From NCBI GenBank assembly GCA_964353855.1, contig CAYGWX010000005.1, positions 7,120-71,119 on the forward strand: a stretch of 64,000 nucleotides of DNA, read 5' to 3'. The position numbers and the translations under genes were made by a program. The stretch is from an uncultured bacterium (GTDB lineage: Bacteria > Edwardsbacteria > CAYGWX01). Positions 1 to 64,000 of the stretch are shown here, piece after piece. Each line of letters starts with the position of its first letter. Position 1 is the first letter of the stretch. A model generated the notes under the pieces. The model had not been told where the DNA came from. It saw only the letters and a list, made by a program, of their open reading frames with translations, and did not search any database.

Positions 1-687
1 CTACGCATCCTTCCGCTCCAGCTTGAAGCTCCCTTCCTGAAGCTCCAGAATCTTGGCCAGGGCGCTCTCGCCCTCCTCCTTCGCCCACTTGGCCTTGGCG
101 ATGGCCCCGTTCTTGAACTGGACCACCCCGAAGGTGCCCCGCCGGGCCAGGTCAATGCGCCCGGTCCAGCCCCCGGCCAGGAACATGTCCACCAGCCCCT
201 GGATGGACGTGGTCTGCAGGGCCCCCTCCATCACCGGCTCGTGCTCCCCTAAGAGCATGCGGATGGACTCCGCTTCCAGGAGGCAGTCCGAGACGGCCTT
301 CATCAGATGCTTGCGGACCTCGGCCTTGACCAGGTAATGCCGGCAGCCCAGCAGGAGCCCCCGGGCTCGGCTCGCGAGGTCCCCCTTGGAGGTGAGGAAC
401 AGAAACGGGATGTTCCGGGCTTCGGGGTGCGCCTTGACCTTTTCGCAGAAGGCGAATCCGTCCATCCTCGGCATCAAGATATCCGAGACGATGAGGTCCG
501 GAAATCCCTTCTCCCCCCAAGCCGGATCGGTGTACATCCTGATCAGGCCCGCCTGCCCGTCCTCGGCGCCAACGACCGTGTACCCCGCCTCGCCGAGCTC
601 CTTGAGCACCAGGTTGCGGGTGAACTCATCGTCCTCAACCACCAGGATGGTTGGGCCCTGGGGGTCGGAGGATTCTTCTTTGGTCAC
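1..687 (-). CDS. Response regulator: N-terminal CheY-like receiver (REC) plus C-terminal DUF4388 (PATAN-like) domain
   Basis: REC motifs present: VVEDDE, phospho-Asp context SDILMP, LFLTSKG, then K. The C-terminal ~100 aa match the DUF4388 pattern also seen at 32926-33585. Probable GTG start at 685-687. Confidence 0.7.
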   Translation of the reverse strand: MTKEESSDPQGPTILVVEDDEFTRNLVLKELGEAGYTVVGAEDGQAGLIRMYTDPAWGEKGFPDLIVSDILMPRMDGFAFCEKVKAHPEARNIPFLFLTSKGDLASRARGLLLGCRHYLVKAEVRKHLMKAVSDCLLEAESIRMLLGEHEPVMEGALQTTSIQGLVDMFLAGGWTGRIDLARRGTFGVVQFKNGAIAKAKWAKEEGESALAKILELQEGSFKLERKDA

Positions 688-777
688 GGGGAGACCATCA
701 TGACAGGGATCAGGGATCCATGATTTTAGATTTTGAGTTTTGGATTATCGATCCCTTATTCCAAAATCCAAAATCCT

Positions 778-1449
778 TCAGGTGCGCTCCGCGCAGAAGT
801 TCCCCTCGGTCAGGCAGAGGATCGCGGTCAGGGCCTCCTGGCTTTCGATCCGCCCCCAGGCCACCCGGGATATCCGCCCTTCCGAGAATTCCACGCGCCC
901 TTCCACCCCTCTCCGGGAAACGCTCAGGATTCCGCTCCTCTCTCCCACCAGGAACTGGTCCACCAGGCTCTGGATGGAAACCTGGGTGAGGTCGCCCTCG
1001 ACCTTTCCGGAGTGCTCGGCCAGGAGGACCCGGGTCTGGCCCGCGTCCACCAGGCACTGGCTGACGACCCGGAGCAGGTCCATCTTCCGGAACGGCTTGA
1101 CGAGATAGCGCTGGCAGCCCAGGAGAAGACCCTCGGCCCGGTCGGCCACCCCGGAGCGGACGGTGAGGAAGAGGAAGGGGATGGGCCGGGTGCGGGGGTC
1201 CCCCTTGACCCGCTTGCAGAATTTGAAGCCGTCCATCTTGGGCATCATCACATCCGAGAGAATGAGCCCCGGCAGCCCTCCGCTCCCCCACAGAGACGGG
1301 TCACCCATCCTGGCCAATGCCTCTTCTCCGTCGGGCGCGCCTACCGTCTTGAACCCGAACTCCTCGAGGGCCCGCTGGATGACCTGGCGGACGGAAACCT
1401 CGTCCTCGACGACCAGGATCGTGGACTCTTTGGCTCGGAATGCGTTCAC
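778..1449 (-). CDS. Response regulator REC-DUF4388, tandem paralog of the 1-687 gene
   Basis: Same architecture (ILVVEDEVSVR, SDVMMPKMDG, FLFLTVRSG) with a C-terminal DUF4388-like region. Overlaps the SPFH stop by 4 nt. Confidence 0.7.
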   Translation of the reverse strand: MNAFRAKESTILVVEDEVSVRQVIQRALEEFGFKTVGAPDGEEALARMGDPSLWGSGGLPGLILSDVMMPKMDGFKFCKRVKGDPRTRPIPFLFLTVRSGVADRAEGLLLGCQRYLVKPFRKMDLLRVVSQCLVDAGQTRVLLAEHSGKVEGDLTQVSIQSLVDQFLVGERSGILSVSRRGVEGRVEFSEGRISRVAWGRIESQEALTAILCLTEGNFCAERT

Positions 1450-2351
1450 TGCCCTCCCAGGATCAAGGGCAGCCCGTTCTTGGGGTTGCCAATGACCACG
1501 ATCTTGGAATTCGGGGAAGCGGCCAGTTTCTCCGTGGCCTCGATCCCTTTCCAGTCCAGAAGTCCCTGGGTGACTCCGGCGGACACGATGGCCTGGAAGT
1601 CCGCGATTCCCTTGGCCTCGATACGCTTGCGGTCGGCCTCCGACCTCTCCTTATCCAGGACGAACTTCATCCGCTCGGCCTGCTGCTCCGCGGCCATCTT
1701 CTCGTTGATCGCCTCGGACACGGCCTCGGGCAGGGTAATGCTCCGCAGCAGGACGCGCTCCAGGATGAAGCCCCGGGCGAGCAAGGAATCGGAGAGCTCC
1801 TTGTGGATCTCCGAGGCCACCAGCTCGCGGCTCGAGGTGTAAAGCGCCTTGGCCTCGTACTTCACGGTGGCCCCCCGGCTGGCTGAGCGGGTCTGGGGGA
1901 TGAGGAAGACGTTGTCGTAATCTTTTCCGATGCCCTTATAAACTGAGACCGCCCGGTCCGGGGAGACGTGGTAGAGCACGGAGACGTCCAGGTGGACGTT
2001 CAAGCCCTCCGATGAAGGAACATTCATGATCTCCTGGACCTGGGTCGTCCGGGTGGGGGTCATCACCAGTTTGGAGAACGGGATGACGAAGTTCAGCCCT
2101 GGATACTTGGGGCCGGAGACCCAGCCGTAGAAGTCCATCACGCCCACGTGCCCGGCCGGGACCGAGCGCACGAAGGTCCCGAGAAGCCCGATCACCAGGG
2201 CGGCGAGGAAAGCCCGCAGGCCCCAGCGACGGAATTTGACCGGATCCACAAAGCCCCGGACCACTGCGGATTGAGCCGAGGCACTCCTTGCCGCGCTCAG
2301 GACAGCCCAGGCCACGACCCCGAGCACGAGCCAGAACCAGAACCACTGCAT
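1446..2351 (-). CDS. SPFH/Band-7 (prohibitin/HflKC-like) membrane protein
   Basis: N-terminal TM helix followed by an SPFH core (GHVGVMDFYG, long PHB-domain-like stretch, coiled-coil EQQAERMKF). RBS AAGAGGAG lies 7 nt upstream of the ATG. Confidence 0.8.
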   Translation of the reverse strand: MQWFWFWLVLGVVAWAVLSAARSASAQSAVVRGFVDPVKFRRWGLRAFLAALVIGLLGTFVRSVPAGHVGVMDFYGWVSGPKYPGLNFVIPFSKLVMTPTRTTQVQEIMNVPSSEGLNVHLDVSVLYHVSPDRAVSVYKGIGKDYDNVFLIPQTRSASRGATVKYEAKALYTSSRELVASEIHKELSDSLLARGFILERVLLRSITLPEAVSEAINEKMAAEQQAERMKFVLDKERSEADRKRIEAKGIADFQAIVSAGVTQGLLDWKGIEATEKLAASPNSKIVVIGNPKNGLPLILGGQ

Positions 2352-2391
2352 GGGTCAACTCCTCTTTTTAGGTTTATTCTCGAGAGAAACG

Positions 2392-3381
2392 TTAAGTGAG
2401 GTCGAACTCCCCGGCCAGGGGGAAAAGACCGAAGATGCCCCCGGTGTGCAGGAAGATGATCCGCTTTCCGAAACGCCGGTGGTCCTTCGCAAGTTCATGG
2501 GCCATGCCGTAGAAGGCCTTTCCCGTATAGACGGGGTCCAGGACCACGCCCTCCGTACGGGCCACTTCCCGAATCAACGCAAGCTCCTCGGGCCGGGTGA
2601 GGGCGTAGCCTCTTCCCACATAGCCGTCCTGGATCTCGATTTCTGAAGGAGTGAAGTCGAAGGATAACTTAAACCGGGCCCGCACTTTCTCCACGATGCC
2701 CGAGATGGTCTTCACGAAGTACTCCCGGTTGTCGCAGACGTTCACCCCCACGACCCGCCAGGGTAAGTCCAGAAGTTTGACCCCCAAAATGAGTCCCGCT
2801 CCGGTCCCCCCCGAACCGCAGGCGTAAATAAAAGTGGCTTCGCCTGACGGGACCTGATGTGCCAGTTCCTCAACCGCCTTGATGTAGCCCCAGGCCCCCA
2901 CCTCATCCGAGCCCCCCTCCGGAATCACATACGGTTTTCTTCCTGCTTTTAAAAACTCCTCTGCGGCCAGGCCCATGACCTCCATCCTGCGGCTGTATTC
3001 CTCGGGCGTGATCCAGCGGATCTGTGCACCCGCCAGCTTATCCAGGAAGATGTTCCCTTCAACGGAAGGAGGATTTTGCGGGTCCGGGACGCGCAAGAAC
3101 AGAAGGGAATCGAGGCCCCGTTGTCGTGCCGCGAATGCCACGGCCCGGCAGTGGTTGGATTGTCCCCCTCCGCAGGTGAGCACAACGTCGCACTCCCGGG
3201 CGGAAGCCTCGGCGATGAGGAACTCCAGCTTGCGAACTTTGTTCCCGGAGAGCTCCGCCCCGGTCATGTCGTCGCGCTTGACCCAGAGCTCCACGCCCAG
3301 CCGGTCGGACATCCGGTCCAGCCGCTGCAGGGGCGTGGGAAGGTGGGCCAGCTCGATGCGGGGCGGGTAAGGAAGCATCAT
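2392..3381 (-). CDS. PLP-dependent D-cysteine desulfhydrase / ACC deaminase family enzyme
   Basis: Family-typical KRDD, SGNKVRKLEFL (PLP lysine region) and GGxQSNH motifs. The ORF-track N-terminal 71 aa were trimmed to the internal MMLPYPP start, which overlaps the upstream stop in an ATGA arrangement. Confidence 0.75.
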   Translation of the reverse strand: MMLPYPPRIELAHLPTPLQRLDRMSDRLGVELWVKRDDMTGAELSGNKVRKLEFLIAEASARECDVVLTCGGGQSNHCRAVAFAARQRGLDSLLFLRVPDPQNPPSVEGNIFLDKLAGAQIRWITPEEYSRRMEVMGLAAEEFLKAGRKPYVIPEGGSDEVGAWGYIKAVEELAHQVPSGEATFIYACGSGGTGAGLILGVKLLDLPWRVVGVNVCDNREYFVKTISGIVEKVRARFKLSFDFTPSEIEIQDGYVGRGYALTRPEELALIREVARTEGVVLDPVYTGKAFYGMAHELAKDHRRFGKRIIFLHTGGIFGLFPLAGEFDLT

Positions 3382-4055
3382 CTCACGAAGCTCAAAAAGT
3401 TCCTGAGCACCCGGTCGGCACCCGTGGGGGCGGAGGGAATCTGCGCCAGGAGAACCTCGGGCTCGAGCCCGTGCTGCCGCAGTTTCTCCCACTCGTCGAG
3501 CACGCACTTCCGCCCTCTCTCGATCTCGATCTCGGGATGGAACTGCAAGCCCACCACGGGCTTGGTCTTGTGCACCATCGCCTGGATCGCACAATCCCGG
3601 GTGCGCGCAACGGCTTCGAATCCCTCCGGGAGCCGGCTGACCTGATCATAGTGCGCGGACATGACCCAGAAGGGATTCGGCAAGCCGTGGAACAGCGGGT
3701 GGGGTTTGGTGACCTCGACCGAGGTATAGGTCATCTCCGGGACCAGCGCCTTGGAAACGGCCCGGCGACCGTGAAGCGCACGAACGATGAGCTGGTGGCT
3801 GTAACAGACCCCTAACATGGGCTTGCCGCTTTCAAAGAACCTTCGGACATAATCAAGGAGGGGCTCAAGCCAGGGGTAGTCTTCGGTGACCGAATACTCC
3901 GAGCCCGTGAGCACCAGGATTCCAACCTCCAGGGGATCGGGGTAGCGATCCTTGAACCCGTTGATATAGATGCACTCGTGATCCGGCCCGAAGTCCCGTT
4001 TGAACCGGGGATAGCTTTCCTGGGTCTTGCTCAGGTCAATGATGTGAATGCGAAT
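3378..4055 (-). CDS. Class I glutamine amidotransferase-like protein
   Basis: Catalytic GVCYSHQ cysteine motif and the LQFHPE histidine motif. The open frame continues upstream of the track's GTG (3914) to LKIRIHIIDL with no ATG/GTG/TTG. GGAGG sits 7 nt before an ATT at 4053-4055; a CTG at 4059-4061 overlaps the upstream TGA stop. Confidence 0.6.
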   Translation of the reverse strand: MRIHIIDLSKTQESYPRFKRDFGPDHECIYINGFKDRYPDPLEVGILVLTGSEYSVTEDYPWLEPLLDYVRRFFESGKPMLGVCYSHQLIVRALHGRRAVSKALVPEMTYTSVEVTKPHPLFHGLPNPFWVMSAHYDQVSRLPEGFEAVARTRDCAIQAMVHKTKPVVGLQFHPEIEIERGRKCVLDEWEKLRQHGLEPEVLLAQIPSAPTGADRVLRNFLSFVR

Positions 4056-4057
4056 CT

Positions 4058-4270
4058 TCAGACCTCCTCGAGAAACGCCTGGGGCGCTGACGGGGCGCAG
4101 CCTTGAGGATGGCCGGACATCCAGTATTTTGGATTTTTGCTTTCAGACTTTAAATAGCCGGGGTCGGCCGAGATGACCTCTTGTAATTCGGATTGCACGG
4201 GCCCTAATCCAAGCCCTAACAATCCCAGGAAAGCCATTCCCGCAGCTTTCAGAAACGAACGTCTCTCCAC
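4058..4270 (-). CDS. Small (70 aa) protein with a twin-arginine (Tat) signal peptide
   Basis: MERRSFLKAAGMAFLGLLGLGLG is a canonical RRxFLK Tat motif plus h-region. The GTG start overlaps the pmbA stop by 1 nt. Tightly coupled within the tldD/pmbA operon. Confidence 0.5.
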   Translation of the reverse strand: MERRSFLKAAGMAFLGLLGLGLGPVQSELQEVISADPGYLKSESKNPKYWMSGHPQGCAPSAPQAFLEEV

Positions 4271-5607
4271 TAGTCCCCCTTCGTGAGCTTGAAGTTCCCG
4301 ACCTTGACCAGCGGAACCAGAAGATTGGCCCCGTACTGCTGGTACAGGGACAGGTCTTTCCCGACCATCTCGACGTGGCTGAGCATCTCCAGAATGCTTT
4401 GCTCGATGCGCATATCCCGCACGGCCCGGGTGATCTTGCCGTTCTCGATCAGGAAGGTGCCGTCCCGGGTCGTCCCGGTCACCTCGGTCTTCATCGGATT
4501 CAGGTAGTTCACGTACCAGAAATGCGTGATCAGGATACCCCTGTCCGTGGAGGCGATGATCTCCTCCCGCGTCTTTTCCCCCGGCATCATCACTAAATTC
4601 TTCGGGTATGGCCCGAAGGTGTTCCCGGGCTGGAGCGCGTGGCCGGTGGAGGTTACCTTGGCCTTGTTCGCATAATAGGTGTCAAAGACTACCTCCTTGG
4701 CTGCGCCCTTCTCGATCAAAACGACCTTTTGCTTAGGGACGCCTTCGTAATCAAAGGGCCGTCCGATCTGGAGAGGGTGATAGGCGTCGTCTACCAGGGT
4801 CACGTTCTCCCCGGCGATTTTCTGACCGATCTTCCCGGCCATGAAACTGCGGCCGGAGAGAAAGGTCTTGGCCCCGAATCCAAGGAATCCCAATAGGAGC
4901 AGCAGATGCCCCAACGCCCCCTCCTCCAGGATGACCGTGTAGAGGCCTTCCGGGAGTTCTACTTTATTTTTAGACCTCCGGGCCTTCTCTGCTGCAAGCT
5001 TGGCGCATGCTTCCACCCCCAGCTTGGCGGCATCCCGCCCCACCGCCTGGCCCCAACCCGAGGTGGTGTCATCCGCGCTCACGGTCAGGGAAAACGAGGC
5101 CGCGGTATCGCGAAAGCTCCGGTTCACGCCCAGGGAATTCACTACGGCCAGAAGCGTGATCGTCTGGTCGAATGCTCCGAAAGTCGTAAACCCGGAGGCT
5201 TTCGCCTCTTTTACCGCAATCCCAGCAGCCCTGGCCCGGTCATCCGGCGAGAACTTGGCAGTCCGTTCATTGTAACCGGGGAGCGAAGGCGGGTTCACGG
5301 AGGAAGGGTGGGCGAGGCTCACGAAATCCTTGTCCTCAGGGCTTTCCCTCGCAATGCTGCCGGCTTGCTCCACGACCCTCGTGAGCGAAGCGTCGTCCAG
5401 GGCATTGGTCTGGGCGATCCCGATGCGCTTGCCCAGGACCGTCCGGACGGTCAGGGTATGATCGTGCTGTTCAAGGTTCTGGTGGATGGCGTTTTCAGCA
5501 AACCGAGTCAGCGCCCGGGTGGTCTCCTCGAGGACCGCCTCGGTCTGGTCCGCCTTGGAGAGAGACAGGGCTTGATGGAGGATCTCGAGGGCTTTTTTCT
5601 CGTCCAC
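4270..5607 (-). CDS. pmbA: PmbA/TldE family metalloprotease partner subunit
   Basis: 445-aa TldD/PmbA-fold protein lacking HExxxH, immediately downstream of tldD with 0-nt spacing. Confidence 0.8.
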   Translation of the reverse strand: MDEKKALEILHQALSLSKADQTEAVLEETTRALTRFAENAIHQNLEQHDHTLTVRTVLGKRIGIAQTNALDDASLTRVVEQAGSIARESPEDKDFVSLAHPSSVNPPSLPGYNERTAKFSPDDRARAAGIAVKEAKASGFTTFGAFDQTITLLAVVNSLGVNRSFRDTAASFSLTVSADDTTSGWGQAVGRDAAKLGVEACAKLAAEKARRSKNKVELPEGLYTVILEEGALGHLLLLLGFLGFGAKTFLSGRSFMAGKIGQKIAGENVTLVDDAYHPLQIGRPFDYEGVPKQKVVLIEKGAAKEVVFDTYYANKAKVTSTGHALQPGNTFGPYPKNLVMMPGEKTREEIIASTDRGILITHFWYVNYLNPMKTEVTGTTRDGTFLIENGKITRAVRDMRIEQSILEMLSHVEMVGKDLSLYQQYGANLLVPLVKVGNFKLTKGD

Positions 5608-7053
5608 TTATGTCCCTCCCACCTTGACCTTCCGGAACCGGCACGGCGCCGCACCCTGGCCGGTCCGCATGTTCTGTCCCGGCTGGCCTTTGCCGCAGCT
5701 CGGAGTGCCCCAGACCTTCCATTCCCTCTCCCCGGCGATTCCATCTAGGGCGTTCCAAAACTCCACGGTGTTCCCGGAATAAAGCGGATTTTTGACCATC
5801 GCACCCAGCTTCCCTCCATGGATCTCGTATCCGATCTCGCAGCCCATCTTGAAACTCTCCCTCCGGTCATCGATGCTCCAGGAGGAGTTCCCAAGCATCA
5901 GGATGCCGTGGTCGGTCTCGGCGATGAGCTTCTCAAGAGAAGAAATGCCAGGGAGCAGGTTGATGTTAGTCATTCTGATCAAAGGCAGGTTCTGCCAACC
6001 CTGGGCCCGCATCGCGCCGGTGCTCTGGCGACCGATCTTCGTAGCCATCTCCCGATTCGTAAGATAGCCCGCTAAGAGGCCGTTTTTGATGAGTTCAACC
6101 CGTTGCGCCGGAACGCCCTCGTCGTCGTACCCGAAGGTTCCCAGCCCAAAGGGCGAGGTGGCATCCGCGGTGACAGTAATCAGGTCCGAGCCGTACTTGA
6201 GCTTGCCCAGCTTATCGGTCGTGGCGAAGCTCGTACCTGAGAAATTCTTCTCGGCTCCGAACACCCGGTCCAGCTCTAGAGGGTGTCCGATGGATTCGTG
6301 GATGATGAGCGAAACCGCTGGCCCGTCCAGGATGAGTATCGTAATATCCGGAAAACAATCCTTAGCTGAGAGCAGGGCCACGGCCTCCTCCCCGATCCGC
6401 TGGCATTCCTTTTCCATCGCCAATAGGCTGAGTAATTCATAGCCCCGGGTCTCGAACTGTCCTCCCCCTTGCGGGAAACTCCTTGTTCCTACTTCCCGCC
6501 GGGACTTCATCGCTGTGGCCTCGATGCCGGCTCCGGACTGATAGATCGTCTGTTCGATCTCGCTCCCTTCCGTCGAAGCGAACCAGGTCCGGGTACGGTG
6601 AAATTCTGCCGTGGCCGTAGCCTTGGTGACCCCCCTGACCTTCTGAATCAACTCATCGAGATGGGATAAAAAGGATGCCTTCTCCGACAGCGGAACCGCG
6701 AACGGATCTTTCTCAATCGCAGTGGTATGGGTTCCTGCGACCTTTCCCAGCGGAGCCAGGTGGACGGCTTCTTTCTTCAGCTTGGCGCTGGCTTTGGCGA
6801 TTTCGAGTGCCTTCTCAACCTCCCGCTTTACGCTGTCCTTGTCGGTTTCCGGCGTAGCGGCATACCCCCAAGCCCCTTCAACGAGCACGCGCACCCCAAC
6901 CCCCCGGCTTGCGGTGCGCGAGATGCCCTCCGGAGTCATTCCTGAAACGGTTAAGGACTCGTCCTCCATCTCCTCGAAACGGCAGTCGGCATAGGAAGCG
7001 CCCCGGCTTCGCGCCAGGTCGCAGGCTGAGAGGACGAGGTCCTTGGGCTCCAT
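5608..7053 (-). CDS. tldD: TldD family zinc metalloprotease
   Basis: HESIGHPLE (HExxxH) motif with glycine-rich TldD signatures. The track's 86-aa N-terminal extension was trimmed to MEPKDLVLS at 7051-7053, 2 nt after the upstream stop. Confidence 0.8.
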   Translation of the reverse strand: MEPKDLVLSACDLARSRGASYADCRFEEMEDESLTVSGMTPEGISRTASRGVGVRVLVEGAWGYAATPETDKDSVKREVEKALEIAKASAKLKKEAVHLAPLGKVAGTHTTAIEKDPFAVPLSEKASFLSHLDELIQKVRGVTKATATAEFHRTRTWFASTEGSEIEQTIYQSGAGIEATAMKSRREVGTRSFPQGGGQFETRGYELLSLLAMEKECQRIGEEAVALLSAKDCFPDITILILDGPAVSLIIHESIGHPLELDRVFGAEKNFSGTSFATTDKLGKLKYGSDLITVTADATSPFGLGTFGYDDEGVPAQRVELIKNGLLAGYLTNREMATKIGRQSTGAMRAQGWQNLPLIRMTNINLLPGISSLEKLIAETDHGILMLGNSSWSIDDRRESFKMGCEIGYEIHGGKLGAMVKNPLYSGNTVEFWNALDGIAGEREWKVWGTPSCGKGQPGQNMRTGQGAAPCRFRKVKVGGT

Positions 7054-7055
7054 GG

Positions 7056-7913
7056 CTAATCCGACAGGGTCACGCTGTGCGGGATGAGGTATATCCAGAG
7101 GGTCAAAAGCGTCCCCAGGATGGTCAGCCAGGCAAAGGCCTTGGGTCGGATGAGGTCCCGGGTGGAATCCTTCTGGAAGAGCGAGCGGTAGACCAGGATG
7201 AGCAAGACGAACCAGTAACCGAAGGCCAGGAGAGTCTTGTTGTCCGTGATGTCCCATCCAAACGGAAACCCGCTCCAGGGCGTGCCGAAGGTCTGTGCGG
7301 CCATGATCCACCCCAGGGGAAATCCCCCGATGAACAGGAACAATAAGGCCCAGAGGATCGGCTTCAAGGCCTGATGCACCGGCCGCCTGCCACCCAGGAT
7401 GTCGAAGGAGTAGAAGAAGGCCACGAGCAGGATGAACACCGCCGCGAACATGCAGAGCACGTGTCCGATGGTCACGAAAGGATGGACCACACCCTTAAAC
7501 TTGAGCAGGAAAGACTTGGATCCCGGCGCCTGGGCATCCGGCAGCGTGACCACCTGGCCCTGGGGCGTTTCGACCTGCAGGTAGTAATAAGCTCTTTGGC
7601 CTTTCTCCTGGTGCGGCACGAACCCGGAAAAGGTGTCCCTCAGCGCGACGCGCTCCATGGGTGCCCAGGAGAGGTTGCCCTGCTTCCCGATTTTATAATA
7701 TAGCTTGACGTTTCCCGGGTAAAGCGGGTTCGTGGTTGTGATGATGGCCTTGACCGGCGCGTCTCCGTCCCCGATCCATTCGCTGGTCGTGACATGCACG
7801 ATCCTGGCCCCCAGTTTTTCAACCACCATCGCCTGGCGGCGGTGCGTGGAGCCCTTGGACAGGGCAAAGAGCAGAAACACCACCACGAAGGCGATCCCGA
7901 GCTTCCATTTCAT
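7056..7913 (-). CDS. Integral membrane protein of unknown function, first gene of the tldD-pmbA operon
   Basis: N-terminal signal/TM, then a soluble domain of ~130 aa, then 4 predicted TM helices rich in W/F/G. 2-nt gap to tldD. Confidence 0.5.
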   Translation of the reverse strand: MKWKLGIAFVVVFLLFALSKGSTHRRQAMVVEKLGARIVHVTTSEWIGDGDAPVKAIITTTNPLYPGNVKLYYKIGKQGNLSWAPMERVALRDTFSGFVPHQEKGQRAYYYLQVETPQGQVVTLPDAQAPGSKSFLLKFKGVVHPFVTIGHVLCMFAAVFILLVAFFYSFDILGGRRPVHQALKPILWALLFLFIGGFPLGWIMAAQTFGTPWSGFPFGWDITDNKTLLAFGYWFVLLILVYRSLFQKDSTRDLIRPKAFAWLTILGTLLTLWIYLIPHSVTLSD

Positions 7914-8069
7914 GGGCCGACTTCTCCTAAGTTCTCACGATTCTCAAACTTATCAGTTTAACACCTTTCCCCTTGAAAAGTCAAGGGAAGTTAAGCCCGG
8001 AGTTACCTCCTGGCCTGCTTCGTCGAAGCGAGATGGAAATGGGCCGGCTGCATTTTCCACACCTTGACC

Positions 8070-8098
8070 TTGACAAAATCCTTTATCCATAGTATCCT
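8070..8098 (+). promoter_or_regulatory. Candidate sigma70 promoter for the GGDEF giant (TTGACA-17-TATCCT)
   Basis: TTGACA at 8070-8075, a 17-nt spacer, and TATCCT at 8093-8098. The ATG at 8116 follows about 10 nt after the predicted transcription start, with no SD. Confidence 0.35.
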
Positions 8099-8115
8099 TA
8101 TAAGATTAGAAAACC

Positions 8116-11100
8116 ATGACTTCCGAGACCGAAACCATCGGACTCCCCAGTGAGGAAAAGGACCTGGCCTCCCTGGTCGGCAAGCGGGTCATCGAGGATA
8201 TGCTCGCGGCCATCATCGGTTATCTGCCGACCCGGGCTGCCCTGTTCGATCCCCAGGGCCGGGCTCTCGTCGAGCTCTCTCCCTGTGACTATTGCCAGGC
8301 CCTGAAAGAACGGGACGGTTCCCCGGTGTGCACCGGGTTTTACTCGTCCTTCGTACAGGATACCGCACGGACCCAGACCCCACTGGAGCGGTCTTGCCCC
8401 GGAGGCTGCCTGATGCACTCCGAGCCCGTTCTGTTCGGCGGCCACACCCTGGGCGTCCTCCTGCTCCGTCTCTCGGCTCCCCCCACGGATCCGGCCGCGC
8501 TTGCGCCCATCGCCGATGCGTTCTCTCTTCCCAGTGAGGTTTTGCTCCAAAAGGCAGGCCGGGTCCCGAACTTCCCCGAGCCTCTCGTGCTGGCTGCCCG
8601 GGACCATCTCGCTCAAACCGCACGCTTAATCCCCGAACTCTACCGGGCTGTGCTGGCCGAACGCAAGGCGCGGGAACTGGCCGCCATCCAGGCCATCGTC
8701 GCCACGGTCAGCCAGGCCAAGGACGCCAAGAGCCTGGCCAAGCGCGCCATGGAGACGATCCTGGAGCTCCTGCATCTGGAGATCGGGGGCCTCGCTTTCT
8801 ACGATTCCCAAAAGGGCGAATTGGTCACCGCCGCGATCATCGGACTTCCCCCGGAGTTGGCGGTCCATTATGCCCGGATTTCCCTCAAGACGGGTTCCGG
8901 CATCGCAGCCCAGGTCGCCAAGACCCACCAGCCTATTTTGGTGACGGATGTCTCCCAGCCTTCCTTCACGGTGGGCAATTCCCAGGAAGTGATCAAGCAG
9001 CTCCGCATCTCCTCCCTGGTGATCATGCCGCTCCTCGTAGCCGGGGAGTTCGTCGGCGGCATCGAGGTCGCGGCCCAGGGCGAGCGGCGCTTTACCCAGG
9101 AAGATCTCGACCTCATTTCCTCGGTCGCCACTCCCCTCGGCGTGGGCCTGAGGCGCCTCCGCCTGCAAGAGGACCTCCAGACCCGGAACCAGGAACTCCT
9201 GGCTTTGAACTCCATCACGGCCAGCATCAGCCGCTCCCTGAACCTCGAGGCCATCCTCCACGATTCCCTGGACAACATCATCGAGCTCTTCCAGGCCCAG
9301 GGCGGGACGCTTTATCTCGTGGACGAGGCCGGGGAACGCCTCATCCTCTCCGCCTCCCGCAATGCGCCGGACTGGTACCTGACGATGGCCGGGACCCTCC
9401 CCTTCGGCGCGGGCCTCGGCGGTAAGACCGCCAAGGCGGGCGGCCCACCCCGCGTCGGGAACATGGCCGACCTCTACCAGGACTATCCCGACATCCTCCG
9501 CCGCATGGAGGAGACCTACGGCAAAGGGGGGGAGACCCTCTATGTCGCGGCTCCCCTGCTCTCCCGGGACCGCGTCCTCGGGGTCATGCATCTCGTGTTT
9601 CGCGGGCCCCGGGAGTTCCGCCCCGAGGAGCTCGGCCTTCTCGGCTCCATCGGGAACCAGATCGGCCCGGCCATCGAGAACGCCCGGCTTTACGAATCCG
9701 AGCACCGCCGCCGGGCCCAGCTCGCCGGGCTCTCCGAGATCGTCCGGGCCCTTTCCGCGGAGCACGATCTCGGGACCCTGCTCAAGATGATCGTGACCCG
9801 CGCCGCCGAGGTCATGCACGCCCAGGCCACCAGCCTGATGATGTGGGACGAGGAGGAAGAGCATCTCCTCATCCGGGCCAGCCAGGGCCTCAGCCCGAGA
9901 TACGCTTCCGAATACCGCATTCCCCGGGAACGGACCCTGAATCTGGAGACCTCCCCCGACGGAAGGTTCGTTCCGATCATTCTCGCTGAACTCGCCGAAC
10001 AGCCCTTTGGAAAAATGGAGTTTAACAGGGAAGAAGGCCTCTGTTCGTTATTGACCATCCCCCTCGCCGGGTCCAGGACCCCAATCCATCGGGGAAGGAG
10101 GGCCGGGCTCTCCGGGCTCCTGAACATCTACAGCAAGGGCGAGCCCCGGGAGTTCCGTCCCGAAGAGGTGGAGCTGGCCGCCATCTTCGCCGACCAGGCC
10201 GCCGTGGCCCTGGACAATGCCCGCCTCCTCGCCGAGCGCGAGCGTCGCATCGCCCAGCTCGGGGTCCTGAACCAGATCAGCCAGGCGATCAGCGCCACCC
10301 TGCGCTTCGACCAGCTTCTGGATTTGATCTACTGGCAGGTCAGCCGAGTCATGGATACGGCCAACTTCTACATCGCCCTGGCCTATCCGGAGAAGAACCT
10401 CCTGACCTTCGAATATTTCGTCGAGGACCGCAAGCGTTCGGAGCGCCAGAGCCGGCAGATGGCCAACGGCCTGACCGAACACATCCTGCGCAGCCGGAAA
10501 CCCTTGCTCATCTCCGGAAACATCGCCGCAGCCTGCCAGGACCTCGGGGTCGAGCTGATGGGTCGCCTGTCTCAATCTTATCTCGGGGTTCCGATGACGA
10601 TCGGCGAGACCATCATCGGGGTCATTGCGGTGCAGAGCTATACCCGTGAAGATGCTTACGGCACGGACGACCAGGAGCTCCTGGCCACCATCGCCCACCA
10701 GGCCGCCATCGCCGTGGAGAACGCCCGGCTCTACGAGTCCACGAGCCAGCGCATGAAGGAGATCGGCATCCTCTATCGCATCGCCCAGAGCCTCTCCACC
10801 TCCCTGGACCTGGACAGCCTGCTGGCGAGCTTCCTCGAGGTCCTGAACCAGGAGCTCGGATACCGCTGGGCCATCCTGCTCCTGGTGGACAGGGAGAAGA
10901 ATGAGCTGTTCATCCGGGCCTGCCCTCCGGATTATCCCCAGGAGGTCCAGGAGAAGGTCCGGTTCAAAATCGGGGCCGAGGGGATCTCGGGGCACGTGGC
11001 CCTGACCGGCGAGCCCGTGGTCCTTTCCGACGTCACCCGGGATCCGCGCTATGCCCCCGGACTGATCCAGGCGCGCTCCGAGATCGCGGTTCCGCTGAAG

Positions 11101-12846
11101 ATCGGGGGGGAGGTCATCGGAGTCCTGGACATCGAGGACCCGGCTCCCGGAGCCTTCGGGGACCGCGACCTCCGCCTGCTCACCTCCCTCGCCGCCCAGG
11201 TGGCCATCGCCATCGAGAACGCCCGGCTCTACCAGGCCACCTCGGAGCGCGCCAAGGAGCTGGCCATCCTCTACGATATCGGGCGCAACCTTACCCTGAA
11301 CCTGGACCTGGATAGTCTCCTGGACCAGATTTTAGGCGCCATGCAGGAATCCTTCGGCTACCTGAACTGCGCCATCCTGCTCCTGGACAGGGAGAAGAAC
11401 GAGCTCTTCATCAAGGCGGCCCGGGGATACACCGAGGAGGTCATCCGGAACCGCCGCATCCGGATCGGGGAGGAGGGCATCACCGGCTGGGTCGCGGCCC
11501 GCGGGGAGCCCCTGAACGTCCCCGATGTGAGTCGGAACGGGCGCTACGTCGAGGGGGTGGTCTCCAGCCGCTCCGAGCTGGCCGTGCCCCTGCGCATCGG
11601 CCAGGAGGTGATCGGGGTCCTGGACGTGGAGAGCCAGGAGGTCGCCGCCTTCCAGGAGAAGGACCTGCGCATGCTCACCTCCTTCGCCGCCCAGGCCGCC
11701 ATCGCCATCGAGAACGCCCGGCTCTACGCCAACCTCGAGGAGCGGGTCAAGGAGCTGGACATCCTCTCCCTGATCACCGGTCGGATCAACGCCGGTATCT
11801 CCATCTCCGAGACCCTGGAGACCGTCGTGGACGAGATCCGCAAGGTCATCCCCTACGATACCGCCATCCTCTACTTCTCCGATTCCGGGGGGACGACGCT
11901 TCACCCCCAGATCGTGCGGTTGGCCTCGTCGGAATTCCCCCAGGATTACATCGACCGGCTCCGCACCTTTCCCGTGCCTTTCGGCAAGGGCCTGGTCGGG
12001 TGGTCGGCCCAGGAGAAGGAGCCCTTGAACTGCCCCAACGTCCTCCAGGACCCCCGGCGCCTTGACCTTCCCGAGACGCCCGCTCTTCTCTCGGTCCTGG
12101 CCGTTCCCTTCGTCGTGGAGCAGAAGACCATCGGGGCCCTGGCCCTGTCCCAGCTCGGAGAGCGGCGGTTCGCTTCCTCCGATCTCCGGCTCCTTCGGGT
12201 CCTGGCCGACGATTGCGCCATCGCCATCCACAAGGCCCGGCTCTTCGACGAGACCCAGCGTCTGGCCATCCTGGACGGCCTCACCGGCCTGGCCAACAGC
12301 CGGCACTTCTACAACGAGCTCAAGAAGGAGATGGAGCGCGCCGAGCGCTACAGCAAGCCTGTGTCCCTCATCCTCTTCGACATCGATGACTTCAAGAAGG
12401 TCAACGATTCCCTGGGCCACCAGGTCGGGGACAACCTGCTCCGCGAGATGGCTCAGATCCTGCCCACCCTCACGCGCAAGAGCGACCTCCTGGCCCGCTA
12501 CGGCGGGGAGGAGTTCGCCGTGTTGCTGCCCGAGACCAGCCGGGAGCACGCCCTGGCCACAGCCGAGCGCATCCGGGCCAAGGTGGAGGGCCATGTCTAC
12601 CCCGGCGTGGACCTTCCCCGGGGCCGGATGACGATCAGCCTGGGAGTCGCCACCTATCCCTACGATGCGGCCACCCACCGGGATTTCGTCCGCGCCGCGG
12701 ACATCGCCCTGTACGCCGCCAAGCGGGCCGGAAAGAACCGGGTCTTCTCCTATGAGACCTTGAGCCTCAAGCAGTCCCCCGCCCCCGGCGGGGCCGGGGG
12801 GGAGCCTGACACCGGCTACGAGTTCCGCGGCTCCCCGCCTGAATGA
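8116..12846 (+). CDS. Giant multidomain diguanylate cyclase: N-terminal Cys-containing sensor (PocR-like), about 7 GAF domains, C-terminal GGDEF
   Basis: GAF domains are delimited by recurring AIENARLYE linker helices (six ENARLY-type plus HKARLF). The C-terminus carries RYGGEEF (GGDEF A-site) with an upstream DxLT region, so the active-site motif is intact. Confidence 0.8.
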   Translation: MTSETETIGLPSEEKDLASLVGKRVIEDMLAAIIGYLPTRAALFDPQGRALVELSPCDYCQALKERDGSPVCTGFYSSFVQDTARTQTPLERSCPGGCLMHSEPVLFGGHTLGVLLLRLSAPPTDPAALAPIADAFSLPSEVLLQKAGRVPNFPEPLVLAARDHLAQTARLIPELYRAVLAERKARELAAIQAIVATVSQAKDAKSLAKRAMETILELLHLEIGGLAFYDSQKGELVTAAIIGLPPELAVHYARISLKTGSGIAAQVAKTHQPILVTDVSQPSFTVGNSQEVIKQLRISSLVIMPLLVAGEFVGGIEVAAQGERRFTQEDLDLISSVATPLGVGLRRLRLQEDLQTRNQELLALNSITASISRSLNLEAILHDSLDNIIELFQAQGGTLYLVDEAGERLILSASRNAPDWYLTMAGTLPFGAGLGGKTAKAGGPPRVGNMADLYQDYPDILRRMEETYGKGGETLYVAAPLLSRDRVLGVMHLVFRGPREFRPEELGLLGSIGNQIGPAIENARLYESEHRRRAQLAGLSEIVRALSAEHDLGTLLKMIVTRAAEVMHAQATSLMMWDEEEEHLLIRASQGLSPRYASEYRIPRERTLNLETSPDGRFVPIILAELAEQPFGKMEFNREEGLCSLLTIPLAGSRTPIHRGRRAGLSGLLNIYSKGEPREFRPEEVELAAIFADQAAVALDNARLLAERERRIAQLGVLNQISQAISATLRFDQLLDLIYWQVSRVMDTANFYIALAYPEKNLLTFEYFVEDRKRSERQSRQMANGLTEHILRSRKPLLISGNIAAACQDLGVELMGRLSQSYLGVPMTIGETIIGVIAVQSYTREDAYGTDDQELLATIAHQAAIAVENARLYESTSQRMKEIGILYRIAQSLSTSLDLDSLLASFLEVLNQELGYRWAILLLVDREKNELFIRACPPDYPQEVQEKVRFKIGAEGISGHVALTGEPVVLSDVTRDPRYAPGLIQARSEIAVPLKIGGEVIGVLDIEDPAPGAFGDRDLRLLTSLAAQVAIAIENARLYQATSERAKELAILYDIGRNLTLNLDLDSLLDQILGAMQESFGYLNCAILLLDREKNELFIKAARGYTEEVIRNRRIRIGEEGITGWVAARGEPLNVPDVSRNGRYVEGVVSSRSELAVPLRIGQEVIGVLDVESQEVAAFQEKDLRMLTSFAAQAAIAIENARLYANLEERVKELDILSLITGRINAGISISETLETVVDEIRKVIPYDTAILYFSDSGGTTLHPQIVRLASSEFPQDYIDRLRTFPVPFGKGLVGWSAQEKEPLNCPNVLQDPRRLDLPETPALLSVLAVPFVVEQKTIGALALSQLGERRFASSDLRLLRVLADDCAIAIHKARLFDETQRLAILDGLTGLANSRHFYNELKKEMERAERYSKPVSLILFDIDDFKKVNDSLGHQVGDNLLREMAQILPTLTRKSDLLARYGGEEFAVLLPETSREHALATAERIRAKVEGHVYPGVDLPRGRMTISLGVATYPYDAATHRDFVRAADIALYAAKRAGKNRVFSYETLSLKQSPAPGGAGGEPDTGYEFRGSPPE

Positions 12847-12895
12847 CATGTGAAAGGCCTTAACCCATTGTCCCAACTACGCTTGGGCATTAAAA

Positions 12896-13105
12896 CCACT
12901 CCCTGGAGTGGAGCTTCCACTCACCTGAGTGAAGCCGCCACTCACCTGAGTGAAGCCGTCGCTCCCCTGAGTGAAACCACCACTCACCTGAGTGAAGCCG
13001 CTACTCACCCCAGTGAAGCCGCCACTCACCTGAGTGAAGCCGTCACTCCCCGGAGCGGAGCCGTCACTCTTAGGAGTGGAGACATCACTCCCCCTGGTAT
13101 CGGGG
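12896..13105. repeat. Array of about 9-10 tandem 21-bp direct repeats (consensus CACTCACCTGAGTGAAGCCGC), each with a 7-2-7 inverted repeat TCACTCA-cc-TGAGTGA
   Basis: Read directly from 12896 to 13105. Units are contiguous with no spacers. The 21-bp period equals two helical turns. Sits between the DGC stop and the pilT start. Confidence 0.8.
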
Positions 13106-13161
13106 GGACCACCCCCTTGACCCTGAGGCCCTAAATCTGGTAAACTCTTAGCTAAATTACG

Positions 13162-14304
13162 ATGCCCGAAAACGACTTCACCCACGAATACGGCGAAGCG
13201 CCCCTGGTTTCGCTCGAGGCCCTGCCCATCGACCAGCTCCTCGAGGAGCTGGTCCTGCGCAACGCCTCGGACATCCACCTCCGGGTGGGCGAGCCCCCGG
13301 CCTACCGGGTGTTCGGCGAGCTCACCCGCTCCGAGCTGACCCCCCTCTCCGCCGACGAGCTCAAGAAGCTCCTCTACGCCGTGATGAACGAGGAGCGGCG
13401 CGAGCGCTTCGAGCGCACCTGCGAGCTGGACATGTCCTACGCCATCCAGGGCGTGGCCCGCTTCCGCATCTCGGTCTTCCGCCAGCGCGGGGAGATCGGC
13501 GCCGTGCTCCGGGTCATCCCGCTCAAGCTCAAGTCCATCGACGACTGGGGCCTGCCCCAGATCATCAAGCAGTTCGCCACCCTGCCCAGAGGGCTCATCC
13601 TGGTCACCGGGCCCACCGGCTCCGGCAAATCCACCACCCTCTCCGCCATGGTGGACTACATCAACGAGTCCCGCCGGAGCCACATCATCACCATCGAGGA
13701 CCCCCTGGAGTACGTGCACCACGACAAGCAGTCCGTGGTGGAGCAGCGCGAGATCGGGGTGGATACCCGTTCCTTCGCCTCGGCCCTGGCCCACGTCATG
13801 CGCCAGAATCCGGACGTCATCATGGTCGGCGAGCTCCGCGACCATGAGACCATGTCCCTGGCCATGTCCGCGGCCGAGACCGGGCATCTCGTCCTCTCCA
13901 CCCTGCACACCATGGACGCCTCCCAGACCGTGGGCCGGATCATCGACGCCTTCTCCCCTGAGGAGCAGACCCAGGTGAGGCTCCAGCTCTCCACCGTGCT
14001 CCAGGGCGTGGTCTCCCAGACCCTGCTCCGTCGGACCGACGGCCCGGGCCTGGTGGCCGCCTTCGAGATCATGACCTGTACCGGGGCCATCAAGAGCCTC
14101 ATCCGCGAGGGCAAGACCCCGCAGATATATTCCCTGATCCAGACCGGCAGCCGTTACGGCATGCAGACCCTGGACCAGTCTTTGAAGGAGCTTCTGTTCA
14201 AGGGCATCGTCTCGGCCGAGGATGCCCTGGCCCGCTCGGCCAACCCCCAGGAGTTCGAGGGCGCCATCAATGCCCTCCAGCCCCCCCGGGGCCCGGGGGG
14301 CTGA
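13162..14304 (+). CDS. pilT: Type IV pilus retraction ATPase PilT family
   Basis: Walker A GPTGSGKST, Asp box, Walker B DVIMVGELRD, His box, and the PilT signature AIKSLIREGK. Confidence 0.85.
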   Translation: MPENDFTHEYGEAPLVSLEALPIDQLLEELVLRNASDIHLRVGEPPAYRVFGELTRSELTPLSADELKKLLYAVMNEERRERFERTCELDMSYAIQGVARFRISVFRQRGEIGAVLRVIPLKLKSIDDWGLPQIIKQFATLPRGLILVTGPTGSGKSTTLSAMVDYINESRRSHIITIEDPLEYVHHDKQSVVEQREIGVDTRSFASALAHVMRQNPDVIMVGELRDHETMSLAMSAAETGHLVLSTLHTMDASQTVGRIIDAFSPEEQTQVRLQLSTVLQGVVSQTLLRRTDGPGLVAAFEIMTCTGAIKSLIREGKTPQIYSLIQTGSRYGMQTLDQSLKELLFKGIVSAEDALARSANPQEFEGAINALQPPRGPGG

Positions 14305-14309
14305 CGGGC

Positions 14310-14504
14310 TTGAAGGTTCGTGATATGATCAAGAGGATCGAGACGGATGGCTGGTTTTTAATAGCCACGAAAGGCAGCCACCGCCAATACAAGCATCCCA
14401 CGAAACTGGGACGGGTAACCATTGCCGGCCAGCCTAACCATGACTTGGCCGCCGGAACCTTGAACAGTATCCTGAAGCAGGCCCGACTGAAGGAGTTGAA
14501 CTAG
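14310..14504 (+). CDS. hicA: HicA-family mRNA interferase toxin
   Basis: 64 aa with a YcfA/HicA-like KGSHRQYKHP motif. 5 nt after the pilT stop. Local GC is about 52% against about 68% in flanking DNA. Confidence 0.75.
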   Translation: MKVRDMIKRIETDGWFLIATKGSHRQYKHPTKLGRVTIAGQPNHDLAAGTLNSILKQARLKELN

Positions 14505-14506
14505 CA

Positions 14507-14719
14507 ATGCACCGCTTCCTTATCGTCATCGAAAGGGCCGACGGGAACTATTCGGCCTATTCTCCGGATCTTCCGGGGTGCGCGGCCACCGGCGCGACCC
14601 GCGAAGAGGCCGAACGGAACATGCACGAGGCCATCGAGATGCACGTTCGGGGGCTTGAGGAGGACAAGCTTCCTGTGCCCGAGTCCAATTCCTTCGCCGA
14701 ATACTTAGCCATACCATAA
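14507..14719 (+). CDS. hicB: HicB-family antitoxin
   Basis: 70 aa with the UPF0150/HicB N-terminal fold signature (YSAYSPDLPGCAATGATREEA). 2 nt after hicA. Confidence 0.7.
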   Translation: MHRFLIVIERADGNYSAYSPDLPGCAATGATREEAERNMHEAIEMHVRGLEEDKLPVPESNSFAEYLAIP

Positions 14720-14802
14720 GGGCAGCTAACCAACGAACCGATGTTTCCGTCCACCCGTCTAAGCGTTCAACCGTCTAACTTTTGCAGGGTGGGTTGATCC
14801 CC

Positions 14803-15873
14803 ATGCAGATGCTGGACCTGCTCTACGCCACCTTCACCAAGAACGCCTCCGACCTCGTCCTGAAGGCCGGCAGCCCGCCCCTGGTCCGCATCCAGGGCGA
14901 GCTCATCCCCCTGGCCTATCCGCCCCTCACCGCGGACGAGACCCGCGCCCTGGTCCTCTCCATCCTCACCCGGGTCCAGGTGGAGAAGCTGGAGCGGGAC
15001 CTCGAGCTGGACATCGCCACCAGCCTGTCCAACCTCGCCCGCTTCCGGGTGAACGTCTTCCACCAGCAGGGAACCCTGGCCATGGTCGCCCGGGTGGTGA
15101 GGAGCAAGATCCCCAGCCTGGATGACCTCGGCCTCCCGCTCGCGGCCAAGGCCCTGGCCTTGAAATCCAGGGGCCTGGTCCTGGTGACCGGCCCGGCCGG
15201 GTGCGGCAAGTCCACGACCCTGGCGGCGCTCTTAGAGTTCCGCAACCAGACCCTGCCCTGCCACATCATGACCATCGAGGACCCCATCGAGTTCGTCTAC
15301 CTGGGCAAGAAGGCCCTGGTCAACCAGCGCGAGATCGGGGTGGACACCCTCTCCTACGCCGAGGCCCTGCGCAGTGTCCTGCGCCAGGACCCGGACGCCA
15401 TCATGGTCGGGGAGCTCCGCGACCGCGAGACCCTGGGCATGGCCCTGACCGCGGCCGAGACCGGGCATCTGGTCCTCTCCACGATGCACACCTCCTCGGC
15501 CGTGGAGACGATCGACCGCATGGTCGGCATCTTCCCGGCCCACCAGGAATCCCAGGTCCGCCTGCAGATCTCGGTGAACCTGGGCGGCATCATCTGTCAG
15601 CAGCTCCTCGCCCGGGCGGACGGCAAGGGCCGGCTCCCGGCCTATGAGATCCTGCTGGTCAACGCCGCCGTGCGTTCCCTGATCCGCGAGGGCAAGACGG
15701 CCCAGCTCCCCTCCGCCATCCAGACCGGGGCCAGGCTGGGCATGTCCACGATGAACGCCTACCTCGCCGAGCTCGTCAAGCGGGGCGTGGTGACCCTCGA
15801 GGAGGCCATGAAGAAGACCGAGACCCCGGAGGAGCTGAAGGGGATGGCCGGAAGCAAGCCTTCGGCTTCCTAA
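14803..15873 (+). CDS. Second PilT/PilU-family ATPase paralog
   Basis: Walker A GPAGCGKST, DAIMVGELRD, and AVRSLIREGK. Start moved to the ATG at 14803 (MQMLDLLY); the track begins at a TTG at 14782. Confidence 0.8.
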   Translation: MQMLDLLYATFTKNASDLVLKAGSPPLVRIQGELIPLAYPPLTADETRALVLSILTRVQVEKLERDLELDIATSLSNLARFRVNVFHQQGTLAMVARVVRSKIPSLDDLGLPLAAKALALKSRGLVLVTGPAGCGKSTTLAALLEFRNQTLPCHIMTIEDPIEFVYLGKKALVNQREIGVDTLSYAEALRSVLRQDPDAIMVGELRDRETLGMALTAAETGHLVLSTMHTSSAVETIDRMVGIFPAHQESQVRLQISVNLGGIICQQLLARADGKGRLPAYEILLVNAAVRSLIREGKTAQLPSAIQTGARLGMSTMNAYLAELVKRGVVTLEEAMKKTETPEELKGMAGSKPSAS

Positions 15874-15900
15874 AGAAAAGGATAATCCGCCAAAAGAAGA

Positions 15901-15928
15901 GGGCCGCCCAATGGGCGGCCCTTTAATT
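15901..15928. terminator. Bidirectional rho-independent terminator between convergent pilT paralog and antitoxin
   Basis: GGGCCGCCC-aat-GGGCGGCCC stem-loop followed by TTTAATT on the plus strand and a T-rich run (CTCTTCTTTTG) on the minus strand. Confidence 0.6.
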
Positions 15929-15952
15929 GCGGGGTGGGCTCAAGGTCTATTT

Positions 15953-16189
15953 TCAGGAGCTGCGTTTCCGGGGTCCGAGGCCGTGCTTCGCTCGCCCGGA
16001 CAGTCGCCGTTTGATCTCGGCCAACCCGATCGTCGCGGCCTTGCCTTCCCTTTCCTTGGCCTGGCGCAGACAGCGCAGGTCCTCGTAATCCTCCAGCTCC
16101 TCCCGGAGCCTTAGGAATTGAGCATAGGGAAGAACGGCAAAGGCCTTTCTCCCGTTTTTTTCGATGATCTGGGCTTCCATATGGCTCAT
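15953..16189 (-). CDS. Type II antitoxin (Phd/YefM or RelB-like) partner of the upstream RelE-type toxin
   Basis: 78 aa, acidic/basic with a predicted N-terminal beta-strand then helices (KNGRKAFAVLPYAQFLRLREELED). 9 nt downstream of the toxin gene. Local GC is about 50%. Confidence 0.55.
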   Translation of the reverse strand: MSHMEAQIIEKNGRKAFAVLPYAQFLRLREELEDYEDLRCLRQAKEREGKAATIGLAEIKRRLSGRAKHGLGPRKRSS

Positions 16190-16198
16190 GGCTTCTCC

Positions 16199-16447
16199 CT
16201 ATCGGTAGGCTTCTCTGCGGTGGCGGATGCGATAGACGATGATCGTTCTCCCGTCCACTTCGAACAGCACGCGGTATGCGCCGACTCGCATGCGGTATTC
16301 CGGAGTGAAGTTCGTGAGGTGCTTCACGTCTCCCCGCAGGTCTTTTAGCATGGTTTCGATCTTTTCCAGGATACGGCTCTGCGCCCGGGTCGAAAGACGC
16401 TCCAGATCCTTGACGGCTCCGGGCTTGAACCGGACCTCGTAGGCCAT
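16199..16447 (-). CDS. RelE/ParE-family toxin
   Basis: 82 aa ending ...RTIIVYRIRHRREAYR, the typical RelE/ParE C-terminus. Toxin-first gene order as in higBA. Confidence 0.7.
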   Translation of the reverse strand: MAYEVRFKPGAVKDLERLSTRAQSRILEKIETMLKDLRGDVKHLTNFTPEYRMRVGAYRVLFEVDGRTIIVYRIRHRREAYR

Positions 16448-16601
16448 GTCTTCCCCGTATTATGGGATGGGTTCTGTTGCCGGGCTGACCGCGGACATCA
16501 TCTTGCTCGTCATCCTGAACTTGGTTCAGGATCTCGTCGTTTCTTATCTCACCTAAGAGGATTATACTCGAAACCGGGCTGAAAATCAAGGGGCTCCCCA
16601 A

Positions 16602-16734
16602 AAAGGAGGCGATGAAGAAGACCGAGACCCCGGAGGAGCTGAAGGGGATGGCTGGCACCCATCCCGCGCCCTCATAGCCGCCCCCCGGCGCAATCTAAGG
16701 ATAAAGTAAAAAGGGCCGCCCAAAAGGGCGGCCC
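16602..16734 (+). pseudogene. Relic copy of the pilT-paralog 3' coding end plus its terminator hairpin (insertion scar)
   Basis: A 41-bp run (atgaagaagaccgagaccccggaggagctgaaggggatggc) is identical to 15809-15849. It is followed by ctaaggataaag and GGGCCGCCC-aaaa-GGGCGGCCC, mirroring 15873-15921. Confidence 0.7.
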
Positions 16735-16952
16735 TTGTGTTTGTGGGGCGGGGGCGAAGCCCCGCCCCCCTCCTGTTACAACTCATTACCATTTTTTACT
16801 ATTCATTACTCTTCTTTTCCTTCCGTCTCACTATCTCACCTTCACGATCCGCACAATCTCGTCATGCTGAACTTGTTTCAGCATCTCTCTTCCCGGCATC
16901 ATTGCGAGGAGCGTAGCGACGAAGCAATCTCGCCGTACCTCCTCACTCCTTT

Positions 16953-19079
16953 CTACCTCACCTTCACAATCCTCCCTAACCCGGCCTCCCTTTCCAGCCC
17001 TCTGAGGAAGTACACCCCCGGCGCCAGCCCCTCCCCGACCCGGTCTCCCCGGAAGGTCCCGACCCTCCGTCCCGCTATGTCGTAGAGCGCGAATCGCTCG
17101 GCCTCGTGGCCCGGCACCGTGGTGAACGAGACGAATGGATTAGGTATGATCTTCAACCGTCCAACCGTCAACCCGTCCAACGATCTAACCGAGGGTTGGT
17201 CTTCCACGAACGACGTTCCGCCGTCCGTGGTCTTCAAAATCGTGCCGTCCGTTCCGACGGCGTACCCTGTGTTGTTATCAACGGGGAAATAAACCGAGTG
17301 AAGGATGGTGGACGATCCCGGATCCTGGCCCGTCCAATGGCTTCCCCCGTCCGTGGTTTTGAGGATGGTGCACAGACCTCGACTGTAATCTCCTCCCACG
17401 GCATATCCGGTTTGAGAACTCACCGGGAAATAGATTGAGAAGATATAATGAGTTGAATCCTGCCTTGTCCAGCTTGTCCCTCCGTTGGTGGTCTTCGCAA
17501 TGGTGTTAGCCCCTGCGGCATAGCCCGTTTGAGCATTGATCGGAAAGTGCACCGACAGGAGAGAGGGGTACGTTGAACTTTGATACACCCAATTGCTCCC
17601 GCCGTTCGTGGTCTTGTAGATACCTCCATCTCCCGCGATGTAACCGGTATCTGCATCCACAGGGAAGTAGACCGACCAGAGGTAATTGTTCGTAATGATT
17701 CGTTGGTCCACCCAGGTTGAGCCCCCGTCGGTGGTCTTCACGACGGCGCCTTGGTCACCTACGGCATAGCCGGTCTGGACATTCACGGGGAAATGGACGG
17801 AGCGCAGTGGGCTAAATATTCCAGTGTTCTGTCGCGTCCAAATCGCCCCGCCATCCGTGGTCTTCAAGGCATACGCTCCATACCCATCCGCCCCTACAAT
17901 GTAGCCGGTTTGGGCGTCCACCGGAAAATGCACGGCCCGAGTATATGAAAAGGATGTGTCCGCAGTCGGGCTTGCCCAGACGGTCCCTCCGTTGGTGGTC
18001 TTTAAAATAGTACCCCAGGGGCTGACGGAATAGCCGGTCTGAGCGCCTGTTGGGAAGGAGACCGAGAGCAAATCATAGGTTATTCCCTGAGTTTTTCTCA
18101 CCCAGGTATTTCCGCCATCCGTCGTCTTTAGAACCGACCCGCCTTCTCCCGCGATGTATCCTGTCTGGGCGTTTTGGGGAAAACCAACGGATAACAAAGA
18201 ATCCTTTACTGAGAAAACTTGATTGGCCCAGGTAGCTCCGCCATCCGTCGTTTTTAGAATGACGCCGGAAAAGGCAACTCGTGCTCCCACAGCATAACCG
18301 GTTAAGGCATTCATGGGGAAATGGACTGCATAGAGATTGTGGGACGTGCCTGCACTCTGCGGAGCCCAGGTGGTTCCGCCATTGGTAGTTTTTAATATCC
18401 TTCCGTTGGAGCCCGTTGCGTACCCCGTGGTGGCGTCCACAGAAAAATGGACCGAATAAAGGTCGTCCGTGGTTCCAGAATGCAGCGTGTCCCAGACGGC
18501 TCCCCCGTTTGTGGTCTTTCGGATGGCGCCTCCGCGTCCCGCGGCGTATCCGGTCTGGGCGTTCCCCGGAAAGTAAACCGAGCGAAGGCCGGGGTTGTAA
18601 TACAACGGCTGCGGAGCCCAGGTCGCACCCCCGTTGGTGGTCTTGAGGATGGTGGTATTGCTGCCGTCGTCGTCCCTGGCGATGTACCCGGTATCCGCCC
18701 CTGCTGGGAAGTGGACGCAGTAAAGGCGTGTGGTGAACCCTGAGGTCTGCCGGACCCAGGAGGTTCCGCCGTTTACGGTCTTGAGTATGATGCCGGAATC
18801 CCCCACGGCGTAGCCAGTTTGGGGCCCTGCCGGAAAATGCACAGAACGTAGGGTGAAGGTTGTTCCCGAGGTCAGGACCCTCCATGTGGCTCCCCCGTCC
18901 GTAGTTTTCATCATTGTTCCATAGGCTCCGACCGTGTATCCTGTGTTTTCGTCCACGAAGCACTGTCCGGCCAGCGTGTTCCCCTGCGGCAGGGGGTTCT
19001 GCCAGAACCATCCGGCCTGCCCGAATCCGGGCAATAAAAATAGCACGGCCGGGATCAAGACGAGTCTCAAGTAACACAT
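16953..19079 (-). CDS. Secreted BNR/Asp-box repeat double beta-propeller protein with T9SS C-terminal sorting domain
   Basis: At least 14 repeats of ILKTT(D/N)GG(A/T)TW (BNR S-x-D-x-G-x-T-W). The C-terminal ~80 aa match por_Secre_tail style (KIIPNPF...GVYFLR...). Start set at the ATG at 19079, with AAGGAGG 6 nt upstream and a signal peptide MCYLRLVLIPAVLFLL. Confidence 0.75.
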   Translation of the reverse strand: MCYLRLVLIPAVLFLLPGFGQAGWFWQNPLPQGNTLAGQCFVDENTGYTVGAYGTMMKTTDGGATWRVLTSGTTFTLRSVHFPAGPQTGYAVGDSGIILKTVNGGTSWVRQTSGFTTRLYCVHFPAGADTGYIARDDDGSNTTILKTTNGGATWAPQPLYYNPGLRSVYFPGNAQTGYAAGRGGAIRKTTNGGAVWDTLHSGTTDDLYSVHFSVDATTGYATGSNGRILKTTNGGTTWAPQSAGTSHNLYAVHFPMNALTGYAVGARVAFSGVILKTTDGGATWANQVFSVKDSLLSVGFPQNAQTGYIAGEGGSVLKTTDGGNTWVRKTQGITYDLLSVSFPTGAQTGYSVSPWGTILKTTNGGTVWASPTADTSFSYTRAVHFPVDAQTGYIVGADGYGAYALKTTDGGAIWTRQNTGIFSPLRSVHFPVNVQTGYAVGDQGAVVKTTDGGSTWVDQRIITNNYLWSVYFPVDADTGYIAGDGGIYKTTNGGSNWVYQSSTYPSLLSVHFPINAQTGYAAGANTIAKTTNGGTSWTRQDSTHYIFSIYFPVSSQTGYAVGGDYSRGLCTILKTTDGGSHWTGQDPGSSTILHSVYFPVDNNTGYAVGTDGTILKTTDGGTSFVEDQPSVRSLDGLTVGRLKIIPNPFVSFTTVPGHEAERFALYDIAGRRVGTFRGDRVGEGLAPGVYFLRGLEREAGLGRIVKVR

Positions 19080-19300
19080 CGCTTCCTCCTTTCCGTACCT
19101 ATCGGGTGAACAGGCTTTATGCCTCTGTTCCAAAGACCCTTATATCATAAGGCGAACCCCCCGATTTTGTCAAGCCCTCATTTTGACTTTTTTCATGCCT
19201 TCCCGTCTGGGGGGTTAATCCCTTCCATCCGTGGTTCTCTCGGTCTTTCCCCCAGCCCCGCCCTCAGCCTGCCCCGCCTGTCTCCGCTCCCTGCGCCAAT

Positions 19301-19424
19301 AATTAGTGTGAAGTTAGCGTGAAATTAGAGAGAAGTTAGTGTTAAATTAGTGTTAAATTAGACTTAAATTAGTGTTAAATTAGACACAACTTAGTGTGAA
19401 CTTGGCGTGAAGATGGCGTGAGGT
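19301..19424. repeat. AT-rich tandem repeat of about 10 units with a 12-bp period (TTAGTGTTAAAT / GGCGTGAAGATG)
   Basis: Direct reading. Lies 170-290 bp upstream of the BNR cargo gene start. The last units grade into the GGCGTGAGGTG form seen elsewhere in the window. Confidence 0.7.
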
Positions 19425-19568
19425 GCTCCTATAGTGCGTTGGTTTACTGTGAGTTATGGCTAAAAGGGGGGAGCTTAAGGGTGGGCTTGAACTTGGAACT
19501 GTCGCTGTAAGTACTTGAAGAAAAATAGGTTGGATTTGTTTAGCGATTGCCGTCAGCTCATTTCAGCC

Positions 19569-22500
19569 CTAAAAGTACGCCCGGACCTCGGCCCTGGCCA
19601 GGACCTGGGGCCGGGCTCCCTCCCGGGTCCTTCCGGAATAGGACACCCGGCCGGTGATGTACTCGTTGAGCTTCATCTCCCCTCCTAAACTGAAGTCGCC
19701 CGAGAACCCCACGGGCCTCTCCGTGATCACGTCCGCGGGCAGGAGCTCTTTGGGAGTCCTGGTCGTCCGGCGGGTGAGCACCCCGCTGAGTTCAAACTGG
19801 CCTTTGGTCGCAAACGTCCGCCTGAGTCCCGGCCTTGCCTGCAAGGCGAACAGCTCCATCTTTCCCAGGTAGGGATAGAAGGCCGGCTCCTCCACCCAGG
19901 TCCACATCGCTCCCGGCGAAAGCCGTATCTCCCAGGGGAGAGACGGCCGGTGCACCCAGCCCGCTCTGAGTGAGCGGTCCAGGACCTTGTTTTCTATCCC
20001 GATCTCCGTGCTCCCGTTCCGCGAAAGGCTCTGGTCTCCAACCAGCTCAAAGGTCGTCCGCTCGGTGGCGGCCACCCGGTAGGTCCCCTCGTGCTCGATC
20101 TCGAACCGTTCCGCATGCCGCCCCTCCACCCGGTTGTCTTCCTCGTCGCTCCTCCGGATGCGGTAGATCCACTCTCCCTGGACCTGCTCCGTCTTCTGGG
20201 AAATACTCAGTCTGGCCTCAAGGTACGTCCTCCCGTACACCGTGGCCTCGTCCCTCTGGAATGTGCCGGGGTTTAGAAGATAAACCTTCAGCCGGTCCTG
20301 CTCCCGGCTCTCCTCCTCTACCGAGGCGAACACGTCCGAGGAGATGGCCGAGAGTCCCGCGCCCCGGCCCAGAAGGATGAGCCTCTGTGAGGCCTTGAGC
20401 GTGGTCACCGGGCTCTCTCCTCCCTGGTCCAGGAGCACCCTTCGCCAGTCCCCTCCCGGAGAGCGGTAGTATCTTCCGGTCGCAGGATCACGACGCCAGT
20501 CCCCCTGTCCCTCGGTAACCTGATAGAACTGCTCGCTCTTGAGCGCCGTGGCCGTGTTGGTGAACTCGTAGCTGGTGTTGGAAGTGAGCGCCCCCTTGCT
20601 CGGGGAATAATCTAACAGGGCCTTTCCCAGTTCGGTTATCACCCCGCTCCCCACCCTTCCCGGCTCCATGACCTTCCTTCTCCGGGTGTAGGACAGGTTC
20701 GTGGAATAGCCCCCGGTTGAGGAAAACCCTGCCGTTCCTCCGTACGTCCGCGTCCTGGAATCCAGCACCCATCCACCGGGCTCATAGACCCTGTCCTTCC
20801 TCAGGCCCCCGGTGAGCTCTCCGGTCAAGCCTCCTCCGGTCTTCGGCCCAAGGCGATAGCCGAGTCCCCCTCCCGGTTCCTCGTACTCGTAGCCAGAGCG
20901 CAGGAGCCCCGCCCCGTATCCGCTCCAGCGCTCATGGGCATAGCTCGCCCTGGGAGTGAGCCACCTGATCTTCTGGCCCAGGGAGTAAAACTGTCTCTCT
21001 CTTCTCCGCTCATTCACCGAATCCGGGGAGGAGGAAAGGGTATCTGCAGACCTGACCAGCTCGGCCTGGGCCTTGACCATCGTGTTTCCGGATAACTCCA
21101 GACCCCCGCTCCGTCTCAGCGCCCAGCGCCCGTCCGTCCGGGAGAGCCTCCCGGCCTCGCCGGTTAGCGACCAATTGGGCCTGGGCTTATAGACCAGGCT
21201 TGCCTCCGCGTCCTTCTGGCCCAGGCCGAGTCCCTGGTCCAGGTTCCACTGATAGCCGTGATCCAGGGACCGTTGCTGATAAAAGGAGGAAAACTCAGGG
21301 GCGACCCAGTTGCCCCTCCCTTTGAACTCCAGATCCCCAAGCCCCTTCCCCGCCAAGTTCATTCTCTTCGGGGTCCAATCCCAGCTTCCCCTGAATGCCT
21401 TTCCTCGGGAGACGTGTCCCGGAAGGTCGCTGAAGGTGTTCCGGTCCCTTCGCGAGGCCGCGAATTCAAAGCTCGCCCCCCCTGCATCCTTCACCTTGTA
21501 ACCCAGGCTGGCGCCCACGAGTTCCATCCGCTCGGGCAGGGGAAGGAATGTCCTCGGGGTGTATTCCCCGGCCCCGTTTCCCACGAAGACATACCCACCC
21601 AGCGTCCCGTCATAGCGGTATTCCCCCCTTCCGGGGCCGACCCGGGAGAAGCTCACCTGATAGTCCCCCCGGGGCCGGCCTGAATAGGTGAAGATGGAGT
21701 CGGTCCGGATATAATCCCCGTTTCCCGGGCCCACATAGCTGGCCCCGGAAATGACCGCTTTCTTGGGGTCCGTGCCCGCCGCCCTCAGGGCCTCCCTGGT
21801 GGAATCGCTCAAGGCGAAGCTCAAGGGCCTCTCCCTCTCATCCTCCTCCCTGAGCCCGGTGAGAACCAGGCTGAGCCTGTCCCTGAGCCCTAGAAGGGTC
21901 TGTCTTCCTCCCGCGAAATTCCTGCGGTACAGGTCGTTGGTGTACTCGAAGTCTGCCGCGATTCTGGACTGGCCCGTGATCAGCCTCCTGGGCGTGAAGA
22001 AGAGCTCCCCGTTGGTGTAGTCTATCGTGTAGTCGTTGTTCTCGCCCCTTCTCAGGAGCTCCCCGTCCAGCCAGACTTTCTCGGTCCCGCCCAGGATCAC
22101 GATCTCCCGGCGCCCGGTCTCGGACGTCAGGGGATAAGGCCCCTGCTTCCCTTCCGTGCCGGAGAATCGGTTCTCCGCGAACCGACCCTTGGGCACGGCA
22201 TAGGCCAGGGTCAGCGTCCCGGGCTTGAAGTTTAGGTCCACCCTCGCCCCCGTCAGGCGGCGCTCCAGCGCGGTCCAGACCCCGTCTTTCAAAGCGAAGT
22301 CGTAGTCCCCGACCAGGGCCTGGCCCCGGTTCCCCCGGACGGCCAGAGAAACCTTGTCTATCTCCTCCAGACGTTCGGTCGTTCCCTCGGGCTGGATGGG
22401 CAGGTTCTCGTCCGACAGGAGCCCCTCCATCTCAACCCCGGACGTCACCTGTCCCGAAAGCGAGAGCCTGAGCGATTGTTCCAGGGAAAGATCCTGCTGG

Positions 22501-22967
22501 GTTCCCACCGAAAGCCCGAAGGTCTTGCTTCCTCCGAACCGGAACTCCGCGGGGTTCTCCGCCCCCGGGGCTTTGGCCTGGCTGTCCGAGACAGCGACCA
22601 GGGCCTGAGCGGTGTCCTCCCTGACCCGGAAGTGCGTGTAGGACCTGTTCATCGAAAAGGGCAGGACCTCGTAGGAGACGACCGCCCTCCGGCTTGCCTC
22701 CAGTCTCCCGGCAAAGTAGATCTCTCCCCGCTCGAAGTCCAAGACATACTCCCGGTCTCGGACAAGAAGACTGTCCCCCTTGCCCTCGGACTTTCGGAGG
22801 ATGCGGACGCTCTCGCTCCCGATCAGGATACGACCCGGGGAAAGGGTATAAGGCCCCGCATCCCCTCGCCCCTCGAGCGTATCGGTCCTCGTCTCCCCCA
22901 GACACAGGGCCGGGAGGACAAGAACCACCAAGAAGAGGAGGACTACCCTATGGTCCTTCCAGATCAT
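19569..22967 (-). CDS. Large (about 1130 aa) outer-membrane beta-barrel protein of unknown family
   Basis: Signal peptide MIWKDHRVVLLFLVVLVLPALCLG. The mature protein is essentially cysteine-free and rich in alternating G/Y/R/S/T beta-strand patterns, and ends in ...VRAYF (aromatic C-terminal residue typical of BAM substrates). Confidence 0.5.
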   Translation of the reverse strand: MIWKDHRVVLLFLVVLVLPALCLGETRTDTLEGRGDAGPYTLSPGRILIGSESVRILRKSEGKGDSLLVRDREYVLDFERGEIYFAGRLEASRRAVVSYEVLPFSMNRSYTHFRVREDTAQALVAVSDSQAKAPGAENPAEFRFGGSKTFGLSVGTQQDLSLEQSLRLSLSGQVTSGVEMEGLLSDENLPIQPEGTTERLEEIDKVSLAVRGNRGQALVGDYDFALKDGVWTALERRLTGARVDLNFKPGTLTLAYAVPKGRFAENRFSGTEGKQGPYPLTSETGRREIVILGGTEKVWLDGELLRRGENNDYTIDYTNGELFFTPRRLITGQSRIAADFEYTNDLYRRNFAGGRQTLLGLRDRLSLVLTGLREEDERERPLSFALSDSTREALRAAGTDPKKAVISGASYVGPGNGDYIRTDSIFTYSGRPRGDYQVSFSRVGPGRGEYRYDGTLGGYVFVGNGAGEYTPRTFLPLPERMELVGASLGYKVKDAGGASFEFAASRRDRNTFSDLPGHVSRGKAFRGSWDWTPKRMNLAGKGLGDLEFKGRGNWVAPEFSSFYQQRSLDHGYQWNLDQGLGLGQKDAEASLVYKPRPNWSLTGEAGRLSRTDGRWALRRSGGLELSGNTMVKAQAELVRSADTLSSSPDSVNERRRERQFYSLGQKIRWLTPRASYAHERWSGYGAGLLRSGYEYEEPGGGLGYRLGPKTGGGLTGELTGGLRKDRVYEPGGWVLDSRTRTYGGTAGFSSTGGYSTNLSYTRRRKVMEPGRVGSGVITELGKALLDYSPSKGALTSNTSYEFTNTATALKSEQFYQVTEGQGDWRRDPATGRYYRSPGGDWRRVLLDQGGESPVTTLKASQRLILLGRGAGLSAISSDVFASVEEESREQDRLKVYLLNPGTFQRDEATVYGRTYLEARLSISQKTEQVQGEWIYRIRRSDEEDNRVEGRHAERFEIEHEGTYRVAATERTTFELVGDQSLSRNGSTEIGIENKVLDRSLRAGWVHRPSLPWEIRLSPGAMWTWVEEPAFYPYLGKMELFALQARPGLRRTFATKGQFELSGVLTRRTTRTPKELLPADVITERPVGFSGDFSLGGEMKLNEYITGRVSYSGRTREGARPQVLARAEVRAYF

Positions 22968-23820
22968 AGATGAGGACCCTGTGGTTTCCGGTGTCCGAGA
23001 CGTACAGTTTCGCCCCGGAGCAGAGCACGAACCCTGGACGGGCAAGCCCTTTGATCTCACCCATCTCCTCCCCGGCCTCAGAGAACGCCACGACCCGGTC
23101 GTGGCCTGTGTCCGCGACCCATATTCTTCCCTTGCCGTCCAGGGCCACGCTCTCCGGGGCTTTGAGTCTTCCCTTCCCGAGGATGCTCTGGGGTTCGCCC
23201 CAGGTGCTGAAGGACTGGATCCGGTTGTTCCCCCATTCCGCGACCCAGAGGGTTTTATCAGGTTCGCTTACCGCCACGCCCATGGGCTCGGAGAGGTTTC
23301 CGAGCCCTGTCCCGAACCCTCCGAACGAGCGTAACAGGCTTCCGGCTCCGGATAGGACCAGGACTCGGTGGCTCCCTTTTTCGCAGACCACCACGTCCCC
23401 GCTTCGGGCGACAACCAGGCCCTGGGGGAGGAATAGGACCTCCTCGGGTTTATAAAAGTCGCCTAACGAGACCCCATAACGGTCCAGACGCATCATCCTG
23501 CTTCCCGGAAGGTCCGAGACCAAAAGGCCCGAGGTCCCGGAGAGCGCCAGTCCGGTGATTCCCCTGAAAAGCCCTTCTCCTGGGATTTCCCTGAGATACG
23601 TCCCCAGGGAATCGAAGGCCTGGACACGGTTGTTGCCCGCATCGGCCACATAGAGCGTTCCGCGCTCATCCAGGGTCAATGCCCCGGGAGAGAAGAACTC
23701 CCCTGGTCCGGTCCCCTTTCTTCCGATCGTGGCCAGAAGCTTCGGGGAGAACGTCCCTCCGGGCATGGCCGGGAGTGGCTGGATGAGGAAGAGATATAGG
23801 CTTAGGAGGATTGCTGACAT
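22948..23820 (-). CDS. NHL-repeat beta-propeller protein with signal peptide
   Basis: Repeated (Y/W)VAD(T/A)GNNR(I/V)Q/F motifs across 6 blades. Start/stop overlap the barrel gene by about 20 nt. Confidence 0.7.
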   Translation of the reverse strand: MSAILLSLYLFLIQPLPAMPGGTFSPKLLATIGRKGTGPGEFFSPGALTLDERGTLYVADAGNNRVQAFDSLGTYLREIPGEGLFRGITGLALSGTSGLLVSDLPGSRMMRLDRYGVSLGDFYKPEEVLFLPQGLVVARSGDVVVCEKGSHRVLVLSGAGSLLRSFGGFGTGLGNLSEPMGVAVSEPDKTLWVAEWGNNRIQSFSTWGEPQSILGKGRLKAPESVALDGKGRIWVADTGHDRVVAFSEAGEEMGEIKGLARPGFVLCSGAKLYVSDTGNHRVLIYDLEGP

Positions 23821-23892
23821 GTCGTTTCGGTCAAAAGGCCGCCCCGATCAAGTCTCGGGACGGCCTTTCATCGTTTGGCCTTTTTTAAGAGG

Positions 23893-25398
23893 TTACCTCA
23901 GAATCGTGAGCCGGCGCGTGGTGTTGAAGGCTGGCTCGCCCCGCTCCCTGGCCTCGAAACGACAGAAATAAACCCCGTTGGGCACCGCGTGTCCTTCTCC
24001 ATCCCGACCGTCCCAGGCCACCCGCTTGCTCCCCGGCGAAGACTCTCCCTCCGCAAGTTTGCGGATCCTCTGTCCCAGACTGTTGTAGACCCAGACCGAA
24101 ACCCAGGCTCTTCGGGGAACCTGGAAGCGGACTTCGGTGCGTTCCCTCATCGGGTTGGGATGGAGGGAAAGGCCGTATTCCGAGGGAATAAGCTGGCTTG
24201 GACCCGCCTCCACCCCGCTTCCCGGCCGGGCCACGAAGCGGTAGGTGATGCTCTCCGGCGCAGCGATCGGGTCCGTGTTCCAGATGTTGATCCCCTTGGC
24301 TACGCTGAAGCTGTCCGTGGCCCAGAGGAAATAGCGGATGGTGCAAGCCTGGGCCACGGAAGGAATCGTGTAGTAGTAACGATTCCCCCGGACGCTATCC
24401 CTGCTGACTCCGTGGTACAGGGTGTCCGGATCCCCGGGCCGCTTGTTGTAGAACAGCGAGTCCCGCCAGACTCCTCCGCTGTAGGTCGCGGTATCCGTAA
24501 TCGTGCTCGCCACACTGAACGGTCCTGAGAACTGGGTGTCCGGCCAGACCGTGGAGTTGGCGAAGTCCGGAAGGTAGAAGTTCCAGGGCCGACCGCTGAC
24601 CGTGTCCGCGGCCTGGATCCGGCGTTGCAGGAACATCTTGTCTACGACCACGAAGTTACTGTCCGCGCCGTTGGCCCCCATGACCGCGGCCACCCCGTTC
24701 CCCCCGCAGAACCGCCCGGGCGTGTCCCACTCGTAGATCACCCGGGTCTCGTTGGTCCCGAAGTTGTCGGTGAAAGTGTAGCGGTCGCGCAGGATGACGC
24801 AGGGCCAGAACTTGTTCCCGCTGAAGGGAACCTTGACCTTCCCACGACCCACGATCCTCTTGCGGTGTCCCTCGTTAAGTTCGTAGGGGAATCCCCCTAA
24901 GTCGTAGGACGCGGTGACGATCCGTTGCCAGCTGTCTCCGGGGCGCATCGGGAAGCGGTACATATCTACCCCCGGGGAAGGTTTGTAAACCATAAGAAAC
25001 CTGAATCCCCCCTGCTCCTGGTCGAAGCCCATGTTCCAGGTGGCGAAAGTATCCCGGCGTTCATAGACCCAGCTTTCCACCCCGGAGAGGGTATCCAACT
25101 CCACGAGCTGGGCCGTGGGAAAGGAATCCGGGGCCGGGGGCCTTCCCTGGGTGCGAGGTCGTAGGGAGGCCGGGACGCGGACCACGCCCGGCCAATTCAA
25201 CGTATCCGCGCACAGGTCCCAGACCCGCCGGTTGGGGTTGAACTCGTCCCAGAAGAACTGGTCCGAGTTCTGCATGTAGTCTCCGGAGACCCCGCGGAGG
25301 AAGGGTTGGGTTGTCCAGATCGTGAAGTTGTTATAACCTCCCGCCAGGGCCCCGTGGGCGCAGGCGAGAACGAGAAGGGTTCCCAAGACTGTACGCAT
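23893..25398 (-). CDS. Secreted protein of unknown function with T9SS C-terminal sorting domain
   Basis: C-terminus ...VWVYNSLGQRIRKLAEG...GVYFCRFEA...RLTILR is por_Secre_tail-like. Signal peptide after the internal M (MRTVLGTLLVLACAHGALA). Confidence 0.6.
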   Translation of the reverse strand: MRTVLGTLLVLACAHGALAGGYNNFTIWTTQPFLRGVSGDYMQNSDQFFWDEFNPNRRVWDLCADTLNWPGVVRVPASLRPRTQGRPPAPDSFPTAQLVELDTLSGVESWVYERRDTFATWNMGFDQEQGGFRFLMVYKPSPGVDMYRFPMRPGDSWQRIVTASYDLGGFPYELNEGHRKRIVGRGKVKVPFSGNKFWPCVILRDRYTFTDNFGTNETRVIYEWDTPGRFCGGNGVAAVMGANGADSNFVVVDKMFLQRRIQAADTVSGRPWNFYLPDFANSTVWPDTQFSGPFSVASTITDTATYSGGVWRDSLFYNKRPGDPDTLYHGVSRDSVRGNRYYYTIPSVAQACTIRYFLWATDSFSVAKGINIWNTDPIAAPESITYRFVARPGSGVEAGPSQLIPSEYGLSLHPNPMRERTEVRFQVPRRAWVSVWVYNSLGQRIRKLAEGESSPGSKRVAWDGRDGEGHAVPNGVYFCRFEARERGEPAFNTTRRLTILR

Positions 25399-25414
25399 CT
25401 CCTGTTCCTCCTTT

Positions 25415-26191
25415 CTAAAAGCCTCTTCCCACGGACAGAGAAACCCCGGGTTCAAGGTCCGGAGCCATGCCCAGCCTCCATTCCCAACGCTCCGGGGCTG
25501 CGCTCAAGCTCCGGTTGTGCTTGCCAGCAACCCGGGCCGCGTCCAGTCCCGACAGGATGCGGTGCACGATGGCCCATCCCATCACGTAGCTCGCCCGGTG
25601 CCTTGCCTCCAGGCTCCTGAGCCTCTGGTCCCGATAACTGAACCAGGCCGCTTGGTCTCTCCAGGCCCAGGTCCGGTCCCCGGAGTAAATCCGCGTGTTG
25701 ATGTATTCCTCCTGCTTCGCCTTGTCGTTGGGATACTGCTCCCGGGCCTCGCGGCGGATCCACTCGTTGGCCGAGTCGCTGGAGAAGAACTGCCCCAGAT
25801 CCTTGAAGTACTGGTCCGGTGCCCCGGAGGGATTCGTGCTCGCGTTGCCTGCGGCGAAAGCGGTATACCCGCCCCGGAGAATTCCCTCCTGGGATTTGCT
25901 CACCAGGAAATAGGTCCACAGACCGGCTTCTATCGTAAAATAGAGCTTGGCTGCTCCCTTGGACTCTGCATACCACTGCCCCATCCCCGGCAGAACCAGG
26001 GAGTAAAGCATGGCCCGCTTGGGCGACTTCCAGCCTGCGGGGTGGCCCGGAAGAGCAGGTTCCTTCATCTTAAGGGTATCATTTTCCTGAACCAGAAGGA
26101 GCGAATGGGATTCCAAGTAGAGGCCGGATGCTTTCGCTGCAGAAGGAAGTAACCCGACCGCAACGATCAGCAGGATAATCTTCCTCATCAT
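25415..26191 (-). CDS. Hypothetical secreted/periplasmic protein
   Basis: Signal peptide MMRKIILLIVAVGLLPSAAKA. No domain recognised with confidence. Confidence 0.4.
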   Translation of the reverse strand: MMRKIILLIVAVGLLPSAAKASGLYLESHSLLLVQENDTLKMKEPALPGHPAGWKSPKRAMLYSLVLPGMGQWYAESKGAAKLYFTIEAGLWTYFLVSKSQEGILRGGYTAFAAGNASTNPSGAPDQYFKDLGQFFSSDSANEWIRREAREQYPNDKAKQEEYINTRIYSGDRTWAWRDQAAWFSYRDQRLRSLEARHRASYVMGWAIVHRILSGLDAARVAGKHNRSLSAAPERWEWRLGMAPDLEPGVSLSVGRGF

Positions 26192-26196
26192 CGCTC

Positions 26197-29100
26197 CTAT
26201 TTAACCACCGCTATCTTCTTGATCCTGACCTCGCTCTTTCCGCCCGCTTTGGCCTCCACCCGGAAGAAGTAGACCCCGCTGGCGAAAGGCCCGGCGTCCC
26301 AGACGACCTCGTTCTCGGTCCCCGGAAAGCCCGTCCCGTCCATCTTGCTCACCAACTCCCCGGCCAGGGTATAGATTTCCACCTTCACCTGAGCCGCCTG
26401 TCCCAGCGAGTAGCGGATTTTAGTGCTCGACCGTACGGGATTTGGGTAGGCATAGACGCTGGAATTGGGCAGGAGCTCTCCCGAGGCCGCGGGGGCAGGT
26501 GGATAGAGGGCCGCGGGGTACAAACCCGTATGCTGGATGTTCTGGTGAATCATCGGCCAAGGAAACTCGGGAGGACCCTCAGTAGAGTAAGGCAAATGAT
26601 AAACATAGAGATAGCCGTCATCGCAACCGATAGCTAATCCAACGTGGGAATAGAGGCTTATGGGAGCTGGGTAAAAGGTAAAGATCGTTGGGGAAGATAG
26701 GACCGGCCCGCCCACCGTGAGAGGGAATCCATCCAGAGACTTCCCTTTGCCGTTGAACGCATATATCTTGGCGTCCGGCGAGCCCACCACGATGTCCAGT
26801 TTCCCGTCTCCATCCACGTCCCCGAGCGCCGGAGAGGATTGCACCGAGGTGGAATCGGAAATCTTGATCGGGAAGTTCGTGCAGATAGAGCCGTTGTAGT
26901 TGAAGGCGTACAGGTGACGCCCGGCGCTCACCACGGCCTCCAGATAGCCATCTTGGTCTATGTCCCCGAGGGCCGGTGTGGCGAAGGGGTCGTTCCCAAG
27001 GCTCGCAGGCCAGCCTGCAACCATTGAGCCATCGGGCTTGAAGGCGTAAAGCTTCTTCTCAAGGGTATTGACCGCGGACGCAACCACGATTTCCTGTTGT
27101 CCGTCTCGGTCAATGTCTCCGATGACCGGAGAAGTGTAGCCGTACCCCAGGCGTTCAACGATTTTAGGCCAGCCCGGTTTAGCCTTTCCATCAGCGCCCA
27201 ACACAAAAAGCCGACCATCTCCCGAGAGGAAAACGATCTCTTTCTGACCATCGCCGAAGAGGTCGGCCGCTGCCGGGGAGCTGAACACCTCAACCCCTAT
27301 GTCCACCGGGAATCCCGGCATCTCACGGAAGGTATCTCCGACGCTCGGACTCCACCAAGCATGGAGCTTTCGGTCATGCGATCCGAACACGATGTCCAGG
27401 TGGTTGTCTCCGTTCAGGTCCACCAGGAGCGGAGAAGACTCCACGAAGTCCCCGACGCGTTTGGGAAATCCTCGTACCGGCTCGGCCAGGGTATCTCTTC
27501 GGACAGGGTCCCATCGGGGCTTTGGCTTCAGGGCATATAAATAGCCGTCATTAGACCCGAACACGATTTCCAACGTATCATCCCCATTGATATCTCCAAT
27601 GGCTGGAGTAGAATACACGAAGCTGTCTGTCTCGGCGATGATCGCAGCCGGGGCCAAGACTTTGATGCTGTCCTTGCCCTGCTTTTCGTACCAGTAGAAG
27701 GAGTCCGGGTTGGAGATGAGTTTGCTTCCGTCCAGATGCCAGGCGTAGCACCGGCCGTCCGTGGAGGTCAGCACGATCTCCTTTTGTTCGTCCCCTTTAA
27801 GGTCCGCGACCATCGGCGAGTTCCAGTCCACAGCGTTTCCTGTGATTTGTGGAAACCCCGGCTGGGCCCAGTCCAGGGAGATATGCATGGGCATGACCGT
27901 GTCCGAGGCGCCGATGTCCGTGACCGTGATGTGGCTGAACGTTCCGTTGTTGGCTTTGGAGCTTGGGGTGGTTCCGTCCGCGAACCGAGGGTTGTTCGTC
28001 GCGCTGAAGGCGTCCGCGGAGTCCCCGTTCCAGAAGGGCGAGTCTGTCCAGTGCTGCAGGTCCATGATCCCGTCAGCCTCCATCAGGGCCACGGCCTTGG
28101 GCAGGCCGACCATGAGTTCGTTGTTCTTCCAGCGACTCCGGATGAGATCCTCGTCCACATGATAGATGAGCAGCCCCGAGCCCGGCAGGAAGGAGTCGAA
28201 CTGGTCAACGCTCACTTCCACTCCGTTGCGGATCGTCGCGCCCACGGTGTTGTTCTTGAGGAGGTCGGTCTGCTTGTTCTCCAGGAGGAAATATTCGTGC
28301 GAGTTGATCAGAACCTGAAGGATTGTCTGCGGCAGGTTCTCCACGGCCCGCAGAGAGTAGAGATCGTTCCTCTGGACGACCTGGGGCTTGACGAAGCCCA
28401 GGAACTTCTTGGGCCAGGCCCCCAGCTGGCAGGGGAAGAAACCCGGGGGATCGCCGTTGTAGCCCCCGCCGGACATCACCTCCCAGTTTCCCAGGCCCGC
28501 GGACTCGTAGTAGACGTCGTAGAGGTCCGGCAGTCCGAGCTGGTGACCGAACTCGTGGACGATGGTTCCCTGCAGGCCGGTGACCGCCTCCTCGTAGCGG
28601 TTCGTCTCCCCGATCACTGAACCTCCCGGCACCGTGTCCGTCCCGTGGTGCACCACGAAGGGGTCGGAGAGGAGGTCGAAAGTCAGGTTCGCCGCCGGGA
28701 TGTCCCAGGGGGCATAGCCAGCCTGGATGGCGAAGCCCGCGGAGATTTGGAGGTTCACCCCGGCATGGAATACAAAGAGGCCGTCGTAGTTCTGGAACCG
28801 GGGGACATCGGCCTCTGCGCCATGGATCGCGTCCACGAAAAGCTGGCCCAGACCCCAGCCCAGCTTGTTGGTTCCCTGCGTGTACCAGCTTCCGTAGTCG
28901 CTGTAATAGCCCATCTGATGCGGCACGGTATACGCCGCCCAGCTGTCCAGGCTGTCCGCGTCTTTGGGATAGATGTCCCACAGGATCTCCACCTTTCCGC
29001 CCTCATACCCCGTGGAGTCCGACTTCAGGCGTCCCCCGGCGTTGGCCAGGTAGAAGTTCCTCAGAAACTCCATCTGGCGGTGAAAATACCGGGTGTTGTG

Positions 29101-29481
29101 GACCGGGTCGTGGAGGATGTTCTTTTTGCCCGAAGCGTCCAGGGACTCCTGAAAGGCCGTGCGCTGGAACCGTCCGTCCCCGTAAGAGTTAATCTCCGCA
29201 TCCGGTTGGAACTCCACCTTGAGGACCAGAACCCGGAGGGTATCCCCCAGCGCATCGGCAGAGGGGCCCATCAGGTGCCGTCGCCGCGACCGCTTCTGCT
29301 CCAGGAGGTTCACGCCCCGCACCTGGTCCTTGGGGAACTTGGCCCAGGTGCTCATCGGGACCTTTGGAATGCGCGGGGGAGCGGAAGGGCCTAAGCTGAC
29401 CTTTACCCTGTCCCCTGCTGATACGTTGCCGGCCCAAAAAAAGCCCAGCAGTATAAAAATCTTATAGGTTTTCCCTGTCAC
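26197..29481 (-). CDS. M6 (immune inhibitor A-like) zinc metalloprotease with FG-GAP/VCBS repeats and T9SS C-terminal domain
   Basis: TIVHEFGHQLGLPDLYD (HExxH plus a downstream acidic residue). At least 5 repeats of D(I/L/V)(N/D)(G/R/Q)DG..(E/D)IV.GS.D. A sorting-domain-like C-terminus ending ...GVYFFRVEAK...IAVVK. Signal peptide present. Confidence 0.75.
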   Translation of the reverse strand: MTGKTYKIFILLGFFWAGNVSAGDRVKVSLGPSAPPRIPKVPMSTWAKFPKDQVRGVNLLEQKRSRRRHLMGPSADALGDTLRVLVLKVEFQPDAEINSYGDGRFQRTAFQESLDASGKKNILHDPVHNTRYFHRQMEFLRNFYLANAGGRLKSDSTGYEGGKVEILWDIYPKDADSLDSWAAYTVPHQMGYYSDYGSWYTQGTNKLGWGLGQLFVDAIHGAEADVPRFQNYDGLFVFHAGVNLQISAGFAIQAGYAPWDIPAANLTFDLLSDPFVVHHGTDTVPGGSVIGETNRYEEAVTGLQGTIVHEFGHQLGLPDLYDVYYESAGLGNWEVMSGGGYNGDPPGFFPCQLGAWPKKFLGFVKPQVVQRNDLYSLRAVENLPQTILQVLINSHEYFLLENKQTDLLKNNTVGATIRNGVEVSVDQFDSFLPGSGLLIYHVDEDLIRSRWKNNELMVGLPKAVALMEADGIMDLQHWTDSPFWNGDSADAFSATNNPRFADGTTPSSKANNGTFSHITVTDIGASDTVMPMHISLDWAQPGFPQITGNAVDWNSPMVADLKGDEQKEIVLTSTDGRCYAWHLDGSKLISNPDSFYWYEKQGKDSIKVLAPAAIIAETDSFVYSTPAIGDINGDDTLEIVFGSNDGYLYALKPKPRWDPVRRDTLAEPVRGFPKRVGDFVESSPLLVDLNGDNHLDIVFGSHDRKLHAWWSPSVGDTFREMPGFPVDIGVEVFSSPAAADLFGDGQKEIVFLSGDGRLFVLGADGKAKPGWPKIVERLGYGYTSPVIGDIDRDGQQEIVVASAVNTLEKKLYAFKPDGSMVAGWPASLGNDPFATPALGDIDQDGYLEAVVSAGRHLYAFNYNGSICTNFPIKISDSTSVQSSPALGDVDGDGKLDIVVGSPDAKIYAFNGKGKSLDGFPLTVGGPVLSSPTIFTFYPAPISLYSHVGLAIGCDDGYLYVYHLPYSTEGPPEFPWPMIHQNIQHTGLYPAALYPPAPAASGELLPNSSVYAYPNPVRSSTKIRYSLGQAAQVKVEIYTLAGELVSKMDGTGFPGTENEVVWDAGPFASGVYFFRVEAKAGGKSEVRIKKIAVVK

Positions 29482-29651
29482 GCGCTTTCCTCATTATTAG
29501 CTATGAAATTAAAAAGTTCCCTTCTGGCTTTTAAAGTGGCCCTGAGACACGCTATCAAGGCTGCAACAGATCATGGGTTTGTATCGGCTTGCTATCGTGG
29601 CACTTAGGCCATGCCGGTTAAAGCGGTTATGCCTAAAGACATCTTTCTATG

Positions 29652-29683
29652 GCTAAAAACACATCACTAACTGTGTTTTTAGC
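29652..29683. promoter_or_regulatory. Perfect 12-bp-arm inverted repeat GCTAAAAACACA-N8-TGTGTTTTTAGC upstream of the M6 protease gene
   Basis: Read directly. AT-rich stem (not a GC terminator) about 170 bp upstream of the 29481 start, so a candidate operator. Confidence 0.4.
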
Positions 29684-29696
29684 TAACAGGATGTGG

Positions 29697-29737
29697 GGAG
29701 GGCGTGAAGTGGGCGTGAAGTGGGCGTGAGGTGGGCG
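29697..29737. repeat. 3.5 tandem copies of the 12-bp unit GGGCGTGAAGTG
   Basis: Read directly. 215-255 bp upstream of the M6 protease start. Confidence 0.7.
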
Positions 29738-29953
29738 GAAACCCCTCTTGGATTGCGGAGCTTTGTTGGCCCTCCCCCTCGGGAGCTTGTCCCGTCGGAG
29801 GACGGGATAACTGAGCTTTGTCTGCCCTCTTTACGCGCGAAAGTTAAAGCCTCCGGCTTGCCCCGGATTTTTCGGAACCTGCCCACCACCCGCTCTAAAC
29901 CCGGATGAACCTGAAAAGGAACCCGACTCACTGAAGGTTCCTTTTCGTTTGCT

Positions 29954-30949
29954 TTAGAATTTTACGGACAGGGAGAACTTCTGATTGTACTTCTGGAGTT
30001 CGCCCCCGGGCTCCATGCCGTAGTCGAAGCTGAAGCGCTTGACCAGGACCCCGCCCCCGAAGGTCGGGCCCTTGATGTGCCCGGCCTCGTCGGTCACGTA
30101 GCCTGTGCGCAGGGCCAGGAGGTCGGAGTAGACGAACTCCGTGCCCAGGTGGGTCACGACCTCGTAGAGCTGGGTTCGCATCGGGTCATTCAGGTTCAGG
30201 AGCATCTTCGTCGCGTCCGCGGACAGGACCCATTTGCTCACCCGGTTGTCCATCAGGCGGTAAGCCGTGCCCACCCGCAGGTTTCGGGATAGAGGATCGG
30301 CGTTCTCGGCCTCGAGGTAGACCAGCTTCGGGCCGATGTTCTGCACGGTGACGCCCCAGCTCATGCGCTTGAACGGCCCCTTGTAGAGCATCCCGAAGTC
30401 GAAGGCCCAGGTCGTGGCCACCCCAGTCCCGCGGCTCCCGTCAATAGTCCCGGAGTAGAGATGGCTGTAGATGAGCTTGAAGTTTCCTCCCAGCCCCAGT
30501 TTCTTTCCCACCTTGGTGCCGTAGGAGAGGTGGGGGGACATCTCGTAGCTCGAGAACTCTCCCAGGACATTTCCTTCAGGGTCTGTCCGCAGGCTCCGGC
30601 CCTCGGAGAGAAAGATGAGGCTCCCGCCGACCGTCCCCCATCCCTTCACCGGCTGGACATAGGCTGCGAATTCGTAGTACAGGTCTCCGACGTCGCGCCA
30701 GATGTTGTTGAGCCAGGGGGAGTGCATCAGGGCCAACTCCCGGCGGTTAAGGAAGGCCAGACCTCCGGGATTGTAGTAAATCGCCGTGGCATCGTCCGCA
30801 ATGGCCACGAAGGCGCTGCCCATGCCCGCGGCCCGGGCCCCGGGTCGTATCATCAGGAAGATCGCTCCCCCCTCCGAGATCGCCCAAGCCCCGGAGGCCA
30901 GGGCTATAAAGAGGAGGGCCGTCAACCCAACCGTTAACCGTCTTACCAT
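29954..30949 (-). CDS. PorQ/PorV-like (UPF0164/FadL-like) outer-membrane beta-barrel
   Basis: Signal peptide, then IRPGARAAGMGSAFVAIADDATAIYYNPGGL matching the family motif AR..GMG.A..A..DD..A...NPAGL. Ends in F. 331 aa is the PorQ size class. Confidence 0.6.
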   Translation of the reverse strand: MVRRLTVGLTALLFIALASGAWAISEGGAIFLMIRPGARAAGMGSAFVAIADDATAIYYNPGGLAFLNRRELALMHSPWLNNIWRDVGDLYYEFAAYVQPVKGWGTVGGSLIFLSEGRSLRTDPEGNVLGEFSSYEMSPHLSYGTKVGKKLGLGGNFKLIYSHLYSGTIDGSRGTGVATTWAFDFGMLYKGPFKRMSWGVTVQNIGPKLVYLEAENADPLSRNLRVGTAYRLMDNRVSKWVLSADATKMLLNLNDPMRTQLYEVVTHLGTEFVYSDLLALRTGYVTDEAGHIKGPTFGGGVLVKRFSFDYGMEPGGELQKYNQKFSLSVKF

Positions 30950-30979
30950 AAACTTACATTCCTTTCTTAAGTCAAAAGT

Positions 30980-32899
30980 CTATCGAACGAGGAGGACTTT
31001 TTTTACATCGTGACCGAACCCGCTCTTCAAGAGACATAAGTAGGTACCACTAGCCACCGCCTTCCCCGATTCATTCTTTCCATCCCACAGGGGAATCAGG
31101 TTGCCGCGGTCGTAACGCCCTGGAAGCAGGTTGGTTCCCACCTCGAGTTCTCTCACTAAATCCCCGGTGGAGGCGTAGATATAAATCCTGACATCCCCGC
31201 CTTTGGTCAGATAAAAGGGCATGCGGAGCGGACCCTTGGCCGGCTCATAGGGATTGGGGAAGGGCTCGAAGAGAGCCTCTTGCTCCACCCCCGTCTTGGG
31301 AGGATAGGGATACCCCTGAGGAGTGTAATTCACCGCCCTCACCCCGTCCGGAATTCCCCAGCCTATTTTGTTGTCCGGTGCGCTGGCCTGGTTCGCGGTC
31401 ATCATCAGGGCCTCTCGGACTTGTTTCGGTCCCCAGGAGCGGGAGGGGTTGAGCGAATCTGTGTGCGCCTCCAAGAGCAGAGCCGCCAGCCCTGCAACGA
31501 TTGCTGTTGCGGTGGATGTCCCTGTGCCGCCGACTAAATGGTCGTATTTGCCTGTGGTGTCGTTAAAAGAATTACTGGCCATTATGACTAAATACGCTAA
31601 AGCTGAAACTTCTGGCTTCATGCGTCCGTCGGCGGTAGGCCCCACACAGGACTTGGACCACCAGCTTCCGTCCAGGGAACATCCCCCCACCGCCACGATG
31701 TTAAAGGCATCCGAAGGAGCCTTCAACCACGTCTGCCCGTCGTGGACGTTCCCGATGGCGTTCACGACCAAGATCCCGAAGCTGTCCGCGGCAATAGAGG
31801 CCATCTTGCTCGTCACCGCAGTCCGTCCATCCATGCTGTCCCGGGTATATTGCTGCCCCGTGTCCCCAGGGAAAATAGCATAGCCCAAGGAGCTCGAAAC
31901 GATATCCGCGCCGTTGGCTTCGGCCCACCTCATCGCCTCCACCCAGCGATGCTCTTCGATTTTCGTGTCGAATTCCCCCACGGACTTGTTGTGCTCGGTT
32001 TTGGCTAAGAGGAAATCCGCCCCGAACGCCGAGCCGATAAGGCGTCCGTATGAATATCCACCTAAGATGGAAAGCATCGCGGTCCCATGCTGAGTCTGTA
32101 TCCGGGTATACGGAGGGTTTTCACCCCATGTCGTGTCTTGGTTCTCATCGAAAGACGTGTGGTTGTCGTTATATAGGAAGTCCCACTCCTTAATTATCCT
32201 CACCCGCTTCAAGGATTCGTGGCCGGGGTATCGGTTGCCTAGTGAATCAACCCAGTCATGGTCGAACCCCGTGTCGAAAATCGCCAGCCTCACTCCGGCA
32301 CCGGTATAACCCATCTGGTGAAGGCCGGTAACGTTCACCTGTCGGAGCTGGAAGTCTGAAAGGCCGTAATCCAGGCCCGCAGGGCCTGGTATCCCTTGCC
32401 GTTCCGCCTGTTTCACGATAGGTTCGGCCTTGCGGATATAGACCGCTTCAGGGCGCAGTTCCCGAACGAAAGGAAGGCCCTCGATCTCTAACAGCGCCCT
32501 ACCGGAAGCTTCGACACATACTCCGTTCAACCATTCGGTCTGAGCCAGAATCCGGGCACCCCTGCCCTCTAGTTCCCTCATATATCGAGCCTCCAGGGGC
32601 AGGTCCAGAAAGGAGACAACGTTTTCCGTTCTCCGAACCTTGAGCCGCCGCTTCAGGGCATGCGGGTCAAGCCTCTTCTTAAAGGATTCTTTTTCCCCCT
32701 CAAAGGTTGCTTCGTCCGTGAAGCCCTTGTCCGTGAAAAAGACCCAGGCCCTCACCGGGGCATCGGGATCAGCAAGAAGGTGCGCTTTCCAGGCCGGGGA
32801 AGACTTCGGATTGGAAGGCGGGGTCACATAATCAGCCCCTGCCGCCCAGGAGACTACGAAAAGGACCAGGGCTCCCGCGATCAGCCCGATCCTGCTCAT
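30980..32899 (-). CDS. Subtilisin-like S8 serine peptidase with T9SS C-terminal sorting domain
   Basis: D-H-S triad contexts FDTGFD, HGTAMLSILGG and GTSTATAIVAG. C-terminus ...GTYLCLLKSGFGHDVKKVLLVR after a beta-sandwich-like tail. Signal peptide. Confidence 0.8.
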   Translation of the reverse strand: MSRIGLIAGALVLFVVSWAAGADYVTPPSNPKSSPAWKAHLLADPDAPVRAWVFFTDKGFTDEATFEGEKESFKKRLDPHALKRRLKVRRTENVVSFLDLPLEARYMRELEGRGARILAQTEWLNGVCVEASGRALLEIEGLPFVRELRPEAVYIRKAEPIVKQAERQGIPGPAGLDYGLSDFQLRQVNVTGLHQMGYTGAGVRLAIFDTGFDHDWVDSLGNRYPGHESLKRVRIIKEWDFLYNDNHTSFDENQDTTWGENPPYTRIQTQHGTAMLSILGGYSYGRLIGSAFGADFLLAKTEHNKSVGEFDTKIEEHRWVEAMRWAEANGADIVSSSLGYAIFPGDTGQQYTRDSMDGRTAVTSKMASIAADSFGILVVNAIGNVHDGQTWLKAPSDAFNIVAVGGCSLDGSWWSKSCVGPTADGRMKPEVSALAYLVIMASNSFNDTTGKYDHLVGGTGTSTATAIVAGLAALLLEAHTDSLNPSRSWGPKQVREALMMTANQASAPDNKIGWGIPDGVRAVNYTPQGYPYPPKTGVEQEALFEPFPNPYEPAKGPLRMPFYLTKGGDVRIYIYASTGDLVRELEVGTNLLPGRYDRGNLIPLWDGKNESGKAVASGTYLCLLKSGFGHDVKKVLLVR

Positions 32900-32925
32900 C
32901 GGACGCGCCTTCTCCCAAAGATCAT

Positions 32926-33585
32926 CTATTTCTTCCCTTTACCGCCGCCGAAAAGCTTGAACCCGCCCGCCTTGGCCTTATCGTCGCTCGCCGCAGCAGC
33001 CGCCGGGCTGGGGGGAACATAAGCTGGAATCGGTTCGGCCTTGGGCTTCTCCGTAACCTTGAGAAGACCCAGGGCCACGAGCTCATAAACCACCTTGCAG
33101 ACCTCGAACTCGGTCATCGCGCACTCCTCGCATATCTGCCGGATCGTCCGGGTGCCCTCCACCAGGGCCAGGACCTTCCACTCGTGGGGCTCTAACTTGA
33201 TGTTCTCCAGCTCCGGGCTGGGCTCCGGGACGATGGTGACGAGGAGGTCGATGTGCGGGACGAGTTTCTTGATCTCGGCCCACTCGTCCGTTTGCCGGGC
33301 CACCTCCAGGACGAGCTGCTGGATCGAGGACTCCACGCTTTTCAGGTTAGCTTTGAGATCGGGCTCGAACACGAACCGTCCGGAGTGCCACTGCAGGACC
33401 CGGCAGATCGCTTTGTCCCCTACCAGGGTCGAGGAGGTGGCGTGCACTGCGATCCCCTCTTGGAAGTAGATGGTCCCGTCGCCGTCGTCCGTGTTGACTT
33501 TCAGGGCGCCGTTTTTCTTGCCCATATGGACGAGCTGGATCACATCCGTGAGCACAAAATCCTGAAGATTTCCTTCTAAGGCCAT
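32926..33585 (-). CDS. Stand-alone DUF4388 (PATAN-like) domain protein
   Basis: N-terminus LEGNLQDFVLTDVIQLVHMGKKNGALKV...GRFVFE aligns with the C-terminal halves of the two REC-DUF4388 regulators. 26 nt upstream of the S8 peptidase gene. Confidence 0.6.
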   Translation of the reverse strand: MALEGNLQDFVLTDVIQLVHMGKKNGALKVNTDDGDGTIYFQEGIAVHATSSTLVGDKAICRVLQWHSGRFVFEPDLKANLKSVESSIQQLVLEVARQTDEWAEIKKLVPHIDLLVTIVPEPSPELENIKLEPHEWKVLALVEGTRTIRQICEECAMTEFEVCKVVYELVALGLLKVTEKPKAEPIPAYVPPSPAAAAASDDKAKAGGFKLFGGGKGKK

Positions 33586-33625
33586 GGCTGCTCCTAACCT
33601 GGGGTTATGCTACCAGAAAAAAACT

Positions 33626-34588
33626 CTATGGAGTGGCCGCATAGCGGCCCATACTGGCGAATTTATCGCTGCGCTGGGCGATAAGTGACTCCGGCGGGAT
33701 CTCCTCCAGATCCTCGAAGGCGGAAAGGATCTCGCGCTTCAGGGTCTCGGCCATCGCGTCCGGGTTCCGGTGCGCACCGCCCAAGGGCTCCGGGATTAGC
33801 TTGTCCACGATGCCCAACTCCAGACAATCTGCTGAGGACAGCTTGAAGGCCTCGGCGGCCTCGGGAGCCCGTCCGGCGTCACGCCAGAGGATGGAGGCGC
33901 ACCCCTCGGGCGTGATGACCGAGTAATACGCATGTTCCAGCATCAACACCCGGTCCCCGACCGCAATCGCGATCGCCCCGCCCGAGCCTCCCTCCCCGAG
34001 GATCACCACCACGATGGGCACCGGAAGCCGGGCCATGATGAACTGGCTCCTCGCAATGGCCTCGGCAATCCCCCGTTCCTCGGCCTTGTCACCGGGAAAG
34101 GCTCCCTGGGTGTCCACCAGAGAGAGGATGGGAAAGTGGAACTTGGCCGCCAACTGAAACAGCCGGTAAGCTTTGCGGTAACCCTCGGGGTGAGCCTGGC
34201 CGAAGTTCCGCCTAAGTTTCTCCTTCGTATCCCGGCCCTTTTGCTGGCCAACGATCATCATTCGCTTCCCCTGGATTAGGGCCAAACCGCCGACGATCGC
34301 CTGGTCGTCACGGAACAGGCGGTCGCCGTGCAACTCGAACCATTCCTCAGCCATTCGTCCGATGTAGTCGAGGGAGTAAGGCCGCTGCGGATGCCGGGCC
34401 AGAAGGACGCGCTGCCAACGGGTCATATGGCTGAAGATATCCTGTTTGAGATGGACCGCTTTCGCTTCCAGCCGTCGGATTTCGTCCCGGGCATCCAGGT
34501 TCCCGGCTGCGGCCGCGGCCTGGAGCTCCCGGATCTTCTGTTCCACTTCGGCGATCGGCTTTTCGAACTCGAGATAGTGGTCTGACAT
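33626..34588 (-). CDS. accA: Acetyl-CoA carboxylase carboxyltransferase alpha subunit
   Basis: Full-length AccA signature (RLFQLAAKFHFPILSLVDTQGAFPG, GEGGSGGA). Confidence 0.9.
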   Translation of the reverse strand: MSDHYLEFEKPIAEVEQKIRELQAAAAAGNLDARDEIRRLEAKAVHLKQDIFSHMTRWQRVLLARHPQRPYSLDYIGRMAEEWFELHGDRLFRDDQAIVGGLALIQGKRMMIVGQQKGRDTKEKLRRNFGQAHPEGYRKAYRLFQLAAKFHFPILSLVDTQGAFPGDKAEERGIAEAIARSQFIMARLPVPIVVVILGEGGSGGAIAIAVGDRVLMLEHAYYSVITPEGCASILWRDAGRAPEAAEAFKLSSADCLELGIVDKLIPEPLGGAHRNPDAMAETLKREILSAFEDLEEIPPESLIAQRSDKFASMGRYAATP

Positions 34589-34591
34589 CTT

Positions 34592-34960
34592 CTAACGCGT
34601 CGTGAAAGCCGCGATGCCCGCCCCGCACCCCAAGGCGTCCGCCACCAGGTCTCTTTTTGAGAACCCCGTGGGAGACCGCTTGCGATCATAAACCTCTTTT
34701 CCAAGGCCGATGGACAGGGTCACCCCGGACGAGGCCGCCCGGGCTTGCTCTTTTCGCATCCCCATCTTCTTGTAGGCGACGTAGTATCCTGCCCCGGCCA
34801 GCGCTAGGGAAACCGCAAAATGTTTGAGCTTGTCTTTACCGAACCACGGGGCTTTGGGTTTCTTCTTGACCTCTTGGGCAAATCCTCCGCCCGTCAGGAG
34901 GGACACGGCCAATAACAGAACGAGGCCGGGTTTAAACTCGCTTCTAAAGCTTGGAAGAAT
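34592..34960 (-). CDS. Small YfiM/DUF2279-like lipoprotein-type protein
   Basis: Signal-like KPGLVLLLAVSLLTGGGFA, then DKLKHF...GFSKRDLVADALG. The only start candidate between the upstream stop (34974-76) and the signal peptide is ATT at 34958-60, preceded by AGGAAAAG. Confidence 0.4.
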   Translation of the reverse strand: MLPSFRSEFKPGLVLLLAVSLLTGGGFAQEVKKKPKAPWFGKDKLKHFAVSLALAGAGYYVAYKKMGMRKEQARAASSGVTLSIGLGKEVYDRKRSPTGFSKRDLVADALGCGAGIAAFTTR

Positions 34961-34973
34961 GTGACTTTTCCTG

Positions 34974-35867
34974 TTACCAGGAATAGCCCAACCCCGCCCG
35001 GTGGGTCGGCCCGAGCCGGTTCGGGACGAAGGCGTAATCCAGGATAATCTTCCCAACCCGGAATCCCACACCGGTGGACAGGTTTTCCGTGTCCGAACGG
35101 AACTTGTATCCCGCCCTTAATGCCAATTTCTCTCGGTACCAGTACTCCCCGCCGAGTTGGACTTTAAGCGGGATATCCACGGCTTTGACTAAGTCCATCC
35201 CCGCCGATCCTCGTCCTCTCCAAATCCTCCGCTCGGGCTCGTATCCCATGCCCAACTTGAAAGTCGTAGGTAGCTTGTAGCCCTCCCTAACTAGCTTGAA
35301 CTTCGGTCCGAGGTTGGCGACGACCCCTGCGGCCCTGAGACCCCTGAACGGCGTATTGTAGGCCACCCCGAGGTCCCAGGCCCAGCCTGTGCCATGGTCT
35401 ACGTAGATGCGTTCGTAAAGCCGCTTGTAGGTGAAACCCGCCTCCAGATTCTCGCCGAACTTCATCGCCAAGCTGGCACCGAAGGCGAAGTCATAGGCGG
35501 AGAAGGTTTCTAAGGGAAACTCCGTGGCCTCGTCCCTGAGTTCCAAGCCACCCACATAAAGCCCGCCCAGCGAAAGCCCCAAGGCCATACCCCCCGTGCT
35601 CGCCCCCCAGGCTACCTGTTCATAACGCACATCTTGCATCCACTCGTTGTGTCCCAAGGCGATGTTCTGTCCCCGGAACCCCAAAAGCCGGGCCGGGTTC
35701 CAGTAGGTTGCAGAGGCATCCCGGGCAAGGGCTGTCCCGCAGTCCCCCATGGCCGCGCTCCGCGCCCCCGCTCCGATCTTGAGGAAGGAAAGCGCCGTCG
35801 TTCCCGGGGCGGAACTCCAAGCCAGAACCGGGATTAACAGCAGAACGAATGGCCAGGTTTTATTCAT
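34974..35867 (-). CDS. Second PorQ/PorV-like outer-membrane beta-barrel paralog
   Basis: IGAGARSAAMGDCGTALARDASATYWNPARL motif after a signal peptide. Ends in W. Confidence 0.6.
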   Translation of the reverse strand: MNKTWPFVLLLIPVLAWSSAPGTTALSFLKIGAGARSAAMGDCGTALARDASATYWNPARLLGFRGQNIALGHNEWMQDVRYEQVAWGASTGGMALGLSLGGLYVGGLELRDEATEFPLETFSAYDFAFGASLAMKFGENLEAGFTYKRLYERIYVDHGTGWAWDLGVAYNTPFRGLRAAGVVANLGPKFKLVREGYKLPTTFKLGMGYEPERRIWRGRGSAGMDLVKAVDIPLKVQLGGEYWYREKLALRAGYKFRSDTENLSTGVGFRVGKIILDYAFVPNRLGPTHRAGLGYSW

Positions 35868-36022
35868 CGCAACCTTTCAAGCGCAAGATAGTTATTATAA
35901 ACGAAAGGAACTCTAAAGTCAATAGCCTAAGGATATGTTCCTGCGGGATTTGACGCAATCGCTTGACTTCTATGGCGTTACAGCGAAACATCCTTGCGGC
36001 CTTCTTCGCCTTCATTCCCCTG

Positions 36023-36051
36023 TGATCCCACCCCGTAGGGGTGGGATCACG
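36023..36051. terminator. Perfect 13-bp-arm GC-rich hairpin GTGATCCCACCCC-gta-GGGGTGGGATCAC
   Basis: Read directly. 136 bp downstream of the PAP2 gene stop at 36187 (the end of the rnf-tatC operon), about 180 bp upstream of the PorQ-like gene. No clear U-tract. Confidence 0.45.
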
Positions 36052-36075
36052 GATCAGCAACCCGCCTCGGAGCTG

Positions 36076-36146
36076 AGGGAGGTAACAGGGAGGGATCAGG
36101 GAGGAAAGAGGGAGGGATGTGGGCGTGCAATGGGCTTTTAATGGGG
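36076..36146. repeat. Four tandem 11-bp AGGGAGGnnnn units followed by a GTGGGCGTGCAATGGG motif
   Basis: Read directly. 210-280 bp upstream of the PorQ-like gene. The GTGGG(C/T)GT(G/T)CAATGGG motif recurs at 50059-50075. Confidence 0.65.
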
Positions 36147-36186
36147 GAGCGGTGGGCGTTCAACCCTCCCTCACACCTCCTCTCCT

Positions 36187-36759
36187 CTACAGTTCGAACC
36201 TCAGGATCGGTCCCTGGAACTTGATGACCAGTATCCCTGACGCGACCCCCAGCGCCGCCCCCGCAGCCACATCCGAGGGGTAGTGCCTCCCTAAGTAGAT
36301 GCGGGAAAGCCCGATAACCGTTGCCCCCAGATAAGCAGGTATAGCCAATTTCCGGTACCTCGCAGCAACGACCGTGGCCAAAGAAAAGGCTCCAGTCGCA
36401 TGTCCCGAGGGAAACGAGGAATTCCAGCGTCCGGATTCATCTCCGTCCGGCCTGGTGCGGTTCACCATCCCTTTAAGTCCCTCGACTACTAAACCGCTCC
36501 CGCCCAGGGCTATAGCCGCCAGTTTCGCGCTGTCTTTCTCCCGCCTCTTTCCGAAAGTCTCTCCGGCCAGGCAGAGCGCCATCCCTGCCGACGCCTCCCC
36601 GGCCTTGGAAGCTCCCTTCATCACCGGGTCAAGGGTCGACGAATGCCACCGCTCGTGGATCTGCCGATACCATTTACTATCCAGGCTTTCTGCTTGAGCA
36701 ACATCGGTCACCGACAGGAGCAACAGCAACACGAGAACTCCTCGAACGATGGGGTTCAT
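36187..36759 (-). CDS. PAP2-family membrane/periplasmic phosphatase
   Basis: KxxxxxxRP, SFPSGHA and SRIYLGRHYPSDV motifs. Start trimmed to MNPIVRG, which overlaps the tatC stop in an ATGA arrangement. Confidence 0.75.
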   Translation of the reverse strand: MNPIVRGVLVLLLLLSVTDVAQAESLDSKWYRQIHERWHSSTLDPVMKGASKAGEASAGMALCLAGETFGKRREKDSAKLAAIALGGSGLVVEGLKGMVNRTRPDGDESGRWNSSFPSGHATGAFSLATVVAARYRKLAIPAYLGATVIGLSRIYLGRHYPSDVAAGAALGVASGILVIKFQGPILRFEL

Positions 36760-37514
36760 GCCGCCCGCGCCTCGCCTAACTGGGTTGCGGTCTTCTCCTT
36801 TTTCTTCACCGCCAGATAAGAGATCCAAATCCCCATCTCGTACAGGATGATCAGGATTCCCGCCTGGATGAAAAGCGAGAAAATGTCCTGGGTCGGGGTC
36901 AGGGCCGCGATGGTGAAGGCGATGACGATGGCGAAGCGACGCTGCTTTCTCAGGGATTGCGGGGTCACGATCCCCAGGCGCACCAGGAAGACGATGACCA
37001 CCGGAACCTCGAAGATCAGCCCGCAGGCTAGCATGAACCAGAACACGAAGCCGAGATAGCTGTTGGCCTCCAGCAGGGGCTCCACCTGTCCGGTCCCGAA
37101 CAGGAGGAGCATCTTGATCCCTAGGGGCAGGATACCGTAGTAGCAGAACAGGACCCCTAGAATGAAGAGGATTGTGGAGGCAAAGGCCGCCGGAATGATG
37201 TTGCCCTTTTCTCGCCGGTTCAGAGCCGGGGAAACGAAGGCCCAGAATTCGTAGAACAGGATGGGGAGGGCCAAAAGGACGCCCAGGCCCAGCCCTACCT
37301 TAAAGCGTACCAGAAACCCTCCGGCCACGCCGAAGAAGTAGAGCTTGGTGTCCGGCCGGAACGCCTTGAGGGGAATGACCAGCCAGTCCAGGACCCGGGG
37401 GAAAAGGAAGAAGCCGGCGATGGAGGTCGTCCCCAGCGCCGCGAGGCAGACGATCAGGCGCCCTCTCAGCTCCTCGAGGTGTTCGAGAAAGGGCATCTCT
37501 CGTTCTTCGGGCAT
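36756..37514 (-). CDS. tatC: Twin-arginine translocase subunit TatC
   Basis: Six-TM TatC with N-terminal FLEHLEELRGRL and conserved loops. No tatA visible nearby. Confidence 0.85.
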   Translation of the reverse strand: MPEEREMPFLEHLEELRGRLIVCLAALGTTSIAGFFLFPRVLDWLVIPLKAFRPDTKLYFFGVAGGFLVRFKVGLGLGVLLALPILFYEFWAFVSPALNRREKGNIIPAAFASTILFILGVLFCYYGILPLGIKMLLLFGTGQVEPLLEANSYLGFVFWFMLACGLIFEVPVVIVFLVRLGIVTPQSLRKQRRFAIVIAFTIAALTPTQDIFSLFIQAGILIILYEMGIWISYLAVKKKEKTATQLGEARAA

Positions 37515-37518
37515 CGCT

Positions 37519-38481
37519 CTATAACCGGAACTCCAGATGGCCCAGCGCCCCGAAGATGGTCACCGCCCTGGGCTTGCAGACCTCGAAGCACAGACCACAC
37601 CCGATACAGGCCTCCCGGGTGATCTTGTGCTGCTTGTCGGGCTCGCCCACGATGCAGTGCGTGGGGCAGACCACGAGACAGTCCCCGCAACCCGTGCAGG
37701 TCGTCCCGATGAATGCCGTGGGCCGCACCGGCACCCGATCCACGAAGGACCGGGGAGGGCAGAGGTGGGCGCAGATTCCGCAAGAGCGGCAAGCCTTGAA
37801 GTCGATGACCGGCAGGTTCCTTTCAAACGAGATGGCCTTATCCGGGCAGACCGGGGCGCACTTCCCGCAAGTATCGCACCCCCGGGAACACTTTTGAGTA
37901 ACCATTTCACCCGCCTCTTCGGCCCGGCAGGCGATGTAGACCTTCTGAGGGCTGGGGATCATCACGAGGACATCGTTCGGACAGATGGCCACGCAGAGCA
38001 TGCATCCGGTGCAGGTGGACTCCTCTATCCGGGGAAGTCGCTGTTCATCCATGCGGATCGCATCCTCCGGGCAGACCGCCACGCAGGTCGCCATCTCCAG
38101 ACATCCGAACAGGCATGTCCTCTGACCCCCGCCTAGGAGCATCGCGGCCCGGCAGTCCGGAATCCCGTCGTAGCGGTAGCGTTCGTGGCACTCCTCCTTC
38201 CCGCCCTGGCAGGCTAAGACTGCGATCGCTTGTTTCTCCTCGGGTACGAAGTCATCCAGGAAGACCCGATCCAGTTCCCTCAGGAACACTTCACCCAGGA
38301 ACGGGCAGGCTTTGGGCTTAACCTTGTGATCGGTAAGGGAGACGGCGAATCCAATACATCCCCTCTCCTCGCCGCACAGGCCGCAGTTGCTTCCCGGAAG
38401 AAGGTCGAGGATCCTTTCGGTTCTTTGTGATGGAGTTGTTTTCGAAGATTCGCTATCGATGGTTTCGATTTCTGTATTCAT
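37519..38481 (-). CDS. RnfB-like soluble polyferredoxin (N-terminal Cys4 Fe-S domain plus about five [4Fe-4S] CxxCxxCxxxCP motifs)
   Basis: N-terminal CGLCGEERGC...C resembles the RnfB FeS domain. Five ferredoxin-type motifs follow: CSRGCDTCGKCAPVCP, CRSCGICAHLCP, CTGCGDCLVVCP, CIGCGLCFEVC and CTGCMLCVAICP. No N-terminal TM helix. Start trimmed to M14. Confidence 0.6.
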   Translation of the reverse strand: MNTEIETIDSESSKTTPSQRTERILDLLPGSNCGLCGEERGCIGFAVSLTDHKVKPKACPFLGEVFLRELDRVFLDDFVPEEKQAIAVLACQGGKEECHERYRYDGIPDCRAAMLLGGGQRTCLFGCLEMATCVAVCPEDAIRMDEQRLPRIEESTCTGCMLCVAICPNDVLVMIPSPQKVYIACRAEEAGEMVTQKCSRGCDTCGKCAPVCPDKAISFERNLPVIDFKACRSCGICAHLCPPRSFVDRVPVRPTAFIGTTCTGCGDCLVVCPTHCIVGEPDKQHKITREACIGCGLCFEVCKPRAVTIFGALGHLEFRL

Positions 38482-38491
38482 GTCACCTTTT

Positions 38492-39064
38492 TCAGGGGTA
38501 GAGGCGAAACGCCCGGGCAAGACCCATCAGGACCATCGAGAATAGGCCGAGGAGGATTAGGACCGAGGGAAGGCCATTCAATGATTTCGGGATCGGCGCC
38601 CCCTTAAGCCTTCCGCGGAAAGTCGCCAGAAGAAAGAGGATAAGGCCATAGCCCAGGGTTGCCCCCAAGCCCTTCGCAGTCATTGAAAGAAAGCCCTCAG
38701 GCTCGGAAAGGATCAGGAGAATCGTGCCAAAGAAAGCGCCGTTCGCCGGAAGCAGACTGAGGTGAGACGTAAAGCCTTGCTCCGGAAACCACTTCAGGGA
38801 TACCGCTCGTTCCCCCCATATCACCAGGCTCGCCGCCCCCAGGAAGAGAATCCACTTAAACCCGTCGAGGAAACCAAGAAAAGGAGCGATCACCCAGCAG
38901 ACCCAGAGGCTTGGCAGGAGCGCGAGGAAGTATGCGGCGAAGTGGGGGCGAGCGGTTCGGTACTTCTGAGTGAACCCCAAGGCCGCGCCGGGGACGACGA
39001 GCCTGTCGGTGAGAACGTTCCAAGCCAGTCCGGCCGAGAGGAGCGCGAATCCTATTTCACGCAC
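38492..39064 (-). CDS. Divergent RnfA-like membrane subunit
   Basis: C-terminus ...APIPKSLNGLPSVLILLGLFSMVLMGL matches the RnfA/NqrE tail. The N-terminal GLCPF motif is not conserved. Confidence 0.5.
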   Translation of the reverse strand: MREIGFALLSAGLAWNVLTDRLVVPGAALGFTQKYRTARPHFAAYFLALLPSLWVCWVIAPFLGFLDGFKWILFLGAASLVIWGERAVSLKWFPEQGFTSHLSLLPANGAFFGTILLILSEPEGFLSMTAKGLGATLGYGLILFLLATFRGRLKGAPIPKSLNGLPSVLILLGLFSMVLMGLARAFRLYP

Positions 39065-39659
39065 GGCGCCTGACCCTCCCCAGGAATCCCAAGCCTAACC
39101 CGACCACAAGAAACGCACCAAAAGGCAGAGCGAAGCCCGAGGCCGCATGGGTATGCCATTTCTCGCCCAAGATCGGGAACCCCCAGACCGTTCCCAGGCC
39201 TAAAAGCTCGCGCAGGAAGCTCATCGCGATCATGAGCCCGCTGAATCCGAGGCCCATCCCCAGCGCGTCCACCGCCGAATGACCAGCCGTCTGGTGCCTG
39301 GCGAAGGCTCCGGCCCTTCCCAGAACGATCTCGTTCACGGCTAAAAGGGGAAGGAATATCCCCAGGCGCATCGCCAAACCGCCCCACAGGGCATGGGTGG
39401 CCGCTTGAGCCAGAGCCGTGTAGACCGTGGCGACGATGATGAACGCCGTCAGCCGATAATGGGCTCCGAGGAACGCCCGAAGGAGGGAAACCGTGAGGTT
39501 TGTTGCCAGGAGCACGGCCACCAGGGCTGCGGAAATGAGTGCCGCTTCTCTGAGGGTGGTCGAGAGGGCCAGTAGTGGACAGAGCCCGGCGATGCCCCGA
39601 ATCAAGGGGTTCTCGGAAAAGAATCCTTTGGTCAATATCTCGCCCGAGGTTAGCTTCAT
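39057..39659 (-). CDS. RnfE-like membrane subunit
   Basis: NPLIRGIAGLCPLLALSTT matches the RnfE/NqrD GLCPLLA motif. Six-TM profile. Confidence 0.6.
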   Translation of the reverse strand: MKLTSGEILTKGFFSENPLIRGIAGLCPLLALSTTLREAALISAALVAVLLATNLTVSLLRAFLGAHYRLTAFIIVATVYTALAQAATHALWGGLAMRLGIFLPLLAVNEIVLGRAGAFARHQTAGHSAVDALGMGLGFSGLMIAMSFLRELLGLGTVWGFPILGEKWHTHAASGFALPFGAFLVVGLGLGFLGRVRRRA

Positions 39660-40576
39660 CGCCTACGGTCTCCGAGCCGATCCAGGAGCGGAGTAGCCAG
39701 GCTGACCGCCAAAGGCAAAACGAAAAGCCCTTCGGGGTCCCCTCCCATTCCTCGCAGGAGGGCAATCAGGGCTCCCAGGGAGAGCCCGAAGACCCACTGA
39801 CCTCCGTGCGCCAGGGGAGTCGTTAGCGGATCCGTGGATAGAAAGACGATCAGGAAGTAAAGCGAAGGCATGCACAGGACTTGCCGGATGTCTCCGTGAA
39901 ACCAGACGTGGGACCCATCCCCCAGACGCGTTCCGAGTCCGACAAGGAGGAGAGCGCCCATGGCGATCCTCCATTTTATGCCCTGACCAAGAAGGAAGAC
40001 GGCGCCCAGAACCAGGAGTGCCGCCGAGGCTTCTCCGTTCAGATGCCCCGGACGGAAAAGGAAATCGTTTACCGAGGCCAGCCCGATGCCGTGCCAGGTG
40101 TCGGGAAGGGTTAAAGGAAAGTCGGCTTTTATCGGGGTGCGGTGAAAATAGTTGGGCCAGGAAAGATAGACAAAGAGCCTCCCGGCCAGGGCCGGATGGA
40201 GAAAGTAGAAGCCGTTTCCTCCGAACGCCTCCTGTCCGATGAGGATTCCGAAAGCGGTTCCCGCACACGCCAGCCAGGGAGGGGCGCCGGAAGGAAGCGT
40301 GAGAGCCATAAGACAGCCCATGAGAGCGCCATGGCCGTTCGTAATCCTCAAGGGAAGGCCGCGCATTCGGCAACACAAACTCTCGGCCAGGATGGCCGTT
40401 AGGATCCCCGAGACAAGAAGGACGAAGCTCTCCAGGCGCCAGAGGAAGAGGGCGCCAGCAACGGCGGGGAGGAGGGCCAATCCCCAGCTGAGATGATAGG
40501 ACGACAGCGACGCCCCGGAAAACTCATGAGGGGAGCTTGAGACGATCACTCCCTTTAGCCTCATGGGGAGCGCCAT
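39656..40576 (-). CDS. RnfD-like membrane subunit
   Basis: IVSSSPHEF (cf. RnfD IASSPYTH) and FYFLHPALAGRLFV (cf. NPAMIGYVV). Start set at MALPMRLKG, 1 nt after the rnfC-like stop. I could not find an SGAT-type FMN-attachment motif. Confidence 0.55.
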   Translation of the reverse strand: MALPMRLKGVIVSSSPHEFSGASLSSYHLSWGLALLPAVAGALFLWRLESFVLLVSGILTAILAESLCCRMRGLPLRITNGHGALMGCLMALTLPSGAPPWLACAGTAFGILIGQEAFGGNGFYFLHPALAGRLFVYLSWPNYFHRTPIKADFPLTLPDTWHGIGLASVNDFLFRPGHLNGEASAALLVLGAVFLLGQGIKWRIAMGALLLVGLGTRLGDGSHVWFHGDIRQVLCMPSLYFLIVFLSTDPLTTPLAHGGQWVFGLSLGALIALLRGMGGDPEGLFVLPLAVSLATPLLDRLGDRRR

Positions 40577-40577
40577 T

Positions 40578-41867
40578 TCAAGAGGCAGGAACTCTGTCTC
40601 TACCTTCGCCACGCTTCTCCAATTCCTTTTTCGCAAACCGGAACCCATGGACCAGCTTGAGGTGCGAGGGGCAAGTCCAGGCGCAAGCTCCGCATTCGCT
40701 ACATTCCTCCAGCCCATAGGCCCGGGCGACTTCCCAATCCTCTAACTGGCAGGCCTCGAAGAGGCGGGCGGGATTTAGATCGTGAGGGCAGGCTTCCAGG
40801 CACCAGCCGCAACGGAGGCAGGGTTCCTCCCTCAGGATCTCAGCGTCTTCGCGTTTGATGAGGAAAATGCTGTGCGTTTCCCTTCCGATCCCGGCCCGGT
40901 CATCGAACTGCGCCCAGCCCCGCATCGCATCCCCGGCCACGACTTTCCCCAGACTCTCGGGCTCGACACCGCAAAAGGAAAGGACCGCTGAGAGCGGAGT
41001 CCCGATCCGCACCCTCAGGTTGCGGGAAGAGGAAATTCCGCTTCCGGACACCGTGATCAACCTTTCAAGAACAGGATGCCTCCAGATCATCGCCTCAGCA
41101 AGAAGAAAGATGCTTTCGGCCTCTACGATAAGGGCGAATCCTGCATCGTCGACCAGATCCTTCAGCACCCTTCGAGGCAGGATCGTGGAGAGCAAAATAT
41201 CTTCCTCAGCCTGGGGATAGAGCCCGGAGACGCAAACCAGCGCAATGTTCTCCATAGCCTTCACCACTCGTTTCCAGGCCGCAAAGACCTGGGCAGGTCT
41301 CGGTTCCACAGCGATCAAGACTCTCTGGCAGGCATAGAGGCGCTGGAGGATTTCCAGGCCTGCCCGAATCGTATCCGAGAACTCCAAGACCAGCCTCTGT
41401 GCTCCTGCCGAATAAGGGTCGTCATGAAAGCCGGTGACCACCAGAACTTCTACGGCCCTCTCCGGGATGGGTGGCAAGTTCAAGCCCTTTCCCCAAACGG
41501 TCTTAAGAAGTTCCGCCTGTCCGAGCCTGCGAAAATCACGGGTCGGCTCAAAGACCTCCTTTTCGTCCAAGCGTTCGATCCTGACCGATGGCTCCTGGAA
41601 CCCCGTGAGGTGCGGTAAAAGCTCTATCGCTTCCACTCTTCCGGAGATCGGCGCCAGCAAAGGCACCTGGTCCTCGGCCAACAGGTCTCCGGCCTTGACC
41701 TTGCTCCCCTTTTGGACCGCGGGTTTCAACGCTCTTCCATCGAGGGCAAGGAGGGGGACCACGACCCAGTTGGGAACCGGAATGGTTTCGATAGGAGTCT
41801 GCCAGGCAGGCTCTTTGGAAAGGGGAATCCCCCCCCGGAACGGGCGCCCCCGCAGGATCCTTTTCAT
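40578..41867 (-). CDS. RnfC-like subunit with two [4Fe-4S] motifs but lacking the canonical NADH/FMN-binding signatures
   Basis: Collinear with RnfC: N-terminal GGIPL (cf. GGIHPP), a VKAGD SLBB-like region, and C-terminal CLRCGWCLEACP and CSECGACAWTCP. The position of GLGGAGFPT reads GKGLNLPPI, and CEPY reads HDDPY. Confidence 0.55.
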   Translation of the reverse strand: MKRILRGRPFRGGIPLSKEPAWQTPIETIPVPNWVVVPLLALDGRALKPAVQKGSKVKAGDLLAEDQVPLLAPISGRVEAIELLPHLTGFQEPSVRIERLDEKEVFEPTRDFRRLGQAELLKTVWGKGLNLPPIPERAVEVLVVTGFHDDPYSAGAQRLVLEFSDTIRAGLEILQRLYACQRVLIAVEPRPAQVFAAWKRVVKAMENIALVCVSGLYPQAEEDILLSTILPRRVLKDLVDDAGFALIVEAESIFLLAEAMIWRHPVLERLITVSGSGISSSRNLRVRIGTPLSAVLSFCGVEPESLGKVVAGDAMRGWAQFDDRAGIGRETHSIFLIKREDAEILREEPCLRCGWCLEACPHDLNPARLFEACQLEDWEVARAYGLEECSECGACAWTCPSHLKLVHGFRFAKKELEKRGEGRDRVPAS

Positions 41868-41936
41868 CCCGACAGACCGATGCCCTCCGGAAGGCGATGT
41901 TCCAGAGGGCGTTCCGTAATTCGCGGATCTCTCATC

Positions 41937-42392
41937 TTACTTATGTTTCTCTAACAGCCTGCGCAGTTCCTCCATGAACTCCTTGCTGTCCTTGAAGGAG
42001 CGGTAGACCGAGGCGAAGCGGACGTAGGCCACGCCATCCAAGTCCTTCAGGGCTTCCATGACCAGTTCCCCCACCTCCTGGCTCGTGACCTCGCTTTTGC
42101 CCGTGGCGGTCAGCTCCCCTTCCACGCTCTCCACGATCTTCTCCAGGGCGTTGATTCCGATCGGCCGCTTCTCGCAGGCCTTCCGCATGCCCCGCAGCAG
42201 CTTCTCCCGGTCAAAGGGCTCCCGCCTTCCATCCTTCTTGACCACCACCAGGGGTGGCTCCACGTACTCGTAGGTCGTAAAGCGCCGCTTGCAGGAGAGG
42301 CATTCCCGCCGGCGGCGGATGGCGTCTCCGTCCCGGGACAGCCGGGAATCGATCACCCGGTCCTTCTGGAATCCGCAAACCGGACAGCGCAT
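41937..42392 (-). CDS. nrdR: Transcriptional repressor NrdR
   Basis: MRCPVCG...C zinc ribbon plus ATP-cone. The track's 44-aa N-terminal extension was trimmed. The ATG overlaps the upstream stop by 1 nt. Confidence 0.85.
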
Positions 42393-42871
42393 TACTTGGC
42401 CTTCGGCTTGAACAGCTCCACCTTGAGCTTCGCCTCCTTGAGTATCTGTCGGGAGAGCTCGTCGGGGTACCCTTTCCGTACCACGATCCTCTTGATCCCT
42501 GCGTTGATGACCATCTTCGTGCACAGGACGCAGGGGTGATGCGTGGAATAAAGCGTCGCGCCCTGGATGTTCACGCCCGAGGTCGCCGCCTGAATGATGG
42601 CGTTCTGCTCGGCATGGATGGCCCGCGAGACCTCATGCCTTTCTCCGGAGGGAACGCCCAGGCGATCCCGTAGGCAGCCCCCCAATTCATCGCAGTGCAG
42701 CAGCCCGGCCGGCGGGCCGTTGTATCCCGTGGCCAGGATCCTCTTGTCCTTGACCAGGAGGGCCCCCACCGACCGGCGCAGACAGGTGGAACGCCGGGAC
42801 ACGAGGTCGGTGATGCCCATGAAATACTCGTCCCAGGAGGGTCTACCGTCTGTTTTCTTGCTTCGCTTCAA
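42392..42871 (-). CDS. dCMP/CMP deaminase (ComEB-like), zinc-binding
   Basis: HAEQNAI and [15 protein letters not shown] motifs. Confidence 0.85.
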
Positions 42872-42877
42872 AAAGGC

Positions 42878-43288
42878 CTATCTCGGAGGCAGGCCTGCCC
42901 CCTCCTGGAAGGAGAGCTCCCCTTTGACCTCGGTCAGGCAGTCCGAGAGCACGTTCATCTGGTGCAGGGCGATGGTCTCCTCCAGGGCCTGGCGGGCGAT
43001 CAGCCCCATATCCACCAAGATGTCCCCCAGGCGTGTGGCCCCGGCGGACTCTCGCTGCTTGCTCAGGGCCTGCTTGAGCTGCTCGCGGTCGATCTTCCCG
43101 GCCTCGGTCAGGATGTCCCCGATGAGCTTCTTCCTCTCGTCCGAGGAAAAGCTTACCACCTCCCCGTGGGCGAAGGCCACGTGCTCGCATACCTCCGCGC
43201 TCTCGATGGTCAGGGTCCCTGTCCAGCGCTCGGCCTTGGCTTTGGAAACCACTTCGTTGAAGGTCATCAGTCCCAACTTCTTTGCCAT
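42878..43288 (-). CDS. DUF4388-like domain followed by two tandem T2SSE_N/MshEN-like motifs
   Basis: WTGTLTIESAEVCEHVAFAHGEVVSF (DUF4388 pattern), then KKLIGDILTEAGKIDREQLKQALSKQ and TRLGDILVDMGLIARQALEETIALHQ, which follow the RLGxxLxxxGxxxxxxLxxxLxxQ motif. Start trimmed to MAKKLG after the glyA stop. Confidence 0.45.
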   Translation of the reverse strand: MAKKLGLMTFNEVVSKAKAERWTGTLTIESAEVCEHVAFAHGEVVSFSSDERKKLIGDILTEAGKIDREQLKQALSKQRESAGATRLGDILVDMGLIARQALEETIALHQMNVLSDCLTEVKGELSFQEGAGLPPR

Positions 43289-43304
43289 GATAGCCTCCTC
43301 CCTC

Positions 43305-44558
43305 TTATAGGCGGTTGGCGTAGAGAGGAAAATGTCTGCAGAGCGACCCGACATCGCTCTTCACCTCGGTCGCAACCTTCTCATCTCCGGGATGAGAAAG
43401 CACCTTGTCCAACAAGCCGGCGATGGCGACCATCTCGGGTTCCTTCATGCCCCGGGTGGTCAGGGCCGGGGTGCCCAAGCGGATCCCGCTCGTCACCGTG
43501 GGCTTCTGGGTTTCAAAGGGCACGGTGTTCTTGTTCACCGTGATCCCGGATGCCCCCAGGACGTCCTCGGCCTGCTTTCCGGTGATCCCCTTGGTCGTGA
43601 GGTTCACGAGCAGGAGGTGGGTGTCAGTTCCCCCCGAGACCAGGTGGTAGCCCCGCCGTTTCATCTCCTCGGCCAGGGCCCGGGCGTTCTTCACCACCTG
43701 GGACTGGTAGGTCTTGAACTCCGGCTCCAGGGCCTCCTTCAGGGCCACGGCCTTGGCCGCGATGCAGTGCATCAGGGGTCCGCCCTGCATCCCGGGCATC
43801 ACGGTCCGGTCCACATCCTTGGCGTACTTCGCCTTGCACATAATCATCCCGCCACGCGGCCCCCGCAGGGTCTTGTGCGTGGTCGTGGTCACGAGGTCGG
43901 CGTAGGGGACCGGGGAGGGGTGCAGGCCGGTGGCGACCAAGCCGGCGATGTGGGCGATGTCCACCATGAGCGTGGCCCCCACCTCGTCGGCGATCTCCCG
44001 GAACTTGGCGAAGTCCAGGGTCCGGGGATAGGCGCTGGCCCCGGCCAGGATCATCTTGGGTTTGTGGACCTGGGCCATTTTGCGGAGCTCGTCGTAGTCG
44101 ATGGTCTCGGTCCGCTGGGACACCCCGTAGGAGATGCAGTTGTAGAACTGGCCGGAGAAGTTCACCTTGTACCCGTGGGTCAGGTGCCCGCCGTGGGAGA
44201 GGTCCAGGCCGAGGAAGGTGTCCCCCAACTTCAGGAGGACCATGTAGGCCGCCATGTTGGCCTGGGCCCCGGCGTGGGGCTGGACATTGGCGTGGTCGCA
44301 CCCGAAGAGCTGTTTGGCCCGCTCCCGGGCAAGGTTTTCGGCCACGTCTACGAACTCACACCCTCCGTAGTAGCGCTTTCCGGGAAGCCCCTCGGCGTAC
44401 TTGTTGGTCATCACCGAGCCCAGGGCCTCCAGGACCGCGTCGGAGACGAAGTTCTCCGAGGCGATGAGCTCCAGGCCGTCGGCTTGGCGCCGGGTCTCAT
44501 TTAGGATGGCCTCGTAAATGTCCGGATCGTACTGTCTCAGGGGCAATGAATTCATCAT
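43305..44558 (-). CDS. glyA: Serine hydroxymethyltransferase
   Basis: Full-length SHMT with the [14 protein letters not shown]-lysine motif. Confidence 0.95.
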
Positions 44559-44568
44559 ACCTCCAGGG

Positions 44569-45018
44569 CTATCTTTCGATCTGTTTTATTTTATCGATCC
44601 TTCTCCCGTGCCGCCCGCCCTCGAAGGAAGAGTCCAGCCAGGCCTCGGCGATCACCTTGGCGGTCTCCTCGGAGACGAAGTCCGCGGCCAGGACGAGCAC
44701 ATTGGCATCGTTGTGCGCCCGGGCCAGCCGGGCCATCTCGGGAGAGAAGCACAGGGCGGCCCGGATGCCCTTCACCTTGTTGGCCGACATCGCCATGCCG
44801 TTCCCTGTGGCGCACATCAGGATCCCCTGGAAGGCCTGGCCCCCGGCCACGGCCTGGGCCGCCGGGATCCCGTAGTCCGGGTAATCGCAGGACTCCTGGC
44901 TGTTCGTGCCGAAGTCCTTGACCTCGTAGCCCTTGGACATAAGCAGGGCCTTCAGGGTTTCCTTGAGGTGGAGCCCCTGATGGTCCGCGGCCAGAGCGAT
45001 GAGCTTGCCTTTATCCAT
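44569..45018 (-). CDS. rpiB: Ribose-5-phosphate isomerase B (RpiB/LacAB family)
   Basis: 149 aa with the [17 protein letters not shown] motif. Confidence 0.85.
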
Positions 45019-45027
45019 AACCTTTAA

Positions 45028-45056
45028 AGTATAAAGGATTTCCCATATTTTTTCAA
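45028..45056 (-). promoter_or_regulatory. Near-consensus sigma70 promoter (TTGAAA-17-TATACT) driving rpiB-glyA-...
   Basis: On the minus strand, TTGAAA is the reverse complement of 45051-45056. A 17-nt spacer follows, then TATACT (reverse complement of 45028-45033), then AAGG and the ATG about 9 nt downstream. Confidence 0.5.
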
Positions 45057-45167
45057 GGGGAAAAGGTGCCCCTGGTGTCTATAAAAGAGGGCAAGGGCAA
45101 GGACATCGGATGATCAATAGAAATCAGAGGAGAATATCAGCTAACTTACGCCCCGGGAATGGCGCGA

Positions 45168-45962
45168 TCAAACCTCTGCCAACTCTCCGCGAAAGATCGT
45201 TACGGCTTCTCCGCCTAATCGCACCCGATCCCCCTCGACGCGGACCCGCACCATCCCTCCCCGGGCTGAAGCCTGATAGGCTACCATCTCTTTCTTGCCC
45301 AGACGTCCTATCCAGAACGGCCCCAGACAGCAGTGCGCGGACCCGGTCACCGGGTCCTCCGGAACTCCGGCCCCGGGGGCAAAGAACCGCGACACGAAAT
45401 CAAATCCCGGTGTGGAGGCCATGCTCGTGACGATGACTCCCCGAACTTCGATCCGCTTGAGCTTTTCGTGATCGGGCTTGAGCCTCCGGACCATCTCTTC
45501 CGATTCCACCTCCACGAGGTAGTCGAACCGGCTCTTGCCCACCGTCTTGGGGACCACCCCCAAGGCCTCGCTCAATCCCTTCGGTGCCTTCGCCGGAGAA
45601 GGGGGTGTGGCCGGGAAATCCAGCTCGATCTCCTCCCCCACCTTCCGGGCCGTGAGCAGGCCGCTTTTGGTGTGAAACCGCGCCTCCTTGTCCCCCGCCA
45701 GCAGGCCGGCCTCCCAGAGCACATGGGCGCTCGCCAGGGTCGCATGCCCGCAGAGGTCCACCTCCACCGCCGGGGTGAACCAGCGCAGGCCGTAACCATC
45801 CTCCCGGGGAACGAGAAAAGCCGTCTCGGAGAGGTTCATCTCCCGGGCCACGTTCTGCATCCAGCCCACCTCCCGCTCTTCGGGAAGCAGACAAACCCCG
45901 GCCGGATTCCCGGCAAACGGCTTCTTCGTGAAGGCATCCACCTGATAGATTTTTATTCCCAT
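45168..45962 (-). CDS. PhzF-family (phenazine biosynthesis-like) isomerase/epimerase
   Basis: MGIKIYQVDAFT..PFAGNPAGV N-terminus and DAP-epimerase-like fold signatures. Confidence 0.8.
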   Translation of the reverse strand: MGIKIYQVDAFTKKPFAGNPAGVCLLPEEREVGWMQNVAREMNLSETAFLVPREDGYGLRWFTPAVEVDLCGHATLASAHVLWEAGLLAGDKEARFHTKSGLLTARKVGEEIELDFPATPPSPAKAPKGLSEALGVVPKTVGKSRFDYLVEVESEEMVRRLKPDHEKLKRIEVRGVIVTSMASTPGFDFVSRFFAPGAGVPEDPVTGSAHCCLGPFWIGRLGKKEMVAYQASARGGMVRVRVEGDRVRLGGEAVTIFRGELAEV

Positions 45963-46164
45963 TAAGAAACTCTAAATGTCCGCGCAATGCTACGATGCAA
46001 GCCTTTCTGGTCCTCCTTGGAAATCAGGGGCAACCACTATATATTGTGGTCCCCTCGGAATTGTCTCGTAAGCAGCGCCGATAAAGCTCGGTTACGTCTG
46101 TTGAACCAAAACAGCCCGCAGAATGGGGATCTCCGAAAGGCCTCCGAAATCCGAGAGGGGTTCC

Positions 46165-46212
46165 CGCCTACCTCACGCCTACCTCACGCCTACCTCACGC
46201 CTACCCCACCCC
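46165..46212. repeat. 3 tandem copies of CCTCACGCCTAC (reverse complement GGCGTGAGGTAG)
   Basis: Read directly. Opposite orientation to the copies at 29697 and 47495. Confidence 0.7.
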
Positions 46213-46214
46213 CT

Positions 46215-46275
46215 TTTGGATACCCGACCACTATATATAGTGGGTGTTCCCTTTTTCACAATGAACGGCTGATTT
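46215..46275. repeat. Copy B of a 55-60 bp repeated element whose core is the perfect palindrome CCACTATATATAGTGG
   Basis: CCGACCACTATATATAGTGGGTGTTCCCTTTTTCACAATGAACGGCTGATTTTGGAGG. Related copy A lies at 46024-46060 and copy C at 46915-46975 (CCGACCACTATATGTTGTGGTGGTCCCCTATTTCACAAGGAGAGGCTGTTGTGAG). Confidence 0.7.
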
Positions 46276-46334
46276 TGGAGGTTGAGCCAGTGGATTAGAA
46301 CAAACATGCGTCGTGCTTATTTGCACCTAAAGTT

Positions 46335-46787
46335 CTATTCGGTTATTCTTAAGATAAATACACCCTTCGGATCAACCTGTTTTACTATTTCAAATACATG
46401 TTCTTTCTCGGGCTGTTTTGTCGAGTAAGAACGTCCATCCCTCGTATTCAAGTCGACGGTGCCATCGTGAGACGTGGTGACTGCAAACACTTTCCCTTCC
46501 ATTATTAATTGTTTCGCTTGGTACCATTCTATTTTCTCTTTTGGGGAATTGCGAACGATCTGCCAAAAAAAGGGGCGTAGAAAGGAGAGGTCAGAGAACG
46601 CAAGCAAGATTCGATGAGAATCACGTAAAGCCTCTTTCTCACGCTGGGTTATTGCAAGCTCATTAGATTTAAAACAGGGGACTAGTTGATCAACAAATTC
46701 GTCTGCCGGCATTTTCTTCGGATTCTCAGCCATCGCGATGCAAACGAATCCTATAAAGAAGGAAACTACCAAAGGCAACCGCATCAT
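46335..46787 (-). CDS. Hypothetical secreted protein encoded in a low-GC (about 40%) cassette
   Basis: Signal peptide MMRLPLVVSFFIGFVCIAMA. Codon usage and GC differ sharply from flanking DNA. Flanked by repeat copies B and C. Confidence 0.5.
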   Translation of the reverse strand: MMRLPLVVSFFIGFVCIAMAENPKKMPADEFVDQLVPCFKSNELAITQREKEALRDSHRILLAFSDLSFLRPFFWQIVRNSPKEKIEWYQAKQLIMEGKVFAVTTSHDGTVDLNTRDGRSYSTKQPEKEHVFEIVKQVDPKGVFILRITE

Positions 46788-46859
46788 TTTACACCTCCTG
46801 AGATAATAACCAGTTCAATTATCTAATGCCGCATGGCATGCATCGCTGGCGATGCTCTT

Positions 46860-46915
46860 CCTCCAAATAATCATCCCCAAAAGCAACATGATCACCCCAA
46901 CGGTCTTCAAACCCC
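46860..46915. pseudogene. About 55-bp relic fragment of the lspA 3' coding end (about 90% identical to 50278-50335)
   Basis: ctcttcctccaaataatcatccccaaaagcaacatgatcaccccaacggtc aligns with ctcttcctccaaataaccatccccaaaagcaacataatcacccccacggtc inside lspA (codons VTVGVIMLLLGMVIWRK). Same orientation. Confidence 0.7.
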
Positions 46916-47380
46916 GACCACTATATGTTGTGGTGGTCCCCTATTTCACAAGGAGAGGCTGTTGTGAGATAAATCATAGCATAATCAGCCCCATAAGGAC
47001 AAGGGGGCAGGCAGGAGCGGGAAGAAACCCGTTGCCATCTTCGGTTCGACAAAAAGGTCAGGGCTAAGAGCCCTGGCCCAAAGGAGGAGGCGATCCGGTC
47101 AGGATGCTCCCCCCATCCACTCCCGCTCTTTTCACCGGCATTGCACTGGCTTTACCCCGGCTTTACACCCTCTTTACACCCATTTAGCACCCTTCGGGAG
47201 GCTATACAAGGAGAGATCGTGCTGCGTGCGCCCGGAAGAGAGGCTTCGGAAGGATTTAGATCGGCACCAGTCTACTGATCGGATGTCGTCTGCCAACAGA
47301 AGGATGTCTGCATCTCCGTTAAAAGCCAAGGGGTTCCCCTTGTACAAGAGACACCCCTATGGCCTTTCTGATGTTACAAG

Positions 47381-49666
47381 CTACCTCACCACCACCATCT
47401 TTCTGGTGAGGGTCTGATCACAACCTTCGGCCCTCAGAAAGTAAACCCCGCTCCTCACCTCCTTTCCACTTCCATCTTTTCCGTCCCAATACACCTCGTG
47501 AGGCGTAAGGCGTGAGGCGTAAGGTGCAAACGACCTTACGACCCGGCCCGTAACATCGTAAACGCTCAGACGAACCGGCCCCAGAGCCACTGGCCCGAGT
47601 CGAATCGTACATCCCCCTTTTACCGGATTAGGGCTGATCGAAACATCAAATGACTCGGCCTTAAATGGATGGGCAACTTCCTGACCGACCCCGGATATGA
47701 TGGAATCCACGCCGAAGACCAGAAGATTTCCCAGATAGGCTCCGCCATAAGCTACGTTGAAGTTCTCGCCCCAGACATCCGTAATCGTCCAACCAGATTC
47801 ATAATGCCGGACAGACTGCGCCGGGTGAGGATTGCTTACATCCACCAGGTCCATCCGTCCACAGTATTCCACGGACTGATAATAATAGGTTCGCCCCCCT
47901 ACCCAGACATAGTGAGGGGCGAAGTAATGCAGCCCATACAGGGCATCCTCCCCGATTGAATGACTATACCATCCCGCTGTATCCGGACGCACCGGGTTGG
48001 CTACGGTAATGATATAGAGCCCATCCCCAGGATTCCGGAAATAGGCTAAGATATAGCCCAAGGTATCCGCAAACTCTACGTCTTTTCCGCCAGGTGCAGG
48101 CCAGTCCCAGTCATATGCGTTGCGCGGACTACGCGGATCGCTCACATCAATCACATGAAACGTCCAAGGCAACCCGTCCGGCACATAGGCGTATTGCCCA
48201 CGAACCCACAAATCGTAAACTCCATCGCCAGGACCCCGCCACCTCCCTAAAAAGTAGGGATTCCGGGGATCCGCCACATTCACAGTCCACAAATTGTCAC
48301 CGAAATGTCCCGAAAGATAGACCAGCGTGTCCTGCACAAAGATGCCGTAGGCCACCCCGGTCTGCAATCCAGACCAGCGCCCGATCACCGTAGGCTGGGC
48401 CGGATTCCGAATGTCCACAATAACCAGTCCGCTATCTCCCTCGGCGGCGTAAAGCAGAGAGTCCTTCAACATGATGTCAAGCGTCCTCCAGGGTATCTCC
48501 AAGTGGCCAAGCTCAACAGGCTGAGAGGGGTTAGACACATCCAGCACCCGAAGCCCGTCCATGCCGTGGGCCACATAGAGATAATTCCCCTGCTTCACCA
48601 ACTCCCAGCAGGCATCCCCGGTAGGATAATGAGTAATCTCCCGAGGCTGGGAAGGATTTCGAACGTCCATCACCCGAAGGCCCTTGCCGCCGTCGGCAAA
48701 GTAGACCAAACTGTCTTTGGCAAAGACATCACCCCCTGAGCCTGGTGTCTCGTAACGACCCAGCTCAACAGGATTTGCCGGATCTGTGATATCAATAACC
48801 CACATGTGGCTGAGACTGCTTGGGGGATAACGATCATATTCAAAATAGTCCTCGCAGAGGTAAGCAAGGTTGCCAGAGACGGTAACGCTGCGAGGAAAGA
48901 CATATTGACCGCTGGGACGGAAGCATTTTATTTTCAGAGGGACTTGGGGATTCTTTACGTTTACTATACAGAGGCCGCTATCCAATGCCGCAACATAAGC
49001 TAGCGTATCACGGATGATGAGATCCATCGTACCACCAAGCCCCGTACATCGTCCCACTTTACGAACATCAAAGGGATCGCGGATATTATACACTGCGAGT
49101 TCAGAAGTCCACCCCGCACCGACAACATAAGCCAGCGTGTCCACCACTTGTATTTTCTTCCCCCAACTGGTATCGTAACCCGCTACCACAAAGGGAGAAG
49201 CAGGGTCGTTCACATTGATCACGAACAAATCCGAGGAATCCTGCATCCCACCGCTCCCAACTACGTATGCGAGAGAATCTTTAACCCAAACTCCATGCAT
49301 ATGATACCCGCACCTCACCTTCCCCACCACCCTCGGAGCCCTCACATCCCGCACATCCACAATCGCCAGACCGTTATAAGCATCTACCAGATAGGCATAG
49401 CCGTTCTGGACGAAGAGGTCCTCTATGATGGAGAAATTCACATCATACGCCCTGCCCATCTCCACAGGATTCGCCGGGTCCGAAACATCCAAAATAAGCA
49501 GGCCGCAGCTCACTCCCACATAGGCGTAGTCCCCTTGCACCACTACCTGACGGGCAGGGCCTAAGAGGGTCTGGCCCAAAAGCCGCATCCCCAGGCTGTC
49601 CCGAGGGAAAGCCGAGGAAGTTCCTGCAATGCAAACAAGGACAAAGATTAAAAATAGGATGCGCTT
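47381..49666 (-). CDS. LVIVD-repeat beta-propeller protein with T9SS C-terminal sorting domain
   Basis: At least 12 repeats of G(L)x(I/V)(V/I)D(V)S(N/D)PxxP. C-terminus ...GVYFLRAEG...KMVVVR. Signal peptide MKRILFLIFVLVCIAGTSSA after the internal start; the track's longer start is 49735. Confidence 0.75.
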   Translation of the reverse strand, partial: KRILFLIFVLVCIAGTSSAFPRDSLGMRLLGQTLLGPARQVVVQGDYAYVGVSCGLLILDVSDPANPVEMGRAYDVNFSIIEDLFVQNGYAYLVDAYNGLAIVDVRDVRAPRVVGKVRCGYHMHGVWVKDSLAYVVGSGGMQDSSDLFVINVNDPASPFVVAGYDTSWGKKIQVVDTLAYVVGAGWTSELAVYNIRDPFDVRKVGRCTGLGGTMDLIIRDTLAYVAALDSGLCIVNVKNPQVPLKIKCFRPSGQYVFPRSVTVSGNLAYLCEDYFEYDRYPPSSLSHMWVIDITDPANPVELGRYETPGSGGDVFAKDSLVYFADGGKGLRVMDVRNPSQPREITHYPTGDACWELVKQGNYLYVAHGMDGLRVLDVSNPSQPVELGHLEIPWRTLDIMLKDSLLYAAEGDSGLVIVDIRNPAQPTVIGRWSGLQTGVAYGIFVQDTLVYLSGHFGDNLWTVNVADPRNPYFLGRWRGPGDGVYDLWVRGQYAYVPDGLPWTFHVIDVSDPRSPRNAYDWDWPAPGGKDVEFADTLGYILAYFRNPGDGLYIITVANPVRPDTAGWYSHSIGEDALYGLHYFAPHYVWVGGRTYYYQSVEYCGRMDLVDVSNPHPAQSVRHYESGWTITDVWGENFNVAYGGAYLGNLLVFGVDSIISGVGQEVAHPFKAESFDVSISPNPVKGGCTIRLGPVALGPVRLSVYDVTGRVVRSFAPYASRLTPHEVYWDGKDGSGKEVRSGVYFLRAEGCDQTLTRKMVVVR

Positions 49667-49988
49667 CATTTGAAATGCTCCCATTGATGCAAAAGGAGAC
49701 CTATGCCCCTTTCTCAGGGGTGTCTCCTTTCTCATCTTCCAGCTTCAACCCGACCGAACCGAACCATCCGAACCACATCTTCACCTAACCCTCCTCAACC
49801 GAATAAGGAGCCCGAAAGCCAACTCACGGAAGAGAAACGATGGTGCGCTGCTTGCCTGGCTGTTAAAGCATAACAAATTCAGGCGGCGACGTCAAGCTCA
49901 AAATCAACGAAGGCAGATAAATCCCTTGAAATGAGTGCTCAATTATATACTTCCATCCCCAATCCGCATTAAAAAACCCCTGAAATAC

Positions 49989-50075
49989 GTGGGGTGGGTG
50001 TACAGTGGGTGTTTGGTGGGTGTTCAATGGGTGTTCAATGGGCCCCCAAAACGAAGGTCTGGGTGGCCCATAGGA
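49989..50075. repeat. Tandem 12-bp GGTGGGTGTTCA / ATGGGTGTTCA repeats
   Basis: Read directly. 320-400 bp upstream of the LVIVD cargo gene. Confidence 0.65.
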
Positions 50076-50243
50076 AACCCACTCACAATTTTGGGGTGGC
50101 CCACCCTCTCCTTTTTGCCCTTTCCGTCAATTCCTCGTAACCCCTTGAAGATGGCCCTGATTGCGTAAAATTGGCTCATTTCACCCAACCAAGAATAAAA
50201 TCATGTTTACTTAATAGACGACATAAGGAACAAAAGGAGGGAG

Positions 50244-50810
50244 CTACAGAATGTGGGAAGTCAAAACCTTCGCTTTTTCGGACGTAATACTCTTCCTCCA
50301 AATAACCATCCCCAAAAGCAACATAATCACCCCCACGGTCACCCCGGCATCCGCCAGGTTGAACACCGGCCAGCGATCGAGATGATAACTCCCGATATGG
50401 ATATCGGGAATATTCACATCGATGAAATCCCGCACCTCGCCCCAAAGGAGCCGGTCGATGAAGTTCCCGATGGCCCCGCCCAGGATCAGGGCAAAAGCCA
50501 GAAGGTTCCAGGGAGAACGATCTTTAATTTTGAAGTAGTAAAGGAGGATGAGGAGGATAGCGATGAGGGAGAAAACAAGAAAGGCCGCATTCGAGCCCAT
50601 CTTCAGGCTGAACGCGCCATGCGGATTGCGGATGTAGGTCAGACGGACCGCATCGCCCAGGACCGGAAGGGAGGACCCCAGGGCCATCCGGGCCGCCACC
50701 AGGGCTTTGGTGAGCTGGTCCAGCAGGACCCAGAGCGGACTGAGGATGAGGAGGAAGCCGAGGCCGCGAACCCGGAGACTATCGGATCTTCCGGGCCTCT
50801 CGGGCCTCAT
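50244..50810 (-). CDS. lspA: Lipoprotein signal peptidase II
   Basis: LspA motifs FNLADAGVTVGV and NPHGAFSL. Conserved ileS-lspA synteny. Confidence 0.85.
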   Translation of the reverse strand: MRPERPGRSDSLRVRGLGFLLILSPLWVLLDQLTKALVAARMALGSSLPVLGDAVRLTYIRNPHGAFSLKMGSNAAFLVFSLIAILLILLYYFKIKDRSPWNLLAFALILGGAIGNFIDRLLWGEVRDFIDVNIPDIHIGSYHLDRWPVFNLADAGVTVGVIMLLLGMVIWRKSITSEKAKVLTSHIL

Positions 50811-51183
50811 CTTCCTCTTTGCGGCACTTCATGCACAGCCGGGCGTGAGGCATCGCCTCCAGGCGGGTCTTCTCGATGGCCTTGGTGCACTTCTCGCACT
50901 TCCCGAAGCTCCCCTCATAAATCTTGCGCAGAGCGTCGTCCACCTCCAGGAGCAGCTGGCCCTCGCTGGAGGCCAGCATGTACTCCCGCTCCCGGTCGAT
51001 GGCGTCCGTGCCCAGGTCGGCCATGTGGAAGGAGTAGGCCGAGAGGTCGCCCGAGGAATCCCTGGACGTGCGCTCGAATATCTCCTTTTTCATCACGTCC
51101 AGGATCCCATTCAGGCGCTTGTGCTCCTCCATGAGATTCTTCTCGAACTTCTCCATCTCCTTCTTCGTCAACACGTAGTTCAC
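50779..51183 (-). CDS. DksA/TraR-family C4 zinc-finger regulator
   Basis: CEKCTKAI...CMKC C4 finger with an N-terminal coiled coil. Confidence 0.75.
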   Translation of the reverse strand: MNYVLTKKEMEKFEKNLMEEHKRLNGILDVMKKEIFERTSRDSSGDLSAYSFHMADLGTDAIDREREYMLASSEGQLLLEVDDALRKIYEGSFGKCEKCTKAIEKTRLEAMPHARLCMKCRKEEDEAREARKIR

Positions 51184-54100
51184 CCCCCTCCCTCCCGCGA
51201 TAAGATGATCGTGGCTTTCTCCCCGTTCACGATTTGTTCCTTGGCGATGTCCCCGCCCCCGTCCCCCTCGGAAAGGGTCAGGGCCAGGGTCTCGCGCTTG
51301 ACGTACTCCGTCTGCCTGGCGAGGGCCTGCATGAGCCGCTCGGTCGTCCGGTATCGTATGTGGATGCGGTCCGTGACCCGGAAGCGGGCCTCCCGGCGCA
51401 TCGCCTGGACCAGGTGCACGAACTCCCGGGCCAGACCCTCGTCCTCCAGGGCCTCGCTGCGGGTGAGGTCCAGGGCCAGGGCCAGCCCGTCCTGCTCCCG
51501 GACCGCCCAGCCCGGCTTCTCCTTCTTCAGGATCTCCACGTCGTCCCGGTGGACCTTCCCGGTTCTCATCTCCACGAAGGCCAGTTCCCCGTTGGCCAGC
51601 TTGACCACCACCTCGGCTTTCACGCCCTCCAGCTCCTCGGCCACGGCTTTAGCCTCCTTGCCGAACTTCGGGCCCAGGCGGTCGTAGCGGGGCTTCAGGG
51701 TGAACGTCCAGAACCCGTCCAGGTTCGACCGGACCTCCAGGGCCTTGACATTCAGCTCCTCCCGGATCAGGTCCCCCAGATCCGCCAGGGCCTGTTTTTC
51801 GCTCTCGCTTGCGGCAACGACCGCGAGGAGGGGAAGCGGCTGGCGGACCTTAAGCTGGCGGTCGTTCCGGATCGAGCGGGCCAGGGCCACCACCCGGCGC
51901 ACGAAATCCATCCTTTCCTCCAGGGACGGGTCCAGGACGGCCTCGTCCCAGGCCGGGAAGTCCGTGTGGTGCACGCTCTCCGGGGCACGTGAGTCCACCG
52001 AGCGCACCAGGTTCTGGTACATCTCCTCAGCCAGGAAGGGCAGGATCGGAGCGATGAGCTTGACCATGGAAACCAGGCCCTCGTACAGGGTCTCGTAGGC
52101 CATGCGTTTGTCCTGGTCATCCTCGGACTTCCAGAACCGCCGGCGCGAGCGGCGCACGTACCAGGTGGAGAAGTCCTCCAGGAAGACCTCGACCCCCCGG
52201 ACCAGGGGTGCGAGGCTGTAGGCCTCGTAGAGCTGGTCGGCCTCGCGGATCAGGCCATGCAGACGGGAGAGGATCCAGCGGTCCAGCAGGGGACGTTCGC
52301 CCTTGGGGCTCGACCCTTCACCCGGCACGAACCCGTCGATCCCGGCGTAGGTCACGAAGAAGGAATATACGTTCCAAAAGGTCAGGAGCTTGCGCTTGAC
52401 CTCCTCCCCGGCCGAGTACCCGAAGTTCAGGTTCAGCTCCGGGTTGTGGCCGACGAACATCCAGCGCATCACCTCCGCGCCCATCCTCTCTGCGGCCTCG
52501 TCGGACAAGATGGCGTTGCCCTTGGACTTGTGCATCTCCTCGCCCCGCTCGTCTTTCATCGTAGCGAAGCCGAGGAGCTTCTTGAACGGGGCCTTCCCCT
52601 CCAGGACCGTGCTCATCGCCAGGATGGAATAGAACCAGTTGCGGAACTGGCCCGGGAAGGACTCGGTGATGAAGTCCGTGGGGAACCACTCCTGCCAGTA
52701 GGTTCGGTCGAAGGGATAGCCCTTGGCCGGGTCGTTCCGCTCCACTACCGGGCGCACCGTGGAATAGGGCACTATCCCGGCGTCCAGCCAGACGTTGCCC
52801 ACGTCCGGGATGCGGGTCACTTTGGCCCCGCATTTGGGGCAAGCGATCTTGACCGCATCGATGTGCGGGCGATGCGGAGAGTGACCGTGGAAGGCTTCCC
52901 AGCCTTCCACGGCCCGGCTTTTCAACTCTTCCCGCCCGCCGAGGACGTCGAAGCCTCCGCAGGCGCACTCGTAGATCGGCAGGGCCAGGCCCCAGTAGCG
53001 CTTCTTGGAGATGCACCAGTCCGCCATGTTCCGGAGCCAATCCAGCTCCCGCTCCTTGCCGAAGGCCGGGATCCAGGTCTCGACCTGCTCCACGGCCTCC
53101 ATGATCTCGTGGCGCAGGTCCTTCATCGAGATGAACCACTCATCCACCAGACGGAAGATGAGCTCGCTGTCGCAACGCCAGCACACGGGGTAACGGTGGT
53201 GGTGGTCCTCCACCCGGAAGAGGAGCTCCTTCTCCCCCAGGTTCTCGATGATCGCCTCGGCGACTTTCTGGACATCCTGGCCCGTGAGCCAATCGAAGCC
53301 CGCACCATAGATGCCGAACTCGTCCAGGGGGGCGACCACGGCCAGGCCTTCCTCCTTACCCAACAGGAAATCCTCTTTCCCGCATCCCGGGGCGATGTGC
53401 ACCATACCGGTTCCCTCGGCCTCGCTCGTTTCCTCCCAGGCTACAACGCGGTGTTCGATCCCCACTTGAGCCGGAAGCTCGTCGAAGGGGCCGCGGTAGC
53501 GCCAGCCCACCATCTCTTTCCCCGAAAGCTCTCCCAGAACTTCATAGGGACCGTCCAACTGGCTCGTCAGGCTCTTCGCCAGATAGTAGACTTGGTCATT
53601 CTGCCTCACCTTGGCATAGGTTATCTCCGGATGCACGGAAACCGCTACATTGGAGGTAAGGGTCCAAGCCGTGGTCGTCCAGACCAGAAGAAATTCCTTA
53701 TCCCGTCCCAAGATGGGAAGCTTGATCGTCACCCCGGGGTGGGTGAGATCCTGGTAGCCCTCGGTCGCGATCTCCATGTCCGAGATCGCTGTGCCGCAGC
53801 GCGAGCACCAGGGCATCACGTCGTGGCCCTTGTAGATCCAGCCCCGCTCGTGGCAGCGCTTCAGGAAGTGCCAGATGGTGTAGTTGTTCTCCTCGGCCAT
53901 CGTGAAATAGGAGTGCGCTTTGTTCAGCCAGTCGGGGTCGTCCAGGGGGGTGTCCCACTCCCCCCAATCCATCCACATCCCAAGGCGGATGGAGCTGGCC
54001 GTCTGGAGCTTGGAATACAGGTGCACCCGCTGCTTGCATTTCTCGACGAAGGCGTCCACCCCGAAGCGGTCGATGTCCCGCTTGGAGGTGAACCCTAGCT

Positions 54101-54398
54101 CCTTCTCGACCTCCACCTCGATCCACAGCCCTTGGCAGTCGAACCCGTTCTGGAACCTCTGGTTGAAGCCTTTCATCGCCCGGTAGCGCTGGAAGACGTC
54201 CTTGTAGGACCGCCCCCAGGCGTGGTGCACGCCCATCGGGTTGTTGGCCGTGATCGGACCGTCCAGGAAGGCCCAGCGCTTACCGCTCTGGGCGAGCTTT
54301 TCGACCAGCTTCTCGAACGAGCGGCTCTCCTGCCAGAACCGCAGGATCTCGTTCTCCAGCTTGGGAAAGTTCAGATCTTGGGGGACGGGCTTGTACAT
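51180..54398 (-). CDS. ileS: Isoleucyl-tRNA synthetase
   Basis: 1072 aa with HIGH-type (GVHHAWG) and KMSKS-type (KSKGN) motifs and a zinc-finger C-terminus. Confidence 0.95.
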   Translation of the reverse strand: MYKPVPQDLNFPKLENEILRFWQESRSFEKLVEKLAQSGKRWAFLDGPITANNPMGVHHAWGRSYKDVFQRYRAMKGFNQRFQNGFDCQGLWIEVEVEKELGFTSKRDIDRFGVDAFVEKCKQRVHLYSKLQTASSIRLGMWMDWGEWDTPLDDPDWLNKAHSYFTMAEENNYTIWHFLKRCHERGWIYKGHDVMPWCSRCGTAISDMEIATEGYQDLTHPGVTIKLPILGRDKEFLLVWTTTAWTLTSNVAVSVHPEITYAKVRQNDQVYYLAKSLTSQLDGPYEVLGELSGKEMVGWRYRGPFDELPAQVGIEHRVVAWEETSEAEGTGMVHIAPGCGKEDFLLGKEEGLAVVAPLDEFGIYGAGFDWLTGQDVQKVAEAIIENLGEKELLFRVEDHHHRYPVCWRCDSELIFRLVDEWFISMKDLRHEIMEAVEQVETWIPAFGKERELDWLRNMADWCISKKRYWGLALPIYECACGGFDVLGGREELKSRAVEGWEAFHGHSPHRPHIDAVKIACPKCGAKVTRIPDVGNVWLDAGIVPYSTVRPVVERNDPAKGYPFDRTYWQEWFPTDFITESFPGQFRNWFYSILAMSTVLEGKAPFKKLLGFATMKDERGEEMHKSKGNAILSDEAAERMGAEVMRWMFVGHNPELNLNFGYSAGEEVKRKLLTFWNVYSFFVTYAGIDGFVPGEGSSPKGERPLLDRWILSRLHGLIREADQLYEAYSLAPLVRGVEVFLEDFSTWYVRRSRRRFWKSEDDQDKRMAYETLYEGLVSMVKLIAPILPFLAEEMYQNLVRSVDSRAPESVHHTDFPAWDEAVLDPSLEERMDFVRRVVALARSIRNDRQLKVRQPLPLLAVVAASESEKQALADLGDLIREELNVKALEVRSNLDGFWTFTLKPRYDRLGPKFGKEAKAVAEELEGVKAEVVVKLANGELAFVEMRTGKVHRDDVEILKKEKPGWAVREQDGLALALDLTRSEALEDEGLAREFVHLVQAMRREARFRVTDRIHIRYRTTERLMQALARQTEYVKRETLALTLSEGDGGGDIAKEQIVNGEKATIILSREGGG

Positions 54399-54408
54399 GA
54401 TTAAAAGA

Positions 54409-55329
54409 TTATTTCGCGTCCAGCGGGTCGAAGTGACAGATCTTCTGGAACTCCTTGAACCGGGCCACGATCTCCTCCGGGGCCAGGGTCTTGAACCGCT
54501 CCAGGCCGAACCGTTCCACGCAGAACGAGGCCATCACGCTTCCGTAAATCATGGCCTGGCGCACACTGGCCTCGTCGGCGCTCCCCTTCCGGGCGAGCGA
54601 GCCCACGAAGCCTCCGGCGAAGCTGTCCCCGGCGCCGGTGGGGTCCTGGACCTCCTCCACCGGATAGGCCGGGGCCGAGAAGATGGAGTCTTCGTAGAAC
54701 ATCAGGGCCCCGTGTTCGCCCTTCTTCACGATCACGATCTTGGGCCCGAAGAGCTGGATGGCACGGGCCGCCTTGACCAGATTGGGCTCCTGGGTGAGCT
54801 GGCGGGCCTCGGCGTCATTCAGGATCATCACGTTCACCCGGGACATGGTCTCGAACAGCTGCGGCCGCTTGGATTCGATCCAGTAGTTCATCGTGTCGCA
54901 GGCCACGAGCTTGGGCTTCCGGACCTGGTTCAGGACCTCCATCTGCAGTTCGGGATCGATGTTGGCCAGGAAAACATAAGGGGCGTCGCGATAGGCCTCC
55001 AGGACCACGGGATGGAAGTCCTGGAAGACCCCCAGCTCGGTCTTCAACGTCTCGGCGTCGTGCAGGTCGTAGTCGTAACGCCCCTGCCAGCGGAAGGTCT
55101 TTCCTCCCGGGACCACGGCAAGCCCGCGCAGGTCCCCGCCGCGCTCCTCCAGGAAGGCCAGGTCCCCGCGGGGGAAATCGTCGCCCACCACGGCCGTGAC
55201 CTTGAGCGTGCTGAAGAAGCTGGCGCTGGCCGAGAAATAAGAAGCCGAGCCGCCGACCACCTCGCTGGCATGGCCGAACGGCGTGCGGATGTTGTCCAGG
55301 GCCACCGAACCTACGACCAGGATGCTCAC
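54409..55329 (-). CDS. PfkB-family carbohydrate/nucleoside kinase
   Basis: Ribokinase-like fold with the TGAGDSFAGGF anion-hole motif. Confidence 0.8.
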   Translation of the reverse strand: MSILVVGSVALDNIRTPFGHASEVVGGSASYFSASASFFSTLKVTAVVGDDFPRGDLAFLEERGGDLRGLAVVPGGKTFRWQGRYDYDLHDAETLKTELGVFQDFHPVVLEAYRDAPYVFLANIDPELQMEVLNQVRKPKLVACDTMNYWIESKRPQLFETMSRVNVMILNDAEARQLTQEPNLVKAARAIQLFGPKIVIVKKGEHGALMFYEDSIFSAPAYPVEEVQDPTGAGDSFAGGFVGSLARKGSADEASVRQAMIYGSVMASFCVERFGLERFKTLAPEEIVARFKEFQKICHFDPLDAK

Positions 55330-56153
55330 GGAAGCTTCTCCGCGATCCGGGTGATGAGCCGGCGGAGCCTGGGCTCGGCCTCGGCGGCGATGGCCAGGAC
55401 CTCCTCGATCCGGGTCGGCTTTAAGGTTTCGGGAAGGCCCATGTCCGTGATCAGGGAGAACCCCAGGACCCGCAGGCCGGAATGACGGGCCACCAGGACC
55501 TCCGGGATCGTGGACATGCCCACCGCATCCGCCCCGATGATGCGCAAAAACCGGTACTCGGCCGCGGTCTCCAGGTTCGGCCCGGTGACCGCGGCATATA
55601 CCCCTTTGACCAGAGTGATGCCTTCTTCCAGGGCGGCTTTCTCGGCCAAGCTTAAGAGTTTCCTATCGTAACATTCGAACATGTCCGGGAACCGCGGGCC
55701 CAGGCGGTCGTCGTTCTCCCCGATAAGAGGGTTCTGGCCCAGGAGGTTGATGTGGTCCGTGACCGCCATGATGTCCCCGCTCTTGAACAGGGGGTTCAAG
55801 CCCCCCGAGGCATTGGAGACCACCAGGATCCCGGCCCCCAAGGCCCCCATCACTCGGACCGGAAATGTAATCTGCTCCGGGGAGTAGCCCTCATAGAAGT
55901 GGAACCGCCCCTGCATGGCCACCACCGGCTTTCCGGAGAGGGTCCCGAACAGGAGCTTTCCGGCATGGCTCTCCACTGTGGAGGCCGGGAAATAAGGGAT
56001 CTCCTCGTAGGGGATGGTCGCCTCCAGGACGATGTCTTTGGCCAGCCCACCCAGCCCGGTCCCCAGGATGATCCCTGCGACGGGACTGGTCGCTACTTTC
56101 GCTTTCAGAGCGGCTGCGGTCTCTTCGATTCTTTTCTTGAGTTGGGTCATCAT
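55326..56153 (-). CDS. Purine nucleoside phosphorylase (PNP/MTAP family)
   Basis: GTGLGG and ADAVGMSTIPEV motifs. 275 aa. Confidence 0.85.
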   Translation of the reverse strand: MMTQLKKRIEETAAALKAKVATSPVAGIILGTGLGGLAKDIVLEATIPYEEIPYFPASTVESHAGKLLFGTLSGKPVVAMQGRFHFYEGYSPEQITFPVRVMGALGAGILVVSNASGGLNPLFKSGDIMAVTDHINLLGQNPLIGENDDRLGPRFPDMFECYDRKLLSLAEKAALEEGITLVKGVYAAVTGPNLETAAEYRFLRIIGADAVGMSTIPEVLVARHSGLRVLGFSLITDMGLPETLKPTRIEEVLAIAAEAEPRLRRLITRIAEKLP

Positions 56154-56452
56154 CTCCCTTTGCTCAGGGCCAGTAGCGCCCGTTCGGCGTCCCTTTGGCT
56201 GATGCCGGCGACCTCTATCGTTTTCTCTCGGGAGCGCTCCCCATGCGCGATCCTCACCGCCCTGCGGCGGAGGCCCAGGACTTCAGCCAGGAAGGCGATG
56301 AGGTGTGCGTTGGCCACCCCCTCCACCGGCGGCGCGGTGACCCGCACGGCGAAGACGCCGCCCGGGCGGATCTCGGCGACCTCCTCCCGCCTGGCCCGGG
56401 GGATCACGTGGATCCGGAGCCGAGCCACAGGGTGCTGGTCGGGCTTCTCCAT
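56150..56452 (-). CDS. YggU/DUF167 family protein
   Basis: 100 aa with a UPF0235 pattern (IHVIPRARREEV...GANAHLIAFLAEVLG). Confidence 0.75.
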   Translation of the reverse strand: MEKPDQHPVARLRIHVIPRARREEVAEIRPGGVFAVRVTAPPVEGVANAHLIAFLAEVLGLRRRAVRIAHGERSREKTIEVAGISQRDAERALLALSKGR

Positions 56453-56958
56453 TAGAAATCTTCTTCCAGGGCCTCGGCCTTAGGGGGGGACGAAGGAGCC
56501 GCCACTCTGCCGGAATGCATCTCCTCCAGAAGGTTGAGCTGGGACTCCACCAAACTCTTGAACTGGGCGATGAAAGCATTCCGCTGCTGTTCCAGGACGG
56601 CCACATCCCGTTGCAGGCCCTGGGCCCTGTGGCGCGCCTCGGTCACGATCCCATCGGCCTTGTGCTGGGCCTCCCTTAGCAGGAGGTCGGCCTCGGCCCG
56701 GGCGTTCTCCTTGATTCCCTCCGTGGTCTGCTGGGCCGCGAGCATGGTTTCCCGGAGGGCTTTCTCCATCTTGCGGTAATCCTCGATCTGGGCGTCCAGG
56801 CCGGCCATGCGCTCCAAGAGGGCGGCGTTCTCCCGGGCCAACTCCTCGAACTCCTTGGCGACCATCTCCAGGAACGCCTGCACCTCGCCGGTCTCGTAGC
56901 CCCGCATGCCCTTCTTGAATGTCTGTTTGCGAATGTCCAACGGCGTTACCTTTGCCAT
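56452..56958 (-). CDS. divIVA: DivIVA domain cell-division protein
   Basis: N-terminal MAKVTPLDIRKQTFKKGMRGYETGEVQAFLE followed by coiled coil. Confidence 0.8.
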   Translation of the reverse strand: MAKVTPLDIRKQTFKKGMRGYETGEVQAFLEMVAKEFEELARENAALLERMAGLDAQIEDYRKMEKALRETMLAAQQTTEGIKENARAEADLLLREAQHKADGIVTEARHRAQGLQRDVAVLEQQRNAFIAQFKSLVESQLNLLEEMHSGRVAAPSSPPKAEALEEDF

Positions 56959-56967
56959 CGCTCCCTC

Positions 56968-57663
56968 TTAATTCCTCGCTCCAAAGATCGCCGTGCCGAT
57001 TCGGACCATCGTAGCCCCCTCCTCGATGGCGACCTCGAAATCGTTCGTCATGCCCATCGAAAGATGTTCCATCGCAACGTTGGGGAAAGCACACCTTGCG
57101 ATCTCATCCCGGAGTCTCCTCAAGTTCCGAAAGCAGACCCGGGCCTCCTCCATGGGGCCGAACGACCCGACCGTCATCAAACCCTTCACGGAAAGGCCTT
57201 CCACCGTTGCGATGCGCTCCAGCTCCTCCCCGGCCCGTTCGGGTGAGAGGCCGTATTTCGTGACTTCCCCAGAGGTGTTCACCTCCACGAGCACCGGTAC
57301 CGACTTTCCCAACTCCCTCGCCCGCTTCCCCACGGCCTGGGCCAGGTGCAGGGAATCGACGGCATGGATCCAATCGAAGATATCCACCGCCTTCCGGGCC
57401 TTGTTCGTCTGCAGGTGGCCGACCAGGTGCCAGGCCACCTGGTCGCGGATCTCGCGGATCTTCTCCTCGGCCTCTTGGACCCGGTTCTCGCCCAGGGCAC
57501 TGATCCCTGCCCGGATGACCTCCTGGATCCTCTCCGCCGGAACGGTCTTGGTCACAGCCACGAGCAGGATCTCCTCGGGCTTACGACCGCTCCTTCGGGC
57601 TGCGCCGGCGATGCGCTCCCGGACCTCGGCCACAGCCTCGGCGATCTCAGGATAACTTTTCAT
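56968..57663 (-). CDS. yggS: YggS-family PLP homeostasis protein
   Basis: LVAVTKTVP, HLVGHLQTNKARK and alanine-racemase N-domain fold signatures. Confidence 0.85.
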   Translation of the reverse strand: MKSYPEIAEAVAEVRERIAGAARRSGRKPEEILLVAVTKTVPAERIQEVIRAGISALGENRVQEAEEKIREIRDQVAWHLVGHLQTNKARKAVDIFDWIHAVDSLHLAQAVGKRARELGKSVPVLVEVNTSGEVTKYGLSPERAGEELERIATVEGLSVKGLMTVGSFGPMEEARVCFRNLRRLRDEIARCAFPNVAMEHLSMGMTNDFEVAIEEGATMVRIGTAIFGARN

Positions 57664-57721
57664 TATAACGAAATCCTTCGCCGGAATGCAAGTGCCATCG
57701 GACGTTTTATGGAAGCGAATC

Positions 57722-57796
57722 TGGTGGGCCCTCTGGGATTCGAACCCAGGACCGACGGATTATGAGTCCGCTGCTCTACCCTTGAGCTAAGGGCCC
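57722..57796 (-). tRNA. tRNA-Met (anticodon CAT); elongator type, possibly tRNA-Ile2 if lysidinylated
   Basis: The reverse complement reads GGGCCCTTAGCTCAAGGGTAGAGCAGCGGACTCATAATCCGTCGGTCCTGGGTTCGAATCCCAGAGGGCCCACCA. It has a 7-bp acceptor stem, a T-loop GGTTCGAATCC, an anticodon loop CTCATAA and an encoded CCA. The G1-C72 pair argues against an initiator tRNA. Confidence 0.85.
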
Positions 57797-57799
57797 CCG

Positions 57800-58276
57800 T
57801 TATCTCAGATTGACGGCCACCGACCCCAGGTACCCGGTGCATCCTACCGCGTCCAGCTGGCAGAATCGGAAATAGGAGAAGACGATCCAGTGGCTCCCCT
57901 GGGGAAGGTAGGTCAGGCTCGACCAGGTCCCTGTCCGGTTGAGGTCATTCGGCCCCAGGACCACAAGGGCGATTTCCAGCCGGTAAATGTCGTTCGCCGG
58001 CAGGTTTACGGCCAGGCTCTCGGTCTCCAACGAGGTGCTGTCGTTTACCCCTCCTGTGGCCAGGATTCCGAGAACGCTTCCATAGGTCGTGCGGGTGTCC
58101 GAGGATTTCACGCTGCACATCGTCTGCACCTGGTTCAAGCTCGTAGACGGGTTGTTCACCGCGAGCACGATAGGCGGTGGCATCGCCCGGTCTTCTGGAA
58201 CCGGCATGATCTCCACCGGACTGTTGATGCACCCGGCCAAGACGGCCAGGCATAAAACGCAGAGGATCTTCCACAT
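57800..58276 (-). CDS. Hypothetical lipoprotein
   Basis: MWKILCVLCLAVLAGC lipobox. No domain recognised. Its stop codon lies 3 nt from the tRNA 5' end. Confidence 0.45.
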   Translation of the reverse strand: MWKILCVLCLAVLAGCINSPVEIMPVPEDRAMPPPIVLAVNNPSTSLNQVQTMCSVKSSDTRTTYGSVLGILATGGVNDSTSLETESLAVNLPANDIYRLEIALVVLGPNDLNRTGTWSSLTYLPQGSHWIVFSYFRFCQLDAVGCTGYLGSVAVNLR

Positions 58277-58287
58277 GGCGCACCTCC

Positions 58288-59424
58288 TCACGCTTTGCGC
58301 TTCAAGACTGCGATGAGGCGGTCCACCTCCTCGTCGCTGTTGTAGAAATGCGGGGAGACCCGCACCCCACCCTCCCGGTAGGACACGATGATCTTCTCAT
58401 GCTCCAGGGCTTCCATTAGGGCATTATCCCTTTTGCCCGTGAAAGATATGATCCCGGAACGATGCTTGGCCGCAAGAGAGCTCCTGATTTTGTAAGGGCT
58501 ATCCCGGAGGTAGTCCAGGAGCCGGCCCGTGAGCCCCAGGATACTATTCTCAACCCTCTTCATCCCCACTTCGGCGAGCATCCCGAGGGCCTCCCGGAAC
58601 CCGTAAAGATCCTGATAGGGATGCGAGCCCAACTCGAACTTACGGACGTCGGAGAATGGTTTCCGCTGGTAATTCCGCAGGTTCTTCCAGTCCGTATTCC
58701 AGTCCACTCCCAGCCATCCCGCGAACCTGGGTTTGAGCCTGGGAAGCATCCGCTTGGAGATGAAGAAGAAGCCGGACCCGTGCGGCGAGAGGAGCCATTT
58801 GACCCCGCCCGCAGAAAGAAAGTCCACCCCGGCCTGCCTCACGTTCAGATCGAGCCCTCCCACGCCCTGCATCCCGTCGACCACGAAGAAAATCCCTCGC
58901 AGGCGGCAGAGATCGCTCGTAGCTTTCAAGTCCGTGCGGTATCCGTTGAAGTACTGCACCCAGGACAGGGCTAGGATCTTCGTGCGGCGGGTGAGGCCCC
59001 GCGCGATGCTCTCCATGTCCGCGAAGCCCTCCCGTGCTTTGAAGAAACGAACCTTAACCCCATTCCTTCTGAGGGCCAGCCAAGGATAAACGTTCGCGGG
59101 AAACTCCACATCCGAGAGCAGGACTTCATCCCCTGTCCGGAGGTCCAGTCCATGGGCCGCGACATTCAGCCCAAAGGTCGCATCGTAGCCCATGCCGATC
59201 TCCCCGGCTTCGCACCTGAGCATCCCGGCCAGCAGAGCCCGGCACTCGTCCATCTTCCGGAAGGAGGTCGCGTCATGGGCATGCTGGGTGTGCACCGCCC
59301 GATCGAGGAACCCGTCGATCGCCCGCCACACCCTGAGGCTCATCGGTCCGTGACTGGCGTGGTTCAGGTAGGTGAATCGCCGGGTTATGGGAAACTCGGC
59401 GCGGTACCGGGAAAAGCCTTTCAA
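58288..59424 (-). CDS. Class V aminotransferase-fold PLP enzyme (cysteine desulfurase / SufS-like or kynureninase-like)
   Basis: FTYLNHASHGP, VVDGMQGVGG and the SAGGVKWLLSPHGSGF PLP-lysine region. Confidence 0.75.
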   Translation of the reverse strand: MKGFSRYRAEFPITRRFTYLNHASHGPMSLRVWRAIDGFLDRAVHTQHAHDATSFRKMDECRALLAGMLRCEAGEIGMGYDATFGLNVAAHGLDLRTGDEVLLSDVEFPANVYPWLALRRNGVKVRFFKAREGFADMESIARGLTRRTKILALSWVQYFNGYRTDLKATSDLCRLRGIFFVVDGMQGVGGLDLNVRQAGVDFLSAGGVKWLLSPHGSGFFFISKRMLPRLKPRFAGWLGVDWNTDWKNLRNYQRKPFSDVRKFELGSHPYQDLYGFREALGMLAEVGMKRVENSILGLTGRLLDYLRDSPYKIRSSLAAKHRSGIISFTGKRDNALMEALEHEKIIVSYREGGVRVSPHFYNSDEEVDRLIAVLKRKA

Positions 59425-59428
59425 AAAG

Positions 59429-61162
59429 TTATCCTACGCCGTCGGCATATCCCCGGAGCTTCTGGCTCCGGCTGGGATGCCTTAGCTTGCGCAGGGCCTT
59501 GACCTCGATCTGCCTCACTCGCTCACGGGTTACGTTGAACATCACTCCGACCTCCTCCAGGGTGCGCGGATATCCGTCCCCGATCCCAAAACGAAGGCGG
59601 ATCACTCGCTCCTCCCGCTTAGTCAGGGTGGAGAGGACCTGTTCGATCTGGTCCTGCAACAAGAGGTAGGCCGCGGATCGGGTGGGCGAAGAGGCCGCGG
59701 GGTCCTCCACGAAGTCCCCGAAGTGGCTGTCCTCATCCTCCCCGATGGGCTTGTCCAATGAGATGGGCTCTTGGGCCACCTTCAGGATGGCTTTTACCCG
59801 TTCCGAGGCCATCTCCAGACGCTCCGCGATCTCTTCCGGAGAGGGCTCCCGGCCAAGCTCCTGGACCAGCTTCCGGGAGGCCTTCACCACCCGGTTGATG
59901 GCATCGATCATGTGCACCGGCACTCGGATGGTTCGAGCCTGGTCCGCGATCGCCCGAGTGATCGCCTGCCGGATCCACCAAGTGGCATAGGTCGAGAACT
60001 TGTAGCCCTTGCGGTAGTTGAACTTGTCTACGGCCTTCATTAAGCCGGAGTTTCCCTCCTGGATCAGATCCGAGAACTCCAGGCCGCGGTTGGCGTAGCG
60101 CTTGGCCGTGGAGATAACCAGCCGCACGTTGGCTTCTACCATCTCCCGCTTAGCCCGCTGAACGGCTTCCTCGTGCTCGGAGATGGTGTCCAGGATATGG
60201 CGGATCTCGAGGACCGACCGGCCAGCGTCGGTTTCCAGCAGGCGGATCTTCCTCTTGGCCACCCCGATCCTCGCCAGGTGTTCCCGACGGAGGCTCTCCA
60301 GTTCGCGGAGGTGCGGAGCCTGCTTTTTCTGCTCTGGCGCTCGCTTTCGAGCAATCGCCCCTCGTTCCTCCCAGACGTGGGCGATCTCCTGCTCGAAGCC
60401 CTGAATCTCCTCATAATGGGCATCAGCCTCCCTGATCATCTTTCGGAGCCAAACCACGGCCCCGTCCAGCAGACGGGGGTGGAGCCGGAGGGCGGCCATC
60501 TGGGTGGCCACCTCCTCGCGCTTCTCTGCGATCTTCGCCTGAAGAACGTCTAAGCGCCTTTCGGAGAGGCCGTCGCGGCTCTTTCGGGTCAGGCGCTCCA
60601 AGTCCTGGGTCGAGCGCCGGGCCTTGCGAATCAAGGCGAGGGCTCGCTGCCGCTCCCGCCAACCGGAGTACCGCGGGCTCCAGCCCCCCAGGTCGATCTG
60701 GATGAAATCCTCCAGCGGGATCTTGCCTTTTTCCACGCGTCGAACCTCCTCCAGGAAGTCCTTCATGCAGGAGTTGCAGGAGAAGACCAAGCGCACGACT
60801 TCCCGCTTGTTGGCGTCGATCCGCATCGCGATTTCGGTCTCGCGGTCCCGGTCCAAGAGCGGCACCCGACCGATCTCCCGCAGGTAGGTTCGCACGGGAT
60901 CATCGAAGCGGGTGATCGGCTCCGGGGGGCCCGGCTCCCGGCGCCGCCTCTTGACCTCGACCTTGACCGCAGCGACCTGCTCCTCGGAATCCACCACCTC
61001 GATTCCCATTTCCCGGAGCATCATCATGATGTTGTCGATCTCGTCCGGGGAGATGATGTCCTCGGGCAGGATCTCGTTGATCGTCTGATAGGTGATGAGC
61101 TTCTTGGCTTTCCCGATGGCGATGAGCTTGTTGATCCGTTTCTTGAGCATCGCCCGATTCAT
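59429..61162 (-). CDS. rpoD: RNA polymerase primary sigma factor (sigma-70)
   Basis: Regions 1.1 to 4 with [51 protein letters not shown]. Confidence 0.95.
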
Positions 61163-62889
61163 TTTCTCTCACCTCCTTTGAGCAGGCCTTGGTATTTCGA
61201 GGTTAGGCTCCGGGCAGCCGCTTGGTCCTTGGTACGTTCCGCCTCGGCGATGGCGCCCAGCAGGTCGTGCGAGCGCGCTTTCGTCCTCAGGTGCTTCAGC
61301 TCGTTCAGGCACTTTTCGAACAAGCGCTCCTCCTGTTCTTCTTTCTCCTGAAAGGCCCAGGAAGCCACCATTCGCTGGGATTCCTCGGATCCCAGCCAGC
61401 TCATGAAATCGGCGGAGTCCGTCCTTTTCCCCTTGGCGAGCAGGGCATAAACCTCCAGGACGACCCCGTCCCGGAAGGGGTCCTCGCCCAGAATCTCGCG
61501 GACCGGATCCATTCGCTCCGGCTGCTTGGCCAGTAAACGCAGAACCTCCCGCTCCAGCGCCATCTCACGTGTACTCCTTGCCTTGGGCGTTGGCATGGGC
61601 AGAGCCCCGCCTGTTTTCTTCGCCAGGCTCCGGGAGAGCACCGCCTCGGAGAGCCCGACCTTCCCCGCCAGTTTCTGCAGGTAGAGCCGCTGCCGGATTT
61701 CGTCCTTGAACCTCGCCAGCAGCTCCAGGAGTTCCTTCACCGCCCGGGACTTCCCCGCCGGGCTAGCCAGATCGTAGGTCTTGGCCAGCCGGTCCAGCTC
61801 GAAGTCGATCAGATCCCGTTTCTCGCTTAATGCCCGCTCCAGACCCTCCCGCCCTTCCTCCCGAAGGAGACGGTCCGGGTCCATTCCTGGAGGGGGCGTC
61901 GCCACATAGATATCCAGGTCAACTTCAAGGAGCGCCTCGAAAGCCCGGCGGACGGCTTTTTGGCCGGCCTCGTCGTTGTCGTAGAACAAAACCGCTTCGC
62001 TGGCGAACCGGCCGACCAGTCTGGCCTGGTCCGGAGTAAACGCCGTGCCCAACGTGGCCACGATGTTTTTGACCCCGGCCTGATAGGGAGATAGGAAGTC
62101 CAGATAACCCTCTACCACCACGGCGTTCCCGGCGTCCCGGATCGTTCCCTTGGTCTGAAACAAACCGTAAAGAAGCCGCCCCTTTTGGTAGATCGCTGTC
62201 TCCGGGGAGTTCAGATACTTCGGCTCCTCCTTCTCGTCCAGCCTCCGTCCCCCGAACCCCGCGACCTTGCCCGAGAGGTTTACGATTGGAAACATCAGGC
62301 GGTGCCGGAAGCGGTCGTAGAACCCCTCCTTCCCTTCGCGGGCCAGAACGAGGCCCGCCCTCTCCAGGGATCGAGGCTGATGGTTATCCGCCAGCGCAGC
62401 TTTGATTAGCCCATCCCAAGAGGGCAGAGCGTAACCCAACCCGAAGGTTTCCGCTACGTCCTCGCTGAGGCCGCGCTGGGCCAGATAGTCGCGCGCCTCG
62501 CGGCCCTGCGCTCCTTTCAGGTTCCGCTGGAAGCACCTCGCGGCATAAGCGTTGGCCGCATATACGGCCTCCGATTCCTCGCTTCTTCCCCCGTCCTCCC
62601 TGGGCAAGGACAAACCAGCCCGCTTGGCTAGGAACCGCACGGCATCAGCGAAACCCATTCGCTCGTGCTGCATGAGGAAACTGTAGACGTTCCCCCCCGC
62701 ACCACATCCGAAGCAATGATAAACCTGCTTCTCCGGGCTCACCACGAAGGAGGGCGTCCGCTCAGCATGGAACGGACAGCGGGCTTTGAAGTGGCGTCCG
62801 ACCCGCTTCAGGGGCACGTACATCGCAATCACGTCCACGAGGTCGTTCCGCTCTCTAATCTCCTCAATCAGGCGATCGGGAAAGCGCAT
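61159..62889 (-). CDS. dnaG: DNA primase
   Basis: [30 protein letters not shown] zinc ribbon with TOPRIM. dnaG-rpoD operon. Confidence 0.95.
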
Positions 62890-62899
62890 CCCCCTCCGG

Positions 62900-63991
62900 C
62901 TATCGCTCGTTAAGCGAGCTGTAGTTCCGGCCGCGCTTTCCCGGTGAGACGCGCACTTTTCCCCGTGCCACCAGACTGTCCAGGGTCATCTGCGCCGTGG
63001 AGTAACTTACCCCCAGAACCTTCTCCACCTGGCCGATCCCCATCGTACCGTGCTTTTTCATGTGCCGAACCAGAACCTCACCCCGCAGCCTGCGGCGGTG
63101 GTCGCCCTCCGCGATCATGCGCTCCCGCCAGGCCTCGGTCCGCTCCGGGGTCCAGAACCCTCCTCGCTGGGGAATGGGAATCCCCCGCGCCCTGCGGAAC
63201 TCCTCGATCGACCCCCAGATTTTGCGGATGCGGGGCAGGAGCTTCTTCCAGCGTCGGGAGCGGAACAGCTCGGTGCTGGAGGGGTCATGCCCGAATTCCC
63301 TGCGGCAGGCCTTGTATTCGGTCAGGGTTCTTTCCAGCCTGCTCTTCCGCCTGAGCTCGCCCATATCGATCTTGTAGGCCTGCATCAGGAACTTCACTTC
63401 CCAGCGCTTTAGGCGGTAGCGGTTCTTCAACTGCTCCACACTGCCCAGCTCCTTCAGGGCCGCCTTGAGCCTCCCCGGCGTCCACTCTCTGCGCAGGGTC
63501 TTCCTGCGGGCTGAGGAGGCCGGCTCCCAGTTGATCCAGCGCCGCTCCCGACCCCGCTCCAGGATCTGTCGCACCCGCTCCCGAGAGAGGTCCAGCTTTC
63601 GCCCCACCGCGGCATAGGTCCCCAGGGCATAGAACAGCTTGACGATGTGGTGGGTCCTTACGGTGTTCCGTTCGATCATCCGCCGGCTCTGCCCGGGCTG
63701 AGGAAGCGGCAGATCCCTCTTCCGGCAGAGGTAGCGTTCGGCCTCCTCCCGCAGAAGCCCCAGGGAGATTTTCCCCAAGTTCCGGAGCGACAACAGCGTG
63801 GTGGAGGGAGTGGCGAGAAGCTGCCCCATGTTTTTCACCTTGAGCGTCCGGAGAGCGTTCAGGCTTCTCCGGTTCAGCTCCAAGGCCGAGAGCGGAACCT
63901 CGTAAAGCCCCTCCGACCGGATCCACGCATCCTGTTCCGCCTCCAGCCTGCCCCGCCGGAAGAGCGGGCAGGAGTTCAACAGTCTCTGCAA
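62900..63991 (-). CDS. Predicted DNA-binding protein: RpoA alpha-CTD-like HhH module, sigma-70 region-4-like HTH, and a C-terminal winged helix
   Basis: LSALELNRRSLNALRTLKVKNMGQLL (alphaCTD-like), GRKLDLSRERVRQILERG (region-4-like), GIGQVEKVLGVSYSTAQMTLDSLVARGKVRV (wHTH). Occupies the rpsU slot upstream of dnaG. Confidence 0.45.
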   Translation of the reverse strand: MQRLLNSCPLFRRGRLEAEQDAWIRSEGLYEVPLSALELNRRSLNALRTLKVKNMGQLLATPSTTLLSLRNLGKISLGLLREEAERYLCRKRDLPLPQPGQSRRMIERNTVRTHHIVKLFYALGTYAAVGRKLDLSRERVRQILERGRERRWINWEPASSARRKTLRREWTPGRLKAALKELGSVEQLKNRYRLKRWEVKFLMQAYKIDMGELRRKSRLERTLTEYKACRREFGHDPSSTELFRSRRWKKLLPRIRKIWGSIEEFRRARGIPIPQRGGFWTPERTEAWRERMIAEGDHRRRLRGEVLVRHMKKHGTMGIGQVEKVLGVSYSTAQMTLDSLVARGKVRVSPGKRGRNYSSLNER

Positions 63992-64000
63992 TTCTTCGAG

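Follow-up and report, generated by a model that had tools for sequence, protein, structure and literature searches.

Results

The 64,000-nucleotide stretch of DNA that we analyzed (the window) opens with two adjacent genes, which we named RR1 and RR2; here and below, features lie on the reverse strand unless stated otherwise. RR1 (nucleotides 1 to 687, with its stop codon at nucleotides 1 to 3) encodes 228 amino acids. Pfam places a receiver (REC) domain at residues 14 to 132 (nucleotides 292 to 648), followed by a short PATAN/DUF4388 domain at residues 154 to 226 (nucleotides 10 to 228). RR2 (nucleotides 778 to 1449; 223 amino acids) consists of REC at residues 11 to 129 (nucleotides 1063 to 1419), a long linker helix at residues 122 to 145, and PATAN/DUF4388 at residues 149 to 222 (nucleotides 781 to 1005), with the Pfam DUF4388 match covering residues 151 to 220. 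The Pfam Response_reg model scored 66.1 bits with RR1 and 74 bits with RR2, and the two proteins share 48% identity across 213 residues (E = 6e-71). An initial sequence-only reading had described them as tandem paralogs with the receiver placed before DUF4388, the reverse of the order in PatA, and the Pfam coordinates and the identity between the two bear this out. Neither protein has the PatA-type arrangement, with PATAN N-terminal of the receiver. REC came first in all 39 aligned relatives, and homologs with an N-terminal REC were found in many metagenomes. An exact-sequence look-up returned no record for RR1, and the close homologs of the PATAN proteins of the window were all metagenomic.

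Alignment of the RR2 receiver with its relatives showed a conserved set of residues, namely, D16, D66, T96, Y115, and K118. D16, D66, and K118 were among the invariant or near-invariant positions, and Y115 was among the invariant ones. The regulators thus possess the features of a CheY-like receiver: an acidic pocket, a phospho-acceptor aspartate, the Thr/Ser and Tyr/Phe switch residues, and the lysine. The phospho-acceptor is D69 in RR1 and D66 in RR2. In RR1 and its ortholog P0020, alanine or serine, not proline, follows the lysine that corresponds to CheY K109. The receiver is joined by an extended α5/linker helix to a short PATAN fold that is intact. Both proteins are two-component response regulators of the orphan type, with PATAN as the output domain. 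We also scanned a genome collection with the regulator alignment. Because the scan patterns were derived from the receiver domain, the 80 matches listed were mostly generic response regulators; PATAN was detectable only in L010 and L018 and, among those listed matches, was confirmed by Pfam in L018 only.

Two more genes of the window, D3 (nucleotides 32926 to 33585) and D4 (nucleotides 42878 to 43288), carry the same domain, giving four modules in four genes and three architectures. The sequence-only reading had counted five modules, with four further genes besides the tandem pair. Pfam scans of about 50 open reading frames, together with two custom PATAN hidden Markov models (HMMs) run over all six frames (--max, E up to 20), detected no fifth or sixth module, and the higher count had to be abandoned. 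The assignment to DUF4388 itself held, as all four genes scored above the PF14332 gathering cut-off of 25 bits (27.3 for RR1, 32.9 for RR2, 86.3 for D3, and 46.7 for D4). We accepted the marginal scores of RR1 and RR2 because they had independent backing. An HMM built from the C-terminal module of the regulator family only matched D3 at E = 2.8e-14, and hhalign aligned this module with the D4 family at 90% probability. In addition, the PATAN topology agreed between the AlphaFold models of RR2 and D4. The PATAN part of RR2 was modeled by AlphaFold2 as β-α-β-β-β-α-β, and D4 follows the same order with four helices replacing the second helix. No solved structure was found that resembles the PATAN part. 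Together, these data identify RR1, RR2, D3, and D4 as members of the PATAN (PatA N-terminal, DUF4388/PF14332) family.

We examined the gene neighborhood of the tandem pair. The gene upstream of RR2 (nucleotides 1446 to 2351) encodes an SPFH/Band-7 membrane protein (Pfam Band_7, 98 bits), and its TGA stop codon overlaps the GTG start of RR2 in the sequence GTGA. The order SPFH-RR2-RR1 was retained in three related contigs (L002, L003, and L004), down to 74% identity. The context downstream of RR1 was read from L002 and L004, in both of which the RR1 ortholog comes after the RR2 ortholog. The SPFH gene was the only conserved neighbor of the pair, in close relatives only, and no pilus gene was conserved beside it. 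The cluster has peptidase genes on both sides, TldD/PmbA upstream and M16 downstream. The overlap, the shared order, and the flanking peptidases would fit a function of RR2 and RR1 with the presumably co-transcribed SPFH/Band-7 protein, not with pili, in which the membrane scaffold positions the regulators or, conversely, proteolysis at the scaffold or the function of membrane microdomains is under their control. However, the relatives that keep this order are collinear across the whole region, so it may reflect mere inheritance, and the association is gone in homologs that are 45% and 32% identical. As we also found no precedent in the literature consulted for an interaction between PATAN and SPFH proteins, we regard a partnership with the SPFH protein as unlikely.

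The more distant homologs have other surroundings. The 45%-identical homolog is encoded by a solitary gene that follows one for a Kelch protein with an FlgD_ig tail, and the 32%-identical homolog lies 48 nucleotides upstream of a gene for a PAS-HisKA-HATPase kinase. In Planctomycetota, a REC-DUF4388 gene adjoins the gene for an Hpt-GGDEF-REC-REC protein. No histidine kinase gene was present in the window or beside the pair in L002 and L004. None of the four PATAN genes of the window adjoins a gene for a kinase, MglA/MglB, or a Roadblock protein or a pilB or pilC gene.

D3 encodes 219 amino acids, with PATAN at residues 4 to 103 (a full-length match to the model), a C-terminal region, and a Lys/Ala-rich tail. 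Its family is narrow (6 clusters), and its own cluster at 90% identity holds 32 members. The C-terminal half matched only MarR_2, a faint and nonsignificant winged-helix signal (E = 0.074). We discarded the idea of D3 as a DNA-binding regulator, for which this match was the sole support. Immediately upstream lies accA (nucleotides 33626 to 34588; acetyl-CoA carboxylase carboxyltransferase alpha; Pfam ACCA, 456 bits), and 26 nucleotides downstream lies a gene for a secreted S8 subtilase (nucleotides 30980 to 32899; Peptidase_S8, 110 bits). The next gene (nucleotides 29954 to 30949) encodes an outer membrane protein of the PorV/PorQ family (NCBIfam NF033709 PorV_fam, 219 bits; cut-off, 90). The position of D3 ahead of the protease had been read correctly from the letters. 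The neighbor labeled PorQ-like does belong to the PorV/PorQ family but can be placed no more precisely, as its product scored below both equivalog cut-offs, PorV and PorQ. At its C terminus, the S8 protease gave an FlgD_ig score of 18.4 bits (cut-off, 27) and a match to the PorZ C-terminal model at E = 0.006, whereas the Pfam scan listed no Por_Secre_tail at E ≤ 0.01. Judging from these sequence matches, the protease may carry a C-terminal domain of the type used in type IX secretion (T9SS).

These surroundings raised the possibility that PATAN proteins act as a regulatory layer of the T9SS, with D3 controlling the S8 protease and PorV-family genes and the regulators feeding into the same system. 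The adjacency of accA and D3 was retained in L095, L096, and L097, and an S8 ortholog comes after D3 in L095, L096, and L085 to L088. The order accA-D3-S8 was kept down to 60% identity of D3, and a PorV/PorQ-family gene follows S8 in those relatives whose sequence reaches that far, with gaps of 15 to 26 nucleotides in two lineages. Promoter and terminator counts were no higher than the shuffled expectation, except for one σ70-like promoter match (11 of 12 positions) at nucleotides 35922 to 35894. Its location, upstream of the first PorV-like gene only, suggests one long transcript. The faint MarR_2 match and the FlgD_ig-tailed Kelch protein ahead of the 45% regulator homolog are further points in favor of such a layer. 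Nevertheless, we consider control of the T9SS by PATAN proteins very unlikely. The window encodes at least four proteins with T9SS-type tails, so that adjacency to a PATAN gene is expected by chance; the relatives that keep the order are again collinear across the whole region, and the gap between D3 and S8 widens to 195 nucleotides in a 92%-identical relative. The MarR match was nonsignificant, the C-terminal domain of the protease scored below the Pfam cut-offs, and RR1/RR2 and D4 have no T9SS neighbors in the window. To our knowledge, the known regulators of the T9SS are of the PorX/PorY type, not PATAN proteins. We see no specific link between the PATAN genes and type IX secretion.

D4 is a minimal PATAN protein of 136 amino acids. 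Residues 52 to 110 (nucleotides 42959 to 43135) form an α-clip, an MshEN-type insertion whose four helices take the place of the second PATAN helix. The first description of this gene had mentioned MshEN-like motifs, and our searches confirmed them. D4 matched NCBIfam NF053729 ("c-di-GMP_motif") at 52.9 bits (cut-off, 38) and, among PDB entries, the MshEN domains of PilF, PilB, and MshE at E = 7e-15 to 5e-5. The insertion matches MshEN by sequence, by a curated cut-off, and by fold, including the four-helix bundle of MshEN_N. MshEN domains contain two motifs of 24 residues each, RLGxx(L/V/I)(L/V/I)xxG(L/V/I)(L/V/I)xxxxLxxxLxxQ, separated by a short spacer. Both motifs are recognizable in D4. 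Motif 1 begins with leucine instead of arginine, and motif 2 ends in histidine, with a glutamine one residue later. Hydrophobic motif positions are occupied by T61 and K65, and the spacer measures 7 residues, compared with 5 in MshEN and in distant D4 orthologs. Of four key polar or stacking residues of MshEN, D4 retains counterparts of Q32 and R38, and the other two are replaced (R9 by L55 and Q61 by H109), both invariantly in the D4 family. At these R9- and Q61-equivalent positions, D4 also departs from the relaxed motif of Wang et al. Since two of the four key residues are missing and the relaxed motif fails, binding of cyclic di-GMP by D4 is uncertain. D4 probably couples a protein interaction to a cyclic dinucleotide or some related ligand.

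The genes surrounding D4 were strikingly constant. Upstream, at a distance of 16 nucleotides, is glyA (nucleotides 43305 to 44558; serine hydroxymethyltransferase [SHMT]; Pfam SHMT, 571 bits). A dCMP deaminase-type gene (nucleotides 42392 to 42871), whose orthologs match Pfam dCMP_cyt_deam_1, starts 6 nucleotides downstream and is followed by nrdR (nucleotides 41937 to 42392; Zn_ribbon_NrdR and ATP-cone). We collected 21 loci of standalone D4 orthologs (18 metagenome loci plus L090, L092, and L096; 48 to 99% identity) and scored adjacency by phmmer. SHMT lay upstream and dCMP deaminase downstream at all 21, wherever flanking sequence exists, and adjoining genes overlapped or stood a few nucleotides apart. 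One ortholog, 63% identical, comes from a Candidatus Edwardsbacteria metagenome-assembled genome. The outer flanks vary by clade (nrdR-rnfC in one and HPPK-dNK in another), and identity among the SHMTs of these loci falls to 62%. Larger proteins combining PATAN and the clip (at most 38% identity) never have SHMT or dCMP deaminase neighbors.

This placement, the sole new observation made here, allows D4 to be viewed as a small nucleotide-sensing regulator of deoxynucleotide and one-carbon metabolism, acting on or with SHMT and dCMP deaminase and not as a motility adaptor. The constancy of the inner flanks, set against variable outer flanks and a diverged SHMT, argues for such a role, as do the absence of these neighbors from the larger clip proteins and the invariant departure of the ligand-contact residues from MshEN. 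On the other hand, a constitutive operon may carry a small gene merely for its expression, and we found no precedent for control of metabolic enzymes by PATAN or MshEN domains. We therefore consider a metabolic role quite improbable. A fuller version, in which D4 represents a discrete, undescribed orthologous group obligate in a glyA-D4-dCMP deaminase operon and would serve as a sensor of a nucleotide second messenger regulating thymidylate, one-carbon, or deoxynucleoside triphosphate supply, appears to us just as doubtful. Its ligand could be cyclic di-GMP or, given the invariant Arg-to-Leu and Gln-to-His replacements, something else.

Finally, we considered whether the four genes belong together. 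The sequence-only reading had placed the modules next to pilT genes and a giant diguanylate cyclase and had proposed a DUF4388-centered network for motility or secretion. The diguanylate cyclase gene (nucleotides 8116 to 12846, forward strand) encodes 1,576 amino acids in the order PocR, seven GAF domains, and GGDEF (GAF_2, 401 bits in 7 stretches; GGDEF, 162 bits; PocR, 33 bits). It adjoins no PATAN gene, and its position is conserved in L001, L002, and L004. Two genes for PilT/PilU-family pilus retraction ATPases follow at nucleotides 13162 to 14304 and 14782 to 15873, also on the forward strand (TIGR01420 pilT_fam, 468 and 440 bits; cut-off, 319). Some 6.7 kb separate the regulator pair from the gene for the diguanylate cyclase, and some 11.7 kb separate it from the closer of the two pilT genes; TldD/PmbA, PALP, and SPFH genes lie in between, so the pair sits beside neither. 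The four PATAN genes occupy three unrelated loci separated by housekeeping genes, and their neighborhoods give no support to a common network, a proposal that exceeds the evidence. The four genes show no demonstrable single network, and their co-occurrence reflects a PATAN-rich lineage, as indicated by a third REC-PATAN gene in L004, located 9 kb past the pair. When the window was scanned for Rfam families and tRNAs, only a tRNA-Met (nucleotides 57722 to 57796) was detected, and no cyclic di-GMP riboswitch.

Discussion

As a named domain, PATAN dates back to 2006. Han et al. reported more than 8,000 DUF4388 proteins, mostly with the domain alone or with one REC, including over a dozen from M. 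xanthus, and described the resemblance of the α-clip to repeats at the N terminus of T2SS/T4P ATPases. [quoted passage not shown] PixG binds only when phosphorylated, and its phospho-acceptor aspartate is needed for function. The statement that these proteins are not functionally characterized is thus half true, since DUF4388 is PATAN, and its binding to PilB1 and PilC, its association with REC, the α-clip, and its multiplicity have all been published. The three arrangements found here (REC-PATAN, PATAN with a C-terminal extension, and PATAN with an inserted MshEN-like α-clip) are likewise already in the literature, and the set in the window is an ordinary enlargement of a known family.

Like the cyanobacterial PATAN-REC proteins PatA, PixG, PixE, and LsiR, RR1 and RR2 combine a CheY-like receiver with PATAN as output. 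They differ in having REC at the N terminus and a short PATAN (about 75 amino acids) without the α-clip insertion. They are also orphan tandem paralogs without a chemotaxis-type operon, and their host is a noncyanobacterial, T9SS-bearing uncultured lineage. The multicopy PATAN genes of environmental bacteria, for which a circumstantial link to type IV pili and MglA/MglB polarity modules has been drawn, resemble those of the window in that PATAN stands by itself in some and is joined to REC or further domains in others. The four genes described here lack nearby mglA, mglB, or Roadblock genes, and none of those environmental proteins is a close homolog. D4 has two recognizable 24-residue motifs and a four-helix bundle in common with the MshEN domains of V. 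cholerae MshE, the GSPII domains of T. thermophilus PilF, and the C terminus of NfrB. Its insertion lies within a PATAN fold and not at the head of an ATPase, and it differs from MshEN in the invariant Leu and His replacements and the longer spacer.

The account that we favor, with modest confidence, comprises four PATAN members without a demonstrable single network, of which RR1 and RR2 are orphan PATAN-output regulators and D4 is a minimal PATAN-MshEN protein. By this account, phosphorylation of the receiver would release or reorient PATAN, which would then bind a partner protein, for which phosphorylated PixG of Synechocystis is a precedent. The likeliest class of partner would be the type IV pilus motor or the cell polarity machinery (PilB/PilC/PilT), present in the organism. 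The diverged paralog RR1, in which Lys-Pro has become Lys-Ala, might be a competing or antagonistic acceptor. The kinase gene beside the 32% homolog and the Planctomycetota gene adjoining Hpt-GGDEF-REC-REC are consistent with two-component signaling, and the two PilT-family genes within the window are consistent with a link to pili. Because the PatA-type order is reversed in RR1 and RR2, the mechanism is transferred by analogy only.

The regulators extend the catalog of REC-first PATAN proteins to an uncultured lineage with T9SS genes, related to Candidatus Edwardsbacteria. As PATAN, its fusion to REC, the MshEN-like α-clip insertion, and many copies per genome were already documented, the finding as first put forward adds little. 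If functional, the placement of D4 would connect sensing of the cyclic-dinucleotide type with DNA-precursor synthesis; such a tie of MshEN-type signaling to DNA-precursor metabolism would be a link not previously reported. As a clean minimal protein of PATAN plus MshEN, D4 is suited to a first PATAN structure and to ligand tests.

PATAN domains encoded in the window

According to papers citing Makarova et al. (2006), DUF4388 (PF14332) is the PATAN domain described there. Han et al. counted more than 8,000 DUF4388 proteins, the majority with the domain alone or with a single receiver (REC) domain, and found several in many genomes and more than a dozen in M. xanthus. We confirmed with Pfam that four genes of the window, RR1, RR2, D3 and D4, match PF14332. 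Neither Pfam analysis of about 50 ORFs nor an unfiltered search of all six-frame fragments of at least 40 aa with two custom PATAN HMMs detected further DUF4388 modules in the window. The sequence-only reading, which had listed five modules and four genes besides the tandem pair, was largely correct but over-counted: there are four modules in four genes. All four are further members of a known family, with architectures that are already known.

RR1 and RR2 are tandem REC-PATAN paralogs

RR2 (778..1449, minus strand, 223 aa) matched Response_reg at 73.9 bits, followed by a C-terminal PF14332 match at 32.9 bits; the values for RR1 (1..687, minus strand, 228 aa) were 66.1 and 27.3 bits. Since both DUF4388 scores are close to the Pfam gathering score of 25, the assignment was verified independently. 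When trained solely on the approximately 78 last residues of 39 RR2 relatives, an HMM recovered D3 (E=2.8e-14) and D4 (E=2e-6), and the regulator alignment, compared profile to profile with the D4 family, gave 90% probability across the first 44 PATAN columns. The AlphaFold2 model of RR2 (pLDDT 89, pTM 0.85) placed a compact beta-alpha-beta-beta-beta-alpha-beta module behind the receiver domain, and the predicted model of D4 had the same strand and helix order.

As proposed from the sequence, the regulators are tandem paralogs, because they are 48% identical over 213 gapless residues (E=6e-71). A neighbour-joining tree placed the RR1 clade as sister to the RR2 clade, with a third clade (proteins P0007-P0022) outside both; the duplication is therefore older than the divergence of the relatives that have both genes. 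The domain order was also read correctly: the receiver comes first, the reverse of PatA, and RR1 and RR2 are for this reason not members of the PatA-type regulators. They have their domains in common with that group and would, we infer, follow the same logic, in which the receiver controls access to a protein-binding PATAN output.

Both receivers are canonical and, judged by their residues, look functional. RR1 and its ortholog P0020 retain all phospho-acceptor residues. Lys-Pro follows beta5 in 90% or more of the aligned family; RR1 (receiver at 292-648) and P0020 carry K-A or K-S there, so the alpha4-beta5-alpha5 face has diverged. The start of alpha5 is altered in these two proteins as well. 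The 90-nt spacer between RR2 and RR1 (688-777) is AT-rich within a 63% GC region and harbours a GGATC..GATCC palindrome as well as short direct repeats (GGATTTTGGATTTTGG; AAAACTCAAAATCTAAAATC); it might act as an internal promoter or operator.

Context and possible partners of the regulator pair

An SPFH/Band-7 gene (1446..2351, minus strand) ends in a stop codon that overlaps the GTG start of RR2 (GTGA). The order PocR-GAF-GGDEF (divergent)...TldD/PmbA, GATase, PALP, SPFH, RR2, RR1 is kept in the related contigs L002 (98% identity) and L004 (74%), where an M16 peptidase, an MscS-cNMP channel and further genes follow past the window edge. This arrangement would suit a less likely rival reading, an SPFH-linked function of the pair. 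The association is gone in a more distant 45% homolog, a single gene behind a Kelch-repeat protein; a PAS-HisKA-HATPase kinase lies 48 nt downstream of a 32% homolog, and a Pfam-confirmed REC-DUF4388 gene in a Planctomycetota MAG adjoins an Hpt-GGDEF-REC-REC protein. Since the SPFH association is lost in the 45% and 32% homologs, with kinase or Hpt neighbours elsewhere, we conclude that REC-PATAN is a widespread, bona fide two-component output and that the local context in the window is lineage-specific. A third REC-PATAN gene in the 74% relative (L004:19818-20498), 9 kb downstream of the tandem pair, suggests a lineage rich in such genes. The plus-strand gene at 8116-12846, found in the same place in three related contigs, encodes 1576 aa, with a PocR sensor domain at the N-terminus, seven GAF domains and GGDEF at the C-terminus.

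No histidine kinase, pilus or mglA/mglB gene adjoins the pair in the window, L002 or L004. According to Han et al., MglA/MglB homologs are often close to DUF4388 genes. In Synechocystis, PATAN has PilB1 and the PilC N-terminus as binding partners and is by itself enough to switch phototaxis; PixG binds the motor only when phosphorylated. The genome analyzed here encodes PilT-family ATPases, and homologs of the regulators are paired with kinases. RR1 and RR2 would be phosphorylated by an unlinked kinase, and this would free PATAN for binding to a partner, most probably a pilus motor or polarity protein. By analogy with PixH and PixG, RR1 may compete with RR2 for phosphoryl groups.

D3 and type IX secretion

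D3 (32926..33585, minus strand, 219 aa) matched the whole DUF4388 Pfam model at 86 bits; its C-terminal half gave only a non-significant MarR_2 match (E=0.074). The S8 subtilase gene (30980..32899) does lie 26 nt beyond the D3 end, as first read. The PorQ-like call on the gene after it was borne out only at the level of the PorV/PorQ family: this gene scored above the NCBIfam PorV/PorQ family cut-off and below both the PorV and PorQ equivalog cut-offs. The C-terminal domain of the S8 protein also fell under Pfam cut-offs. A T9SS-linked function of D3, an unlikely rival reading, would agree with the order PorV-like, DUF2279, accA, D3, S8, which is kept in a relative with 60% (D3) and 38% (S8) identity and a 15-nt D3-S8 gap; a 92% relative, with a 195-nt gap, is collinear with the window across all 20.6 kb of the locus compared. 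Several T9SS-type tail proteins are encoded in the window, including an M6-like FG-GAP protein (Por_Secre_tail, 28 bits), a FlgD_ig-tailed protein (23893-25455; 35.5 bits) and an LVIVD protein (Por_Secre_tail, 22.6 bits), and adjacency to one of them is therefore weak evidence. With this and the lineage-specific context of the pair, the single DUF4388-centred motility or secretion network proposed earlier is unsupported.

The best sigma-70-like promoter match of the region (35894-35922, minus strand; TTGACT-17-TATAAT, 11/12) precedes the first PorV-like gene, consistent with a single long transcript spanning accA, D3 and the S8 protease. The minus-strand stretch 19569-29481, collinear in loci L096/L097, encodes a series of large secreted proteins: one of 1163 aa without a Pfam match, one of 520 aa ending in a FlgD_ig tail, a DUF5683-like protein and an M6-like FG-GAP protein of 1094 aa with Por_Secre_tail. 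Upstream of dnaG-rpoD, an ORF at 62900-63991 (minus strand), of which locus L102 has a 373-aa version, scored weakly against helix-turn-helix motifs of the TrmB/MarR type, sigma-70 region 4 and the C-terminal domain of the RNA polymerase alpha subunit.

D4 carries an MshEN-type insertion

D4 (42878..43288, minus strand; 136 aa in public gene calls) matched DUF4388 at 46.7 bits. MshEN-like motifs had been suspected here, and residues 52-110 indeed match MshEN domains that bind cyclic di-GMP, namely those of T. thermophilus PilF (E=7e-15), of PilB and of V. cholerae MshE (E=5e-5), as well as NCBIfam NF053729 'c-di-GMP_motif' (52.9 bits, cut-off 38). This insertion is the PATAN 'alpha-clip' already described in the literature; Han et al. 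mention GspE_N annotation on some DUF4388 proteins. Compared with MshE, D4 retains the equivalents of Q32 and R38 (Q78, R86), whereas R9 and Q61 are replaced by Leu55 and His109, both invariant across the D4 family. Ligand-contact residues are thus altered at two of the four key positions (window 42959-43135), and L55 and H109 lie outside even the relaxed motif of Wang et al. A survey of 150 cluster representatives showed R/K first and Q last in most PATAN+clip domains, but L and HQ, as in D4, in several. Because key positions are changed, though others are kept, ligand binding by D4 appears plausible but uncertain from its residues; D4 may couple a nucleotide ligand to protein interaction. 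The spacer between the MshEN motifs is 7 residues in D4 and 5 in distant orthologs.

A conserved glyA-D4-dCMP deaminase operon

Standalone D4 orthologs (about 136 to 141 aa) form one discrete group, which splits into 12 clusters at 90% identity and collapses to essentially one at 50%. The 21 orthologous loci recovered all have glyA (SHMT) on one side of D4 and a dCMP deaminase gene on the other, wherever flanking sequence was available (window region 42392-44558, minus strand); adjoining genes overlap or stand a few nucleotides apart. Eighteen of them are metagenome loci (48-99% identity); the others are L090, from a Candidatus Edwardsbacteria MAG, L092 and L096. SHMT identity falls to 62% among them, and the outer flanks vary by clade, with the triad followed by nrdR and rnf genes here and by HPPK and deoxynucleoside kinase (dNK) genes elsewhere. 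Our literature search found no description of this association; apart from the conserved operon, nothing here looks new. Such neighbours would fit a metabolic role for D4, an unlikely rival reading; larger proteins with an N-terminal PATAN+clip (at most 38% identity) were never seen beside SHMT or dCMP deaminase genes.

PATAN+clip is N-terminal in many proteins of 370 to 1400 aa. Three metagenomic proteins of about 1450 to 1490 aa (P0220, P0225 and P0232) contain several D4-profile domains in tandem, P0220 with four PATAN+clip matches.

What the first reader, a model, noticed from the sequence alone, without database searches (positions are those of the whole stretch)
2392..7913. Translationally coupled operon: membrane protein, TldD, PmbA, Tat-signal mini-protein, glutamine amidotransferase, DcyD/ACC-deaminase-like lyase
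Six genes are chained with overlaps of 0-4 nt (TAG then CC then ATG; TAGTG; ATGA). TldD carries its HExxxH motif and PmbA is its usual partner; both lack signal peptides. The only small ORF in the chain, a 70-aa product with a textbook RRSFLK Tat signal, sits directly after pmbA. TldD/PmbA pairs are known processing proteases for peptide substrates such as the microcin B17 precursor and CcdA. Here they are wired to a class I GATase with intact Cys/His motifs and a PLP beta-eliminating lyase. This combination is not a described pathway. It could be a maturation/export system for the small Tat protein or a small-molecule pathway.
Basis: partly seen in the sequence, partly recalled or inferred. 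Interest (0 to 1): 0.6.

Follow-up and report, generated by a model that had tools for sequence, protein, structure and literature searches.

The report
TldD/PmbA protease with Tat-signal mini-protein
The six chained genes are real, but only part of the chain is a conserved unit: a TldD/PmbA protease pair always followed by a previously undescribed small export-signal protein with one invariant cysteine, while the amidotransferase and lyase are neighbours in this one lineage only.

Summary
Six minus-strand genes (2392-7913) are chained with gaps of -4 to +2 nt. One correction: the amidotransferase must start at a non-canonical ATT (4055-4053).

Comparison across 102 sources shows a conserved core of tldD-pmbA-mini-protein.
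- All 22 sources whose PmbA is at least 44% identical carry the mini-protein directly after pmbA. None of about 65 loci from other TldD/PmbA clades do.
- The family has about 65 members, all labelled hypothetical, with no Pfam model. They share an RRxF Tat signal, a disordered tail and an invariant G-x3-G-C motif.
- In Zixibacteria and Ignavibacteria the core lies between prfA and prmC, with no amidotransferase or lyase. Those two genes co-occur only in the window's own narrow lineage.
- The first gene is present in 12 of 15 informative loci. It encodes a membrane protein with a PPAD-like Ig domain and a four-helix core resembling heme-handling proteins (CcsBA, CcmF, CcmC). Some homologues are fused to a secreted M14 carboxypeptidase.

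My best mechanism is inferred, not shown: the mini-protein is a Tat "hitchhiker" partner that carries the signal-less TldD/PmbA heterodimer to the outer face of the membrane. The main rival is that it is a dedicated peptide substrate. Interest is moderate to high. It is a new variant of a known kind.

The parts
7955..7984 (-). Promoter-like site (TTGACT, 18 nt, TAAACT, with TG) about 40 nt upstream of the first gene
   Evidence: Consensus scan. This is a pattern match only: 4 sites were found against 1.8 expected.
7056..7913 (-). Membrane protein, 285 aa. It has an N-terminal TM helix, an extracytoplasmic Ig-like beta-sandwich (about residues 28-140), and a four-helix TM core around a Trp/Gly-rich outer loop (W213-T227, WSGFPFGWDITDNKT). 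That loop is flanked by near-invariant H151 and H279.
5608..7053 (-). TldD-type metalloprotease subunit, 481 aa, with intact HExxxH (H252, H257), C453, K455, E260 and D262. No signal peptide.
   Evidence: Pfam PmbA_TldD_1st/2nd/3rd. E. coli TldD 5nj5_A matches at E = 8e-28. Invariant columns. Ligand roles from PMC5810440.
4270..5607 (-). PmbA/TldE-type non-catalytic partner subunit, 445 aa, GTG start abutting the tldD stop. No metal ligands and no signal peptide.
   Evidence: Pfam. Junction. No conserved Cys and 23 clade-specific positions.
4058..4270 (-). 70-aa mini-protein. It has a Tat-type signal (RRSFLK at 4247-4264, h-region residues 9-25), a poorly structured tail, and the conserved motif W50-M-S-G53-H-P-Q-G57-C58 (4097-4123).
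   Evidence: Alignments A3 and A7: R3, R4, F6, G53, G57 and C58 are invariant over 59 sequences. About 65 family members, all hypothetical. An HMM hits exactly one ORF per locus, directly after pmbA. dN/dS 0.12-0.44. AF2 alone gives pLDDT 62, with only a small hairpin over the motif.
3378..4055 (-). Stand-alone class I glutamine amidotransferase-like protein, 225 aa, ATT start 2 nt after the mini-protein stop. Cys in GVCYSHQ and His-Glu in FHPE are present. It is attached to the module only in this lineage.
   Evidence: PF00117 at 6e-24. Its best NCBIfam match, PRK09065, scores 109 bits against a cutoff of 205. ATT/ATG comparison. Distribution.
2392..3381 (-). PLP enzyme of the D-cysteine desulfhydrase / ACC-deaminase-related family, 329 aa, ATGA overlap with the GATase. 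It is a neighbour only in this lineage.
   Evidence: TIGR01275 scores 328 bits, above the 289 cutoff. CuyA, XcbE, DcyD and ACC-deaminase equivalogs all fall below their cutoffs. Distribution.
1446..2351 (-). Band_7 (SPFH/HflC-like) gene, 40 nt downstream with its own Shine-Dalgarno sequence. It is probably on the same transcript and is syntenic in the same narrow lineage. It is followed by two PatA_N response regulators (778-1449, 1-687).

Best explanation
The conserved functional unit is not the six-gene chain. It is a three- to four-gene module: an optional membrane protein, then TldD, PmbA and a Tat-signal mini-protein.

Shown:
- TldD has a complete catalytic metal site and PmbA is its inactive partner. 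Together they should form an E. coli-type hollow heterodimeric metalloprotease.
- The mini-protein gene is fixed directly behind pmbA in every genome that has this PmbA subtype, across at least three deep lineages.
- The mini-protein keeps only two features: a canonical twin-arginine signal and a roughly 10-residue motif ending in G-C.

Inferred mechanism: the mini-protein is a Tat "hitchhiker" (escort) subunit.
- In the cytoplasm its conserved hairpin motif docks onto the folded, metal-loaded TldD/PmbA heterodimer. This could be by beta-strand addition, with Cys58 possibly near the zinc.
- Its twin-arginine signal then takes the whole complex through the Tat translocase.
- The protease then works at the outer face of the membrane, tethered or released. 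Where the first gene is present, it works together with that membrane protein, whose heme-handling-protein-like ligand site and Ig domain face the same side.

In the window's lineage this module has moved away from prfA/prmC. It now lies in front of a GATase, a DcyD-like lyase and a Band_7 gene and is co-transcribed with them. The GATase is translationally coupled through an ATT start. I regard these as neighbours, not as parts of the conserved system.
For: Co-conservation:
- tblastn and ORF tables over 87 loci, plus later loci, show the pattern.
- A mini-protein HMM hits exactly one ORF, directly after pmbA, in 21 of 102 sources. There are no hits in about 65 loci of other TldD/PmbA clades and none elsewhere in the window.
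- L097 carries a G57C variant, seen by hand.

Tat features over 59 members:
- RRxF is invariant at residues 3-6.
- The uncharged stretch has a median of 17 residues, with mean hydropathy 1.9.
- 45 of 59 have basic residues in the c-region, and 20 of 59 have AxA.
- TIGR01409 is the only model that matches.

The mature part is too short (about 45 aa) and too unstructured to need Tat for itself: AF2 pLDDT 62, pTM 0.22.

TldD and PmbA have no signal peptides. 0 of 84 TldD sequences show an upstream RR motif, and the PmbA cases are read-through artefacts only.

pmbA and the mini-protein are translationally coupled: TAGTG here, a 4-nt overlap in L007, a 3-nt gap in L091.

The membrane partner's Ig domain and Trp-rich loop face outward. 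Three homologues carry a Sec-signal M14 carboxypeptidase in place of a separate peptidase, so the peptidase partner of this membrane domain acts outside the cytoplasm.

There is precedent for small Tat-signal escort subunits: the FAD-GDH gamma subunit (PMC6719666) and PaoABC (PMC4273604).
Against: - No physical evidence of a complex.
- All characterised TldD/PmbA proteases are cytoplasmic.
- Sister clades have neither a mini-protein nor a signal.
- A roughly 100 kDa passenger is near the upper range of known Tat cargo (my own knowledge).
- The membrane protein is missing next to the module in 3 of 15 loci (L007, L010, L012). It also occurs in unrelated contexts.
- There is no clade-specific Cys in TldD or PmbA that could pair with Cys58.
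- E. coli TldD/E threads free N-termini of unfolded peptides and degrades them (PMC10885120). An unprotected mini-protein would therefore look like a substrate.
Confidence: 0.35

Rival explanations
1. Dedicated substrate or precursor peptide. TldD/PmbA trim or degrade the mini-protein from its N-terminus, "pencil-sharpener" style. This either releases a small Cys-containing C-terminal peptide (RiPP-like or signalling) or controls how much of it reaches the Tat system.
For: - TldD/E remove leaders from about 70-aa precursors such as McbA. TldD/E-like genes sit in pearlin, biphenomycin and other RiPP clusters.
- The mini-protein is about 70 aa, unstructured and fast-evolving outside one short motif. 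It is 49% identical where PmbA is 81%.
- Its gene is adjacent to the protease genes.
Against: - The invariant part of the N-terminus is exactly the Tat recognition motif, whereas TldD/E recognition is independent of sequence. Destroying the leader in the cytoplasm would make the Tat signal pointless.
- No modifying enzyme is conserved with the module.
- The gene is single-copy, and its usual setting is a housekeeping rpmE-prfA...prmC operon, not a biosynthetic cluster.
Confidence: 0.25
2. All six genes form one pathway in which the GATase and the PLP lyase act on the mini-protein or on a small molecule produced by TldD/PmbA. One version is gamma-glutamyl removal followed by C-S beta-elimination on a Cys conjugate.
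For: - The genes are tightly chained. The GATase has an ATT start 2 nt after the mini-protein stop, so its translation probably depends on that of the mini-protein. The GATase and lyase overlap at ATGA.
- The order is kept in three diverged members of the lineage: window, L005 and L097, with GATase down to 69% identity.
- The GATase also matches Peptidase_C26. The lyase belongs to a Cys-directed family. The mini-protein has an invariant Cys.
Against: - There is no co-occurrence outside the one lineage, and flanking unrelated genes are syntenic there too.
- All other module-bearing genomes lack both genes at the locus.
- Distant GATase homologues lack all the partners.
Confidence: 0.1
3. Cofactor-acceptor model. 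The heme-handling-protein-like membrane protein attaches heme, or another ligand held in its Trp-rich outer site, to the invariant Cys of the exported mini-protein. TldD/PmbA act as maturation or turnover protease.
For: - The four-helix core surrounds a Trp/Gly-rich outer loop flanked by two near-invariant outward-facing His, H151 and H279. That is the defining layout of these proteins (PMC10746174).
- The mini-protein has a single invariant Cys and is exported.
Against: - The loop does not match the WWD consensus WGX(phi)WXWDXRLT.
- No PF01578 hit in 40 family members. Foldseek does not list the heme-handling proteins.
- The mini-protein has no CxxCH motif and no conserved His.
- The membrane gene is absent beside the module in 3 of 15 loci and occurs without TldD elsewhere.
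- c-type apoproteins use Sec, not Tat (my own knowledge).
Confidence: 0.1
4. No functional link. The mini-protein is an independent small periplasmic protein that merely shares an operon with tldD/pmbA.
For: - Operons can hold unrelated genes. Here the module is itself embedded among translation genes.
- Nothing shows a physical or enzymatic connection.
Against: - Adjacency is 22 of 22 across phyla that otherwise share no synteny with the window. The start often overlaps the pmbA stop. The mini-protein is never found elsewhere in the loci scanned.
- When the module moved to a new genomic place in the window's lineage, the mini-protein moved with tldD/pmbA.
Confidence: 0.05

Closest known systems
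E. coli TldD/TldE (PmbA) heterodimeric metalloprotease, MEROPS M103 (PDB 5NJ5)
   Same: Both are adjacent tldD and pmbA genes with the same three-domain architecture. TldD has HExxxH plus the remote Cys and Lys, and PmbA lacks the ligands. A hollow heterodimer that cleaves unfolded peptides is expected.
   Different: - It is only distantly related: 101 bits to 5nj5_A, and below both NCBIfam TldD equivalog cutoffs.
- It has a dedicated, co-inherited Tat-signal mini-protein, and usually a membrane protein. Neither is known for the E. coli enzyme.
- It is embedded between prfA and prmC in other phyla.
Tat "hitchhiker" small subunits: the gamma subunit of FAD-glucose/sorbitol/fructose dehydrogenases, PaoA of PaoABC, and [NiFe]-hydrogenase small subunits
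   Same: Only the small partner carries the twin-arginine signal, the large catalytic partner(s) have none, and the genes are adjacent.
   Different: - Known escorts are folded domains or cofactor-bearing subunits of redox enzymes. This one has a mature part of only about 45 residues, predicted mostly unstructured.
- The passenger here would be a protease.
- Co-export is not demonstrated.
TIGR02811, "formate dehydrogenase region TAT target"
   Same: It is also a protein of 70 aa or less, made of a Tat signal plus a short conserved C-terminal motif and encoded next to an enzyme. The family description is from my own memory. The model is present in NCBIfam.
   Different: There is no sequence relationship beyond the signal: one member matches at E = 0.18. 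The motif and the partner enzyme are different.
RiPP precursor plus TldD/E processing (microcin B17; TldD/E-like genes in pearlin and biphenomycin clusters)
   Same: A short peptide gene lies next to, or depends on, a TldD/E protease.
   Different: No modifying enzymes are conserved with the module. The leader is a bona fide Tat signal. The setting is a housekeeping operon.
Heme-handling proteins (CcsBA/CcsA, CcmF, CcmC)
   Different: - It has only 5 TM helices, with an N-terminal PPAD-like Ig domain.
- The loop motif WxGxPxGxDxTDNKT differs from WGX(phi)WXWDXRLT.
- There is no PF01578 match and no TM-His pair, and it is linked to peptidases rather than cytochrome c genes.
D-cysteine desulfhydrase / ACC deaminase-related PLP enzymes (TIGR01275) and stand-alone class I GATases (PRK09065-like)
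   Same: The lyase passes the TIGR01275 subfamily cutoff. The GATase has the class I fold and triad.
   Different: Neither reaches any equivalog cutoff (CuyA 285 vs 450, DcyD 208 vs 429, PRK09065 109 vs 205), so their substrates are unknown.

Membership tests
TldD (M103 catalytic subunit) | PmbA_TldD three-domain architecture | tested here: met
   PF01523, PF19290 and PF19289 are all above their cutoffs.
TldD (M103 catalytic subunit) | HExxxH metal motif plus the remote Cys ligand and clamp Lys (E. coli H262, H267, C454, K456) | tested here: met
   H252, E253, H257, C453 and K455 are invariant in 14 subfamily members. Their roles are taken from PMC5810440.
TldD (M103 catalytic subunit) | Score above an NCBIfam TldD equivalog cutoff | tested here: not met
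   NF040952 scores 180 bits against 635. NF008006 scores 95 against 513. It is a superfamily member of a separate subfamily.
PmbA/TldE (non-catalytic partner) | Same fold, no metal ligands, encoded next to tldD | tested here: met
   Pfam domains. No HExxxH and no conserved Cys. The genes are adjacent with a 0-nt gap. The equivalog cutoff is not reached (62 against 438).
Twin-arginine (Tat) signal peptide | S/T-R-R-x-F-L-K motif near the N-terminus | tested here: met
   The window has ERRSFLK. R3, R4 and F6 are invariant in 59 members.
Twin-arginine (Tat) signal peptide | Moderately hydrophobic h-region followed by a c-region, often with basic residues or AxA | tested here: met
   The uncharged stretch has a median of 17 residues with hydropathy 1.9. 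45 of 59 members have a basic c-region and 20 of 59 have AxA.
Twin-arginine (Tat) signal peptide | TIGR01409 or PF10518 score above cutoff | tested here: inconclusive
   The window protein scores 15.8 bits against 16.7 (TIGR01409) and 15.8 against 22.7 (PF10518). 29 of 59 and 18 of 59 members match at E <= 1.
Twin-arginine (Tat) signal peptide | Tat-dependent export | not testable with these tools
   This needs fractionation or reporter fusions in a tat mutant.
Tat hitchhiker (escort) subunit | The signal is on the small partner only, and the catalytic partners have none | tested here: met
   plus inspection of the TldD and PmbA N-termini.
Tat hitchhiker (escort) subunit | Stable complex between the escort and the passenger before export | not testable with these tools
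RiPP precursor peptide | Co-conserved modifying enzyme(s) in the neighbourhood | tested here: not met
   There are none in the prfA...prmC loci. The GATase and lyase occur only in one lineage.
RiPP precursor peptide | Leader/core architecture with a variable or repeated core | tested here: inconclusive
   It is single-copy, with a conserved 10-residue motif and variable flanks.
Heme-handling proteins (first gene) | Four-TM core fold around an outward-facing loop | tested here: met
Heme-handling proteins (first gene) | Two conserved periplasmic His flanking the loop (P-His1, P-His2) | tested here: met
   H151 and H279 are near-invariant and lie at the outer ends of helices in the model. The definition is from PMC10746174. 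Their equivalence to P-His1 and P-His2 was not checked residue by residue.
Heme-handling proteins (first gene) | WWD consensus WGX(phi)WXWDXRLT, or a PF01578 match | tested here: not met
   The family motif is WxGxPxGxDxTDNKT. No PF01578 hit in 40 members.
Heme-handling proteins (first gene) | Heme binding | not testable with these tools
   This needs spectroscopy or heme staining of the purified protein.
Class I glutamine amidotransferase | PF00117 domain with the Cys-His-Glu triad | tested here: met
   PF00117 at 6e-24. GVCYSHQ and FHPE were seen in the translation. No equivalog cutoff is reached.
D-cysteine desulfhydrase / ACC-deaminase-related PLP family (TIGR01275) | Score above the subfamily cutoff | tested here: met
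   328 bits against 289. The CuyA, XcbE, DcyD and ACC-deaminase equivalogs are all below their cutoffs.

The most novel reading that the evidence does not exclude
A family of mini-proteins, each little more than a Tat signal plus a 10-residue Cys motif, escorts a signal-less, roughly 100 kDa TldD/PmbA protease out of the cytoplasm. This would be the first extracytoplasmic TldD/PmbA system and the first protease exported by hitchhiking. Once outside, it works with a new, minimal relative of the heme-handling proteins. This would give the widespread but functionally obscure TldD/PmbA family a defined envelope role in Zixibacteria, Ignavibacteria and related lineages, expressed together with the translation-termination genes prfA and prmC.
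Probability: 0.3. Interest if true: 0.75.

Novelty: new variant of a known kind. Interest (0 to 1): 0.55.

Why it matters
TldD/PmbA pairs occur in most bacteria and many archaea. Their native substrates and roles are largely unknown beyond microcin B17 and CcdA processing.

A subtype with an obligatory, co-inherited small partner gives a concrete handle on function. The partner's only conserved features are a Tat signal and a G-x3-G-C motif. It points either to export of the protease or to a dedicated natural substrate, and both ideas can be tested directly.

The associated membrane protein adds an uncharacterised family of 432 cluster representatives. These combine a PPAD-like Ig domain with a heme-handling-protein-like core, sometimes fused to an M14 carboxypeptidase.

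For annotation there are three practical points.
- The mini-protein is often not called as a gene at all (L007).
- It is sometimes mislabelled as a hydrogenase small subunit.
- The GATase is truncated by gene callers because of its ATT start.

Tried and rejected
1. A single-sequence search with the 70-aa protein found only 5 near-identical hits, which at first suggested an orphan. Distant members appeared only after reading the ORFs downstream of pmbA in relatives found through TldD and searching again with their alignment.

3. AF2 of the mini-protein alone was uninformative beyond showing that it has no globular fold.

4. I looked for cis Tat signals on TldD or PmbA in sister clades, as support for export, and found none.

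5. I looked for a clade-specific Cys in TldD or PmbA to pair with Cys58 and found none.

6. The lipobox idea for G-C is rejected. The Cys lies about 30 residues past the h-region and the -3 and -2 positions do not fit.

7. The CxxCH cytochrome c idea is rejected. There is no second Cys and no conserved His.

9. The afdb50 fold library was unavailable.

10. Literature searches for TldD with Tat signal, PrmC or Zixibacteria returned nothing relevant.

11. The organism could not be named. The window's proteins are in an unnamed NCBI MAG contig of 90,431 nt, and the best hit in the species-representative genome set is only 56% identical.

Full report
OBSERVATION

The region 2392-7913 carries six genes on the minus strand:
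- a 285-aa membrane protein (7056-7913)
- TldD (5608-7053, 481 aa)
- PmbA (4270-5607, 445 aa, GTG start)
- a 70-aa ORF (4058-4270, GTG start)
- a class I glutamine amidotransferase (3378-4055)
- a PLP enzyme (2392-3381)

The one junction that needed work is mini-protein to GATase. No ATG, GTG or TTG exists there, and the ORF lister reports only a 178-aa ORF starting 143 nt downstream. The reading frame is open from the mini-protein stop. Aligned relatives have ATG (L003, L004) exactly where the window, L001, L002, L005 and L097 have ATT, two bases after the stop. The 47 codons in between are conserved as protein. The GATase therefore starts at ATT 4055-4053, and the chain is continuous.

Pfam and NCBIfam confirm every domain call. 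TldD keeps H252-E-x-x-x-H257, C453 and K455. These correspond to the zinc ligands and clamp lysine of E. coli TldD (PMC5810440). PmbA has none of them.

The mini-ORF is under purifying selection, with dN/dS of 0.12-0.44 against 0.08-0.17 for pmbA.

The gene string continues beyond 2392. A Band_7 gene follows after 40 nt, then two response regulators. A promoter-like site lies upstream of the first gene.

WHAT IS CONSERVED

A direct search with the 70-aa protein found only five near-identical sequences. I therefore approached it through TldD.

Relatives with TldD 57-60% identical showed a different neighbourhood: rpmE-(DUF1385)-prfA-[286-aa membrane protein]-tldD-pmbA-[small ORF]-prmC, with no GATase and no lyase. 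The small ORFs there are an 80-aa called gene in L006 and an uncalled 60-aa ORF overlapping the pmbA stop in L007. Both start with an RRxF twin-arginine motif and share a W-L-x-G-x-x-R-x-G-C motif with the window protein. The upstream membrane protein in L006 is 36% identical to the window's (E = 2e-59).

I then fetched 80 loci from species-representative genomes and tabulated all partners by tblastn.
- The GATase, the lyase and Band_7 occur with tldD/pmbA only in the window's own lineage. This is L001-L005, and later L094-L098, with TldD 82-97% identical.
- Loci whose PmbA is 44-54% identical to the window's come from Zixibacteria, Ignavibacteria and an unnamed lineage. They have the prfA...prmC setting, and every one has the mini-protein behind pmbA.
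- In L010 an extra 206-aa ORF lies between pmbA and the mini-protein.
- Loci with PmbA about 36% identical (Acidobacteriota, Actinomycetota, Thermodesulfobacteriota and others) have no such ORF.

- It hit exactly one ORF in each of 21 sources, always directly after pmbA on the same strand.
- It hit nothing anywhere else, including the rest of the 64-kb window.
- L097 carries a divergent copy (G57 replaced by C) that I found by hand.

So the association is 22 of 22 for this PmbA subtype and 0 of about 65 for the others. When the module left the prfA/prmC position in the window's lineage, the mini-protein moved with it. The window has no prfA, prmC or rpmE.

The membrane gene is present upstream of tldD in 12 of 15 loci where that can be judged. 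It is absent in L007, L010 and L012.

THE MINI-PROTEIN FAMILY

A profile search recovered about 65 clusters. All are labelled hypothetical, apart from a few mislabelled as hydrogenase small subunit. None has a Pfam domain.

Over 59 sequences the invariant residues are R3, R4, F6, G53, G57 and C58. Other features:
- The twin arginines sit at residues 3-4.
- The following uncharged stretch has a median of 17 residues, with mean hydropathy 1.9.
- 45 of 59 have basic residues just after that stretch, and 20 of 59 have AxA.
- The invariant Cys lies at a median position of 55, and 11-42 residues follow it.
- 42 of 59 proteins have this single Cys only.

The only library models that match are Tat-signal models. 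For the window protein, TIGR01409 scores 15.8 bits against a cutoff of 16.7.

AF2 with this alignment gives pLDDT 62 and pTM 0.22. It predicts a signal helix, a disordered linker and a small hairpin over the motif.

The protein evolves fast. It is 49% identical between the window and L097, where PmbA is 81% identical.

THE MEMBRANE PROTEIN

It has no Pfam or NCBIfam family. An exhaustive search found 432 cluster representatives.

AF2 gives a confident model, pLDDT 93.7:
- an N-terminal TM helix
- a beta-sandwich at residues 28-140
- four long helices around a Trp/Gly-rich loop (W213-T227)

H151, W213, G215, P217, G219, D224 and P278-H279 are invariant or nearly so.

The beta-sandwich is homologous to the Ig-like domain of Porphyromonas peptidylarginine deiminase (profile E = 3e-9; Foldseek).

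These families are defined by a four-TM core around a Trp-rich WWD loop flanked by two periplasmic histidines (PMC10746174). The layout matches, including the two outward-facing His.

The match is incomplete, however:
- The loop does not fit the WWD consensus (PMC3884852).
- PF01578 does not hit any of 40 members.
- Foldseek does not list these families.

I therefore call it heme-handling-protein-like, not a member.

Three homologues are fusions of a Sec signal, an M14 carboxypeptidase, the beta domain and this TM core. That fixes the topology, with the N-terminal domain and the loop outside. It also shows that this membrane domain teams up with a peptidase acting outside the cytoplasm. The family also occurs in unrelated contexts.

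MECHANISM

Shown:
- a catalytically equipped TldD with its inactive partner
- an obligatory small partner gene
- a canonical Tat signal on that partner only
- no signal on TldD or PmbA
- frequent association with an outward-facing membrane protein

Inferred: the mini-protein is an escort that binds the folded heterodimer through its conserved hairpin and takes it through Tat. Small signal-bearing subunits do this for FAD-glucose dehydrogenase (PMC6719666) and PaoABC (PMC4273604).

The argument has two parts. A 45-residue unstructured tail has no need of a folded-protein exporter for itself. The M14 fusions place the peptidase partner of the membrane domain outside the cytoplasm.

Against this:
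- There is no evidence of a complex.
- All studied TldD/PmbA enzymes are cytoplasmic.
- E. coli TldD/E threads and degrades free N-termini of unfolded peptides (PMC10885120). That makes the mini-protein look like a substrate.

The substrate or precursor model is the main rival. It is weakened in three ways. The conserved N-terminal residues are exactly the Tat motif. No modifying enzyme is co-conserved. The usual setting is a housekeeping operon whose gene gaps run from a 4-nt overlap to 9 nt (L091).

A cofactor-attachment model involving the membrane protein and Cys58 is possible but thinly supported.

THE GATase AND THE LYASE

Both look functional:
- The GATase has its triad, and PF00117 matches at 6e-24.
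- The lyase passes TIGR01275 at 328 bits.

Neither reaches any equivalog cutoff. They are co-transcribed with the module, and the GATase is probably translationally coupled to the mini-protein through its ATT start.

Their association is confined to one lineage, in which the downstream Band_7 and regulator genes are equally syntenic. More distant GATase homologues have none of the partners.

COMPARISON AND NOVELTY

I found no paper linking TldD/PmbA to a Tat signal, to PrmC or to these phyla.

The protease belongs to the known M103 kind. The obligatory Tat-signal mini-protein, the heme-handling-protein-like companion and the prfA/prmC setting are new features. I rate it as a new variant of a known kind, of moderate to high interest. 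The mechanism is a testable hypothesis, not a result.

Noticed in passing
window 4053-4055 (minus strand); L001, L002, L005:3151, L097:6001; L003:2331, L004:318: The GATase starts at a non-canonical ATT codon, 2 nt after the mini-protein stop. ATT is kept in relatives down to 69% protein identity and is replaced by ATG in two of them. Gene callers therefore truncate the protein to 178 aa.
   Followed up: yes
window 7056-7913; proteins P0249, P0284, P0295; locus L088:3140-5146: The membrane-protein family (432 representatives, no Pfam model) combines a PPAD-like Ig domain with a heme-handling-protein-like four-helix core. In some members it is fused to a Sec-signal M14 zinc carboxypeptidase. 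Other members sit in unrelated contexts, for example next to AIRS-domain and PvlArgDC genes in L089 and L090.
   Followed up: partly
L006, L007, L010, L012, L038, L048, L059, L091 (e.g. L091:1021-8074): In Zixibacteria, Ignavibacteria and an unnamed lineage, tldD-pmbA-mini is wedged between prfA and prmC. It lies downstream of rpmE and a DUF1385 gene. In L091 the gaps from prfA to prmC run from a 4-nt overlap to 9 nt. This suggests co-expression with translation-termination genes. The reason is unknown.
   Followed up: partly
L010:7422-8042: An extra 206-aa ORF with a signal-like N-terminus lies between pmbA and the mini-protein gene in one Ignavibacteria MAG.
   Followed up: no
L013:8565-9464; L009:6971-8443: Two loci have a TldD of this subtype (53-54% identical) but no PmbA downstream. 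In L013 a radical-SAM-like ORF (CxxxCxxC) follows instead. In L009 the membrane gene and tldD are present but nothing recognisable follows within 7 kb.
   Followed up: no
window TldD residue Q466 (about 5656-5658); PmbA clade-specific positions: TldD position 466 is Gln in all 11 mini-clade sequences but His in 63 of 63 sequences of the other clade. PmbA has 23 clade-specific positions against 11 in TldD. Neither has a clade-specific Cys.
   Followed up: partly
L097:5786-5998: One diverged relative has ...SGYPGCCAPS, with G57 replaced by Cys next to the invariant Cys. L010 shows the same kind of variant (GGCCDH).
   Followed up: no
window 8116-12846 (+): A 1576-aa protein with many GAF domains and a C-terminal GGDEF domain is transcribed divergently from the operon. 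The same neighbour is present in L001.
   Followed up: no
window 1446-2351, 778-1449, 1-687 (minus strand): A Band_7/HflC-like gene and two response regulators with PatA_N domains continue the co-directional string. Band_7 and the first regulator overlap by 4 nt. They are syntenic in L001, L005 and L097.
   Followed up: partly
window 57725-57796 (minus strand): A tRNA gene is the only Rfam match in the window at gathering threshold.
   Followed up: no
window 5608-7311 and 2392-3594 (minus strand): The longest-ORF starts for tldD (567 aa) and the lyase (400 aa) overshoot the real starts by 86 and 71 codons, into the upstream genes. Many long antisense ORFs also appear. Both are ordinary effects of about 60% G+C.
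   Followed up: yes

Follow-up and report, generated by a model that had tools for sequence, protein, structure and literature searches.

REP/BIME elements of Enterobacteria and Pseudomonas are short, imperfect extragenic palindromes of approximately 35 to 40 bp that occur in clusters, typically right after a stop codon where neighbouring genes run in the same direction. Their units alternate in orientation, with linkers that vary, and have a conserved GTAG head and an associated RAYT (Y1 transposase). They occupy many loci, are specific in sequence to a lineage or species, vary in copy number and presence between strains, and can bind host proteins and affect the expression of neighbouring genes. 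In tandem operator and iteron arrays, contiguous direct repeats with dyads and a near-integral helical period lie at or beside a promoter and are bound cooperatively by dimers. Examples are sopC of the F plasmid (12 units of 43 bp that each contain an inverted repeat), the 11-bp iterons of R1 parC (ParR), the 22-bp iterons of R6K, the heptad arrays of the omega protein, and the ARG boxes of ArgR (18 + 3 = 21-bp spacing); the period is approximately 1 to 2 helical turns in parC and the R6K iterons and approximately 4 in sopC. Tandem repeats between an upstream gene and a start codon, such as the 7-bp repeats of Haemophilus influenzae hmw1A/hmw2A and the mycobacterial MIRU-type VNTRs, differ in copy number between close strains and are associated with surface or pilus genes. 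CRISPR arrays, finally, have direct repeats of about 23 to 50 bp with an internal dyad and an A/T-rich flank ahead, and the repeats are separated by unique spacers of similar length.

The array described here occupies 12896-13105 on the plus strand of a 64-kb stretch of DNA, which we call the window. It shares traits with each of these systems. Its surroundings are as follows.

8116..12846, plus strand: PocR-GAF(x7)-GGDEF diguanylate cyclase gene (open reading frame [ORF] list; Pfam GAF, GGDEF, PocR)
12847..12896, plus strand: left flank ("leader") of the repeat module, 50 nt, ending in the A-rich run ATTAAAAC
12897..13085, plus strand: nine 21-bp units, CACTCA-cc-TGAGTG plus linker AAGCCGC, with unit 1 compensated to CCACTCC-ct-GGAGTGG (Tandem Repeats Finder [TRF]; register and pair table)
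13086..13110, plus strand: degenerate terminal unit that closes the module on the right, CACTCCCCCTGGTATCGGGGGG, with a CCCCC-N7-GGGGG dyad; the array at locus L012 has the same end
13117..13146, plus strand: predicted sigma-70-type core promoter of pilT (-35 TTGACC, 18-nt spacer, extended -10 TGgTAAACT)
13162..14304, plus strand: pilT (type IV pilus retraction ATPase), the next gene downstream of the array (Pfam T2SSE; homologues named PilT)
14310-14719: hicA/hicB (Pfam scan of ORFs)
14782-15873: second pilT (Pfam scan of ORFs)

The array consists of 10 in-register units of 21 bp (start 12896/12897), all head-to-tail. TRF gives the stretch 12896-13069 a score of 213 (period 21, 8.3 copies, 83% matches), and its alternative 42-bp reading reaches 13094. 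This bears out the nine to ten contiguous 21-bp repeats described in an earlier sequence-only reading of this DNA, which also gave the consensus unit exactly and the gene context, a diguanylate cyclase followed by a pilT-hicAB-pilT block, correctly. Units 2, 3, 5 and 7 are identical (CCACTCACCTGAGTGAAGCCG), units 1, 4, 6, 8 and 9 are variants of that sequence, and unit 10 is degenerate (TCACTCCCCCTGGTATCGGGG); the 7-nt linker AAGCCGC recurs between the dyads. The 7-2-7 palindrome of the sequence-only reading has to be corrected: in the consensus, pairing extends over 6-2-6 (CACTCA cc TGAGTG) and fails at the seventh position, where C faces A; TCACTCAccTGAGTGA does not occur, and only unit 1 has a true 7-2-7 dyad (CCACTCC ct GGAGTGG). 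The same reading had every unit carry the palindrome, which goes too far: there are 1 to 2 mismatches in units 4, 6 and 8, and the dyad of unit 10 is another one. Allowing up to 2 mismatches, the 14-mer CACTCACCTGAGTG has 9 matches in the 64-kb window, all inside the array, compared to 0.37 expected, and 0 of 100 shuffles reached 9. In an independent short-read assembly of run ERR3804374, both array edges are reproduced and the assembly breaks within the identical units (contig L002 ends at ~12946, and L001 starts at ~13013). This confirms that the array is real and not the assembly artefact that had been considered as an alternative; its exact internal unit number rests on the window's own assembly.

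How far do the likenesses go? With REP/BIME, the array shares its make-up of clustered, short, imperfect palindromes, its extragenic position past a stop codon between co-directional genes, and the lineage-specific sequence and strain variation of its family, seen at several loci of related organisms; a likeness in binding host proteins and influencing neighbouring genes is proposed. Unlike REP/BIME, the units are 21 bp long and strictly head-to-tail with a constant two-turn period, the consensus unit lacks the GTAG head, and the family is so far known from a handful of loci, with a persistent link to one gene family (Y, below). With iteron and operator arrays it has in common contiguous direct repeats, 10 units of period 21 bp with a 6-2-6 dyad, and a promoter alongside. 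In contrast to sopC, parC, R6K and ArgR systems, the neighbourhood of the array is free of par, rep, sop and argR genes, and the region is ordinary chromosome, with rpoD, dnaG, ileS, glyA and rnf genes also in the window; the array family moreover occupies several unrelated loci, turns over fast in sequence and is dispensable in sister strains. Nothing here points to a centromere, or to the filament-seeding site suggested previously. Like the VNTRs, the array lies between an upstream gene and the start codon of a pilus gene; arrays of its family vary in copy number at the same locus (L036/L020 and L032/L029, from short-read assemblies), and at the pilT locus the array is present or absent. Its unit differs from theirs in being palindromic, in its greater length and in spanning an exact multiple of the helical repeat, and its hosts are environmental and uncultivated. 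Despite the internal dyad and A/T-rich flank, a CRISPR array is ruled out, as the sequence-only reading had said: the 21-bp units are contiguous, without spacers, the 7-nt linker is constant, the unit is below CRISPR repeat size, and a Pfam scan of ORFs across the 64-kb window gave no cas domains.

Twenty-one nucleotides equal 7 codons, and one plus-strand frame is open across the entire array, giving a 94-aa ORF (12850-13134) of THLSEAA heptads with which the GGDEF stop codon is in frame; at L015, a TPR ORF even continues through the array as a Pro/Ser-rich tail. A translated heptad-repeat product, either this ORF or a C-terminal extension that the GGDEF protein would gain by read-through, is nevertheless scarcely credible. 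The array has a GC3 of 0.54-0.58 and a GC2 of 0.62-0.65, unlike the flanking genes (0.87-0.96 and ~0.42, respectively), and nearly every unit contains ACT and AGT; across the genes of the window, the former makes up 6% of the codons for Thr and the latter 4% of those for Ser. The variable positions of the array are second codon positions of the open frame, and the ORF has neither a Shine-Dalgarno sequence nor a Pfam match. Homologous arrays carry stops, with TAG in the corresponding frame in 8 of 10 units at L012 and TGA in 10 of 11 units at L016, and no frame is both open and conserved across the compared arrays. These data show the array to be non-coding, and the coding reading is largely refuted. 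The ORF is only the repeat translated, as had been supposed.

The orthologous GGDEF-pilT spacers of L056 (PilT 98% identical, nucleotide identity 96%) and L054 (PilT 89% identical) contain neither the array nor the 50-nt left flank, and conservation with the window picks up again at ~13111. Both keep the promoter elements of pilT (TTGAAC, 17 nt, TGaTACACT, TTAGC). Absence of the array together with presence of the core promoter in two relatives indicates that the window array is a recent, strain-specific insertion of a dispersed, hypervariable repeat family. It follows that pilT does not need the array, which is therefore not an essential operator of the pilT block.

Near-identical arrays with a common left flank and terminal unit are present at unrelated loci of related metagenomic bacteria, whose nearest named relatives are Candidatus Edwardsbacteria and WOR-3. 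The complete module of flank, array and end unit occurs at at least 4 unrelated loci, on different metagenomic contigs of related organisms, with one copy within the 64-kb window. The window left flank is identical at 29 of 50 positions, ungapped, to the 50 nt between a TPR gene stop and the L012 array; against the flank at the Y locus of L038/L017, a count by eye gives an identity of ~58%. In both the window and L012, the module begins directly past the stop codon of the upstream gene; in the window, the TGA of the GGDEF gene is 50 nt ahead of the array, and that gene is context, outside the element. At six close-family loci, 32-60 nt separate the array edge from a start codon, and the array may face either way, as a symmetric DNA site would. 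Searches of the literature for tandem repeats that are 21 bp long, helically phased or dyad-bearing returned nothing relevant, and the family, which the sequence-only reading did not recognise either, is apparently undescribed. A phage origin was considered and rejected (0 matches of the motif in 2.9 million viral contigs).

Variation between strains, which had been proposed as a check, is pronounced. The array segment is 259 bp in L036 and 336 bp in L020, with flanks that are 100% and 98% identical, and L032 has five identical units where L029 has three, although all these differences in copy number are taken from short-read assemblies, where repeats can be collapsed. L020 also contains non-palindromic hybrid units resembling products of unequal exchange. 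The main rival to a functional site is a selfish or neutral extragenic palindromic minisatellite (REP/BIME- or MITE-like) that spreads as a module past stop codons, changes by slippage and would have no selected function at this locus, any effect on pilT being incidental. Presence/absence polymorphism at the same locus (L056 and L054), homologous flanks with an identical terminal unit at an unrelated locus that likewise starts directly after a stop (L012), strong differences in copy number and unit content between strains with 98-100% identical flanks, and the hybrid units all speak for it, as does the general abundance, in these genomes, of intergenic tandem repeats with units of 7, 8 and 11 bp. 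We regard this explanation as a real possibility, if on the unlikely side. RAYT/Y1_Tnp or other transposase domains were not found within the window by Pfam, terminal inverted repeats or target duplications are not apparent by eye, and the period stays at 21 bp as the sequence changes. The association of the arrays with one gene also speaks against it.

This gene, "Y", encodes an uncharacterised 222-aa protein with 83 homologues and no Pfam domain. Arrays of 21-bp period, most of them dyad-symmetric, are found upstream of Y in 7 of 8 loci that were retrieved via the Y protein alone, and are missing from the remaining intergenic regions within those approximately 90 kb. The association persists down to ~30% protein identity of Y, which drift alone does not predict. 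At two loci where Y is 32-33% identical, the units read CCACTCC-NN-GGAATGG or CCATTCC-CG-GGAATGG. The dyad motif of window unit 1, CCACTCC-NN-GGARTGG, thus recurs upstream of distant Y genes that were found without motif selection, pointing to a conserved sequence-specific partner. Across the Y-locus arrays, however, arm sequences turn over (TCCCCA/TGGGGA, GGGGAA/TTCCCC, CGGGA/TCCCG) while the period stays 21 bp, and in the array of one Y locus, L043, a dyad is not detectable; this is a better fit to a structural or mutational constraint than to one fixed protein specificity. The distance to Y is 35-400 nt at these other loci, compared to the 32-60 nt from start codons in the close family. An AlphaFold model of Y (pLDDT 87) consists of a long helical hairpin and an FN3 domain; Foldseek against the PDB returned FN3 domains only, a PDB profile search gave nothing significant, and a DNA-binding fold was not detected, so that on the model Y itself looks structural. 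Y as the DNA-binding partner of the array was set aside as a candidate, with the model and fold searches neither supporting nor strictly excluding it.

A constant period with changing sequence would also suit a promoter-proximal contingency repeat, or rheostat, in which sequence is nearly irrelevant and 21-bp steps alter the upstream-promoter distance while helical phase is kept. In its detailed form, hairpin-prone, mutable units would generate heritable variation in pilT or Y expression, e.g., as bet-hedging against pilus- or surface-specific phages. A known precedent is that of the 7-bp repeats upstream of the Haemophilus hmw genes, which grade expression (PMC12721329). Here, unit number varies between strains, the genes next to arrays are pilus or surface related (pilT; the FN3-domain protein at the Y locus), and 11-bp arrays elsewhere in the window precede T9SS cargo genes. 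We consider both the rheostat and its bet-hedging version unlikely: maintenance of the dyad and recurrence of CCACTCC/GGAGTGG in distant lineages would be left unexplained, and the differences in copy number carry the short-read caveat given above.

That the dyad is maintained emerges from 39 distinct units of the close family, which were compared with 500 shuffles and with slid controls. In these units, which are related by descent, 87.6% of cells are paired, 26 cells have changed on both sides, and 5 of the 6 arm pairs covary, in keeping with operator arrays that maintain dyad sites. No shuffle (0/500) matches the observed paired fraction, double-change count or covariation score, 60 of 500 reach 5 covarying pairs, and every slid control scores far lower. 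Fully compensated arm variants include CACTCA/TGAGTG, CACTCC/GGAGTG, CACTGA/TCAGTG, CGTGCT/AGCACG and GTAGA/TCTAC. This shows that the dyad of the array family is maintained by paired changes. Compensated arms could also arise from template switching within quasi-palindromes, without any selection.

The 6-2-6 and 6-7-6 registers of the dyad have identical covariation support, and in the latter the covarying stems and the conserved 7-nt "loop" (GAGCCGY) would fit a protein-bound hairpin. The array might then act as RNA, with successive 5-6-bp hairpins forming in a 5' leader or in the 3' UTR of the GGDEF transcript. Mismatches in the dyads, however, number 44 G:T and 43 A:C when read on the sense strand of the gene closest to each array. 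Wobble pairs are thus tolerated no better than other mismatches on either strand, and this speaks against an RNA hairpin. At L012 and L049, only 32-35 nt separate array and start codon, too little for a promoter, so that those arrays are probably transcribed, and consensus promoters lie upstream of and point into the arrays of L038 and L016. By contrast, the only predicted and conserved promoter of the window is downstream of the array, and array orientation to the nearest gene is not fixed. The plus strand of the array folds better than shuffled sequence (z = -5.4); we discarded the whole-array fold as RNA evidence, as it shows just that a self-complementary repeat can fold back on itself. 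In Rfam, no family matched at gathering thresholds, and a search relaxed to E = 10 brought up microRNAs and frameshift elements at chance level only; moreover, folding gives no reason for a period held at two DNA helical turns. Overall, we judge an RNA element very unlikely, and likewise the roles it might have in mRNA stability, termination or translation control, or in titrating an RNA-binding protein. An intrinsic terminator for the GGDEF gene was rejected because no plus-strand hairpin is followed by a U-tract. The sole terminator-like match at the array is on the minus strand, in unit 1.

The right end of the array is ~6 bp upstream of the -35 box of the pilT promoter, which the two array-less relatives have conserved. 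A consensus scan found 1 such site where 0.1 were expected, and a full-length RpoD is encoded in the window; pilT itself is without a Shine-Dalgarno sequence, its leader being very short or absent. Assuming a transcription start ~7 nt after the -10 box, dyad centres fall at approximately -60.5, -81.5 and -102.5, on one helical face. A sigma-54 promoter with the array as enhancer was dropped: the pilT leader has a GG-N10-GC motif (CTGGTAAACTCTTAGCT), but the predicted start would follow the ATG, and the Y-gene leaders, judged by eye, are without GG-N10-GC.

We tentatively favour, while giving it somewhat less than an even chance, a reading of the array as a helically phased, multi-site DNA landing pad for a putative dimeric protein, tunable by slippage. 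A copy of the module of flank and 21-bp palindromic array has landed between the GGDEF stop codon and the -35 box of pilT. Each unit supplies two inverted 6-bp half-sites, so that spacings of 8 and 13 bp between half-sites alternate in a lattice along the array, and the period of two helical turns puts equivalent sites all on one DNA face. A dimeric DNA-binding protein may bind the double-stranded array cooperatively along its length and thereby raise or lower firing of the abutting promoter, that of pilT here and that of Y at what, in this model, we infer to be the ancestral locus of the module. If slippage or unequal exchange added or removed units, the array would offer more or fewer sites and its effect would grow or weaken accordingly, with the helical phase left unchanged.

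For a DNA-level reading we count the covariation of the dyad, the lack of wobble bias, the promoter-adjacent end and the recurrence of the motif at distant Y genes; the link of the arrays to Y and their free orientation near start codons favour the landing pad too. Against the landing pad count the turnover of the arms, the hybrid units, the array-less relatives, the probable transcription of the arrays at L012 and L049, and the asymmetric 7-nt linker, which in the close family is conserved at least as well as the arms; operators bound by symmetric dimers do not usually look like this. The arrays have no transcription-factor gene as a consistent neighbour, and no binding-protein candidate was found. 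The dimeric operator array of the sequence-only reading is therefore best described as compatible with the data: in-register dyad sites for a dimeric protein, acting at the DNA level, would on balance be the favoured, if unproven, interpretation.

An extension of the landing pad, which we think quite improbable, would make the arrays portable operator cassettes, ancestrally the upstream control region of Y and copied before other promoters. Genes such as pilT here and a HEAT/ScpA operon and others elsewhere would then come under a putative dimeric, filament-forming DNA-binding protein, with unit number as a heritable gain control. The lineage concerned is that of FCB-group candidate phyla, with Edwardsbacteria and WOR-3 as nearest named relatives.

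The organisms with these arrays are known from metagenomes only. The arrays break short-read assemblies and get called as spurious "genes" of 90-135 aa, so that recognising the family improves annotation; they also flag the widespread, uncharacterised Y family and offer a concrete handle on both gene and array. If they are selfish minisatellites, they would still represent a new BIME-like repeat class outside Proteobacteria. If they bind protein, they would be bacterial regulatory DNA that is moved and amplified as a unit, with promoters rewired and the effect tuned by copy number, and the cassette reading, if true, would add a new class of mobile cis-regulatory element in bacteria.

The array runs between a PocR-GAF-GGDEF gene and pilT, the context (diguanylate cyclase upstream, pilT-hicAB-pilT downstream) correctly described in the sequence-only reading.

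Array and neighbouring genes in the window
ends at 12846: PocR-GAF-GGDEF gene, upstream of the array
12896-13105: array, 21-bp units head-to-tail
starts at 13162: pilT, downstream of the array; then hicA/hicB and a second pilT

Laid out in register, the array has 10 units: units 2, 3, 5, and 7 are identical (CCACTCACCTGAGTGAAGCCG), units 1, 4, 6, 8, and 9 are variants, and unit 10 is a degenerate end unit (TCACTCCCCCTGGTATCGGGG). Tandem Repeats Finder gives 8.3 copies with 83% matches (score 213), or an alternative 42-bp reading that reaches 13094. Allowing up to 2 mismatches, the core 14-mer has 9 matches in the 64-kb window (0.37 expected), all inside the array. The consensus sequence in the sequence-only reading is exact; its 7-2-7 palindrome holds for unit 1 only (CCACTCC ct GGAGTGG), which reaches it via a compensated A-T to C-G change, whereas the consensus dyad is 6-2-6 (CACTCA cc TGAGTG) with a C/A seventh pair. 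Since an independent Logan assembly of run ERR3804374 holds both array edges, breaking within the identical units, the array is real and not an assembly artefact, a concern raised earlier; its internal unit count is no more reliable than the window's assembly.

The 94-aa ORF through the array (12850-13134) had been dismissed as the repeat merely translated, and the data agree. Its GC1/2/3 values are 0.59/0.62/0.58, compared to about 0.66/0.43/0.87-0.96 in flanking genes, and almost every unit contains ACT, AGT, and GAA, codons that this genome seldom uses (6% of Thr, 4% of Ser, and 21% of Glu codons, respectively). In the homologous array of metagenomic contig L012, which has the window's linker and terminal unit, TAG occupies the ORF frame in 8 of 10 units, and in L016 TGA does so in 10 of 11; no frame is both open and conserved across the compared arrays. 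For the ORF, neither a Shine-Dalgarno sequence nor a Pfam match was found. On these codon statistics, stops, and missing signals, we reject the array as a gene, and a translated heptad repeat is extremely improbable, as is the conserved repeat protein considered beforehand. In both the window (12844-12850) and L012 (3979-3984), the upstream gene's stop codon and the array's open frame are in the same phase, probably by chance (about 1 in 9), although read-through into the array is conceivable; in L015 (3-1382), a stopless upstream TPR ORF continues through the entire array as a Pro/Ser-rich tail. Spacers and cas genes are both missing, confirming that this is not a CRISPR array. Rfam returned zero matches at gathering thresholds and only chance-level ones at E up to 10, ruling out a known Rfam family.

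Among 39 distinct units of the close family (arrays with the window's 7-nt linker type), 87.6% of arm cells are paired, and 5 of 6 arm pairs show changes on both sides (26 cells). In 500 shuffles, neither the covariation score nor the fraction paired nor the number of double-change cells was ever as high as observed, and slid controls all collapse. Pairing each right arm with the next left arm across the 7-nt linker gives an identical score, and the array is therefore best viewed as a lattice in which inverted half-sites alternate at spacings of 8 and 13 bp. Among the arm types with full compensation are CACTGA/TCAGTG, CGTGCT/AGCACG, and GTAGA/TCTAC. Such pairing might suggest an array of RNA hairpins, but a selected hairpin should give a clear G:U excess, and mismatches, counted on the nearest gene's sense strand, are balanced (44 G:T versus 43 A:C), as they are for the close family in the array's intrinsic orientation (18 versus 17, summed over per-array counts). 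This balance points to DNA-level or mutational constraint, making RNA hairpins improbable. The dyad constraint itself is qualified by non-palindromic hybrid units in L020 and an array in L043 with no detectable dyad, and template switching in quasi-palindromes could produce "compensation" without selection.

Public collections were scanned for two phased copies of CACTC-N4-GAGTG, yielding 4 loci in GTDB representative genomes and 34 in metagenomes; viral contigs gave no match. Long 21-bp arrays make up about half of these loci. All comparative data are metagenomic contigs, mostly short-read assemblies prone to break or collapse at such repeats. Arrays of the close group have the same linker as the window, (A/G)AGCCG(C/T).

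Units of related arrays
L032/L029: identical to the window's
L038, L017: close variants of the window's
L036/L020: CACTCCCCGGAGTG
L012: CACTCGTTAGAGTG

The L012 and window arrays also have a terminal unit in common (CACTCCCCCYGGTATCGGGG), and their 50-nt left flanks match at 29/50 positions (58%, ungapped), next to unrelated upstream genes (TPR protein in L012, GGDEF protein in the window); the left flank of L038/L017 shows much the same similarity (approximately 58% across some 38 nt, counted by eye). The common flank and end unit at unrelated loci indicate that flank, array, and end unit are inherited together as one module. Our literature search found no description of such an array.

Arrays lie just upstream of homologous genes of an uncharacterised family, Y, in L015, L016, L017, L029/L032, and L038; the window has no Y gene. 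Y is 222-224 aa long in these motif-found loci (220-227 aa for the family overall), begins with MPDYIPxPDxxFxxW, and diverges to 27% pairwise identity. All 83 homologues are unannotated, with no Pfam or PHROG domain. An AlphaFold model (pLDDT 87) predicts an FN3 domain after a long helical hairpin; the family has a helix of 55 residues, with the FN3 domain at the C terminus. The gene nearly always has a 21-bp-period array ahead of it, and downstream of Y there are often BNR/Ycf48-like repeat proteins, or small proteins with an MshEN-like motif (by eye) plus a PAS histidine kinase.

Y genes (others exist beyond these)
L032 10154-10822 (-)
L038 198-866 (-)
L017 1518-2186 (-)
L016 1621-2295 (+)
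L041 10001-10675 (+)

To remove motif-search bias, loci were also fetched via the Y protein alone. A 21-bp-period array stands upstream of Y in 7 of these 8 distinct loci, L044 being the only one without.

Arrays at Y-retrieved loci
L041: AATCCCCACCTGGGGACTGGC, x10
L043: GATGGCAGAGACATTTTGGCG, x6.5
L045-47: contains CGGGA-GG-TCCCG, x10.5
L048: contains AGCA|TGCT, at least 2.6 copies, contig begins within the array
L049: contains GGGGAA-AG-TTCCCC, about x8
L050: CCACTCC-TT-GGAATGG, x3.3
L051-53: CCATTCC-CG-GGAATGG, about x6

Apart from one further array in L048, other intergenic regions of the same approximately 90 kb lack 21-bp arrays. Thus, the 21-bp period and mostly the 6-2-6 dyad persist while the sequence turns over. 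This would fit a sequence-agnostic, phase-preserving contingency repeat, which we nevertheless regard as distinctly unlikely; the window's unit-1 motif, CCACTCC..GGAGTGG, recurs in those Y loci that are most distant, and the retrieval of these loci did not select for it.

Copy number varies among related strains, as the sequence-only reading had proposed to check, in what are mostly short-read assemblies: L036 and L020 have flanks 100% and 98% identical and array segments of 259 versus 336 bp with very different unit content, while L032 and L029 differ by two identical units. In evolutionary behaviour the array is most like REP/BIME clusters and promoter VNTRs, and a selfish or neutral BIME-like palindromic minisatellite is a serious, if somewhat unlikely, explanation; the array lacks the GTAG head and the alternating orientation that define REP/BIME, and no RAYT was seen in the window. 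Short tandem repeats with other periods abound between genes of the relatives (L036 6867-6907; several in L041; L043 1-68 and 12943-13438; window 47497-47524), including 7-bp repeats resembling cyanobacterial STRRs (CCCTAAT x6, CAGGGAT, GAGTAGA) and about 62 copies of an 8-bp repeat (AACCCTTC), which suggests a lineage-wide tendency to generate or tolerate micro- and minisatellites.

In two relatives, L056 (PilT 98%, DNA 96% identical to the window) and L054 (PilT 89%; 314-kb contig), the syntenic GGDEF-pilT spacer is only about 120 nt and contains no array; hicAB is absent from this locus too. Aligning the three spacers, conservation restarts approximately 6 bp before the -35 box and covers a core pilT promoter (TTGACC or TTGAAC, 17-18-nt spacer, TGnTA(A/C)ACT) and TTAGC right before the pilT ATG; the window encodes a standard RpoD. 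These spacers and the shared promoter indicate that the window's array is, as judged by alignment, a recent, strain-specific insertion directly against a pre-existing pilT promoter. Relative to L056 and L054, the window has further extra DNA at 14305-14800, where hicAB is inserted between the two pilT paralogues, and at 15886-19570, with a ParE toxin and a small upstream antitoxin-like ORF without Pfam match (15953-16447, -) and a BNR/Ycf48-like T9SS cargo gene (16953-19133) with its own 11-bp array. The pilT locus, with hicAB, ParE block, cargo gene, and 21-bp array, is a hotspot for strain-specific insertions.

At least six other intergenic tandem arrays in the window have an 11-bp period, one helical turn.

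Arrays of 11-bp period
window 19301-19421
window 29700-29737
window 36076-36160
window 46165-46209
window 47128-47193
window 49994-50042
L032 6808-6858

They share a GG(C/G/T)GTG(A/T) core in either orientation (units GGGCGTGAAGT, AATTAGTGTGA, and GTGGGTGTTCA; reverse complements GGCGTGAGGTA and GGTGTAAAG), and each lies approximately 170-400 nt upstream of a minus-strand gene. Four of these genes are linked to T9SS, being either PorV-like or genes for cargo with a Por_Secre_tail or FlgD_ig tail; the remaining two encode a small Pfam-less protein and PhzF. The 11-bp arrays resemble direct-repeat operators with multiple sites, at which a single regulator would control genes for secreted proteins. 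An approximately 50-bp element occurs three times (46033-46060, 46226-46275, and 46912-46960), holding the palindrome CCACTATATATAGTGG or a variant and then TTTCACAA, in a low-GC island (0.46 at 46-47 kb) around a small gene without Pfam match (46335-46787). Three genes, encoding a T9SS cargo protein (47381-49735), the BNR/Ycf48-like protein (16953-19133), and a subtilase (30980-32899), have GC3 values of 0.57-0.67, markedly below the 0.76-0.96 of sampled housekeeping genes, which hints at different origin or expression constraints. Beside dnaG-rpoD, a 363-aa protein (62900-63991, -) combines RNA polymerase alpha-CTD-like, sigma-70 region-4-like HTH, and MarR/TrmB-like winged-helix domains, an unusual multi-module predicted DNA-binding protein. 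Among named organisms, Candidatus Edwardsbacteria and candidate division WOR-3 have the closest PilT homologues (60-67% identity); the window's T9SS cargo genes are compatible with an FCB-group bacterium.

Our tentative reading is that the array is a double-stranded landing pad, presenting many equivalent dyad sites on one DNA face to a putative dimeric protein whose cooperative binding would modulate the abutting promoter, the number of units setting the gain. This is the most economical model because the period is exactly two helical turns and is kept over deep divergence, dyads are maintained without RNA-type wobble, arrays adjoin promoters in either orientation, one dyad motif recurs in distant lineages, and copy number changes fast. 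It stays tentative because arm sequences turn over, the binder is putative, the close family conserves its asymmetric linker, and sister strains manage without the array. With a start about 7 nt past the -10 box, dyad centres would fall near -60.5, -81.5, -102.5, and so on; class I activators in CRP-type regulation use the helical face of such centres, and by analogy we infer that the dyads lie on it. The array would work most like tandem operator and iteron arrays (sopC, parC, R6K iterons, and ARG boxes at 21-bp spacing), but lacks the cognate gene nearby and the type of replicon that define plasmid centromeres and origins. In other metagenomic organisms, CACTCA-NN-TGAGTG and related dyads occur only as pairs of sites, spaced 21 bp, in intergenic contexts that are conserved (L008/L011/L023, L022, L034, L035, L018/L028, L019/L031, L027, and L040). 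These loci look like ordinary two-site operators, and a protein family that recognises the dyad at a spacing of 21 bp may thus be widespread.
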